Assembly (NCBI GenBank): GCA_001938485.1
Contig: MQRK01254065.1
Span: 1 to 62,699 of the forward strand
Length of the DNA: 62,699 nt
Reading direction: 5' to 3'
Source of the DNA: Girardia tigrina
Lineage: Eukaryota
Of the stretch, positions 1 through 62,699 are shown in pieces; position 1 is the first letter of the stretch, and each line of letters begins with the position of its first letter. Below the pieces are notes generated by a model. The model saw nothing but the letters and a program-made list of their open reading frames with translations. It had not been told where the DNA came from and made no database searches. The translations under genes and the position numbers were made by a program.

Positions 1-251
1 GCTATGGATACGGGAACCGTAACCATGGTTACAACCGCCTTGGATCACTCTATCCGTTGCTAATGAAAAACGTCCCTTGGTTACCGTTACCTAGTGAACC
101 GGAACCGTTACCAAGTGACACAGAACCGTTGCTAGGGTGGTCGCGACCGTTGCCATGGTAACCGTCCCTAGCAACGGTGCCATCGCGACCGTTACCATGG
201 TTATCGTTCCTGGGGGGGGTAGTGAGGGAGAACTCTCATTTATACACTACT
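1..251. repeat. GC-richer array of palindromic X-box-like units ending in ACTACT; possible Polinton/Maverick terminal inverted repeat end
   Basis: CCGTT(A/G)C at 84, 105, 126, 147 and 189; palindromes GTAACCATGGTTAC and GTTGCCATGGTAAC; the reverse strand begins AGTAGTG at 251, matching the AG...CT termini described for Polintons. The partner end is not in the window. Confidence 0.4.
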
Positions 252-1069
252 CATCTTGTGGAGGATTAAAATATGCGCGATTATACGATCGGGATTGAAG
301 TTTGACAATTGAAGAATGGTTGTTTATTCTACCGGGATTTATAATCAGTCAAGATGCACCAGGTGTCGCGTCTGTTTATCAGTTTGCATCTGAAAATTGG
401 TTTTAACTACTTGTATTATCAGAGGCTATTCGACGCTTATCAGTCGGTTAACACAGAATGCAGGGATAGTTTCAAATGCTAATTTTGAAACTTTTAATTT
501 CATAATGATGTTTATGTTATCAGGAACTGCCATTCCGACTAATGCAATCATTGGAAATCGGATCATTCAATTATGGATTGTGCCGACTGCTATCGAGGTA
601 ATTGTTTATTGTTCGTCTCTCTCATTCTGACTGTTTATCTTTATTGCTAGCTACGACATCAACAACATCCTACTGTCACAGCGGCTTACCAAATTACCAC
701 GTAGTTGAATCACCATGATTCATGGTCTGTAATTTTTAATTAATCTAATTAAAATTTGTTAATTCTCTGTTTTTTGCTTTCAGAAAGTTTCAAGGGGTTT
801 CAGAAGGTTTCGGGAAGGTTTCGGAAGAACTCAGGGGAACTTCTCGCCTGCTCTTCGCTCCAACACGCTCGGGACCGATTTACAACTAACGAGGATAGTC
901 GAATTAGACTATCCTCACAATTTTCTCTAAAGGTCTCAGGCGTACGGGGTGTGGGTTGTGAAGGAGGGTTTCCTTCGAGTTATATGTTCGGTAATGTCGC
1001 TGTCGTAACACTATGTTCACGATTACGGGGATCAGATATACCATAAGATCTCCTTGATCTTACTCTTCT

Positions 1070-1528
1070 TTAAAGAACGGTTGTCCATTTCTGTTGGCAT
1101 AAAATATTTTTTTCCGCCAAATTATTGTCCTTTTCGAAGATCATCGCAGTGCCAATTATCCTCAATCTAACTTTTCCTATCCGCACAATTTGGTCAAATT
1201 CTATCTCCACGGCTTTTGTTGATCCCAATATTACCGGTATTGTCAATATAAACATCGATATGGTGGATATTGGCACGAATAACTTGAAACTTATGTCCCA
1301 TAATTTATTCAGTCGTTTATCCGCATCGTTTCGTTTTCTTACTCTTCACTCCTTTTTGGTCTCGCTGTTATGTGCATTTTCCAGATCAGACGGGTATTTT
1401 CTTTTTCCGAACGGGTAGGAATTTTGTAGTACGACCGTCGATGGTCGCATCGCTAGAAATTGGGGTGCTTCCACCGGTTCTGAATAAATACCGTCCTCGA
1501 TATTTAGTGGTGATGCAGAGGGTTGCAT
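1070..1528 (-). pseudogene. unknown ORF interrupted by one in-frame TGA (ORFs 1346-1528 and 1070-1276 share a frame)
   Basis: The frame continues ETKKE*RVRKRNDADKRLNKLW into the 68-aa ORF; no recognisable homology. Confidence 0.3.
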
Positions 1529-2039
1529 GAGGCGGCCTTACTCTCGGGTACGACAGCAAGAAAAGATTGACAACCACTGTTATAGACAACCCTAATTTTA
1601 AATATAAACATGATTTAGCCAGAGTCAAAGAGCAAAAGCTATATTTAACACATTTATTTTGGATAAAAACTCCATCGATTTGGTGTATTTTGTTACTGAA
1701 AACCAAAATTTTGAGACACGATTTGGACAAATTAGAGTGGACAAAGATTTGAAACGAATTATCAGAAACAAAATCACTTTAAGTTTGAGAGATAAATTGA
1801 GACTGTTTTTTATGAAATATTTACTGAAAAAGAAATTCAACGAATCAAACTGCTTCAAGAAAGCCTTTTACAAAAAAATTTATGAATTTTTATGTATACG
1901 GTCTGATGAATATAATTTTCAAACCTGAGATAGCATGTCATTCATTAGACTGTGAACCCTTAAATGTCGAAAAAGATAATTATTCCTAAATTTTTAAATT
2001 ATGTAAATATCTAATCTCTTGAATATTTTTTTATATTAA

Positions 2040-2660
2040 GTATTTCAATTAATTTGTAACGTTTTTTGAAGGACACAAAAACGATTTATTTTTGTTAACG
2101 ATTGATATATTTAAAATATTAAATTCATGACTTAAAATATTTTCCATCTCTTGCTTCTACTTTTTCTCATCCTTCGAGTAGTAGACGGATACCACATTGA
2201 ATAAACACTTCGTTCTTAGAGACAAGACATGAATCAATCTCATTATGAAATTTTTCTTAAGAAGTAAATTTCTCCATCGACAAACCGTGAGTCGTTGACC
2301 AGAATAGGTGATAATCCAAATGAGCAATATATGAAGAATACAGCATCGTATCAGAACATATCAGTGTTTACATGTATATTTTCATTGGTTTGCAGACATG
2401 TGGTCTAGCATTGTCCTGAAACAAAATAATTTAGTCGTGTTTTTCACTCGTAAAATGAACGGCTCAATCGCATAGTCTATAACAATCTTCAGTGATGTTT
2501 CATTTGGATTCAGTACATCGTAATAAACCACACCCCGTTGATCGGATCAATTGAAAAGAAAGACCTTATATCTGTGAATATTAGGTGAATATTTTTTGGT
2601 GATGAATGTCCTAGCTTAACCCATGATTTTCTTTACTTTGAATTATTATAATAAATCCCA
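2040..2660 (-). mobile_element. mariner transposase remnant
   Basis: LFQDNARPHV motif and C-terminal GIRLLLEG*EKVEARDGKYF resembling mariner GIxxLPxRWxKVxxxxGxYF; multiple stops. Confidence 0.65.
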
Positions 2661-2786
2661 TTTTATCATCAAAAACATTAGAAATATTCAAAATAATTTT
2701 GATGTGATTATAAAAAAATCATTCTAAAAAATACAAAATATAATTTTCTCAAATCCGAATATAAAAATATCAAGGTAATCTTAATG

Positions 2787-2881
2787 TTAATCTATTATGT
2801 TATCAATGAAGCACTTTCTTTTTTTCAAATCATTAATCAGAGCCAACCATGTTTTATTAACTGAAAGGAGATGACTGTTAC
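2787..2881 (-). CDS. HELZ2-like exon 17 (NSHLLSVNKTWLALINDLKKRKCFIDNIID*)
   Basis: 45-nt intron, typical SF1 C-terminal GN..LL...W..L, TAA stop. Confidence 0.85.
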
Positions 2882-5800
2882 CTATGAATATAATATAAAT
2901 ATTTATAAACAGAAAGTCACAAATACCAATTATAAAGAGACCCTTTCTTGCTCTAGTTAATGCCACGTTTAACTGGTTTTTATCATTAATAAATCCTAAA
3001 TATTTACTGATCCAATCTGGGGTAGGATCAGTATCAATATCCTCTACATTTGGAAGTGATCGAACTGTTGAGAAAATAACATAATCACTTTCAGACCCTA
3101 AAATAAAAAAAAGTTAAAATAAAATAATAGGAATTATTTTCAGTAAATAAAAACCAATTCTAATTGTAATGGTGCGGTTAGTTAATAATGAAATCAAAAA
3201 AATATTACTTAATAATTTGTACATTAGAAATATTCAAAATAATTTTGATGTGATTATAAAAAAATGTGATTATATATTATATTTCAAAATTGTTTTTTAT
3301 TAACGCTTTGTAAAACAAACCGCAGAAATAAACTTATACTCTTTTTTGAATCAATTTTTTATTCTACCTCGATATAAAAAAATGATTTTATGAGATAAAA
3401 AATATAAAGCTTTAAAACCAGTATATAAATAAATAGGCTAAAATAATTTAATGAAGAAATAAACTTAATTTAATTACAATTGATTAAGTCGTATGATTTT
3501 ACCTTGACTTTTAACTACAGTTGACACTCTTGGCGGTCCTGGAATATTCAAGTCATTTAGTACATCTTGACAGATCTTTTTCAAAATAGATTCTTGCAAA
3601 CGATACTGAGTGATTATAAGAATTGACTGAGCAGCACTTTCTTTCGAATGTACATTTTTTAGTAGGCTTTTATATAAATATTTCTAAAATATTAATTCTT
3701 AAAAATTTCAAAGTTAATGATAAACGTAAGAATATTTAATGAAAACAAAATATATGGGAAACAACAGAAAAATAAATATTTTTTTGGAGCCATTGTAAAA
3801 AATTTATATATTATAATTGGTATTTTTACTAAAATTGTAAAATAATAATTATTTATGTATTTAGACTCAAATAACACCATTTCAACTTTAAATTTTTATT
3901 AGAAAACATGTTTCACCACTTTTGTGACATCTTCAGTTCTGTATTTAAGTAAAAAAATTATTTTTTATAAAGTACGATGACCATTACGTCACAATGTATT
4001 ATGTCAAAATACTCTTATACGATTGGACGAATCACATTGCACATTTAAACTAGGTTAACAAAACTTTGTTAATAGTGCTTCAGTAATTGTCCTTTCATAA
4101 TTGTGATCAAAGTTACTAATCAAAATCCGAAAATCATTATCAAATACCCTCTTTAAGTTCCATAATATAAATCATTTAATTTACGGATTTGTCTATGCAA
4201 TTTTTGTATATAATTACTCTTAAAGCATTTTAAAACATAAGAAACACAAAAACGAAAAAAATCAATACCAACTATGTTAATCAACAACAATCATACTCTA
4301 TACAGCTCTTCATAAATGATATTTCGAGTTCTTCTTTCATTTTCAATTGATCTTCATAAAAGCTTCTTTTTTAACCTTGAACTGTCTTCATCCAGAAACT
4401 TCATGCAGAAAAAACGAATGGATTTTTACCTGATGAATGAATTTTGTTAACATTTTTCATTCTTGCATATCAATAAAAAATTGATATCCATGTTTTTCTT
4501 TTCCAATTTGATGTATAATTTCACATATTTCTTAAGAAATATTACTTATAGAGTTCGGATGGGTGAAACTTCCATTTCCTGTATGACATATGCAGATGAC
4601 TTGGTTCTCTTAGGCACGTCTAACTTGGCTCTTCAAACTTTGGTTAACACTGCTTCGAAAAATATCAAGCTCACTGGTATTGAGTTCCGATGTTTAAAGT
4701 GTGCCTATATGGACTTTCCCGATCATGACAACAATCAAATATATCTTGAAGATCAAACCATTCCACGTAAAAAGGCTAATGAAGGTTATGTTTATTTAGG
4801 TTGTTTTATTTCCCGTTTTCTTCGTCACACTCCCGAAAGAATGTTCTTGATGATCTTGAGATTCTGAAGAATTCTGCTCTCTTTCCTTCTCAAAACGTAA
4901 TGCTTATCAGACCTATGTGCATTCTAAAATGGTGTTTTACTTTCGTAACACTTACATACCGTTTCCAGATTTGACAACTTTCACAACAGGTTGGGATGTT
5001 CTGGTTAGAATGAAGCAAAAAGAACCGTTAAGTCTTCCTGTATCAGCTTCTACTGGTTACCTGTATTCTTTCATGGTTCATGGTGAAGTAGGTCTTATAT
5101 CTACTTTTGATGTGTATCTTGTGCAATCAATCACGCACTCTTACTACATTCTTACATCACGAGATATCTTTGTGAAAGAAGCTGCTCGAATTACTTTGAG
5201 ACATGCTTCAAAACTGATAATCCGTGCAAGTATTCTTGACTTGATCAATACGGGTTATAAATAATCGGCTTTTGGATCCTGGTGGAATAAAACCCAATAT
5301 GTCATCCATGTTATACATGAGAAATATGGGATCACCGTCAAATTTGGTGACAGTTATCCATCTCTTTTTATCTCCATTTTTCTACAGAATGAATCGTATT
5401 AAATTTCTTCTACCATAAGTTACCAGGATAAAGAAAAGATTGCTATCTTTCTTCGAAAGTGTCTTCACTATCTTCATTACTGGAAGAAGCAAACAAGTAC
5501 TGGTCATTCCGCATGCTCTCTCTTTTTCTGGCTTCTCAACCTCTACTGTTTTCAAGAGTAACTTTTCCTTCTCTGAATGGGATTTTGTTCAACGTAGCTG
5601 GTTCTATACACTTCAAATTGAGTGTCGTTTATAGAAAGTTGTTGTTTATCGTAGAGGTAGAGACTATAATGAGACTTTGGCTCATGTTGTTTCTCATTGC
5701 GGTACTGTTTAGGCTTATATAAATCATCGCCATGACACAGTGGTTGACATTTTAAAGACCTTTTAATACTTAATTAATACCTGTTTTTTCATACATTCTT

Positions 5801-6493
5801 GAAAAATTTAACAACTTTAGAAAAATTGCAACAAAGATCACAACTACAGTGTTTATTGTTTAGAATTTTATTTTTTGCAAATTAATTCATATTATTTTCA
5901 TGACTGCAATTAAAATACGAATGGGAAATAAGCTGCTGTGTGCGGCCCTCGCAACCAACCTTTGTTACTCATGTGGCCCTCGAAGTGCTTGAGTTTGACA
6001 TGCCTGATATAAACAATAAATACAGAACTGAAGATGTCACAAAAGTGGCGAAACATGTTTTCTAATAAAAATTTAAAGTTGAAATGGTGTTATTTGAGTC
6101 TAATTGCAAACTTACCATTTGATTTAATCATTAATGTAAAGAAATTTATGTATTTATTGAATAATATTTTTACTTTATATATTATGTTCACGTGCTTTAT
6201 ATACACAGTTTTACATCAAGTAAATGAAAACCACGGAATGTTAAAGTAGCTAAAAGGGAAGAAAGAATCAGATTTCGAATACTTCAAAAAGAATATTAAC
6301 CTAAACCCTATCGACTTGTAGTCATAGGCTTCTTGCTGAGTTTTAAATGCAACGTTGAGGAAAAGAAAATCATAATTGGAATTTTAATAAATTTAACAGG
6401 TGTTCAGTTTCGAATTTATTTTTTTTGTTAAAATAAAGTTTAAATTAAAAATATTTATGTATATTAAATTTTTATAAAAAATATTTTAGAAAT

Positions 6494-6527
<34 letters not shown>

Positions 6528-9500
6528 ATTTCTAAAATATATTTTATAAAGCCTTTCTTGTGCATGATGATAACAATCATCAATTATGGAATCAGTTGTA
6601 GACCACTTCTCATACTATAATTTATAATTAGATTAGTCAGTTCAAACACGGTAACCCGTCTGTGTTTGATGATGAGAATTTTCGCTGACCTGGTGCAATT
6701 TCTGAACAAAAAGAAAAAGTTTGAAAATTGTTATGGAAGTGCGCAGAATAACTATCAAGGATATCTGTGGTTTAATGTGAGTACTAGGAGCGAGGATATA
6801 TCATCCTAAATATTAGGAGTGTAAGAACATTTAAAACCCTGTGCGTCCCACATTTTCTTTCTTCTGATCTGTGTGAAAGCCGGAAGGAATGTTTCAAAAC
6901 AAATCTTTCCATTTTTAATGAACATGGTGAAGAATTATTCTGGAATGCCCTTACTTTGGATGGAACCCCTTTACGTTTGTGCATTCTTTAGACAAAATAT
7001 TATTCCAGTAAATTGAGATTACTGAGGAAACGAGTGAAATTAAAATGAGTTTTGACATATGTTATCGAAAATCCTTGAATTTGTTAAAAATAACATAATC
7101 TGTACGGATTTTAATAAAAATTGTCAGCGAGTTAATTCCCCCTACTACAGAAACACTGTGGACTGTTTTGGACATGCGCATTATACAGTAGGAGTCATAA
7201 AAGTTGACCGCGAGGTAAACATATTGAATGCTTCACATGTATTTCTATTTATTATATTTAAATCAATAGTTTGCTTTATTTATCAACAAAGGTTTAGTTT
7301 TATGACTTTGTTAGCCAGAATAATCCATAAATCAATTCAAACATAGAATAGACAAACAAAGTCTTTCAATTTTATTTATACTAAAAACCGGTTTTTCGAC
7401 TAAATTGTGGGACAAGCAGTCATCCAGAACTAGACATATGTATTATGTCATTTTTAACCAAATAAATCCTTATTATTAACGTTATTAATATAATAAAAAC
7501 AAACTTACAACAACTCTTGCTTCTGTTTCATTACATTTTGATTTATTACTTCCTGTGTTGCATGATATTTCTTGAGTAACTTCTATTCCTAAAGTATTTA
7601 AAAATAAAATTTTCTCGTAAACAGGAGATCCACTGAAGTTTATATCTCTATCAAAACATTCGAAATTCTTCTTTCTTATACCACCTTTCTTCCAAAACTC
7701 ATCACCAATATTTATATTGTTGCGTTGCAAATCTTTCTATAAAAAGGTTATTAAATGAAATAGAAAAATGTCTAATACTTCAAAGCCTCTGTAAAGTGAT
7801 ATGTATTGCAATCCATTAAAACTTGAATCAACCTTTTCTTCAGGTATACCTGTCCAACTTTCCCAACGTTCAGTTCTTAAGTTCACTTGCTTTTGCTTTT
7901 TATTGTTTTTTCTATTCCCGTAGAAATGATCACTAGGGAATTCGCAAATTGACGGATGCTACAAGTTTTAAATTTTTGATTAAATGTGATAAATAATAAT
8001 TGTGAGTCACACTTAATTTATCATCATAATACAAGGACTTATTTAGTTTTTTTCAAAAATATTTTTTATTTAAAACACAATTTTAATAAATTTTCCAATT
8101 TCTGTCACCGATGTGATATGAAATATTGTCGAATTTGCTGCTTTGCCAAATGACATTCTATTGAAACACAATTGCACCAATGCTGTTGAAAACGGTGTTT
8201 TTATTTTTCATTCATCCAATTCAACTTTGAATTGTAGATTATTTTGCATTTAGTTATTTAATATAAGAAAATTCTGTAATTATTCTTTTCTATCATGACT
8301 AGTGTGTTACTCCCGGGATTTCCCGGGAAAATGCTTGGTTTTAGATTTCCCGAATCCCGGGAATTCGAAAAATTTTCCCGGGACTTTCAATGTGATGTTA
8401 AAATATTTGAAATTTTTATTATCACTATTTTTACTAAGATAATCAAAATTACTAGATTTATTAATATTTAAAATATTACGCTTTTTATAAAATAAACTAT
8501 TTACATATGGATCGAGAACAAAATTACCTCCATTTAGTGGATGGCTCCAATCACCTCTCCTGAAAACGGAGCCCGATCTTTTGAATAATCACCATCAATT
8601 TCGTCATCGTATTCTCCACGTTCTACGAGTCTCATCTCTGAATTGATTTCAGCCACATTGTCATTTCTTCTTTGTCTGAAGTTGTTAAATCTAAAATTAC
8701 CACTTTGACCTTCTTGTTTCTCAAAACACTGGTAACTGAAATGTCCTTGCTTCTTGCATGTTGAACAGCATATGTTTGGGCAGTTCCTTCGGATATGGCC
8801 TTCTTCTTTGCATGCATAGCATTAGATTTTCCGAATTTGGTTGCAGTTTCTGTAGGAATGTCCATCTTTTTTGCAGTTGAAGCATTTGATATCTTCTTTC
8901 TGATTCCACATCTTTGAAATCGCATAATATTTTCTCTGATTTGAAGTGTTTCTCGAGAAGTTATTTGCCGGTATATTCTGAAAGTTTCTTTTCTTTTTCA
9001 CCATCTGAGCAAAAGTTTCTTTTCGATTGAGGACTGCTACGTAGTTGTCTTCTAGAATATATTCCATTTTCTTGACAATACTTTTGATGTCTTCAATTTT
9101 CTTCGCATCGCGCATTTTTAATTCTTTCTTTGTTTCCACATATTTCACAGAATGAACCATGAAATAGGACGTTAATTCCTCTTTATCTTATTTATGAGAC
9201 AACAGTTGGTCGACCATTGTATCGATCTTTTGGAAAAACAGTGCAGCTGGATCACTTCCTTTCTCATAATTGTATAGATTAATAAAATTCTGAATTAATG
9301 AAGATGGTTTCTCAAAAGCCGCTTTCAACCGTTCATCGAAATTGGTTATCTTAGGATCCACAGCTTCATAAATTGAAATGAGATCATTGGCCAACAGTCC
9401 TTTGACGAATACATTTTGGACGTCTCCTTCAATTTTGGAAATTTCAAAGAATCTATTGCAATCTGTAATAAATTCGTTGATGTCTTGTTGTCCATTGAAC

Positions 9501-10955
9501 GCTTCCGGAATCATATGATTGAGGAAATTTGCGTAGTCCGCCATGTTAGAAGATAAAAGATCTGCACTAAAATATATTTAAATAAACTAAATCACAAATA
9601 CACATACATCAGTTATATACAGAATAAATGGAGAGTCAAAGGTGAACTCTGCTCTCGACCCCGTAATAGTTATATAATACAAATTTAGAATTATTCTAAA
9701 CTTGTAGATTGTGTAATATTTTATTTAATTAATTTAAATTTAATTCTATAATATCTCACACCCGGGAAATAGTTTTTTTCCAATCCCGAATCCCGAGAGT
9801 CAAAAAATGTCGGGAAATGTAACACACTATTCATGACCATATCATTGGTTTATGCCGTGGTGAATTGTTTTCCTTAATAATATAGTTTTCTACAAGTTTC
9901 TAATGGTCTAATCTATTTTTTCTCCAGATTTAGTGGTTGCCCATGAGGGTTAATGTTAACTCATATGTTTCCTAACATCTGTATTATTTCTTTAGTTCTA
10001 ATAAATCATTCCACATTTGTAATCTTACGTCCAAATTTAGCTTCAAAGTTACATACTAAGTAAGAATACTTTAATTCATTCCCATCCTAAGTTTACTGTA
10101 ACTCTAATTGGAGTCTTTGTAAATCTCATTCCATAAATTATATTTTGCTTAATGTTGGTCCCTACCCTAAAAGTTAACTTTGTCTGTTTATCTTTTATTT
10201 CTTCAAACACTGATAGAATAATCATAATATCTAATTGACTACTGCTTGCACAATGAAGTTTAACATCTGCATTTTCCAATTTATGCTTTTCAATTTCTCA
10301 AAATATTTGTTACCAATTACGTTTTCTGTTGAACTTCTGTCTAATATACATTCTTACACGTGATCTTCTATCCTTACTTTAATACTTGGATGTCATTGGA
10401 TTTGTCTATATTTTTAATAGTTAAAACCGAACGTTTTCTTACTTCATTCTAAATTTTTATTTCTTATGAATCTCTGCAATTTATTTTTTCATCTCTCTTT
10501 CAATACTTTTTTCAAAACCTTTTTCTTCTTTATAATGTTTCCCTTCCATATAATGCTAAATACATATTCTTGGAATACATTTGAAAGCTTTTGTAGTAGT
10601 TGTAGTCTATTAAAAAAATTCCCAGACTAATTCCACAAAAGTCGAGACTCTGCCTTTTAGCATCTCGATGCCTAACACTGATTATTCATGGTCCTCCTTG
10701 GTATTGGTATGGTCAGTAAAATTGTATTCCAATCTTCTGCAGTTATTACTAGTATTCTCATTATGTTCTGTTAATACTTTCCTTTAACAGCCATTTTCTA
10801 CATGAGCTCTATTTCAACTTTTATTGGATTTTATTATCGAGTAATTTCTTCTTATATGTATTTGCTGAAAAAGACTGACATATCACTATTTTATTTTCAA
10901 GACAATTCTTGACAATCATCGTCACATGGAAAAATCATTTAATGTGTTTTCATTG

Positions 10956-10997
<42 letters not shown>

Positions 10998-13000
10998 CAA
11001 TTAATAAAACATACCATTCTGTATTGAGTATTGAGCATAATACAATAATCCTCCGTATTATTATAAAGCCTTTCAAAAAGTGATTTAGATAATCCTTTTT
11101 CTTTCGCCTCTTGGCACGTAACTATTGGCCTTAATTGTCTGTGATCACCAATTAAAACTAAATGCTCTATATTTGGCTTATTCGCAAAAGGACTTAGAGC
11201 TTCAATTTCGGAACACATTCCACATTCATCCATAATTACTTGGGAAAATAATAATTTCTTTGACTCTAATAATTTTTTACAAGAACTAGCTGCAGTAGTC
11301 AGAATAATATCGTAGTTTCCTGCTCTTATTTCAGTTTTGAAAGCCTTAAAATAAAAAAGTTTCAATTGTGATTGTATACATAATTTTTTTAAAAAAAAGG
11401 TTTATCATGATTTTGTTAAAGTTGTAATAATGTAACATATTTTTTTCAATCAGAGAAACAAATAGTATATTTTGTCCAATATAAAACAACTGTTTTGCCC
11501 GATTTCCACGTTTCCCAAAACACCGGACGGATTTGAAATTCATGGATTTAGTGTCTGATAGAGGAATTCAAAAAGAAAAGGAAAAGAAACATGATATTAT
11601 GAATTCCTTTTCGACTTTGGAATCCATCCAGCCTTTTGGCTGCAAAAGCGTGTTGATTATCGAATCTTTCTGGCTACAGCACTCTGCCAATCATTTTCCA
11701 TCATTCAGAATTTGATTGACAAATTTCAGTAGCTTTTGGTGCAGAGGAATTCCTTCTCTTTCACATATTACCTTTTTGAGATATTTGATCACCTCTTTGG
11801 AGTCTTAATTAAGATTTTTCGTTTTTCCTGATTAAACATTCAAAAATATTTGAATTTGCAGTAATTCATTAAAGCTATGAAATTCTTCCTCAATGAGGCA
11901 GTGGTCAAAACCCCTATTGCTAAAAGAAGCAAAGAAAAGGGAGATATTATTAGATTTAATGGCAATTTATTTATAAAAAAAATAAAGAAAACTATAATTT
12001 CGGATTAAGTCATTTATATGACACATTGACTATTACGCAACTAATCTTTTTTTATTTAAACAGAATGTTAATCACGTGGATGCAAATTATTTCTAAAATA
12101 TTTTATTGTATGTTCATAAGCTATATATATATATATATAAATAGTGCTTTTCATATTATTAGAAACACTACCATCAGAAAATGTAGTTAGAAAAATGTCA
12201 GCCCCCTAACATGTTTCTTACTTTGAAAAATTTCACTTAACCTTTTTTTAAAGTAAGCAATGAGAAACAGAATGTTTATCAATTCAATTCATGAATAACG
12301 GGGCGCATCATGAATTCGCACACATCAACATACCATCATACTATCTCTTACCACATTACTCAGTCTATTTACCCTCCACCATACTGCTCTTTCGCTACAC
12401 AAACACTTTAAAATAGAAGTGAGGAGAAATGAATTCACAAATAAAGAGAGAGAAATAAAAGAATAATAAATGTATTTCACAAACATTCACTCCAAAGACA
12501 AAAGAGAAATAATATAAGAATAATAATGCAGTGCTCACACGACTCAGATCACATCATCATGCACACAAATCTACGAATGGGGTTTGAATTAATGATTACA
12601 TTTTGAAATTATGGATGTACAGGTTTATGAATTGAAAGGGGAGTACACTGAAGATCGAGATGCTGCACTGTTATATTTATCGTCTTTTTCAGTTACAAGG
12701 AAGCAAGGAAAAAGCTATTACTTCCGAAGGTTTTATGAATCGGAATCAAGCTTTGAAGGTGTAGAGAAGATTTCCAAAGCATGAGTCCAGTAAAGTTTGA
12801 TTTAATCTAAACCGATATTTGCACGGCAAAATTTGAGCTCAAAACGTATTAAGTAATTATGAAATTCGTTAATAAATTTATCAAACGTTTTAAAAATATG
12901 TAAATTTTTTATTATTTATTCATTAATACTAAAAATATTTTTTAAAATATAAATTTAATTATAGAGATCAAAGGCCACACATACATTGATATATAAAATA

Positions 13001-13043
<43 letters not shown>

Positions 13044-13093
13044 NNNNNNNNNNNNNNNNNNNNNNNNNNNNNNNNNNNNNNNNNNNNNNNNNN

Positions 13094-13134
<41 letters not shown>

Positions 13135-16100
13135 TAATCGATAATTATTAACGATTAATTAATTAATTTCATTTGGAAATTTTATATTCGGATTTATTTG
13201 TGTCGGGTTATCAATTTTCCCATTTATCCAAAGGATGTTTCCAAAGGATGTTTACCATGGAATAATAAAACTGTCTACAGTGGATTTTAATAAATCTCTT
13301 GTAATTATATTTTTTTGTCTTATAAACAATTTAACAACGACAATTTTCGATCAAAAATTTCAATTTCAAAAAGAATTATTTGAAAGCCACGTCCACTACA
13401 AATATCGTTGTCGATTAGCACAATTATAACCACAGTAAGAACTCAAATTGTCGGTATTTTATATCAAGTTTCTTTTATTATCGTTTTACTGTTATATTGT
13501 TATTTAGTTTTTTAAATTAAAATTTACTTTCTTTATATAAGGTAAGAATCTTATAAGGTGCTGTATTTTCGTGAAATAGAATATCTTAAACGGAGTGCAT
13601 TTACTATTACACATGACAACGCCAGGCCTCATACCACCATAATAACACAGTAATTTCTGCCTACTAATTGTATTCAATGAATATCCCCGCCGCCCTATTC
13701 GCGTGACATGAACCTACTTCAGAGGTTTATATTCAGGAACACGAAGACAAAGTGGAATCACCGACAGTTACTGAACAAGGCTGCAGTGTAAGCTTTCGTT
13801 TATGAGGGGTTTACTTATTGTTGCGTATTGTTGTATATCAGTTAAATTCTTGATTGTTGAATATAATTTTGTGAGATTGTTTAGAGTCGCAATTTTTTCT
13901 GATAATCTTATATATTGAATAAATTGTTTCCTGTACTAATTTTCAATTCTCTTCGCATTGCTTAAATTGTCTAACTTTAAAAAACGATAATGTCTTATGG
14001 AAAAATAAAATTTGTAAAACATTGAAAATTCATATTTCGAATCAGTTTGAACAATTTTGCAAATTATGTAAAGTGTTATTTGACCTTCAGTGCTTAGTTG
14101 TGGTATGGTACTAAGCCATTTAACCAGTCAGGATAAACCAATCTGAAAAAATTAAATTCTATAAATGACCTCTGAGTCCTATTGTATTTTCATTATTACT
14201 ACAAATGTGCTTTTTCTTTTATAATAAAACCAAACAAATGGATGTGAACATAAATAAATATTTACATTATTTATATCTAAGTCATGCGTGAAACAAGAAC
14301 CCGGCCTGACAATGAAACTAAAACTTAAAATTTGAAGCTGCAGGATTAGTAAATGGGGATCAACCGCAATTTATTAAATATTTTTGCATTGAACAATTTT
14401 AAGCTCTAAACATTTCAAGAAGTATTTTATGAGAGAAACACATACAGTCGAACGATGACAAGGGAATTTAAGCACTTTTTCAATAAGTGCCCTTCGAACG
14501 TCTTTAAGCAAACGCTTGTTGGCGGAAGTATATGGATAGAAAGTGGAGTGATGTTCAGAAACGGTAGCTAATTATCTTTAAAAGATAAAAAACAATCATT
14601 AAAATTTTTTCGATTAATTTCAACGGATCAACTCTGTAAACGAATCCAGGAACAAAATCAAAAAGTGGATGAGAGTTAAATTGCTCAAAATGGAATTATA
14701 TGTTTAGATAGTGTAGTAGATTTAATTTTAAAATTAAAAGTAAATTTAAAATTTTGTATTCACAATTTGATAATTACTGAGAGAGGATGATATATGAAGC
14801 ACTGATGATTGAGACTTTTGATCCAAAATTCAACGTGCAAACATCATCCTCTTCTATTTTATCAAAAATATTCTGAGGATTCATGGATTATGAAATGATT
14901 ACGTTCATATGTCTAAATATATAAAAGTCAGTTTATCAGTTTTGATCTATTTTCGCTTGATGATGACGGTTGATACGTCAAAATTAATCGCAATAAATTT
15001 TGATGATTGTTTTTTTTGTCTTTTTAAGATAACTTATCATCGTTTTTTAGATATTTATACCTAATTGTAATTATCTTTTTGTGTTATAGAGATAATGTGT
15101 TGAAGAGATTGCTTCCGACGTCAGGCCTGGTACTCATCGAATTTATTTCAAAATAAGTTTACCTTTTTTAAACATGATTCATAATTTTTCAAAGCCATTG
15201 CATATTGTATTCTTTCCATTTTATTTCTCGTCGTGTTTTCAAGAAATATACTCTGAAAGTCTTTTAGTTGTTCCGCATGTGGTTTACCAGCAGCTCTAAC
15301 AATATAGTGTAAAGCTATTTCCTTTAATGAGTCTGGACAACCAGAAGACACCGTTTTATATTTTCTTCCAGGATATGGAAAATCGAAATTTACTGTTTCA
15401 CTGTTAAATATCCGTAGCAGTTTTGGACAATTGTCTCCATATATTTGTAATATTTTTTCTAAAAAATAACAAATATCATTAGTACTATCTTTTTCTTTTT
15501 GAAGTCAAAAATTAAAAATTTTATTATACAAATAAAATATTACTAAAGATTGTTGAGAGCAAAGTTATTGAATACAATATTACACAATAAAAGTCAAAAA
15601 TATATAATAAGTTATTAATACTATTACATTTTTACTACAGTATCTGTTAAAATTACAATTTCTACTATTAGTTGAATTATAAATTTTAATAATTTACAAA
15701 ATACCTGCAACAACATTTACACTTTGATTAGAAGGACCACAGTAGAGAACGGTAGATGAATTATTTTGTCTTTGGTTGTAAAGTGCGTAATAATATGCTA
15801 TCATGCATCCAACCATTGTTTTACCCGTTCCTATATATACATAAATGCATTATAAAAACCCCATATAATAATATGTTATATAAAGTATACTGTAAAGCTA
15901 TTATATTACAAAGTTTTTTGAAAAGGAAATGATACCTCAGAAATGACTACACACAGTAATAAACTTAAATTACAATGGTATTTTGTATGTTAAGTAAAAA
16001 AACCTAGCTTATTGTCTTCTACTAGTAATCATGCATGTTATTGTTATGCATATATTTGAAGTTTTGGTTACAAGGGTAACCATTGTTATCACCTAGCAAT

Positions 16101-19100
16101 TTTAAAGGAGAGTATACTTCTTTTTTACCAGTAAAGTTCTTTAAAAACACACATGTATATTCCTGCATAATAGCATACATGCTAAATCTGCCAAAGTAAT
16201 CAGATCCTGGTTCAAAAAATAGAGATTTCATGCCTTACTTGACCTGCATAATCGCCTAATATGAACCCAAAGGAGCGCATTTGATTTATTTTTGATCAAG
16301 CTTCTATCAAAAACCGAAACATGTTTTCTTTTTCCTATGCTTACTAGATTCTTCTCGAGAGGAACAGCTGCCCACTCTAAAAGTATTACCAACAGATTAT
16401 TCTTCATTATGATTATGCTTTCACGTAATATCACTTGAATAAATCCCGTCGCAAATCTAACAAGTGCTGATTGATTCATGTCTTACTATTTGTTTTAATA
16501 AATGTTTTTCTTCTTTGGTGCCCATTTACTTGTGACAAATCAATGTATATTTAATTTATTAATCAGTTCAAACTCTTAGTCTTTACTCACAAATTGTTAG
16601 GTATTCTATTAATAAATATCAAGAGTGGAATTAAGGGTAATTACCATAGTACTATTTCCAAAGAATTGATATAAAGAAACCTACTTAATGTTGTTAATTT
16701 CTGAGATACCATAGTCTTATGTGACGATAAATAGACGCTTAGCAAAATTAAAATTAGAACTCAATAAAAAATTGTATCTCGGTTTATTATTAAACAATTT
16801 CAGCCTAGAGAATGTCAACTGAAAATCCTGTGAACATTGGCGTGATTCCGCCCAAAATGCAATTCTTTTAACTAACTTCGCCACCAACTTACAGCTCTAT
16901 CTAACTGAAGTAATTCATCGATATTGATTATATCATCGTCACTGAACCACCTCGCCATTATCAATAAGAATTTCTCGTAGATAATTTTAATAACGTATTA
17001 ATTATTTATTAATTGAAAATAACAAATCAGTTCATTATATCTTTTACTTATGACCGTAATAAAAACACAAAACTCGACATTGTATAAGTCACTATAATTA
17101 TAGGACAATGAAAGACTTAAATCGGTAAAGACAATATCTGGACATGTATCACAATATTTTTTAAAAGTCATACAAAAATTCAATTATAGAGGTTTCCATG
17201 TGGAGATTAATACTATTTGTTAACTTTCTCCGTTCTTTCACCTTGATGGCCTCTTACAAGCCGTGAAGTAGAATCACATAGTACTTCTCATTTACCTTTG
17301 TATTTCTTTCCTTATATTCAACTAATAACAGCCCTTTGAAATCAAAAAATCCTGTCGCCAATATCCTTTTAGTTTACTGAGTGACCTTGATCTTTTGAGG
17401 AGAAACATACATGGCTTTCTCAATTTCATTGACTCGCTTTTATACTTGATCATATTACAATACCAATGTTTTATCTCCAGTAATAATGGACTATTTTGAA
17501 GGCTTCAGTTATATTTATCAAAAACTCTTGGCAGCATCTCACTCGTTCCTATTTAGGAAAAATCGAAAGAAGCCATGTAATTCACCTTGCAATAACTTTA
17601 TTCATGTGAAAAATTATTCATGATGAATTGAGGTGTCAGTTGTTTTAGATAGCTCTAAGATTACTGCAATTTTCTAGTCTTCAAACGGTGGTTCCATGGA
17701 ACATAAGCCTTAACAAGAGTGATAATATGTGAAGTGAAGATCGTCGCCAAGTTTTTCTCGACCAAATTAAAAAATTTAACCATTTCTTTGTCGGTTGAAT
17801 ATAATGGAAAAGACTTACAATAAAATGAATTAAATCGCTGCTTCATTACTGTTGGTCATACATTTTAACAATTCTATATTCAATTTAAAACATCTAAGAG
17901 CCCAAAGAATATGTTACATAAAAGTAGTGCTACAATTAGACGAATAAAAACAATTGCTATTTATATAGAAATAATAATAACATATGCTTAGTCAAACTAT
18001 TAGCAAAGTAGGAATCAATCACAATAACCGCAAGTTAGTAAGGCCACAAACTTTCTCACAAGACAACGCATTTAAATAATAATTCACATTGTTATTAAAT
18101 TAGAATTAAATTCGCACAACTGAAAATTATTTTTTTAATTTGATCATAAAAAAATATCATTATTCAAAAATTTTAAACTTGTTTATTTGGGAAAATTAAA
18201 TAAATTTATTGAAATATTTCAATAAATAACCAAACTGATCATTTGGTTTGTGTATTCCGGATGTCAAATAGAGTCGGCTTCGCCCCGAACGACATCATTG
18301 TGAATAGGCTTGAGATCCATCAAACGCGAAAGGAACATCTCAAGCTACGGTGTATTCTTCCGGTGCGTTTTAATTCGATCTCCGGGTCGGCCCAAGGGAA
18401 TGCAGTGAAAGTTCTGCCATATAAGAAAACCAATTTGTTTTCAACAGATGCGAAGGAAGTCAAAAAGTCAAATGAGACATCTTTCTACGTAGTTTATTTA
18501 TTTGCCAAAATCCTCATTAGTAAAACAAATTTTAATTATTTTTTTTCAAACACTGTTAAATTCTTTTTCTTAATTGTTTTCTCAATCCGCGAGCACCGAA
18601 TTTTGTTTATTAGATTACTTGATTATCTCTGGCACTAGAAATTAATAGACATAAACTACTCCGTTTCTACTAAATCATTTGAAAGAGTAAATTTATTAGA
18701 CATATATAGTATGTCATTTTAGCCCAGGAGATTAAAGTCGAGGAGGGTAATGGAAATTGAAAAACTAAGGCTTTGTGAGAAAAGTGTAGTGGGTTTCAAA
18801 ATTTTTTTTTACAATTTTCGATGCCATCCTCGTTCCTAATCTACTGATCTAAAATAGCAGACGATACACGTCTATAAAATTTACTCTTTAAAATAAACAA
18901 GTAGTAAAGAACAATTTATGTCAATTGATTTTGAATGCAAGAGGTAAGCTAATAATTATTAGACTTTGAAAACGTTTCAAAATATAGTTACTCAAATGTG
19001 AAAAAATAAAAACTATATACCTGGGGGTCCCCAAATTAAAGTGAAACTTTTAGTAATAGATTTCTGCAAAGCATCTGTTTGTCTCTCATTCAGTATACAC

Positions 19101-22100
19101 TTAGATTTCATGTCCTTTAAAGTTTTATTATACAATTCAAGCACATCTAAAATAGCAGTGTATAAGACATTCAATAATTAACTATATATATACATCTGTT
19201 TTGGTCACTCTTTGCAAAATTTCTCATCACAATATTTGCTGCAAAAGACTCTGGCTGTAATTTTTTCAAAGTTTTTTCGAAAATTCTAAATTAAATTTTT
19301 TTAAATATATTAGAAAATTTCATAAAATATTTCTAAATAAAAATTAATTTTAGTAGATGAAGCAGTGACTATCTTTGTTCCATGTATAAGAAGGAATAAT
19401 AGAAACATCACAATCACACATAAGCATAATTATACATTTGAAAAAAGATTTTTGATATGATTGATTGTGACTGGATGTATTTAACATTTAACCCCTTTTC
19501 AAGATGAAGCGCATGTGTTTGTAATACCTGAAAACCTGAGCTGGTACCTTTCTTCATCCCACCAATAGTTGCAGCAATATTAGTCATGAGATCAGGTATG
19601 GTCATTGATACTATTCCAATTTATTGAAGTATCGCATTGACTGTTGACAATATTTCCACAATCGCGTACAACTGAGGAAGATAATTCGGCAAAGAAAGTG
19701 ACTGATTTATAATAAATATCAATTATCATCACAATTATTGACTGCTCAAAATGCAATTGCTCCAATTTATTCAGTTTCTAGTTCCGCAACATCAATTGAA
19801 AGCGTGTTGAAATATCCAAAGCAGGTAAAAATCAACAAAAAGTAAAATTTGTCTAAAATAATATTGCTGGATTATGTTTACGTGATCAAGCAAAATTTTT
19901 AACTTTGGATGAAAGAGAAAAATTAAAAGCTTTAGAAAAAGAAAACGCTTCGATAAAAAAGATAAAAAATCTTCCAAACAACCGAAAAGACCAAAAGATT
20001 TCCGCCTTCAAAGAAAACGAAAAAAATGAAATTTTACGCGTAAATCCTGAATTGGCATCCCAATTGAAAATTCATCCCAAGTAAGACAAACCTCCAATTT
20101 TGGAGGAATATCCAGAATTGTTGTCAACCATAATACAAATTTTCAACACATGGAGCTGCAGCAGATGACAATCGACGCTGTGAGAGTTTAGGTATTATGA
20201 AAACGCTAAAAGATTTGACAGAAGCTTTACAAAATGAAGGTTTTTATATAGGAAGACTTACTACTATTTACTACCATTTACAAATGAGAAATGTACGAAT
20301 AATCGATGGAAAAATGTATTACGAATATTCCGGTAAAGCTTATTAAAGCAGAAAACGATCACCGCAAGTCTCATCCAGACTCAATTTTTTATATTGTTAC
20401 CATCAGTAATTTAATGGAATTGGCTTTTTGTCTTAGATCTGGTAAAGTTACAATAATAAGCCAGGATGATAAAAAAAAGTTCCAACTTTCAGCAGCATAA
20501 TTGTCAAGCACCTGTACTAATGAACATGAAATACGGTGTTAAGTCACTAGATCCCTACTGAATTGTTACAGAAAACCATAAATTGATACCTTTCTTGTAC
20601 GCAGCATTTATAATTAAATCTGAGGTATACAAAATGTATTCAATATTCAAGATCAACATACATAGCAAACAAGATCTGATATACATTCAAAGTCTACTGA
20701 CAACTCACATGCACGAGATTTTGAAAGACTTTATGAAATTGAAAGCTTCGAACGGCTTTTTAAGCACTTTTCATATACCTTCACTGTATTTCATCTTGTT
20801 AAAAAGATTAAAACACGAATCTTGGCTTTAGACGAAGAATCAAAAGAGTTCAAGTGGCAGAAAGATAATGACGAAATAAATCAGATCAGAGAAGATATTA
20901 GAATGGGAAGAACAAAGAAATGGATACTGAAATACAATATTGTGACAACAATAGATAACAAATATTAGATTCATAGAACCCCAATGACAGAATTTGTGGA
21001 AGACGCTCAGGAGATGCTGTGCCATGCTGCTAGTAAAAAGGTTTATAACTATTTGAAAGATGATTTTGATATGGTTAATATGAGATATATAATTAAGGAA
21101 ATTGTAAAATGTTGCATAAACTGTCAAAAGAGAAAGACTTTAACCACAAAAACGAAATAAAGTTTTATTAAACAATTTGCTGATGAACCATTTCAAAAGC
21201 TGTATATGGATTTTTGCGGGCTATTTAAAAGGACTTTAAATGGATATCAATATATATAATCGATTTAATTAATCAATTTAGCAGGTATATAAGTCTGAAT
21301 GCTGTATTTCATCAAGATAAGAAAACTCTACGAAAGGTACTACTGGACAGATGAATTTGGAAATTCGAACCACCAAAAGAGATCCATGTGGATAGAGGTG
21401 AGGCATTCGAATCGGCACTTTTCAAAGACACACTGAAGAGATTTAAAGGAGAAATAATTTATTCCAGTCCTTATCATCACAATACCAATGGCATCATTGA
21501 AAGACAATTTAGAACTATTAGAGATGCTATGAACATAAGGATAAAAGATCAAGCCCACAAAGATTGGACGGAAATATTGCCAGAAGTAGAATTTATGATG
21601 AACAGCACAATTCAAGCTACCACAGGAATCTCACCAGCAGAAATGATATTTGGTAGGAAGCTAAGACATTGGTGGAATGATACTAAGAAACATAGTTGTA
21701 ATAAGAAAGAAAAGAGCGAAAATACGATAGAGACAAAACAAATATTTTATACAGGGATAAAGTGTTGATAACCAATAAAATTTAAATTAAATATTTTAAA
21801 TAGAATAATTTTCTTTAAGTTAGTTCAGATTATAATTAGAAATATTAAAAATTGAGTAATGTATTAAAGTGAAAGCAATACTATTGATCATCATAGAGAT
21901 GATAAAAAATCTGAATGAAATAAATGTTCTGTCAAATGTGTGAGTTCTCTTAACGATTTATTTTTAATTTGAAAGTGATTAAAATAATTATGAAATTTTA
22001 ATAAAGCTATGAAACCTATTCGAAATTGGTGTTTCCATGAATTCGACTGAATAAAGTTGACTTTCCGAATGCTTCATTGGGAAACTTGAATGAACTAACT

Positions 22101-25100
22101 TTATCGTCAAATGAACTGTTAATTCTTGATCTAAAGTATTATTTTTCTCTATTAAACAAACATCTGACATTCGACAATGCCCGATCCAATAAACATTTTT
22201 TTCTTCAATGAAAGTTTGAATACATAATAAATAATCCATTTTATTTCTTTTCACAGCTTCCTCTAGAGCTTGAAAAGAATCAAATTTACTCGTTTTCTCG
22301 TGAACTAACCGAAGAAACCTTTCTTTACACCATTTGTCTTCTAAAACTATAATTCCATAATTATCTTCTGTTAAATTACATCCAGCTTCAATCTTTGACT
22401 TTTTCATAGCAATCCAAATTATTTTTAAATCATGAATATAAAAACTAGATTCACTATTAATAGTCTGATAAATTCCTTCAAGTCTGTTAAGAATGATAAA
22501 TTGGGATTTATATTTGTTGATATCATGAAATCTTTCATAACTAATATTCAATAATTCTTGAGGATTCATGAAGTACTTCAAAGGGTCATTTCTATGGCAA
22601 AGACAAACTCTGAAATCCGGATTTATTATCCAAATTTCCGGAATGATCTTCATTATTCCATTACTGTAATCATAACCGAATTGGATCCTCATTATTTGTC
22701 GAGGTCGCATAGAAAAATTTAATGTCACTGTTGTATCAATACTCTTTATTATTTCTGATGTTATTCTTTTCTTATACGTCTCATTAATAAGGATATTTTC
22801 AATTGTTATACTTCTTGAATGTGCATTATCTGAGTTAATCATTGAGTATTGTTTGTCATTCAATCTTAAACTGTAAATATCTTCTAATAAAATGTGATTT
22901 AATTCAAATGAAGAGTTAATATTGGAAATATTATATAAAAATATTCTTGCTTTCCATGTCAAATCTAAATCATATTCAATTATAGGGTATTCATAAGTAA
23001 TAACTTTAGAAAGACCTAATGCGTTATAAAGAATAAAATTTTCATGGTTTACTTCATCTAAAAATGGATGATGAAAGAAGATTCTGTCATTCCAATGTTC
23101 TTCATAGACACAATCGAGTACGAAGCTCGACCCCTCAAACAAATGTCGAATCTCATATCCGTTACAAATTTTCCAATATTTATCGAAAGATATTTTGTAT
23201 TTTTCATAATCTACCAAACTTTTAATTTGTTTTCTTAAGTCAACATCTTTATTATCTTTTGTTAAGATTCTTTGCAACTCAGCATCCAAATAACATGACA
23301 ATGGATTCGTAATACTTAATAATTGGGAACGAACAATTTCTTTCCTGTTCCTTGAACATGTATTTGTTGCAAAATAATTTGCAAAATTAAGTCCATTTAT
23401 CAAAGTTTCTTTTTCATGAAACACACAATATGAATCTGTGATTTCTGTATTGAAAGTTTCCTTCCACTTGTGATGATAAAAATCCACATCTGGACATAAT
23501 GATTCACAGTGAAATAATTTTGTAGAATTACCTTTCAAAACTTCGCATATAAATTGTTTACTAAATCGTGGATTTGGAGATTGTCGACGTTGAAATGTGT
23601 TGACAAATCGACAAATTCGGTTATTCAATACAGGAGAATATTTCATATTGTTATTCAAAGCTGCCTCGGTACAAATGTTGCTCAGTAAGTCTGAGTCAAT
23701 AGGCCGAAAATCCCTATATATCAGAGAAGCTCTTTTGTTTATCAAAAATTGTAATTCCTCTTCTATAACCAATGCTGTTTCGTTTACTTTCAGTTGAAAA
23801 TTTGGATAGAAACAGTTTGGTCTTATGTTACCTTTTATCCTATTATAGTGACATTGTTCACAAAATTCATAAATTCTATTCAAGAAATGATAACCGTCTA
23901 TATTATTATTTATTAAATGATCAGTAATGTTAACATCTAGTTCCATGTCCAAAATAATTTTCTCAAATGTAAAGCTTGAATATTCAATATTTAAGACTGA
24001 TGTTGTATCATTTACGTTTAAATAACAAGAAATAACATCCGTTTCTTTATCCTTCTGTATTGACAAAATTTCCGTCGTGAGATATGTGGAAAATAAATAA
24101 TCTGGCTGCATATGGTTTTGTTCTTCTTTTCCAACGTTTGGCAAAAGAAATGTAAAAAAGCGATGTCGTGCAAGATCATCTATATGATTATCATTTGCTT
24201 GAATCACTTTCAATACGTTAACAATATGAATTCCGACACTCATTCGTGTTTCATCAATCTTCTCAAAGCTGTAAGCAATCTCATTGAATTCCTTCTTTGG
24301 ATGTTTTATGGAAAAATATTTTCTTTTACTTTCTAGATGAAGTTCATTTTTATTATTATGGTATTTTTGTGAATCTTTCATCTTTTCTTTTTTAATTCTA
24401 ATGATATCATCTTGTATGAACCTTTCTTCGTCAAGTCCAATGGTAGATATATCACATGATACCTTAATTAAATTTAAAGTATTTTCAAATTTAACATCTG
24501 GTGTATGTAAACCAATGACTTCACCAAATGGAAATCTAAAGTTTTCATCCCATGTTTTATAAAGGACTGAAAATATAAAGTCGCATCTGTAACTATCCAC
24601 ACAACGAATCTCTTTTACTGTTGTTGTCATATCTTCGTTCAATTGTTTTATGGTCACAAAATGTCCATTGGCGAATGATTCGATGCGATCAATATTTATT
24701 TCTGATTGAATAATTGAACTCAAATTAACAACTTTTTTCATATTTTTAAGATCCTTGTAATTTTCTTTTACTTGGCGTTTAGCGTATTTATTGTCAACAA
24801 CGATAAGTGGGATAGTGTTACAGATGGGTTTCATCAGATTCGATTTTCCACAAATTAGATGACACAGGAAGATTTTATGAACTGGTTGGACATTGCTTTG
24901 CAATACAGACACCACTCGACCAGTAAAAGGAGCAGGTTTCGGATGGTTGTTCTCAAAAATCTAAAAATAATTATTTTAAAAATTATAATTAATATACAAA
25001 TAAATATGATCAAAATTTATTTTTGATTGATTAATAGAACACAAATTAACAAAGTTATTCATATTCTTAGGATCTTGATAATTTTCTTTGGATTTTTAAT

Positions 25101-28100
25101 AAGTTTTAAATAATTTTTGGTTGAATATTTTCTAATATTAATATCTACAGAGTAATTCAAAATGAATGACCATTGAAATTTAAATTAAAAATTAATTATA
25201 TTTTGAATTGGATTTTACACTTTAAAAACCGAGCATTTACATTTTAATCACTCGCAACTTCTACCAAGATCCACAATAAGGTATACAATATTCATTATAT
25301 ATATGCTATTTTATAAAAAAAATTATTGAAAGTGTTAATAAAATATAAATTAAATATTATTTAAAAAAATTTATTAACTTTCGAGTCGCTCAATAATACA
25401 GAGTCCACATACATGAAAGCAAATATTATATAACACTGCACAACAAAATGGCAATCTTTTTCTGATGAATGACTTTTATCAAGTGATATTTACTTATTTG
25501 AAGTCGCTGATTCTAAAAATACCCTCATGTTTTTGTATCAGCTCTTCTTTATGAGTTATAGCGTTCACTTAAAATTCTGTGTTTTATAGCATAGATTTGT
25601 TTGATAATTACGTTTTTTACAGTTTTCTTAAGTATAACTTCATATGACATGGTCAAGACGAGTTTATGTGATTAATGCGAATCATTTTTTGTTTCATTTC
25701 TGCAGAATATATGTTTACAGAATATCGTTTAAACGTTTTTAAAAGAAGCTTACATGAATTACTGTGGTCACCCTCTGGAAATGAAACAAAAGCCTTGAGT
25801 TCCGCTAAAGTTATGCAAAACTTTCGTTGAGTTTTTAGGTTTGTGGACAAATAAGAAAAGGAATAAATTTAGATACAAAACCGCTATGAACTATAAACTA
25901 CTACGACGACTGTTATTTTTGTTTCCTGAACATAATTGTCCTAAACCGATAAAATCAAGCCAATTAGGAATAACCTTGTATAGAATAAGATTATGGACGT
26001 ATTTTGAGCCCTAAAGTACCACCTGAACCTCTAGCTGATGCATCACAGAAGAAGCCTATGCATTTTGAGGCGGAAAATGACAGTAGTGATAGTGATTTCG
26101 ATTGTGGCGTGGCCAAAACTTTTTAACCAAGACGATTTAAACGACCTTATAAGAGATCTGGTACTGTTAAAAAATGCTTCAGAAAATTTAGCGTCTAGAC
26201 TAAAAGAAAAAAGACTTAACAATAAAACAAACTAAAATTTCTTATTACCGTACAAGAGTAGAAAATCTTAAAAAATTGCTGAAAAAGAAGAATTCATATT
26301 TTGTAAAGATATACCTGGTTTGATGGCTGCAATGAGATTACAAAAATAAGTTTCTAGTGAGTGACGTTTATTCAAAGACTCATCAAAATGGACTCTTAGT
26401 GTGTCCTCTTACACAATGGCAATATGGTCGTTGGCTATTGCACATTCTACAAAAGTAAAACAAGAATATGCAACTGTTGTTCTGGTTTTGAAAAAAAATA
26501 AATATGTGGAACACTTTCTTTTAGGCCAACATAGTGGATACACAAATTATCCCTGTTTTCTTTGCTTGTTAGAGAGTAGAGCTAAAAATCAACATTGGAT
26601 AAGAAATGATTAACCTATTCGAAACATTCTAGTTTCATGAAAACTAAACATGGTAGACCCACCTTTAGTATCAAGGGATCGTATAATTTTGCAACCGTTA
26701 CATATAAAACTAAGTCTTATCAAACAATTTGTAAGAGATCTGGATGTTTGATCAACCCGATGGAGGGAGAACACCCCATTATGAATGTATTTCGTGTTTG
26801 CCGCCAGTATTTGTACTGAAAATAGAGTTTTCTTAAGTTGATATTGGAAAAATCATTTATTACAAATGGAAGAGAACAGTCAACTGCTGGAATTCATAAA
26901 TAAATTATCTACATGATCCATGACTGCACGGTTAGCATCAGAACATGCACCAAGTAAGTAGCCAAACTCACGAGTTGAAACTTTGTCTCCGAAGATGAGT
27001 CACACAGTAGAAAGTCGTCATATCATCTGGAGGAGAAGATACAAACTTGTGTGTATCTCATATACGCAAACCAATGAAGCAAATACAAAAAGAATAACCC
27101 TGCACCTACTTCGAAAGTATCTCAGCAACTATTTCTTGCAACACTTTATAATAGGTGATGAAAACTGGATTTATCGACAGAATGATGGGTATCAATGGCA
27201 TAAGTCTTGGCTAGGTTCTAGATATCAACCTAGTACAGAAATAAAAACATCGAACATTCACCGTATTCACCAAACTTCTCCACAAATTATAAACTCTTTC
27301 AGCTTATAAACTATGCACGATAAGGAAAAAAATATACATGTTCCTTTTATGTGAAACATGAGATCCAACAATGATCAAATTTGAAGCAGACAAATTATTT
27401 AAGAAATGAATCAACAATCTACAAGGAAGGCGGCAACGATGCATTAATTAAAATGATAACTATTTTGAACCTTTGTGTGATGATGATTAGATAAATTGTT
27501 ACCATTCATTTTCGTAGACCTTTCATGATAAAACATTTAAGCCAATCCTGTATTCTCAATGCATTTAAATTTCGGATCGCCTTGTAATAATCTGATATGG
27601 CCATTTAAGAAATATAAATTATAATTTACTTTCTTTTCTGGACAAGATATTTATAAAATGTATATTGAAGGACGGGGATTAACATTAAACAAATATCTTC
27701 TTCCACATTATTCATCATGAATTTTCAGTAAAATTTGTTGATTGACTTTATAAAATATTACAGCTTTTAGAGAGATGATCTAGCCTTTAAATCTGATCTA
27801 CCTTTTAGAGGAGTATGCACCATAAAGTCATTTCAATTTTTTATTAACTTTAATGAGTCTCCACCACCAGAGTCCTCAATAAAACAATAGTGCTTAAATG
27901 ATGAAATTATGGGATATGGAAATGACAGTAATATCTCTTATTTCTTAGATGGAAATAAGAAGACAATTATCAATCATAACGCAAAGTAAACGATAACATT
28001 AAAAAACTGATAACAAACGAAATTACATCGGAGAGCAAACACATGTTCCATGGATAACTAACTTTCTATCAACCTATGCTCAGAATTTCCACCTAGAGCA

Positions 28101-31100
28101 AGGAAAAGAAATTATTGTTTTTTTATTTATTTAACCAAAATATTTCAATAACAAAAACATAAAAGTTCTATAAACTCTTCATACGACATATTAAAGTTAA
28201 GATAGGGCGGCCAGCTCTGTCCTCTCCAGCTCTTCTCTCATCTTGCTTCTATCGTTTCTCCATTCAGATTCAATTATCGAAACCATGCAGTCAACAAAAG
28301 CGTTACTTACAGTTACTTTAAGTTCTTTACTGACTATTTAGTTAATTTCAGTAAGATTAATTGTACTAAAAATATTTACTCAGATTTGTTCTGTTGACTC
28401 TTGAATTTCTATACATTTCAATATTGTATGAATCAAAACAGTTAGTTGTATGAACGATTTTCATTAATATAAACATGAAAAATTTCTAAATTTTTTAAAA
28501 TTAAATATTTCAAGTCGTATTTTTTATATTTAAGACTTAACTTTTGAAATGACTGTTTTCAAATTTTTAGTATCTTGTCAAATAGTTAAAACATCGCATG
28601 TATATATTTAGACAATCAGATTCGATGTAATTACGCACTTTGCAACCGAAAAATTCTTTGAACCCTCAGTCTAATTTTTCTTTCAAAGAAATTCTAACGG
28701 CATAATCGTTAATAAAGTTTAGGGAAGGTAAAAATAATAAAAGGTGATCTACATCTTTAGTTTGATGAATTATATAATTAAAAAATATAATTAAATTTTA
28801 TTCAAATAATTACCGTCACATTCACAATATCTTGATTGAATGCTCTATTACAATTTCTTCTATTGTGCAAGTAAATTTTTTTCCCTACTTCCTCACCTTC
28901 GAGAACCTCCGCAAATCCGGAATGAGCATCTTCCAAATTTAATTTGCATTTCTATAAGCAATATCGATACAGAACAAATAATAAACATTGAATTACATGA
29001 ACTTCATTTAGCGGAGCTGATAAATAAAATGGTTTTCTTTTCGAAAATGGCTTAATATTTTCTTTAAAATCAATGTAAGCTTCAGATGGTTGGTAACCGG
29101 GTTGAAACACATCGTACCTTTGCCTGCCTAAACAACAAGAAAACAAAAATCAATTTTGCAAAAAATTGATTAAACATGTCAAAATTATCGTTTTACCAGA
29201 TAAATTCTTTAATATTGAGGAAATTTACAAATATTTCTACACATTTTTGAAAATTGATGAATTTGAATTATGTCATTGAAACCACTGTTACTGAAAACGT
29301 GGGTTACCAAAAATTTTAAAAGGGAAACTGACTTCATTGTTAACTTTAATATAATCATCTGGCATTAGTCCTATCACGAAACTGTTCATATTAGTAGAGT
29401 CTTTTTCTCTTTTTATAAAACTTTTGTTGTGTTTGGTAAATACGATTTATTATTTCAATTTAATTCATACAAATATCCATTAAAAATACTTAACCCTTAA
29501 ATGCATATTTTTTTTATAATTAAAAAACGTTTTATATAGGAAAAGATTCATAGATTATGCAAAAAAATAAATGAAAATATCTAGGTAATAATTTTGAGAG
29601 TTTATTTGAAAACGGTCATTAAGACATTTTCTATGGTCACAAGTAGGGCCCAATATTTACTGCGGCAAGAAATGATAGATTCCGCGGCATGTTTTGTGTC
29701 GCCCTGGAAACTTATACAAACAAATAATAATACAAGTAAAATAACTTTATATTCTATTTTTCTAATCTTATTTCTATTCTTCAGTCAATCACAATAATTA
29801 TTCAAAGAAGTATATCAAAACATTTACATTTTATCTTTTGTTAAAAAAACTGCACCATAAGCTCGCAGGTTTTCTTGTGATAGAGAATATCGCAATGGTG
29901 ACAACACCAATTCACAATTCGAGAAAGAACGTTCCACATCAACAGAAGAGATCGGCAGTGCAATGTAAACTTTAGCAAGTGCTGCTAAACAAGGCAGTCT
30001 GTCCTGTAACGCACTTCAAAGTGTAGTCAGATCAGCTTGAATTAATTCACGAAATAAAAATATTGCATACAATTACTTTTTAAGTTCTATGATTTAAATC
30101 GAATATTAATATTTTAATAATTTCCATATCGGAAATTAAAAAGTAATTATTAATTAATGTCGCGGAATCAGCCTACCAGCACTGAAAAAAAAATGTTAAT
30201 GCATTTCTTTGTGTGTTAATATTGTGCATGTTGTATATTGATTCGGATTGTGCCTCTCCTGCACAGATGGATGATTGATATTTTCTTTGATTCTTACTAA
30301 TTAAAAATAATTTAATTTAATTTTAAAGTAAAAAGATTTAAAATAATTTTTGAATATATTATTTATTTTTTAATGTAATTTAAAATTTCAATATATTCAT
30401 TTAATATGTTCTTTTTTTAAAAATATTTAGATTTAATTTCAATCAATTAGATTCTTTATAATTAATAATTTTTATTAACAGATTTTCCTTTATTGAAAAT
30501 AATTAGTTTGAACTCAGAAAGATATTGATCAAGTGAGATGTCAAATAGTGAATGCGCTTGTGATATCAATAAATGTTGTAAACCTCATATTGATGTCGTT
30601 AATATGGCGACCACAGCTCATGTGACAACGAAAATTATGGGACACGAAAAATTTGATGGATCCGAGTTGAAATTAGATGACTTCATAAACAATTTCGAAC
30701 GTTATGCGGATATTATAGGTATAACAGAAGATAGAAGATTAGTGATGGTGACGATCTTCATGACTCCATCAGCAATCACAAAATTTTCAGAAACAGATGG
30801 AACTACGTATAAAGAAAGCTTAACGTGGCATTAGTGAAAGAAAAATCTTTGCTCGACACAATGAAGTATATTTTAAATCTCCGGTGGGGATCTTCAGATC
30901 CATAAGAAACGTTCAAAAAAGCTGAAGAATTAGTAACGATATTAACAGAAAGTAAACTTTCTAAGAAAAAGCTGCTCAACCTTGTTTGCANNNNNNNNNN
31001 NNNNNNNNNNNNNNNNNNNNNNNNNNNNNNNNNNNNNNNNNNNNNNNNNNNNNNNNNNNNNNNNNNNNNNNNNNNNNNNNNNNNNNNNNNNNNNNNNNNN

Positions 31101-34100
31101 NNNNNNNNNNNNNNNNNNNNNNNNNNNNNNNNNNNNNNNNNNNNNNNNNNNNNNNNNNNNNNNNNNNNNNNNNNNNNNNNNNNNNNNNNNNNNNNNNNNN
31201 NNNNNNNNNNNNNNNNNNNNNNNNNNNNNNNNNNNNNNNNNNNNNCATCAAAATCGAAGATATGATATTGCAGAAATGCATGATGAAAACAATTACAACG
31301 AATATGAAGAAACATGATCAAATGAAGGAAACTCGAGGCAAAGAATGTTTACAGATAATAGACAAGTGTACGACAAAGACCATGGAAACGAGGATGCACG
31401 ATCACAAGGAGAGGTGATCAGTGTGCTTCACTAAAAAGTAAAAATGTGTGTGTATGTGATTGTGTATGTAATGGTATGTATGATTGTATGTGTGATTGTG
31501 TGTTGGAAGATATCCCTCTTGAAGTTTGTGACTTAGATTGTTGGAAAGAAGAATTTGAAATATACTATTTTGATAAGGAGATAAAGTAAAAATCGCAAAA
31601 GTTGAAACAGGAAGTAATGTTGAAAATATCAAAGCTCAATATTAGATATGACAAATTGAATGGAAGACCAAGCATTGAATTTAATACAAAGAATATGAAT
31701 GTTAAATGTCTTTTGGATATCGGTGCCAAAGTAAATGCTGTTAAAGCAAATATACTTAAAATTATGAAAGATGTTCAGATAGAGAAAACGAGTAAACACA
31801 TTCATTGTGCAAATGATTCAGAACTTATAAATTATGGAATTGATAAATTAAAAGTAATAATTGAAGGAGTATAAAAAAATATAGAGTTTTATGTAATAAA
31901 AGAACTCAATCCAGAAATGATAGCAGGAGTTAACTTTTTGGACAAATTTTCAACAAAGAATGGTCAATATTGATTTTTTAAGAATGCCTTTTGGAATTGC
32001 AGCGGCTCCAGTTACCTTTCAAGAATTAATGGTGAAAGTTCTAGGAGATTTGAATTGGAAAGAAGCAGTCATATATTTGGATGATATTTTGATTTATGCA
32101 AAAGATAGAGAAGAACATCTTCAAAGAATACATAACGTATTTGAGAAATTTAAAAAATCCGGCTTGAGAATAAATCCAGAGAAATGTCAATTCCTAGTAG
32201 AAAAAACGAAATTTTTAGGATATGTCATAAGTAAAGAAGGTATTGAGGCAGATAAAACAAAGATGGATGCAATTAGAAAATTTCAAAACCCATCATGTAT
32301 CAAACATTTAAGAAGCTTTTTGGGTTGGACGAATTACTACAGGAAATTCATAAAGGATTACGCTAGATATGCAAAGGTTTTAGAAGGCTTATGTGGTAAG
32401 AGCAAGGATAAAAAACTGATTTGGACTGAAGAATGGATGAAGCTTTTCAAAAATTAAAAGAAAGAATGATCAAGACACCAATTGTGGCATACCCTGATTT
32501 TTCAAAAGACTTTATACTCGATACAGATGCAAGTTTTGATACAATAGGAGCGGTGCTATCACAGAAAGACATATGTGGAAGAGAAAGAGTAATTGCATAT
32601 GGTTCNNATAAAATGAATAAACATGAACTTGGTTATTGCATTACAAGGAAAGAACTGCTTGCAATTTATTATTTCACTGAACATTTTAAACATTTTTTGT
32701 ATGGGAAAAGATTTTTGTTACGAACGGATCGTAAAGCTTTCACTTTTATGATGACTACGAAAAACGCTATTACACCACAGTTTCAAACATGGATAAATTT
32801 TCTTAGAGGTCTTGACATGAAAATAGAATATCGGAAAGGTGAGAAACATTCAAATGCTGACGCGATGTCTAAAAATTCTTGCGAATTGTGTAGCCAATGT
32901 CAGACGATGCATGAATAAGCCAAGAAAGGAAATATCAAGACGAGAATTCTTGCATTGAACGAAGAGTCAGAGGGTTTCAAATGGCAAAATAATAATGAAG
33001 AAATAAAAAAAATTGTTGAAGATATCAGAAAAGGGAAAATTAGGAAATGGACACTAAAAATGACATCGTAGCAACTCAGGACAACAAATACTGGATCCCA
33101 AAAGAAAAACGAACAGATTTTATTGAAGAGATGCACAAGCTGTTATGCCATGATGGTAGTAAAAAGTCTAAAACTATCTTTGAGAAGATTTTGACATGAA
33201 AAATATGAGGAATTTCATTAAAGAAATAGTCCAAAGTTGTTTAAATTGTCAAAAAAGAAAGACATTAACAGCGAAAACGAAAGAAAAACATATAAAGTTG
33301 TCGGCAGATAAACCTTTAAAAAAATATACATGGACTTCTGTGAACCATTCAAAAGAAACATAAACAGATATCAATACGTACTTGCAATAGTAGACCAATT
33401 CAGTAGATATATTAGTCTGAATGCAGTTGCTAGTCAAGATGAAAAAAACAGTTCGTAGAGTGATATTGGACAGATGGATATGGAAATTTGGACCTCCAAA
33501 GGAAATCCATGTTGATAGAGGAAAAACATTTGAATTGGCTTTGTTCAAAGATACAGTTATAAGGTTCAAAGTCGAGATAATCTATTCAAGACCATATCAT
33601 CAAAATACAAATGGGATAGTGGAAAGACAATTTCGAACAATCAGAGATGCTATAAATATTAGAATGAAGGACGGAAACCCCAAAATTGGACAGAAGTTTT
33701 GTCGGAAATAGAATTTATGTTGAATAGTACAGTTCAAGCTACGACAGGTGTTTCACCGGCTGAAATAATATTTGGGAGACGATTAAGACATTGGTGGAAG
33801 AACAATAAAGAAACTAACGGAAACCAAGTTAATGTCGAACAAAATGCGAAGACAAGAAGAGTTTTTGAAGTTAGAGACAGAGTGTTGATAAAAAAAGAAA
33901 ATATATCAAAAGAAGATGACCGTTACATGGGTCCAGTAATTGTGTTGAAACGAAATCATGAAAGGAGTTAGGAGTTACAGCTCGAAGATGGTAGAACTTT
34001 GATTAGAAATGTTGAATGGCTAAATCCATTTAAACCGAGGGGGATGTGAGAAATGTTTTGAATTGTGTGTTGATATTGTGCATGTTGTATGTTGATTCGG

Positions 34101-37100
34101 ATTGTGCCTCTCCTGCACAGATGGATGAATGATATTTTCTTTGATTCTTATTAATTAAAAATAATTTAATTTAATTTTAAAGTAAAAAGATTTAAAATAA
34201 TTTTTGAATATATTATTTATTTTTTAATGTAATTTAAAATTTTAATATATTCATTTAATATGTTCCTTTATAAAAATGTTTAGATTTAATTTCAATCAAT
34301 TAGATTCTTTATAATTAATAATTTTTATTAACAGATTTTCCTTTATTGAAAATAATTAGTTTGAACTCAGAAAGATATTGATCAAGTGAGATGTCAAATA
34401 GTGAATGCGCTTGTGATATTAATAAATGTTGTAAACCTCATATTGATGTTGTTAATAGTCGGTACATGGTCTTCGCCGAAAGACGCCCGGAAGCCAATGC
34501 AATCGATCGAAAACCGTACAAGTCGTTAAAGGGTTAAATGAACATTGATTTCGAATAATGACGATTTTGATGATTTCTACACGGTACTTCGTGAAAATAT
34601 TTATGAAAATACTAATTTATTTGATAAATGACGATTTTTATCACATATTTACTAATTATATTTCTAAAAATCAATTTAGGTTAAATTTGTAAAATTTCGT
34701 TATCATCTGATTCACAGTTTGTCGGTCAAGCTAAAATTTTATTATGATCATATATATGTCACGCAGGAGAGGGGGACAGAATTTTGTGACGAAATGTGAT
34801 TTGACGGAATCCGCGGCGTGACGTTTTTATCTCTCAAAACCATAATTTCCGCGGCCCGTGCTAAGTCGTGGGCCCTAGTTATAAGCGTGTATTCGGTAAC
34901 TTACACATGCAGGTTTTTCGATAAAATAAGGTAAAACAGGAATGTTGCATTGAAGAATTTATATAAGAAGAACACTGAAAAATTATCTTACGACAGAAAT
35001 AAAATTGATTCATTTTATCAATTTTTGTATAGTTTACGTTATTATGTTTTTTGCATTCATTCGTTTCAAGTCCTAGAAAAAGTGTATATTAGGAAGTTAT
35101 AGCAATTTAATATAGGAAATAAATTATGTTTTTGTTGTCATTAAATCATGCAGGTACATAATAAAAAATATTGATATTTATCAAAAAAAATTCATGAAAT
35201 ATATACCTTTTAATATTCGCATAAGTGTATCAAAATTTTTCTTATTACGATCGAGGTCGTCTTTCTCAACACTTATTGGAATATGAGTATGCGTACTTCC
35301 CATGAAACTGTAAAATTCTTTATATTCGTACAAAAATTCGCTTCCGTGAATAAATTGGTTTGGTTCTAATATAATATGTTTTTTAAAATACAAAATTGTA
35401 ATTTATTGTAAATTTTTATAAATAAAAACAATTTTTTTCGGAAGATAAAAAAACGTGATTATTTTGATTTAAAAATGTACCAATGCAAAATTGATGATTA
35501 TTATTATATAAATGCTTTATTCAGATGAAAAATTAAGATAAGAAAATCCAACAAAAGGTACTAGAATGTACATATGCGTCGTCAGTCCTAAAATATAAAT
35601 TTACAGAATCTTTTACTATATTTAATAACAAAAATTTAAATTCTTATTTTATTTTATTTTTTTTACTTCTTAAATAGAACCCCGTTCAACAATGCTTTTA
35701 CATTTTTGAAATCGAGCATAGAAGAATAAATTGTCTTTTGAATTAGTGTTGTTTTATTTGATGATATAGAAAACCATGAATCAATAGTTGTAAAGTGGTA
35801 CAAGAGCAATATTTTGTTTCAATTAATAAGACTTCAAATAAACATAAAAAAGAAAAATAAGATGTTTTTTGAAACAAAATTTTTCTTTTAAAACCAAGAC
35901 AAATATCCTGAGTTCTTTTAATAATTAAATTCATCTTGTTCCTCTTTTTTTGATGATTGCTCTTAGATATGAAACATTACATGAACCAAAAACATATTGC
36001 TGAATGGTATGGAGAAGATACTGATCAAGTGCAGAAAAGTGGTGATGCCCTTTCTTACTAAACTTTTCATTAAATTGGTTACATAATCATTATTTTAAAT
36101 ATTTATCTGGAATTTTCTCAAGTCGAGAGATAACAACCAATACTTCATCAAACAAATAATTCATCATTGCTACATACTTTTTCAAATTTTTCAATTTCTA
36201 GCACTTAATGTTGCGCTGCTCCCGAAGAATTCAGAAAATGTTTGTCGAATGTTTTTCGAATCTATAAAATTTGTTGATAAAATCCATATTGAGGATTAAG
36301 AACTCTTGGAAGTTTGATGAGTTCATATATAGTACCCTTATATTGTACCTAAAGTTTAGATCCCAGATTTTGGGATTCCACATCTAGTATTATTCCGTTC
36401 AATTGGCCATGTTTATTTTTTATTCACAAACTCAAAACATATGAAATGTATAAAAATGGTATACTTTATCATAAGAAGGAAAATGATGAAAAATAACCTG
36501 CTATTAAATATTTGTCAAACTGAATATGAATAATATAAAACGATCTTCCTTTGCCATATTTTCTAACGGTAAATGTCGGTATCACTGAAACAAATATGAT
36601 CTTTTGGTCTAGATTTTCCATGATTTTTTCGAAATTTGAATTTAAAAAAAACTCCTGAAAAGATAAATCGTAAATATCGATGAATACACAATAAAAGAGT
36701 TAACAATTGAAACGATTCCTAACAAATTGTACAAAACAAAATGTATTTTCGTATCATTAAATAATTTGTACAGAAAATTGAAGCTAAATATAAACTTTGA
36801 CGTTTTTACTTTTCGATGGATTGATGTTTGTTCAAAACTGCTTTTGTTTAAATTTAAAATTGGAACTTTATTACTTGTAATGCAATTTTTATTATTTAAA
36901 TTATTTGTTATATATTCAAAATAGAACTGTTTTAAATAATATTAGCTTCTGTTTTAGTTGCATCGTGCTCGGCATTAGGTATGAAAATTAAAACAAATAA
37001 TTTAAATAAAATAAGCAAACAAATATAAAAAATCTATATAATAAGTAAGTTGTATCACACAATCAAATTAAAATCAAATCAAATACAGGGTGCGGCAGCT

Positions 37101-40100
37101 ATTTGAGAACACGTAATATAGACACCATATCTTTTTGTGTGTTATAATTACATAATTTTATTTTTGCTGGTAGACATGGCAGAAGCTACTCTTACNNNNN
37201 NNNNNNNNNNNNNNNNNNNNNNNNNNNNNNNNNNNNNNNNNNNNNNNNNNNNNNNNNNNNNNNNNNNNNNNNNNNNNNNNNNNNNNNNNNNNNNNNNNNN
37301 NNNNNNNNNNNNNNNNNNNNNNNNNNNNNNNNNNNNNNNNNNNNNNNNNNNNNNNNNNNNNNNNNNNNNNNNNNNNNNNNNNNNNNNNNNNNNNNNNNNN
37401 NNNNNNNNNNNNNNNNNNNNNNNNNNNNNNNNNNNNNNNNNNNNNNNNNNNNNNNNNNNNNNNNNNNNNNNNNNNNNNNNNNNNNNNNNNNNNNNNNNNN
37501 NNNNNNNNNNNNNNNNNNNNNNNNNNNNNNNNNNNNNNNNNNNNNNNNNNNNNNNNNNNNNNNNNNNNNNNNNNNNNNNNNNNNNNNNNNNNNNNNNNNN
37601 NNNNNNNNNNNNNNNNNNNNNNNNNNNNNNNNNNNNNNNNNNNNNNNNNNNNNNNNNNNNNNNNNNNNNNNNNNNNNNNNNNNNNNNNNNNNNNNNNNNN
37701 NNNNNNNNNNNNNNNNNNNNNNNNNNNNNNNNNNNNNNNNNNNNNNNNNNNNNNNNNNNNNNNNNNNNNNNNNNNNNNNNNNNNNNNNNNNNNNNNNNNN
37801 NNNNNNNNNNNNNNNNNNNNNNNNNNNNNNNNNNNNNNNNNNNNNNNNNNNNNNNNNNNNNNNNNNNNNNNNNNNNNNNNNNNNNNNNNNNNNNNNNNNN
37901 NNNNNNNNNNNNNNNNNNNNNNNNNNNNNNNNNNNNNNNNNNNNNNNNNNNNNNNNNNNNNNNNNNNNNNNNNNNNNNNNNNNNNNNNNNNNNNNNNNNN
38001 NNNNNNNNNNNNNNNNNNNNNNNNNNNNNNNNNNNNNNGTACGTGTTAATATATGTAAAATTTTAAATTGTAATAAATGTTATTTTTCTGTTGTATATTC
38101 ATTTTTTGAACTTTATGTCATTTTGTTCTCAAATAGCTGCCGCACCCTGTAATAATAAAATGATTGAAATTTAGTGTTTTATAAATAATATTAAAAATAG
38201 TGACGAGTTTCATTTAAATCCGAAAATCCTCGATCAGTTCTTTAAAACAATATATAATGTTCTTGGATTATCTTTAGCAATATGTACGACAAATAACATT
38301 TCTTTAGCTAAAGTTTTAATTAAACTTCAAAAAGGCTTGATGTGTAAAATGAATTAAAATATAAACTTATATCAGGCGAGTACGCAGTGGGGATTAGAGG
38401 GATAAATTCCACCTCCCCCTAAAAAAAGTTTGAATTATGATCTTAATTAAGTTAAAATGTTTAAAAGTTTTAAATGTGAACTGTTAGTTTTTAATAAGAA
38501 TTGCACAATAACTTCGTTTCCCAAAAATATATTTACTAATTAAAACAAATACATAAAAAATGCGAGAATTAATGATGAAATAATTGGAACCAGATTTAAA
38601 TAATTTTATATAAATTAATATTTATTTGAATGACTATAATTTTGAATAATAATTTAATAATACTAATATTCTTCCTAACATCCCCCTTTCTTAAAAGACC
38701 TTAACTATTCTATATTGCGTATAATTTTTTTACCGATGTCGTTTTCCAACTCATAACTGCGATCATGAATTTTTTTAATGACTCGATAAGGACATTCATA
38801 CCCATCTTTCATCTTTCTCACGACCTTCTTTTTTTACTAACACTTTGTCATCTATTTCGAAAAACCTATTTCCACGATTGTCATTTTGATAAGTAATTAA
38901 ATTTTGATTTTTAATAGCTGTTTGTTTCTGTTCTTCTCTATTACCAGCTCTATTTGTATCACCCCATTCTCTATTGATTTTAAAACCGAAAATTATATCT
39001 GCTAGACTCATTTGTAATGATTTTTGCACAGTAGCATTTAAACAAAATTTAATTTCTGGAAGTAAATCAACCCAATTCCTACTTTTATCTGTCTCACTTG
39101 TTGTGTTAATATAATCCCGAATAGTCCTAAATTGCCTTTCAATTATACCATTTGTATTATGGTGGTATGAACTTGAAAACTCTAATTTGATATGAAATTT
39201 TTCACATATGATTCTAATTAATTTCGATTCAAATGTATTTCCACGATCAACATGAATAATTCTTGGTGCACAGAATTTCAATATCAAATTGTTCAAAATA
39301 GTTCTAGATGTAGTTTCTTCATCTTGTTTAGCAACTGCAGATAATGAAATATATCTGCTAAATTGGTCAATTATACTTAATATATACTTTTTGCCATATT
39401 TATTGGCCTTTAACGGTCCACAGAAATCTATAAAAATTGATTCGAATGGATAATCGCATTTCTGTTTGATTATAACTCTTTTTGTCCTTGTTGTTAATAC
39501 TTTCCTTTTTTGACATGCTTCACACGTTTCTATTATTTCCTTGACCTTTTCTTTAAGATTTTCCATTGCATAAGTGTCTTTTATGTAATTGAAAACTTTT
39601 TCTATACCAGCAAGGCACAACATTGAATGAATATATTGAATAAATTGACATCTATTATTTGCCGGAATCCATATTTTTCTATCGTGTGTCATTACCACTC
39701 CTTTGGTTAACGTATATTCATCTATTTCATAATTATTTATCCGTCTTTTAATCTCCTCAATCTCTTTGTTATCATGTTACCATTTGAAAACATCTGATTA
39801 AGAAAATGATGGTTTTCAGTTTTACTTTTTTAGACTCCTCGTGTTGCATTTGACATTGACAGCACATATCACAATCTCTCCTTGATAATGCATCTACATT
39901 TGAATGATGCAATCCCTTTCTATACTCTAATTTCATATCTAAACTACTTAAAAAGTTTAGCCACGTNNNNNNNNNNNNNNNNNNNNNNNNNNNNNNNNNN
40001 NNNNNNNNNNNNNNNNNNNNNNNNNNNNNNNNNNNNNNNNNNNNNNNNNNNNNNNNNNNNNNNNNNNNNNNNNNNNNNNNNNNNNNNNTTGCTAACAACT

Positions 40101-43100
40101 CCTTCCTTGTTATGCAGTATCCAATTTCATGTTTACTCATAGCATGTGATCCATAGGCAATTACTTTTTCATTCCCTTCGTCATGTAACTGAGATAAAAC
40201 TGCACCAATCGTATTGTAACTTGCATCTGTATCTAAAATGAAATCCTTATTGAAATCATGATATGATAGCACTGGTGTTTTCGTTAGAGCTTCCTTTAAA
40301 ATGATTTTTCACATTCATCGTTTCAAAAGAGTTTTTCCTTGTTGCTGCCACAGAGGGTTTCTAGATTCCTTGCAAGACTTGAATAGTTTTTTTTGTAAAT
40401 TTCCGATAATAATTACAAAGACCCAGAAAACTTCTTAATTTTTTAATACATTTCGGTCTTTCAAATGTTTTGATGGATTCTAACTTTTCTAGATCGGTTC
40501 TAACTCCATTTTCGTCAATAATGTGACCTAAAAATTTGGTTTCCTGTTTTAAAAAATGACATTTCTCTGGGTTTATTTTAAGACCTGCGCATTTAATTTT
40601 ATCAAACAATTTATTTAATTTAAAAATATGTTCGTCCAGAGTCTTTGAGAAAACAAGAATGTCATNNNNNNNNNNNNNNNNNNNNNNNNNNNNNNNNNNN
40701 NNNNNNNNNNNNNNNNNNNNNNNNNNNNNNNNNNNNNNNNNNNNNNNNNNNNNNNNNNNNNNNNNNNNNNNNNNNNNNNNNNNGCTTTTTGTAGAAAACG
40801 CCGTTTTCAGTTTTGAATCTTCATCTAACTCCACTTGGTAATAGGCATTACCCAAATCGATTGTGCTAAAAACACGAGCTCCGTTAAGAGAATCCAATAT
40901 TTCCTCAATGTTAGGCATAGGGTATGCTGGTCTTTCTATTACTTTATTTAACTGTCTAAAATCCAAGCATAGTCGTATTTCTTGTTTGTCTTTCTTCCAC
41001 ACAAAAACCATGGGTGTGTTCCAGGGCGAATCGCATCGTTTGATAATCTTATTATCCTCCAGATTCTTTATCAGATCTTCAATTTTATCTTCTAAATTGG
41101 CTGGTTGCCTTCTCGGTTTCATTAAAATCGGATCACCGTTTGTTATAATTTTATGTTTCAAAAGTTTTGTACAACTCACATCCCATTTGTGTGCCATAAA
41201 TACATCTAAATGTTTCTTCACTATTTCATATAAAGGAGAGTCTAATTTTATTTTCAATAAATCAAGAATATTTTTCCCCTTAATATTATGAGGTATCTGC
41301 AATCCAAATTTAGTACTGATACTGCATATTTCACTACAGTTGTTATCATCAAAATTAAATCCTTTATTATTTAATTGTTCATTGTCTATTTTTAAGTGAA
41401 TTTTAAAAGCATTTAAAAATTCCAAACCGCTTATAACAGATGGTGATACTTTTCCAGCAATATAAAATTTTATTACCTTATAAATTTCACCTATTTCTAT
41501 CTTTAGAAAGACAATTCCTAATATGCTTAAAGCACTTCCATTTGCACAAATAATACTTTCATTACTATATTTTTCCGGAATTATTTCTAACCTATTAATT
41601 TCCTCTCTTCCTATAACATTTATTCGGGCGCCTGTATCCAGTAAACAAGAAAAATACAGATCATTACACTTAACTATCATTCGGGCTCGTCCATCAAGTT
41701 TGTCATATTTTATTTTAGAATCACACAATCTAGATATTCCGCAGTTATTTTTTTATTATTATATAATACATCTATATTTGTTGAACTTTTAACATTTGAC
41801 ATACAACAACCCGACACATTACATAATCGGTCATTTTCGCAATTTTGATTTTGAACTTGGAAAATAAAATTATGGATAAATTATTTACTTAAATTATATG
41901 TATGTATTCCTCATTCCATAACATCGAAGATTTAAAGTTCTTGACAAATTATTATGTGTAATTTTTTGTGTATTGTAAATCTAAAATATCAATATATCCG
42001 GTAAATGCCAGATTAATTGAAATAAATTAAATGCATTTTCATTAGCAAATAACTTAATTAAACACCCTTAACGTTAACAATATGTGCAGCTTCTTATACA
42101 TTGAAACACGCATTATCCGATATTGTAAACCACATTCTTGCTGAGAATTGTTAGTAATGTTGTGTAACATAAATAATTAAAAATTGTATAACTCTGAACC
42201 ACTTGACTCATCCAATGTATTTTTGCATAATCTAATTATTTTATCGACCATAAATTAAACATAGAAAGTGAAATAGCAAATGTAAATCAATATTGGATGT
42301 AATATTTATATTTATTATATTTATTTACAAAATCGAAAAGTAAAATCTATACACAAGAAATAAAAATAAAGAGCCGAGTTTTGAGATAACGATTTAATCA
42401 TCAGGTATATATTAAAACCACACCATATATTAAACTTAATACACTTCAAAAACATAAAAAAACATCTCACCTATTAATCATTGAGTAAAATGAATTTATT
42501 TTATAATTTTAAAACATTTAGTAAAAATAAACTAACAGCGATCATTTCCATTGTCAGATTCTTTAAGTATTTAATATTTAGCCCGAAGAAAAGTTTAATG
42601 GTTACACTTACTTCCTTTAGACTTACAAATGTACGCAACTTTAACTTTTTTAAAATATCTTTAATAATATTTTTGGTATATTTTTTAATAAAAAAATACA
42701 TTTACTTCCTACTCCCATTATATAACCCGTGTCATAATAGTTTTCTAGAAAAGTTGCTTCTTTGTTTATCCCTTGGGATATACGTAAGAAATTGTGGTAA
42801 TTATTTTAGATCAGCGATTTTCTAACGTTTATGTTTACATAACTCTCTAGTCTTCGATAAAAGTATGAGTAACCTTATAATAAAGGTTTATTATACAAAA
42901 CGTTTTAAGCGAATACTTATTTTTGGGTTCTTGATTATGATTAGAATTCATTAACACAAAATTTTATTTCTCAATAAAAATAACAATTTTTCTGGAGGAA
43001 CTTCTCTTTTGTTTTCTTTTGACCAGATTATTTCGTAAAAATACTGGATTATAATACTGATAAATTATTTATTAAAAACGTTAAATCGAATTTATTATTT

Positions 43101-46100
43101 TTTGATTACATTAATTTTATAGATTGAATTTGTAATATTTTATAAAATTTCTTCAAAATACATTTTTTTAAGAACACCAACATAGGTTTAAGAACTTTTA
43201 TTTTCAATACAATTAGAATTGTCTTTTGGACAACTCTCAGTAAAACTTTCGTTATTCAAAATCGTTCTAAATTGATGAATTTTAGTTAACGTTTTTAATA
43301 AACAATTATTCGAACAAATTTTTCATTATTTTCATATTTCATTTTTACAGTTCAAATTTTGTAATTTTCGTAATAATTTTATCTACATATTAATTTTATT
43401 TGAAAAATGATTTTCTTTAAAGAAAGAACATTTATTTAATTTAAAACTTAGTAAAAGTTATTTACTTTATTTAAATTTTTAATATTAAAATTTGAAACGA
43501 TTTAATATTTTTAAAGTTTTTTAAATATCTTATGCTGTACTTTTAAATGCAAATTTATACTCGAATAATTATTTATCATGAACATCTAAAACATCAATTT
43601 TCCATCTGGGTGGGAGAAACACATTTCCAAATACTAAACTCAACATACAAAATTCAACAAACCAATTTCAACATACCAAATTTAAAATATTCTTCACAAC
43701 ATTATAAAATCTACACAATTTAATTTATTTATTGTACATCCTTTTTAAAATGTATTTTGGCTAATTTACAACGATTTCTATCAATTTAATTGTTCTTAAT
43801 TCAATATTTAATTTAAAAACCAGTTAATATTTATATACTTTAAATACAAAAAAATGATTTAGAATATTTAAATGTATTGCTATACTCTAAAATTTATTTT
43901 AATTATAAATTTTTAATGGTTGTTTTTTTAAAAAAAGCTGTTTAAAATTAAAATATTTATCAAATTATTAATGTACGAAATTTTCAACAACTTTAATATT
44001 TAATAATTATATGGTTTTTAAAAACTGCATTTATAACAATCGAAAATTCATTAATTTATTGTTTGAGAATAACTTTTAAAATTAACGTAAACATATAATT
44101 TTTCTTGGTCTTTGTTGGGAGCGTTCATAAAATAAAAATTTTTTGAATCTTATCAAATTATTAAATAAACAATTACATTCCGTAAAATATTGTTATAAAT
44201 ATGTTAAAATAAGATTTTCAGAAATTTAATGTAAAAAATTAATTTAAGTAAGAAATAAAATCAATTTTACGGTAGGGTCATTAAAAGATTTATGTAAAGG
44301 TTTATTATAAAGTAAAAAAAGTTAATTTCAAATTTGATGAAAATATTTATTTGAAATAAAATAAAAAGTAATTTAAGTTTGATATTTTTTTGCGAAATAA
44401 AAGTAAACTAAATCCTTTTGGTAACTTTTAAATCAAAGTAAATTAAAAATATGGTTATCATTTTTTTTGGAAAATGTAATTATAAGTTTTTTATGGAAAT
44501 TACAATTGGAATTAAAAAAATAATTGTAAATCCATTAAACCGACTTAAATAAAAAATGCGATTTTAATTTTTTGGAAAATGTAATTGAGAAACAGGAAAA
44601 TTTAAATGTACCATAAAATTGAAAAATTAATAAAAGACGCAACAAAATCTTTGTGACAAAATTTTAATTCACTATAATTTTTTAAAGAAATATAGAATTT
44701 TAATTTGCAAAAAAAATATACTAACCGTATTTTTATTTATATCTATTTTTATTCATATTGGTTGTGTAAAAAAGAAAGTACACAAGTTCCTCAAAAATAT
44801 TTGTTTAAAAAATTCAAATTGTTATAGAAATAAATTTTTGTTATCATGATCATGTCTTTTGATCAAGAACCCAATATGGCGACCCTAGCTAGCAATTCGG
44901 ATCAGTTAATTAGGAGACTAATGCCGGAAAAATATCGGAGACAGGACAATGTCGAAACATTTAAATCGGCTTGTGCTCGATATTTCAAAGTGGCAAAGGT
45001 CCAGGAAAATATTCAGGAAATATTGGTGATAGGGTTATTGTCCCACGAGTTAATACCAATATATGAAAGTGTTCCTGCGGATATAAAAGGATATGAAGCC
45101 CGACTTCGTGAAGCTTTCCTTAAGAAAAGCACATTGATGAAAGACTTAGAAGAGGCTGTACATTTCGAGAGGTCCGGTGAATCGATCGAGGAGTACTTTG
45201 CTAAAGTATATAAATTAGCGGAGAAATTAGTAAAACACCAATGGACAAAAGAGGAAATAGAAAGATGTCTTCTAATTCACGGATCAAAGGACAGTGATGT
45301 GAAAAAGGAGATTAAACTCAGAGACATAAAGGAGATACCGGAAATAAAGAACGTGATGAGGAAAGTAGAATAAATCCGGAGATCTGAAAAACCGGTTCAT
45401 GCGGTAAGACCAACGTATAGAGAAGCGATAAAAAGAGGAAACACAGCCGGGAATTCGGTGAGGAAAACGGAAACATCGGAGAGACTTTGCGTAACAACAA
45501 TACATGCTGAACTGCAAAGAAATAGTCCATAGAAGCAGTGAATGTAAGCGAGAAAAGAAGATCACATGCTACGCATGTGGAGAAACGGGCCATGTGCGCC
45601 GAGAATGTAAGACGATAATATGTAACAAGTGTAACGATCCAGGATATAAGGCGGATGTGTGTCACATGAATCTGAACCGACGTCATCACAGAAGGAACGA
45701 GTATGAAGAGAGAAAAGAGTATCATGGGAGAACACAGAGGGACAATCGACAGCCACCACGGAGTCAGGAAAGAGACGGGAGAAGCTGGAAGTCGGAAGAA
45801 TATCTGAGAGGTTTTCAAAGAGGATGACAAATAGCAATGATGGAAGAAGAAGAGTGCAGAGAATCTGAAAAAAACGATCAATGCCAAGACGACGAGTAAC
45901 CGATCTTGGCACTACAGTAAGTCTTTTATTACACAAACCAAACCATATAAATTATATATATAATAGTAATAATATCAGTAATATAAATAATATTAGTAGT
46001 AAATTAAATAATAGTAATCGTTTTAATAAAATTGATAAAAATATGTCACAAAGTATGAACGACCAGGAACCGGAGATAGATCATAAAGTGATTAAGTTTA

Positions 46101-47534
46101 TTAAAAAGATACCGGATAAATCAGGAGAACTCTTAATAATTAATAATGAGGAAAATGTACCGATTATGTATAACAAACTACAGGGACGACCAAGCATAAA
46201 TGTTACGATTGAGAACATCGAGATTGAATGCCTATTAGATACGGGAGCTGCATTAAACGTGATAAACTAAGAATTTGTTAAGAAAATAAATAACATAAAA
46301 GTGAAACGAACAAATCAAAAATTGACGGCAACAAATGGGTTACAAATGGATGTTAGAGGAGAGATGGAGACGGTAGTGAAAATTGGAAAAAAAAGTGGAG
46401 AAAACAAGATTTGTAATAGTGAAAAGTTTAAAACCAGAGATGATAAGAGGCATACCATTGATGGAAGAGTTCGGGATAGAACTACAATGGAAAGAACAAA
46501 ATCAAGAAAATAGTAAAACCAATATATGGGAAATCGAGGCAAAATTTGGGGAAAAGATTACGGATGAAGATCGAGGTAAAGAGGCACTAAAAACGATAGA
46601 AACACAGAACGATAAATCAATAGAGAAATTAATCCACCAATATCGATGCATATTTGTGGCAAACGACTGGGATATCGGATGCACGAATTTACTACGTCAT
46701 ACGATAGAAACAACGGGGGGACCAATCAATATAAAACCAAGTTCCTCAAAAATATTTGTTTAAAAAATTCAAATTGTTATAAAAATAAATTTTTGTGTTC
46801 ATGATAATGATCAAGAACACAATAGTCTTATATATTTTTTTAAATCAATTATTTTAAAAATTCATTTTAACTGAAATTTTAGTAGATAAAAATAAATTAT
46901 TCTTGAAAATAACTTTTTAAAATTAATTAAAGATATTTTTAATTATAATTCTTTAGAAAAACTTTTGATTTTATATATTTTCTTATTTAGAGATTACTTA
47001 TAAAAATTAATTATTTCAAAAATTTAAAGAGTGAACCTGCCCCTCAGACTTATAAAAATGATTTCGAAATTTTAAAAACTCAAAGTTCCCCAAGGTTGAC
47101 CCTTAATTGAGAACCGTTTATTTACATAAATAATGTCAATTGTACCGTTATTCTCTGATTTAATAATAATTGTAAACAATCGATGCATCTCATAACACCA
47201 CTTATTGGTGATATTCCATATCTCTCAAGAATTTCATTCAGTGCCGATTCGATATTTCCGATTAACGCAAACTTATTCCAAAAAATTGGATTTTCTGGAA
47301 ATTCAATTCAAATTTAAATCTCATATTTAAAATAAACTCCATACTTAAATCGACCGGTTCTCTCTCTTCATTCTCGGAGTCATCGGTATCGAAATCGACA
47401 TTGTCAAGTGAATCTTGTGGTCGGTTTCTTTCAAAATTTATCCCTTTTTGAATAGCATCATATCGACGTGCTTCCTTTTTCTTGCCTCGTTTCCTATGAG
47501 TGACTTCCGTCCAACCTTGCTCATCATCTTCCAT
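2787..47534 (-). CDS. HELZ2: HELZ2-like protein (OB/cold-shock domains + degenerate RNB domain + UPF1-like SF1 helicase); 17 exons, ~1879 aa
   Basis: Exons joined by hand with GT-AG ends and matching phases: 47345-47534, 47146-47294, 36498-36654, 35207-35365, 28997-29127, 28814-28951, 22016-24960, 19194-19285, 19021-19146, 15705-15830, 15163-15458, 11015-11344, 7833-7958, 7509-7736, 3503-3683, 2927-3097, 2787-2881 (sum 5640 nt). SF1 motifs GPPGTGKT, CGPSNQSV, IMDECG, LIGDHRQLRP, SLFERL, LNTQYRMHPSICEFPS, STVVKSQGSESDYVIFSTVRS and NVALTRAR follow an RNB-like region. RNB followed by an SF1 helicase is the HELZ2 C-terminal architecture. The symbol denotes family likeness, not proven orthology. 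The first four exons are less certain. Confidence 0.8.
2927..3097 (-). CDS. HELZ2-like exon 16 (SESDYVIFSTVRS...NVALTRARKGLFIIG)
   Basis: SF1 motifs V/VI. Confidence 0.92.
3503..3683 (-). CDS. HELZ2-like exon 15 (IITQYRLQ; STVVKSQG)
   Basis: SF1 motifs IV/V; phase 0-1. Confidence 0.88.
3861..6103. mobile_element. unit bounded by 87-bp inverted repeats (3861-3947 / 6017-6103) enclosing a non-LTR fragment and a hAT end
   Basis: Inverted repeats match with one mismatch; both ends abut TA. Confidence 0.6.
4540..5760 (+). mobile_element. non-LTR retrotransposon remnant, restriction-like-endonuclease clade (R2/NeSL-like)
   Basis: RT motif TYADDLVLL, YVYLG, YLYS..HGEVGL, and zinc-knuckle remnant ETLAHVVSHC followed by NHRHDTVV; frameshifted. 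Confidence 0.8.
7509..7736 (-). CDS. HELZ2-like exon 14 (SKCNETEARVV)
   Basis: SF1 N-x-x-E-A motif; GTAAGT donor. Confidence 0.85.
7833..7958 (-). CDS. HELZ2-like exon 13 (HPSICEFPSDHFYG)
   Basis: Continues QYRM|HPSI; phase 0-0. Confidence 0.85.
8300..9829. mobile_element. hAT-type MITE interrupted by gypsy element A
   Basis: 11-bp TIRs TAGTGTGTTAC / GTAACACACTA; 8-bp TSD ATCATGAC / TTCATGAC; subterminal CCCGGG repeats. Confidence 0.75.
8385..9760 (-). mobile_element. Ty3/gypsy element A, truncated: 5' LTR 9544-9760, gag with CCHC knuckles, start of pol
   Basis: LTR TGTGAG...TCTAACA then PBS-like TGGCG; gag MADYANFLNHMIPEAFNG...CFNCKKDGHSYRNC; stops and frameshifts. Confidence 0.8.
11015..11344 (-). 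CDS. HELZ2-like exon 12 (Walker B IMDECG, motif III GDHRQLRP)
   Basis: UPF1-like motifs DE, GDxxQLxP, SLFERL, LxxQYRM; canonical splice sites. Confidence 0.92.
13005..13130. repeat. (TA)n microsatellite spanning a gap (others at ~6497-6523, 10962-10995, 12123-12138, 61381-61406)
   Basis: Seen directly. Confidence 0.95.
13580..13730 (+). mobile_element. mariner transposase remnant
   Basis: HDNARPHT and PPYSRDM (YSPDL-type) motifs. Confidence 0.55.
15163..15458 (-). CDS. HELZ2-like exon 11
   Basis: KLLRIFNSETVNFDFPYPG...IALHYIVR; phase 1-0. Confidence 0.85.
15705..15830 (-). CDS. HELZ2-like exon 10 (TGKT; motif Ia CGPSNQSVNVVA)
   Basis: Completes Walker A GPPG|TGKT across a 3.2-kb intron. 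Confidence 0.9.
16022..16500 (-). mobile_element. PIF/Harbinger transposase remnant
   Basis: ALVRFATGFIQ, EPGS and LLGDNNGYPC resemble HARBI1-type ALRFxATGxFQ, WPGS and LLGDxGYP. Confidence 0.6.
16990..17870 (-). mobile_element. piggyBac-like transposase remnant
   Basis: YSTDKEMVKF (SIDExMVxF-like) and C-terminal KKYCDTCPD cysteine motif; heavily decayed. Confidence 0.45.
19021..19146 (-). CDS. HELZ2-like exon 9 (Q motif LNERQ; first half of Walker A, WGPPG)
   Basis: LNERQTDALQKSITKSFTLIWGPPG; canonical splice sites. Confidence 0.9.
19194..19285 (-). CDS. HELZ2-like exon 8
   Basis: Phase 2-1 exon, 47-nt intron to exon 9. Confidence 0.75.
19800..20765 (+). mobile_element. Zator transposase remnant
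   Basis: GAAADDNRR..KTLKDL, IPVKLIKAEND.RKSHPD, SQDDK, APVLM, HKLIP.LYA and HARDFERL match the Zator transposase motif series; frameshifted. Confidence 0.7.
20800..21775 (+). mobile_element. Ty3/gypsy integrase fragment related to element B
   Basis: Zn-finger H..H..C..C, HVDRG, SSPYHHNTNGIIERQFRTIRD. Confidence 0.85.
22016..24960 (-). CDS. HELZ2-like exon 7 (2945 nt): end of CSD1, CSD2, degenerate RNB domain, linker
   Basis: 975-aa ORF. GRVVSVLQ (CSD); FSIKHPKKEFNEIAYSF...SVGIHIVNV...IDDLARHRFFTFLLP...HMQP and SITNPLSCYLDAELQRIL align to RNase II/R motifs. Confidence 0.88.
25660..26760 (+). mobile_element. Chapaev3 (CMC) transposase remnant
   Basis: DCYFC, FNQDDLNDLIRDL..LASRLKEK, LLHNGN, LLGQHSGYTNYPCFLC..ESR and LQPLHIKL motifs. 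Confidence 0.7.
26780..27480 (+). mobile_element. mariner transposase remnant
   Basis: FLQHFIIGDENWIY (TGDEKW-type first catalytic Asp). Confidence 0.6.
28814..28951 (-). CDS. HELZ2-like exon 6, cold-shock/OB domain (KIYLHNRRNCNRAFNQDIVNVT)
   Basis: Matches the Dis3/RNase R CSD1 pattern I-x-G/N-R-x-N-x-N-R-A-x-x-G-D-x-V-x-V; canonical splice sites. Confidence 0.8.
28997..29127 (-). CDS. HELZ2-like exon 5
   Basis: TTTAG acceptor phase 1, GTAATT donor phase 0, 45-nt intron to exon 6. Confidence 0.7.
29644..34877. mobile_element. hAT element hosting gypsy B and a piggyBac-like end
   Basis: TIRs TAGGGCCCA / TGGGCCCTA; 8-bp TSD GTCACAAG / GTTATAAG; minus-strand hAT dimerisation motif LAKVYIALPISSVDVERSFS at ~29900-30000; AAAGGG|TTAA at ~34530. 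Confidence 0.65.
30190..34457 (+). mobile_element. Ty3/gypsy element B (LTRs ~30190-30604 and 34045-34457; gag-PR-RT-RH-IN, decayed, deletion in RT)
   Basis: Near-identical ~400-bp direct repeats; PBS TGGCGACCAC; PPT GAGGGGGA; CLLDIGA, YLDD, LDTDAS and integrase HVDRG in gypsy order. Confidence 0.93.
35207..35365 (-). CDS. HELZ2-like exon 4 (PNQFIHGSEFLYEYKEF...)
   Basis: TAG acceptor, AAG|GTATAT donor, phase 1-1. Confidence 0.6.
36498..36654 (-). CDS. HELZ2-like exon 3 (EFFLNSNFEKIMENLDQKIIFVSVIPTF...)
   Basis: TTTTCAG acceptor phase 0, open frame, CAG|GTTATT donor phase 1; bridges the phases of exons 2 and 4. Confidence 0.55.
37086..38149. mobile_element. Tc1/mariner element, interior mostly N-gap
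   Basis: Perfect 26-bp TIRs CAGGGTGCGGCAGCTATTTGAGAACA flanked by TA TSD. Confidence 0.85.
38482..41870 (-). mobile_element. Ty3/gypsy element D, 5'-truncated: pol plus 3' LTR 38482-38680
   Basis: LLDTGA protease, RT (IDLGNAYYQV), RNase H (LDTDAS), integrase ORF 38796-39698; PPT GAAAGGGGGA; LTR TGTTAG...CTAACA. Confidence 0.92.
44113..46824 (+). mobile_element. Ty3/gypsy element C, internally deleted: 5' LTR 44113-44876, gag, PR, partial 3' LTR ~46738-46824
   Basis: 5-bp TSD GTCTT at 44108-44112 and 46825-46829; LTR TGTTGGG...CCCAATA; PBS TGGCGACC; three CCHC knuckles; LLDTGA; deletion junction at CAAG microhomology. Confidence 0.92.
47146..47294 (-). CDS. HELZ2-like exon 2 (NPIFWNKFALIGNIESALNEILERYG...)
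   Basis: TTCCAG acceptor; splicing avoids the in-frame TAA of the unspliced ORF; phase-0 donor GTACAA. Confidence 0.6.
47345..47534 (-). CDS. HELZ2-like exon 1 (MEDDEQGWTEVTHRKRGKKK...)
   Basis: ATG at 47534, acidic/basic N-terminus, phase-1 donor GTATGG, 50-nt intron to the next exon. Confidence 0.6.
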
Positions 47535-48620
47535 TCGAAATTGATTTTCTTTAATCACAAATTTAAAAAAATATTTCAAATAAATTTCGGTTTCTTTGAG
47601 CTTGACTGTGACCTTGTAATTGACACGGTAAAACAAATTTTCTCTAATTTTTTAATGATTATTTTATTGGTGTTTTGATAATACGAATTTACAAATGGAA
47701 TTTATAATGAAAAATCCATAATAAACATTTCCTAACTCGATTAAAAGATACTCCAATAAATGTTTGTTATTTATAAATAAAAGAAACAAAGAATATTTAC
47801 TAATTACATAATACAAACTTAATAAAACTCATTGTGACTACAGTTTTGAAATTGTTTTTAATTTATAAGGTCAATTTATTTGAATTTTTAAATTTAATTC
47901 ATCAAATATTTTTGATTTATTTACCTTATTATTTTATTTGTAAAGAAATATAGTTATATAAACATTTGAATAATACATGAGTTCTTTAATGTATTATCCC
48001 TTGATTTTGTGCTCATTGACGTTTATTCATGCGTTTTATTCTATCAGACGCCCTAAGTCGACTAATTGTATTTATATTTTTTTTACAATATGAATCACTA
48101 AAATTTTATGATTCACTAAACATTTCACGTTTTTCATAAAGCTTTTTATTATCAGGAATAATGAAAATCAATGAAAGTTCAATAAGAAGATATATAGATT
48201 CTCGCAGTTATGAATCTGTAAGTTCTCAAGGGGAATGTGACAGCCCTGAAAATTCTTGAAAGTGGTGGAAAGCAGTTCTACTACTTCTTTCAATGCTTTA
48301 TAAAAGCTTTATGAAGAATTGATACTGATCATTGAGCTGATACAGTTGGTTCTGCTTTAAGGGAAAAGTTACATCCGGGTGGATTTACTATTTAAATATT
48401 GATTTGGTAATTAGATATCTTTAATATAATTGGTAGCCTGTGTTCTCCATTTCTGAATATCAAATGAATCATATCGATGGAAAATTTCTGCTGATTTTAC
48501 AGAAATCAGTGCAGTTAGAGCATTTGATTTTCCTATCCTTTTCTGAATTTTTTTGTCAATTCTAAATGGCTATAAATTGCGCAACTTTGTATATAAAAAT
48601 AATTTATTTACTAATTAGTC

Positions 48621-51600
48621 AGTTAAATCTCCAGGTTTCACTTCAGGATTCATAATAAATACAAGTAGAATTTATTAATTATTTACAATTTTTTTAGAAT
48701 ACTTAAACAAATAATAATCACAACTTTCCCCTCTTTTATAATTCGTTATTTACTTTCTTAATCAACTCAATTCTTCGACGTATTATGTTTCCATCTTTTA
48801 AATTATGTAGTTCCAATTGGTGTGGCGATATATGCCTTACAATTGGATACGGTCCATCGAATGGGAAAGTGTCCTTCTCAGTTTTGTAGGATCTTGTTTT
48901 ACAAAGACTTTCTGACCATCCTCGAAATGTCGATTTGTTCTCTTCTCTCTATCCCAATTTTCCATTCGTCTTGGCACTTTCTCTAAATTTTCTCTTACCT
49001 TCATCTTGATCACGTTGATCTCTTCCGATTTAGCTATTCCTGCTGCCGCAGGTAAGTTTATTTTTCTACCAAACACTACTTCGAAGAGCGAATATCCGGT
49101 CGTACTCTGAACTGTTGCATTTAGACAGAATTCTATCTTCGGAACAATTTGCCACCATGATCGTTTGTCTGTGTCTCCTCTGCTTGTTACTGTCATGTCT
49201 CTCACTGTTCGAATAGTTCTTTCTGCCAACCCGTTTGATTGATGTTGAAATGGGCTACTAAATCTTTGTTCGATTCCATATTACCTACAAAAATATTTAA
49301 ATTTTCCGCCAGTAAAACATTTTCCATTGTCTGTTATTATTGTTTTTGGCTTCCCATATCTAGATATCCATTTTATCAGCACGCATTGAACTATGGTGTC
49401 TTCGGTTTGAGTTCTTATCTCCGTCAAAGAGACCAATTTCGAAAATTTTTCTGCGTATACATTCCTGATATTCTCCTATAACATATGCACCTCTTTCGCT
49501 AAATCTGGTAGCATAAAATGATTTTGTATACACTTATTTGTCTTCTTGATACCTACATGACATAAATCTCTAGGTATTTTCCCGATGAAATCTCTTCTAA
49601 TTTGCTTCGGAACCTATGGTAACACACAATTTCCTTCTTGCCTACCCCATAACCCATTCTGATAAACTAATTGGTCCTTTAGTTGTAATAACTCCTTGGT
49701 GATTTCATTCTTTTCACCCTCTGCCATCTCCTGTATTTGTTTCAACTGGTTCAACTCTGAGCACTTTTCTTGTTCGTCTTTTATCCATTGAATTGTAGAC
49801 TGAATCACCACTGTATTGATGTGTTTCACCCTTGCTTTTGTTGATTTTTGTTCTTCATGTTTTGTTTCACATTGTGCACAAACGTCATCGTATAGCCGTG
49901 ATAATCCATCTGCATTTCCATGTTCGTCACCATTTCTATACTTCAAATCAAATTCAAAATCAGCATGTTTGCCAACCATGTCTGGAATTGAGGAGTTATT
50001 TGTTTGGAAGTACTCTTCATATACTCCAGTGCTTTATGATCAGTTCTTGGTATAAATCGCTTGCCATATAAATATTGTTTGAAATGTAACATGAACTCTT
50101 ATAAAGCTAATAATTCCTTTCTTGTCACACAGTACCCTTTTTCATGTCTGGTTAAAGTCCTCGATGCATACGCGATTACTACTTTTTTTTCTCTTCTGAT
50201 ATCTGACTAAGAACTACTCCTATCGATCCGAATGATGCATCTGTGTCTAAGATGAAATTATTATTCGGGTTCACAAATGCTAATATTGGTGCCCACATAG
50301 CTTTTGCTTCAATTCGTTAAAACTTCTGTCACACTCGGCTGATCATATTTCTTTACATTTTCCGCTGCATGCACTGTGCAAAGGTGCTGCTAATTCTGCG
50401 TAATTCTTGATAAATCGTCAATAGTAGTTACACAGACCTAAAAATGCTTGTAAATTTTGAGTACACTTTGGAATCGGAAAATTTTGAATTTCTGCCACTT
50501 TCAATTAATTTGTTGAGATACCTTCTTTGTTAATTGTATGTCCCAGAAATACCAGCTACCCTACTCCGAATTTGCATTTCCCTGGATTGACTTTTAAACC
50601 TGCTTTCTTCAGTCTATTCAGTATTTCTTCTAATAGTCTCATATGATCCTTTATTGATTTTGAGTAAATTAAGACATCATCTAGGTATATTACTACGCCA
50701 GAGAATAGTAAATCTTCAAATAATGAATTCATTATTCTCTGAAACGTTCCGGGTGCTGTTGAAAGTCCAAACGGTACACAGTTAAAACAATACTGCTATG
50801 TTATTGTCCAAAATGCAGTCTTTTCTTGAGAACTTTCATGCAATGCTACCTGATGGTATGCTTTACCTAGATCTATACTGGAAAAAATTCTGGAGCCACC
50901 CAGAGCATCCATTAACATTTGGCTGTCTGGCATTGGAAAGGAAACTTTCTTTGATACATCATTAAATTTTCTGAAATCTAATCAAATTCGAATACCTCCA
51001 TTTTTCTTTGACGTAATGTCTCACGGGGAGTTCCATTGACTTTTACATTTCCGAATTATTCCTGCCTTTTCTAATCCTTTCAAAAATCCTTCGATTTGAC
51101 TTTCTAAATGAATCGATTGCCTTCTTGGATTCAGAAAAATTGGTTTACCTTCTGTTTCAATTTTTTGAACAACAATATCCGTAAATCCAAGATCGTATTC
51201 ATGTTTCATGAAAACATCATCATATCGTTTCACAAGGTCTTCCAGTCGTTTGTTTTGCTCTTGCAGTTTCATATCTTTCTCCACTATCACAACTGACTTC
51301 TTGGTATTTTTTTTAAGTTTGATTCCGAATTTATGCATGATATTAACACCTCCAATGACTGCCGGTCGGATTGCTTTCACCACTAAAAAAACTACTGCAT
51401 GACACTCTTCTTTCCATTTCAGCTTCACTGTTATTTTTCCCAAACACTTATGGCCTTCTGAAAACGCTCCATTTTGTATAATTGGGCTCCTTTCTAATCT
51501 GGGTTGTCCGATTTCCAACCAAACCTTCTCACTTATAACTGCAACACCCGCTCCACTATCCCACAACATTAATACATTGTGATTGTTCAGCTTAACATCA

Positions 51601-52902
51601 CTCCACCATCTACCATCTGACCCTTCTACTATCTCTGCAATTCGATTTTTTGGATATTTTACGCCGACTCTACAGACGAAATGCTCACCTTGGAGTCTCT
51701 GGCGTTTAAATCATCTTCATATTCATCTTTATATGATACGATATCCACGTTGTCTTCATTGTACACATCTTTGATGCATACTACATTAACATTCTTAATA
51801 TGATTACAGTTTCTGAACCCATGTCAACTTTTTCCACGGATTAAACAACGATTATTTAAAGGACAATCTTTCCTCAAAGCCCATGTTTTCCACAGCAATA
51901 ACAATCCCCTCTGGTTAAATGCTGCTCTTCTGGAGTTGGAAGTCTCTTTATTTTGCAATATAACTTCCTTGCTTCGTACCAAGCCGAATGTACCGGGCGA
52001 TTATATTGTTGTTTATATTCTGACATTCTACTGGATCATTTCTCATGACTTTTATTAAATCTTTCCGATGGTATTCTACGTTCCGTTCTTAATATTGGTT
52101 GTTTATCATTTGATTCATTCAATCGAGCTGTATTTCTTTTATGTTCAGGATTCTCATATCTTCTAACTTGATATTTGTCTTTCTTTTTCATTTCTGCATA
52201 CGATGTTTCGGCGGCTAAAACATCATTTCTTTCTTCATTTGATATGTTGTCCTCTTAAATCTTAGCTTTTGCTCTCATTTCGTCCACTGATATGTTAGGT
52301 TTGAAAACAAATCGATCCTTCAGAACTTGAGATTTTATCCATTTTTTCAAAAGTTCATTCAAATTTCCTTCATCGCTGTGTTTTCTAAAATTTTCAATTG
52401 TTTTCCGAACCCTTAATTCGAATGTTAAGAATCTTTCCTTCTCACCTTGACAAATTTGGTTTAGTTTGTCCAATTCTTCCAACAACGGTACTTTCTTTAT
52501 AAATGTTTTCTGGAACCAATTTTTGGATTCCACATCTGACATTGGTTTCTTACCCTCTTCTGTTGCATTCCCCCAAAGAATTTTCGCTTCGTCTATCAAC
52601 AAATAGTTACACATTTCCGAGAATGTTGACCCGAAAAATTCTGAGCATTGACATATATCTCTATACCATATTTGACCTTCTTCAGAATCCACTCCATTGT
52701 ACTCCTTCATTTTCTTCTCGAGTGTTTCCTTAAAGATTGATGGAAGTTCTAGTTTAGGAAGCCTCAAAACTTTTATTGGAACACAATCGTGGTCGCCAGT
52801 TAAATCTCCAGGTTTCACTTCAAGATTCATAATAACAACAAGTAGAATTTATTAATTATTTACAATCTTTTTAGAATACTTAAACAAATAATAATCACAA
52901 CT
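48621..52902 (-). mobile_element. Ty3/gypsy element E, full-length but decayed; 105-bp LTRs at 52798-52902 and 48621-48725
   Basis: LTRs differ at 4/105 positions; AGT...ACT termini; PBS TGGCGACCACGA; PPT AAAAGAGGGGAA; WDSGA protease, YLDD, RNase H, integrase. Confidence 0.93.
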
Positions 52903-53275
52903 TCATCATATTTTTTTCCTTTTGTTTTCATTTTTGATGGTTAATTTATTATACTATTTACAGATTTTACAAAATTTAGAACAGAATAAATAAAATCTTT
53001 TATTTATAAATTAAAACTACAATTTTATTATTTTTAAATTTATTATATTTTATATACTTAACATGATATTTGGTTGCCATTGAAATCCGATAGAAGCAGA
53101 ATTACAAAATATGTAAATAATTTTTTTAAATAGAAATATGTGTTGTTGGGTTCCTTATCAAAATTATAACTCATTAACACCAAATTTTTATTTCTATCAC
53201 AAATAACAATTATTCAAACAATTTTTCGTTGAGGAACTTTTCTCTTTTTTCTTTATGACCCGATTTTTATATAAA

Positions 53276-55038
53276 ACATATGGAATTATAAATACTGATA
53301 AGCTATTTTAAAATTGAAATTTTTTTATTCTCTTTATTTTGAAAATTTACATTCCACTATTTTATGCACTTTAATTTAATTTAAAACCAACATAATTTAT
53401 TGCAGTCAAATTTTTACTAAATTAACAAAATGATTTTTTTATTATTTTAGAATTAGTTTAATGTTATATTCTTTTATTTATGAAAACTTTTTTTAATTAA
53501 TAAAAGATTTTAACGCCTTATTTATTATTAATATTTCAGTTTAAAATTTTTTATTACCTAAAATTATTGTAAATACAAAATTATACAATTTTAAATACAA
53601 TTTAAATACAAAAAATAATTTACAGTATTTTACAGTAATTTACAATTTTTTATTATTAATACGATACGTTAATGATTAAAGTCTTAATTATTTTTTTACG
53701 AAACTGTTTGGAATTAAGTATTTGTCAAATCTTTCATTTGCAGAATTTCAAACTAACTTTAAAATTTAAAATTATCTGTTTTTTTATTTACACCTCTGGC
53801 AACAAAGTTCATCATTTTATTTTTTAGAATAACTTTTAAAATTAGTACAAACATAATTATCCTTGTCTTTATATATTTCTTTTAAATCAATTATTTAAAA
53901 ATTCATTATTTCCCAATTAATTACATTTTAAGTTTTTACTCTACAATTAAAATTCAATTATTTCTGAAAATAACTTTTTAAAATTAATTAAGATATATTT
54001 TTACATTATAATTGCTTAGAAAACTTTTGATTTTAAATATTTCCTTATTTTAGAAAATTCTTTATAAAAAATAATTGTTTCAAANNNNNNNNNNNNNNNN
54101 NNNNNNNNNNNNNNNNNNNNNNNNNNNNNNNNNNTATTAAAATTTATTTTTTACTAACTATACTTTCAAAATAGATATTATTTAAACAAATAATTATCTA
54201 TATTTTTTCATGTTAAATATTTCATTTAAGAAATAAATTTAACATGTAACACATATGGAATTATAAATACTGATAAGCTATTTTAAAATTGAAATTTTTT
54301 TATTCTCTTTATTTTGAAAATTTACATTCCACTATTTTATGCACTATAATTTAATTTAAAACCAACATAATTTATTGCAGTCAAATTTTTACTAAATTAA
54401 CAAAATGATTTTTTTATTATTTTAGAATTAGTCTAATGTTATATTCTTTTATTTATGAAAACGTTTTTTAATTAATAAAAGATTTTAACGCCTTATTTAT
54501 TATCAATATTTCAGTTTAAAATTTTTTATTACCTAAAATTATTGTAAATACAAAAATATACAATTTTAAATACAATTTAAATACAAAAAATAATTTACAA
54601 TTTTTTATTATTAATACGATACGTTAATGATTAAAGTCTTAATTAATTTTTTACGAAACTGTTTGGAATTAAGTATTTGTCAAATCTTTCATTTGCAGAA
54701 TTTCAAACTGACTTTAAAATTTAAAATTATCTGTTTTTTATTTACACCTCTGGCAACAAAGTTCATCATTTTATTTTTTAGAATAACTTTTAAAATTAGT
54801 ACAAACATAATTATCCTTGTCTTCATATATTTCTTTTAAATCAATTATTTAAAAATCCATTATTTCCTAATTAATTACATTTTAAGTTTTTACTCTACAA
54901 TTAAAATTCAATTATTTCCGAAAATAACTTTTTAAAATTAATTAAGATATATTTTTACATTATAATTGCTTAGAAAACTTTTGATTTTAAATATTTCCTT
55001 ATTTTAGAAAATTCTTTATAAAAAATAATTGTTTCAAA
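53276..55038. repeat. two near-identical ~790-810 bp AT-rich copies (53276-54084, 54251-55038) either side of a 50-N gap; related sequence at ~42900-44100 and 46825-47040
   Basis: Copies differ by a few SNPs and one ~20-bp indel; the family ends in GAGTGA(A/G)CCTG. Confidence 0.8.
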
Positions 55039-55699
55039 AATTTTTAGAGTGAGCCTGTCATTCACATGTGTCACAAAAAAATAAAAATAGTTAAATCTAA
55101 AACTTAAGCATTTTATAATATTATAACAGGAATTCGTATGAAAACTTTCAACTAAAGGAATTTTCACTGAAGTATAATGTTCAAAAAATATAACCTATCA
55201 AAATTTACAGTTAGACAGTAATATCTTACGAAAGAAATTTGCTAAAACAGTTAAAAATTTGTAAAAAATATTTCATTGTTAATGTCGTAAATTAGCTTAA
55301 ATTAAGATAATACAAATTATTGAAATATCTACAAATGTAAAACTTACAAAATTTTTCAATTAATGCAACATTTTGAGGATTTGACAATTTCAACTTCATT
55401 GATAAAAATCATTATTCTCGTATTTTGCTTAAGAGTTGATAGGATAAATATTTATTATACTAACGTATATTAACGGCTTGGATGGATAAACATTTAATTC
55501 ATGTCTTTAAACTCTTGACTGTTATATTTTTGCCTGGTTGACTTTAGTGGCTTGGTTCGGTCAGTCGGTTCAGATGTTGTTTTATATCCGAGGTGCATAG
55601 GGGTTGCAAAGTTATCGGAAAATATAATTACCGTTAATTTGTTAATTTTTTTAGTTTTACTACTTTTGAGAAAATTAAATTTAAAGATCTTAAAACTAA

Positions 55700-56070
55700 G
55701 AAAATTTTCACTTTATTGGATTAAAATTTTTCTTTAGCGATTTGGAGATTCCATTATATTCTTTTGCTTTTATTAGTTTTCTGAGATCATATGATGTACA
55801 AAATTTACTTAAAGGAACACCATCTCTAGCAGTCTTACGAGCAATAATAGCAGGAAGAGAATCCTCAACAGTTTTAGAAAAGTATGTTATTAATGTAGGC
55901 CAATTAATTGTTTTCAGGTGTTGTTGGTGGAACACCTTTTCAGATTCTTCTGTTTTTTAATGAATTTATGTTGTGCAAGGCTTTGAGAGGATGATTCATA
56001 CCGCGAGTGCTTCCACCCTTATTCTTGATTGGTTTTCCACAACTTTCGATATTATATATTTCTGTATCAC
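55700..56070 (-). mobile_element. hAT transposase N-terminal remnant (BED finger)
   Basis: CGKPIKNKGGSTRGMNHPLKALH then SLPAIIARKTARDGVPLSKF. Confidence 0.6.
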
Positions 56071-57595
56071 TTTCAAATAGATTTAAAATATTTTGATTAA
56101 AATATTATTATATAGTTATTGATTAAAAAAGTTAATTAAATTTTAAAATTGTCTGAATAATCCGATGGTTTTTAAACATTTAAAATATCATTCTTCCATC
56201 TGGGTGTAAGAAATGCAATACTAAAAACAACATTACAAACACAATATAAAATAAACAGCCTTTAAAAAATTCCTCACAATATAAATTGAGAAATCAATGT
56301 TCTAACACCTCATATCACATTATATTATTAAATGTAACCTAATTGAAATTCTATAAAGGTACGTAAATAATTTTATAATGAGTATTTATTCATTTTAATT
56401 AAACAAATTTTATTTAGAGCAAAATATTACTATTGATAAGAAAATAATAAAAATTGTCTTAATATTTGCACAATTATAAATTCCAACGAAATTGAAGATC
56501 AACAGTCATACACGTGTTCAATTATTGAACAATGATCTTTTTTAAAAAAATACACATTGTGACAAATATGATCCATTTTTAAATTAAATATCACACTTGA
56601 TAAAATCTATTGTACTTCAAATTGGATCAACCACATGTCTGATTCATAAATCTGAAACTTTGTGAAGAGATAATTATTTAATGTTTTCGTCTAACTTCAA
56701 TTGTCATCTCAAAGTAAAATCCAACTTGTTGGTTGCGTTTATATTGTTTTCATTACACGTCAATTTAAATAAATTTTCATCTCCTTTTCTTAAAAACTTT
56801 TGTAATTTGTATATTTGTTTCTCTTTTTTTTTATAAAAATCGTCAAATTCATTTATTTAGTTAATCCTTTTTCTTCTAAAATTTTATAAAATTATGATAA
56901 TTGATTTTAATTAAATTATTTTGTTTTAAATAATTTATTATTTTAAATTAAATTTTGTATAATGTGTTTAAAAATAAATAATTCAAAAAATTAAAATTTT
57001 AATTCTGTACTCAATAAATGAAATGTAGTATTTTTTCTTAAAATATATTTTATAATTTATATATACATGTTTTTAAAAACTTAAAATTAACATGTTTCCA
57101 TTTTTCGTTGTTTTAAAATCTTATTTTTTAATTTTGATACTTTTAAAAATATTGAATTAATTATTATGTTTAAATTTTTGTAATTTTAAATTGTCATTTT
57201 TCTTGTAAATTTTATGTATGGTTTTGAGATTTTTAGTAAGTTTGTTTGTTTAATTTTAGAAATTATATTAAATTTAAATTTTATAAATAAATTATTTGTC
57301 GAGATGAATTTTTAACTAACTCCATTGAAAATATTAAGAACAATTATATTTTCCATCAAACTCTTTGGTATAATTTGAATTAACGTAAAACATTTAAAGA
57401 CGTTAAAAATATTTTAAAGATATATTTCTAACCGCAAGATTCTATATAAAATCTAGAAATTCTAGATTTTACTGTACAATGTTTATATTCTGACGATAAA
57501 ATCAATTATTTTTGAACAATTTGGAAAGAACGAAGAAACTAAAAACGAAATGTATTTTTGTGGTGTGTGATAGTTTTGCATTGGCCAAATGTGTT

Positions 57596-57870
57596 TACAA
57601 AATTTTATTATCATAAAACAATTAGAAAATTAGGGTCACAGAGGACCACAGAGAAAGGGCCGTTTTAGACTACAGCGTTTTTTAAACGTCCAGTGATTGA
57701 ATTCGTTCCAGGATTGAGTTGGTAGGTGTATCCTTGGAACAGGGATTGTAACAGAGAGTGTTGTGCTTCGCCCAAGTTGATGCGCAGTGTTTGATGTTGG
57801 AAATTACACATCTTCTCCTGAGACTATTGATTGCGGTTTCGGATAACTTCAAATCCACTAGTACCTCGTT
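57596..57870 (-). mobile_element. 3' end of an R2/NeSL-like non-LTR retrotransposon
   Basis: LVDLKLSETAINSLRRRCVISNIKHCASTWAKH resembles RLE-clade C-termini; AATAAA just before the junction; ends at an N-gap. Confidence 0.45.
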
Positions 57871-59026
57871 NNNNNNNNNNNNNNNNNNNNNNNNNNNNNN
57901 NNNNNNNNNNNNNNNNNNNNATATATTTCTAACCGCAAGATTCTATATAAAATCTAGAAATTCTAGATTTTACTGTACAATGTTTATATTCTGACGATAA
58001 AATCAATTATTTTTGAACAATTTGGAAAGAACGAAGAAATTAAAAACGAAATGTATTTTTGTGGTGTGTGATAGTTTTGCATTGGCCAAATGTGTTATTA
58101 TACTGAGTGTCACGAGTCTCAATCCTGGTACAGTTGAGAGAACACAGCGTTCTCTCAGATTTCCATTTGGTCAGACATTTCAGTCAAATTGCACCGATGA
58201 GAATTCAAATTGTTTTGGGTTTCATGGGAAGGCTAAAATTGAGTTCGTTGCATTGAGTGTGAGAAGTTTCATCTCAAAGATTAGCTTTTGGTGTGTTGTA
58301 AGTTGTCATCTTTATCATATACCTCCGTTACCTTGTAAAGTAAGAACGATAGAGAAAACATATCGTTTTCTCAAATGCCAATTGATATTGATTGATATAT
58401 ATATAGTGTTTTTATCGACTGAATCAATTTTGTTGATGCTAGTAAATAATAAATAAATCTGTGATAAATCAGAATCAATTTTTTTCATGTTATACAGCGA
58501 TAGTTTTCAAATGTCACCATTGTTTTCTGGATTGAATTATTCTTGAAAATTGAGTGTTGAGATACCCACCAGAACTTTTTGTTATAAATACAAGTATATT
58601 TTTTAATATATACGTATATTTATAAATATTAATATTATTAACTTTTTTTGGTCACTAAAATATATAAGATATGATAAAACGGTTAAATTAAATCCCGCAA
58701 AAGTTTCAAATATCGTTAGTGAATTTAAAAACGACAATAAATAACATTTTTCTGGATCTCATCTACTGTCATTATAATCAGGATGATAAAAATTGCCTTG
58801 AGGCAATTCAATCGATTTGTAATTATTTAATCTAACTCTTTGTGTTTTCTGATCGAAAAGTTGCATTAATTACAATAGAAATTGTGCCTTTTTTTCTTTC
58901 CATACCTTTCCATTTGCTCGACAACTGGACATTCTTCCTTACGTGAGGCACAGTTTCCGCAACAATTATAAGTATTAAAATTATTTTTCAAATCAATCAT
59001 TTATATTTAAATTTGTTTGTAAATCC

Positions 59027-59700
59027 ATGACAGCAAAACATTTTGAGATTGCCACATTGATTCGTCACAATGAAATTTCGGAGCACATGGGATGCTTTTT
59101 GCGAACAGCAGATCGAGTCTTCAAACTATTTACTGCAAACAAGAGTCTGATCAAAAAGATACCTATCCCAGTTAAGAAGGAACATCAAGTCACATAGAGA
59201 GTGATCAATCACAGTTCAGGCTTCGAAGTTTGGTGTTCATTAATTACAGATCAGTCGTGCAGTCAAGAAACTTGATGACAGTAATATAGTGAATTTTAAG
59301 AGATCTTTACTAATCAATACAGTGAAATAAAATCGCTTTCAACGGTATCAGGTCCTTTCAAACGACATGAAGGTCCGTCAAGCGGGAATTGTTATTGTCT
59401 TTGAAGACAAAAAAACTTTCACAGTGACACCATCATGTAACGGTGCCATTCTTTTAAGGGGTGATTACATCAGTAACGCACAAGCGATTATTAGAACAAA
59501 GCATTCTGACAGCATAATGTTACTGGGTGTGGTTGTAACGAATGGAATAGTCAGCCTGCCAGTGTTCTTCCCTGCGGGTTACATACTGAATACCACCAAT
59601 ACCTGAAAGTTACCAAAAAGCTGTGAGCGAAACTGTACTGCAGTGACTGAATTTTGTTTTTATCAAGATGCATTTTATTAATTATTTTTTTATTATTTAT
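59027..59700 (+). mobile_element. Tc1-like (DD37D/maT-type) transposase remnant
   Basis: IVFEDKKTFTV...RTKHSDSIMLLGVVVTNGIVSLPVFF resembles FSDEKxFTV...TKHPASVMxxGVVxxDG. Confidence 0.6.
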
Positions 59701-59884
59701 TTTTGATAATTTGAGGTTAAAGAAAATGTTTTACCTTAGATAATGTTTGAATATTAAAAATTTTAAATTACATTTAATTTATTATATTACTTAGAAAAAT
59801 ACATCTATTCATAAAAATATCACATAATCAATCGTTGATAGAATAGAATAGAATAAAGTACAATAAAAACATTTCATCGAGTTT

Positions 59885-60192
59885 TTAAAAAATATTTTCG
59901 TCTACAAAGCACTTTCGTTTCTTCAAATCGTCTATCAAAGCTTTCCACAAATAGTTAACAGACAATAGATGGCTGTTTCCTAAAATATATTTAAAAATAA
60001 ATTTAAAAAATGATAATTAACCGATTATGAAGAGACCCTTTTTGGCTCTGGTTAAAGCTACATTAACCTGGTTTTCATCCGTTATGAATCCAAGATATTT
60101 ACCAATCCACGCCGGGGAAGGATTCGTATCAATATCTTCCAAGTGTGGAAGAGATCGTACTGTTGAGAAGATAACATAATCACTTTCAGAGC
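59885..60192 (-). CDS. last two exons (60022-60192, 59885-59979) of a tandem HELZ2-like paralog; upstream exons not found in the window
   Basis: Same exon lengths (171 and 95 nt) and phases as exons 16-17; 48/58 aa identical in the larger exon; many synonymous changes; 42-nt intron. Confidence 0.88.
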
Positions 60193-60481
60193 CTAGAAAT
60201 ATATACATTCAGGCAAGGTTTCAACATACTAGTTATCATATAAATAATACAAAAAGTAAATATGTTAAGTAATATATTAAGTAATTTTGCATTTGGATTT
60301 TAATTTTTCGTTTAAGATTTTAGAGATATTAATTTTTCCTAAAATCAGTATCTCCATTTCTACGTTTCGTTAAATGTGTTTTGAATGTTAATATTTGCAT
60401 TTTAATTACACAATTAAGTGAAACATCGTAAAACCAAATTGATTTGAATTAAAGATAGATACATCAGTTCCATATTTTTCG

Positions 60482-60882
60482 CAGTTGCGTCGCTAGGGTT
60501 GAGTGACCCAGTGCAGTTAAGTCACGGTATCACCCCTCCAGATTTATTCTGAGTGTGGAGGTAGTGGAGTCCAATTCGCCCATCATGCAATGTAAATGTA
60601 TTTTTGTAGCGTAAAACTACTGCAGCTATGTACCGACACCGTTTGAATGATTTCACAACAAGTCCACAAACGTGTGCGTTACTTTATCATAGCATAACAT
60701 TACTTATAAGTTATAAGTCAAATCAACATGAAATGACGCAATAATATTTCTAAACAGGAAACTGAAATCATAGACTCCGAATAACATGTGTTTTTAGTTA
60801 ATCTTAACGTCGGGTTATTTCCGCGATGTATTTTTCATTTGGTGACATCCTCTGAGATGTCACCCGCCTAGCAACGCTACTG
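60482..60882. mobile_element. hAT-type MITE
   Basis: TIRs CAGTTGCGTCGCTAGG / CCTAGCAACGCTACTG; 8-bp flanks ATTTTTCG / TTTATTCG. Confidence 0.6.
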
Positions 60883-61375
60883 TTTATTCGTTGAGATATT
60901 TTTGTATACCTTATCTACTTAAATGAGACTACAACAAACGTATAAATTGGATGAAAATTATTTATTTCAAATAAAAAGTATGAACCTTAAACTGCAGATA
61001 AATACATTATATTATTAAAATAAAGTCAACCAAATTAATTAAAACATATTTTAAAAAGTAATTTTAAATCGTTACAATTTTCTCTTAACATGTTTACTTT
61101 AAGTTATTAACATTGGTCTTAAAGCAAAAGACAATAGCCTCAAGACATGTAGCTCAGCCAGTAATTTATTTATAATTAATAAAGAAATAATAATTATTTG
61201 AATTATGAAAGTTCAAATTATAAATCATTTTTCCAAATGATATTTATAATAATAATACATAATTCAATTGATTGGGATTGCAATAATTTCTAACTGGATT
61301 CACAATAAACAAACAAAATAACAGAGAATAAATATTTAATTAAGAATTTAGTCACAGCCTGGTTCAACATTGATT

Positions 61376-61409
<34 letters not shown>

Positions 61410-62699
61410 GTACATATCTCCAAACCCTTCACTTTGCAAAACTTAAATTACCCATCTTCAATTGCTTGTGAAATTTTATGTGACAATTTACAAACCCAGT
61501 TTTTATTAATTATTTTTTTGAAGATACAGTTCTCGTATTTTTACATTATACTTAATGTAAATGTCAAAAGAAACACGGAACAATTATAATAATTAATTTG
61601 ATCAAAGAATATATTCAAAGTTTTCAAAGACATTATCAATTAAAAAAATGATACTCCACATTGGACTGCAAACTTCTTGATATATAAAGTGTAGATGATC
61701 AAACTTTCTGTATTGACAATGATTTTCAATAACTTAGTAAATGCGTTAAATTTACTAAAAAACTCACATCAGAACTAATCAACCATATTTGTTATTTAGC
61801 ATGATTCGACCATGAAACCAATTGTAAACCAGGCAAAACTAAACGTACCTTACAATTTTTTGAACAAAAATATTTTATATTCAATCAAAATATTTTTAAT
61901 TTCAAGACTTAAAGGATTTTCAAGTAAAAGAAGCTGATAATACAAGAGAGTTTTACCCTGAGTATTGCTATCACAAAGGACGGGGTTACAGTTCCAAACT
62001 AAAGTCGTTCTTTGGAACCTGGGAGCCAAGAACCGCATAAGAAAGATCGTCACTTACGACCAGATGTTTGGCACGATAATAGCGAAGGACTTTTTATTTT
62101 GTTGAGGGGTTGGTAATTTAAACTCAAGACTAACCAATAAAGGTTGACCAATTCTAACAACAATTCCAATTTGAACGGCATCCACATGTTCAGATGCAAA
62201 TCCATTTATGTTGGTTGGAATGTTTAATAAATTGCTAAAACAGCTTAATAAGAGTAACCGAATAAGAAGACCAGTTTTTACAGAATCTTTGTAAAAAATC
62301 CAGATGTTGATATGTATTTAAAATAATGTAAAGATCTATCACAAAATTATTGACATTTGGTACGATATCAATCAATTAGGAATTCTAAATATCCCGTACT
62401 ACCAATGAAACTTGGACAAACATGTAGAAAAACATACATGAGTTACTACAGTTAGGTTCGTGGTTGATTGCCGATGAAAACTCAAATGAAGGCATTTTTT
62501 AAAACTTTTATTTAATACCGACAATACGACATAATATTTAAACAACTTTTTGTTTAACGAAATATCTGAGGAACACTTTTTCATTTTTCTTGCACAAACC
62601 AATAATATCAAAATAAATTGTGAATATAAATATATAGTTTAATTAAATGTAAATTGTATTATTTTTGTAATATTGTATTTAGTATTTTTTTAAACTATA

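Follow-up and report, generated by a model that had tools for sequence, protein, structure and literature searches.

The locus analysed here raises the question of whether a HELZ2-like gene can give up the nuclease function of its RNB domain, keep its helicase and still be maintained as a gene, and of what its product would then do. An earlier note, made from the sequence of the window (the whole analysed stretch of 62,699 nucleotides of Girardia tigrina contig MQRK01254065.1), had proposed an RNA-binding pseudonuclease fused to an active helicase, possibly a sensor or remodeller in antiviral or transposon defence.

The central part of the protein is encoded on the minus strand by a 990-codon open frame (21988-24960), within which exon 7 extends from 24960 to 22016. 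This 2945-nt exon is stop-free, as the note had stated, with an AG acceptor before 24960, a GT donor after 22016 and splice joints at both ends in 4/4 public runs. According to Pfam, alignment and fold, it encodes the end of the first cold-shock domain (CSD1), the second one (CSD2), the pseudo-RNB domain, an S1-like domain and the pre-helicase region. The Pfam RNB profile reached 25 bits on the exon (E 1.4e-5), under its cut-off of 29.3, and OB_Dis3 scored above its cut-off.

Alignment of eight such exons revealed the loss of the catalytic motifs. The putative metal-binding segment, SIKHPKKEFNEIAYS (24312-24268, minus strand), forms a gap-free alignment with TIDNETTTDMDDAIS, the segment of three intact paralogues in this genome, on which basis a misaligned motif was rejected. 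None of the four metal-binding Asp of DxxxxxDxDD is kept, in agreement with the earlier reading: these positions carry K, F, E and I in the window exon and K/Q, F, E and I in all five sequences of this motif-less type, referred to here as dead. The third Asp, equivalent to D209, which is reported to be essential (PMC8097288), is replaced by a Glu conserved in 5/5 dead sequences, a feature not noticed earlier. The SPIRR motif is degenerate too, since SITNPLSCYLD (23316-23284, minus strand) aligns to HFTSPIRRFTD of the paralogues with Ser changed to Asn and the Arg-Arg pair, whose loss had also been noted, to Ser-Cys (NPLSC for SPIRR); the pair reads S/T-C across the dead sequences. Both parts of the HELZ2 catalytic signature, DxxxxxDxDD and the SPIR Arg (here Ser), are therefore lost in 5/5 dead sequences and intact in 3/3 sister paralogues. 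A sequencing or assembly error was rejected, the changes being common to four loci with different synonymous codons.

In human HELZ2, the D1601N, S1920L and R1923L substitutions are reported to abolish RNase activity (PMC10516660), and, judging from the S-P-x-R spacing, the mutated Ser and Arg would be the positions changed in the window protein. The RNB domain is thus predicted, with high confidence, to be nuclease-dead. The loss of a motif is nevertheless no proof of lost activity, since Anabaena RNase II is reported to be active with only two acidic residues at this site and to tolerate an Arg-to-Ala change (PMC7144899). A weak or altered nuclease activity, supported by the conserved Glu or by a rebuilt site, would rely on this precedent and on the residues still kept by the dead clade, namely His245, Arg374, Glu401, Glu402, Asn408, Asp559 and Arg564 (exon numbering). 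However, three of the four acidic positions are now K/Q, F and I, and the dead clade has also lost Arg307, Arg422, His539, Tyr547, Ser552, Arg555 and Arg556, among which are the Arg equivalent to E. coli R500 and the Ser preceding it, as well as the Asp of HI-x-D-V, present in 136/136 intact homologues. Moreover, where the third Asp is missing in ten other homologues, the residue is S, N, E, G or Q, so that Glu is no general solution. Residual cleavage by this domain is therefore quite improbable.

The extent of the loss was measured on 55 RNB columns that at least 80% of the 136 intact-signature homologues conserve. Two or more of the three intact Girardia paralogues keep 44 of these columns, whereas the five dead sequences have only 21 in common; beyond the RNB domain, conserved columns are kept in nearly equal measure (24/36 in the intact paralogues, 23/36 in the dead ones), which makes the residue loss specific to the RNB domain. 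Several of the lost positions are presumably part of the lining of its RNA channel. Such a role is backed for R500 and the D residues in the cited work on RNase II (PMC7144899), and that of the Ser and Arg by the human HELZ2 mutants (PMC10516660). Because several Arg, His and Tyr positions of the channel are gone, RNA binding via the RNB domain is doubtful, and contact with RNA, if any, is more likely to involve the cold-shock, S1 or helicase domains. The proposed fusion of a pseudonuclease to an intact-looking helicase thus holds, RNA binding by the RNB domain itself is opposed by the 21/55 columns kept, and the sensor role found no support.

The complete gene was modelled as 17 exons on the minus strand, spliced into 5694 nt encoding 1897 residues with no internal stop. 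Ten of the 16 introns (47345 down to 15458) were seen as GT-AG joints in contigs of public runs that are only guessed to be RNA (X1, X2 and X3 from one sample, X12 and X5; five runs, three samples and three studies, one sample possibly sharing its source with the genome), which speaks for a spliced transcript. Five joints were found in 4/4 runs, and the two most 5' joints in 2/4 runs of the 5' set. One X1 contig extends from within exon 7 to the exons of the helicase and continues for 1256 further letters, versus 1185 coding letters predicted to remain; among the contigs listed from these runs, none spans the 5' exons, the RNB domain and the helicase together. For the last six introns, the boundaries were predicted by means of AG/GT ends and matches to paralogues.

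Coding starts at the first ATG (MEDDEQ...) in exon 1 (47345-47534), assigned from this ATG, the frame and the joint 47294/47345 in X1 and X5; an X1 contig, judged by its length, starts at about 47620, and the 86 nt before the ATG contain no in-frame stop, so a further upstream exon is possible. Exon 2 (47146-47294; joints in X1 and X5, AG/GT), exons 3 (36498-36654) and 4 (35207-35365), both with joints and AG/GT ends, and exon 5 (28997-29127; joints in X1, X12 and X5) follow. The N-terminal region of 263 residues belongs to no known family: its first 265 residues gave no blastp match among the homologues, and a Pfam scan of three of the five N-terminal exons gave nothing below E 0.05. Exon 6 (28814-28951), delimited by joints, encodes the first part of a HELZ2-type OB fold (CSD1), recognised by Pfam OB_HELZ2 on this exon alone (E 3.3e-5) and by our own profile on residues 262-329 of the spliced model (E 1e-11). 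Downstream of the big exon come exon 8 (19194-19285), exon 9 (19021-19146; Q motif, then GPP-G as the first half of Walker A) and exon 10 (15705-15830; the remaining TGKT and motif Ia; Pfam AAA_11 E 0.0011), all with joints in 4/4 runs, and exon 11 (15163-15458; helicase insertion region), which is covered in 4/4 runs, each with the joint at its 5' end. The predicted exons are exon 12 (11015-11344), with Walker B DECG, motif III GDHRQL and QYRM (AAA_11 E 8e-17), exon 13 (7779-7958), with HPSI of motif IV, exon 14 (7509-7736), exon 15 (3503-3683), with the start of motif V (VVKSQG), exon 16 (2927-3097), with motif VI NVALTRAR (AAA_12 E 1.4e-12), and exon 17 (2787-2881), which ends in the stop codon of the spliced model; AG/GT ends and paralogue matches support exons 12 to 15.

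The resulting domain order is an N-terminal region, a HELZ2-type OB fold, CSD2, RNB, an S1-like domain and a single C-terminal Upf1-like SF1 helicase. That there is one helicase and not two had gone unremarked in the earlier note. Neither a zinc-finger head nor a first helicase was found in the 1897-residue model, the 263 residues before CSD1 carry no helicase motifs, and AAA_11 and AAA_12 matched nothing between 28951 and 59888. The identification as HELZ2-like therefore stands for the domain core and, as described below, for its descent, not for a full HELZ2. Beyond 59888, the last two exons of a tandem paralogue (59888-60208, minus strand; Pfam scans and paralogue matches) lie upstream of the gene; its helicase exons run on to about 80700 on the same contig, and its RNB exon is expected past the contig end.

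The helicase has kept all the motifs of its family. The spliced model, last six introns predicted, contains LNERQ, GPPGTGKT, PSNQSV, DECG, GDHRQL, SLFERL, QYRMHPSI, VVKSQGSE and NVALTRAR, so that motifs Q and I-VI are intact and as canonical as had been described. The same forms occur in homologues with an intact nuclease signature, for example in P0016 (IIDECG, TVVKSQGSE, NVALTRA). Of the dead paralogues, B and D have intact motifs I-IV, and the tandem neighbour has intact motifs I-VI. The helicase of the window protein is in all likelihood active.

A model of the CSD-RNB-S1 part was obtained with AlphaFold from 93 aligned sequences (mean pLDDT 76.7, pTM 0.77); an earlier fold with only eight sequences (pLDDT 30) was set aside. 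The blocks of the catalytic segment reach pLDDT 94-97, and 119 of the 680 residues, mostly in the second half of the RNB domain, fall below 50. As the input alignment consists mostly of intact homologues, the model may lean toward the intact fold. Foldseek returned 43 matches at E<=0.001, and all the rows shown belong to the RNase II/RNB family. VIA-align superposed model residues 1-665 on Rrp44 and S. pombe Dis3L2 (Z 29.0), followed by mouse Dis3L2 4pmw (Z 28.7, rmsd 3.5 Å over 485 residues) and Ssd1 7am1 (Z 25.6), the best unrelated row reaching only Z 4.5. The protein Atlas assigned RNB clusters only, with the features RNB and OB_Dis3 (score 0.95). A PDB sequence search with the single exon gave nothing, and a profile including the paralogues did match. 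The structure prediction called for in the earlier note thus recovers an RNB fold followed by a predicted S1-like domain.

To this fold the Girardia genome adds a family. An RNB-family search returned three high-scoring loci with comparably long frames, the intact paralogues, and several weak-scoring ones, which a search with the window exon recovered at 46-64% identity. At least four distinct dead loci were counted: the window gene, C251754 (with duplicate contigs), C142334 with its 98% variant C163213, and C157096, which equals C243140. The Dis3-type genes of the genome are separate loci. Among themselves, the dead paralogues are 45-74% identical over the RNB domain and 55-79% over the CSD2 region; the dead and intact clades share 22-23% identity over the big exon.

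Selection on the RNB domain was estimated by dN/dS (NG86) on the three unsaturated dead pairs, pairs with paralogue D being near saturation. The values were 0.35, 0.30 and 0.34 (ranges over 100 bootstraps 0.25-0.48, 0.23-0.39 and 0.25-0.47), versus 0.22-0.24 for the intact pairs. These values bear on the possibility that the RNB domain is a decaying spacer, or the whole gene a pseudogene in the making. Decay would be in line with the sub-threshold Pfam score, the low-confidence segments in the second half of the RNB domain and the insertions and deletions among paralogues, but it is largely refuted by an RNB dN/dS of about 0.3 with bootstrap ranges below 0.5, by the five dead exons, all stop-free over 990-1057 codons at a dS of 0.6-1.5 between distinct paralogues, and by the splice joints. 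Together with the retained fold and the selective loss of RNB residues, these results uphold the earlier view that this is not pseudogene decay, which we regard as very improbable; the pseudogene reading was rejected. With at least four dead paralogues under such constraint beside three intact ones, the dead paralogues form, by these sequence measures, a conserved pseudonuclease clade: the RNase II fold is kept, the catalytic residues are lost and selection is purifying. Given the pattern of residue loss and this selection, the RNB domain has probably been retained as a structure, with catalysis and also canonical channel binding gone.

To place this clade, the best 150 of 7064 homologues at E<=0.001 were analysed. 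The best profile matches are Macrostomum lignano proteins (PAA71165.1 and PAA62996.1). Fourteen of the 150 lack the fourth Asp, ten of these also the third, and eight the R500-type Arg; all 14 are gene models, among them those of an oyster (Saccostrea cucullata XP_062566529.1), a snail (Batillaria attramentaria KAK7471580.1 and KAK7490454.1) and a sea cucumber (Apostichopus japonicus PIK58281.1). The RNB domains of 12 such homologues that were scanned score 97-214 bits with Pfam, versus 25-47 bits in the window's dead clade. RNB together with OB_HELZ2 was found in 18/18 homologues scanned, and a Walker A after the RNB domain in 50; in 33 of these, some of which may be incomplete models, no Walker A precedes the RNB domain. 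The 150 best profile matches included no dead-clade orthologue of another species, and word-index protein searches, with residues 100-640 against longer proteins and with the dead-clade alignment at near lengths, gave no relatives.

A tree was computed on 43 rows selected after a 158-row FastTree (14 dead homologues, four dead and three intact sequences of the Girardia genome and 22 neighbouring intact sequences) after masking of the motif columns; it is unrooted, comes from a quick search with no Dis3 outgroup, and is flagged for long branches and odd composition. It needs nine changes of state, at least seven of them forced by starred branches, to be read as losses on the assumption that the motif is ancestral. 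A single clade of dead forms was rejected (p-AU 1.7e-69). On this phylogeny, the nuclease signature has been lost repeatedly among HELZ2-like animal proteins, not from one origin. The Girardia dead clade is sister to the intact clade of the same genome (SH-aLRT 100), then to the Macrostomum proteins (96), and the ends of the big exon are common to dead and intact paralogues; tree and exon ends both place the gene by descent within the HELZ2-like family. The stem branch of the dead clade is long (1.73 changes per column).

This topology is relevant to a possible service of the dead proteins to the intact paralogues, for which they could unwind and hand over RNA, control the cutting enzymes as partners in a complex, or divert viral HELZ2 antagonists as decoys. 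RNB-family enzymes are mostly monomers, which argues against a complex of this kind, and an identity of 22-23% over the big exon is low for a decoy. The coexistence of two expanded clades in a single genome, each having tandem neighbours, would suit such a role, as would the position of the dead forms of other species, also among intact relatives in the tree. On balance, we find this service unlikely.

We slightly favour another function, by analogy with human HELZ2, in which the nuclease-dead protein would be an ATP-driven remodeller of RNA-protein complexes, probably directed against retroelement or viral RNA. Human HELZ2 is described in the literature searched as nucleolytically active, with helicases that supply the RNB domain and help the exonuclease through duplex RNA (PMC10516660); yet its D1346N/D1354N/D1355N mutant is reported to change LINE-1 inhibition less than 2-fold, and Walker mutants of helicase 2 to lose it (10.1101/2022.03.26.485892). 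A nuclease-independent remodeller is favoured because RNase-dead human HELZ2 still restricts LINE-1 via helicase 2, the very helicase that the window protein keeps without the RNase. A one-helicase HELZ2-like ancestor would have been duplicated, one branch keeping the ability to cut and the other losing its active site together with a large part of the RNA channel. In the latter, the RNB domain could serve as a rigid scaffold that positions the S1-like domain and both cold-shock domains relative to the motor. The protein would load on single-stranded RNA via its OB folds and the motor, which would travel 5' to 3', unwinding structure or stripping proteins. Retroelement or viral RNA would thereby be blocked without degradation, or exposed to other nucleases. 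An antiviral or transposon-related role is possible by analogy with human HELZ2 and with oyster Helz2, reported to be upregulated in OsHV-1 infection (10.64898/2026.05.15.723513), and from the tandem expansion and the long stem branch. Set against this, a planarian helz2 transcript, of either the dead or the intact kind, is reported only in peripharyngeal cells (10.1101/756924).

The same architecture could serve the regulation of host mRNA, as in Ssd1 or HELZ, with RNA bound on the cold-shock surface and the motor used for translational repression or RNP remodelling, outside any defence. Ssd1 is reported to retain the fold with its funnel blocked and to use the outer face of the CSDs for RNA binding (PMC8934651), and HELZ, to which the helicase domains are described as most closely related, to repress mRNA and lower its stability (PMC10516660); in the dead paralogues, CSD2 is at least as conserved as the RNB domain. 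However, the CSDs of Ssd1 are highly conserved across fungi and those of the dead clade differ by 21-45% within one genome, and a defence family would better account for the repeated duplications, the tandem arrangement and the long stem branch. Control of host mRNA is thus not the probable function, and the remodeller acting on retroelement or viral RNA is the reading retained here.

In a broader and more tentative version, to which we give somewhat less than even credence, HELZ2 would have spawned nuclease-dead, helicase-active paralogues at least seven times in animals, and the flatworm-type clade would be the furthest evolved, an expanded family restricting retroelements or RNA viruses without cutting RNA. 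If true, this would give fungal Ssd1 a counterpart in animals, linked to defence, and would be a proof from nature that the core job of HELZ2 is that of helicase 2. The RNB pseudonucleases described in the literature searched are fungal (Ssd1, Sts5 and relatives), and no report of a natural nuclease-dead HELZ2 was found in these article texts; the supplementary alignments of PMC10516660 may show such proteins. A natural family that keeps the helicase and drops the nuclease, beside intact sisters in one genome, separates the two activities, and HELZ2 function without RNA cutting becomes testable by paralogue-specific knock-down. The label "3'-5' exoribonuclease HELZ2-like" moreover covers proteins without the catalytic signature, as in the 14/150 best homologues.

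Compared with known systems, the window protein shares with human HELZ2 the HELZ2-type OB fold, the second CSD, the RNB domain, the S1-like domain and an Upf1-like SF1 helicase. Human HELZ2 (PRIC285/PDIP1) differs in being a functional 3'-5' exoribonuclease that carries zinc fingers and a second helicase, whereas the window model has no catalytic signature and one helicase; the absence of the second helicase and the zinc fingers counts against the defence analogy. The invertebrate one-helicase HELZ2-like proteins, from Macrostomum and the three intact paralogues, have the same single C-terminal helicase, but keep DxxxxxDxDD and SP-x-RR and are about 20-24% identical to the window protein. The Saccostrea, Batillaria and Apostichopus proteins also lack the third and/or fourth Asp, often with the Arg, and that of Saccostrea has a single helicase at its C terminus, in which Walker A and motifs V and VI are present; they differ by their separate origins and far less diverged RNB domains. 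Ssd1 and Sts5 are reported to have likewise kept the RNB fold and lost the signature, repeatedly in independent lineages (PMC8097288, PMC8934651). Ssd1, however, descends from Dis3L2 and has no helicase, whereas the window clade, with its HELZ2-type OB fold, fused motor and intact HELZ2-like sisters, derives from HELZ2-like genes; for Ssd1 a blocked funnel and an outer CSD surface for RNA are described, and the likeness of the window clade consists of the fold and the loss of the signature. As far as sequence comparison can tell, the window protein is thus of HELZ2-like descent, without the catalytic signature or the two-helicase architecture, and parallels Ssd1 from outside the Ssd1 family.

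Synonymous divergence among the three intact paralogues (I1, I2 and I3; loci L016-L018) was markedly uneven along the big exon. Between I1 and I2, dS was 0.26 in the RNB domain, 1.39 in CSD2 and 1.28 past the S1-like domain, and the comparison of I2 with I3 gave corresponding values of 0.37, 1.51 and 1.44. Since dS is far lower in the RNB domain than in the regions on either side, these sequence comparisons suggest that the nuclease domain of the intact paralogues has been homogenised by gene conversion. For the N-terminal 263 residues of the window gene, encoded by exons 1-5 (47534-29127), no matching homologue was present within the fetched protein set, and no match between these exons and the upstream exons of the intact paralogues was detected.

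Upstream of the window gene, on the same minus strand, lies a tandem paralogue whose helicase exons (59888-60208 in the window and 62700-81295 further along contig C254065 of the G. tigrina genome, G000; loci L044 and L045) share 51-70% identity with those of the window gene, as members of the dead clade do. Its RNB exon would fall past the contig end. The 3′ end of a second HELZ2-like gene likewise lies in tandem upstream of an intact paralogue (G000:C227828:8350-11283 and 55360-76183). In dead paralogue C (L020:679-3849 and L022:700-3870), the big-exon alignment revealed an acidic, repetitive insert of about 66 residues, C-terminal to the S1-like domain.

Broken LTR-retrotransposon-like frames, encoding reverse transcriptase, RNase H, integrase, protease and gag-like parts, sit inside the introns of the window gene and upstream from it (31924-32918, 38796-41752, 44834-46270, 48837-52848, 21355-21768, 8537-9577 and 4451-4867). 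Several are deeply covered by contigs assembled from public sequencing runs, which derive from related copies diverging by a few percent.

The HELZ2-like model PAA79107.1 from Macrostomum lignano (P0152) combines a truncated helicase with two downstream RRM domains, an arrangement that may be a gene-model fusion. Because the G. tigrina genome contains many long single-frame genes of 1100-1700 aa with AAA_11 and AAA_12 helicase domains (for example on contigs C143850, C135078, C231875, C176108, C239801, C49437 and C173685), its Upf1-like helicase family appears to be expanded; these helicases are perhaps ZNFX1-like.
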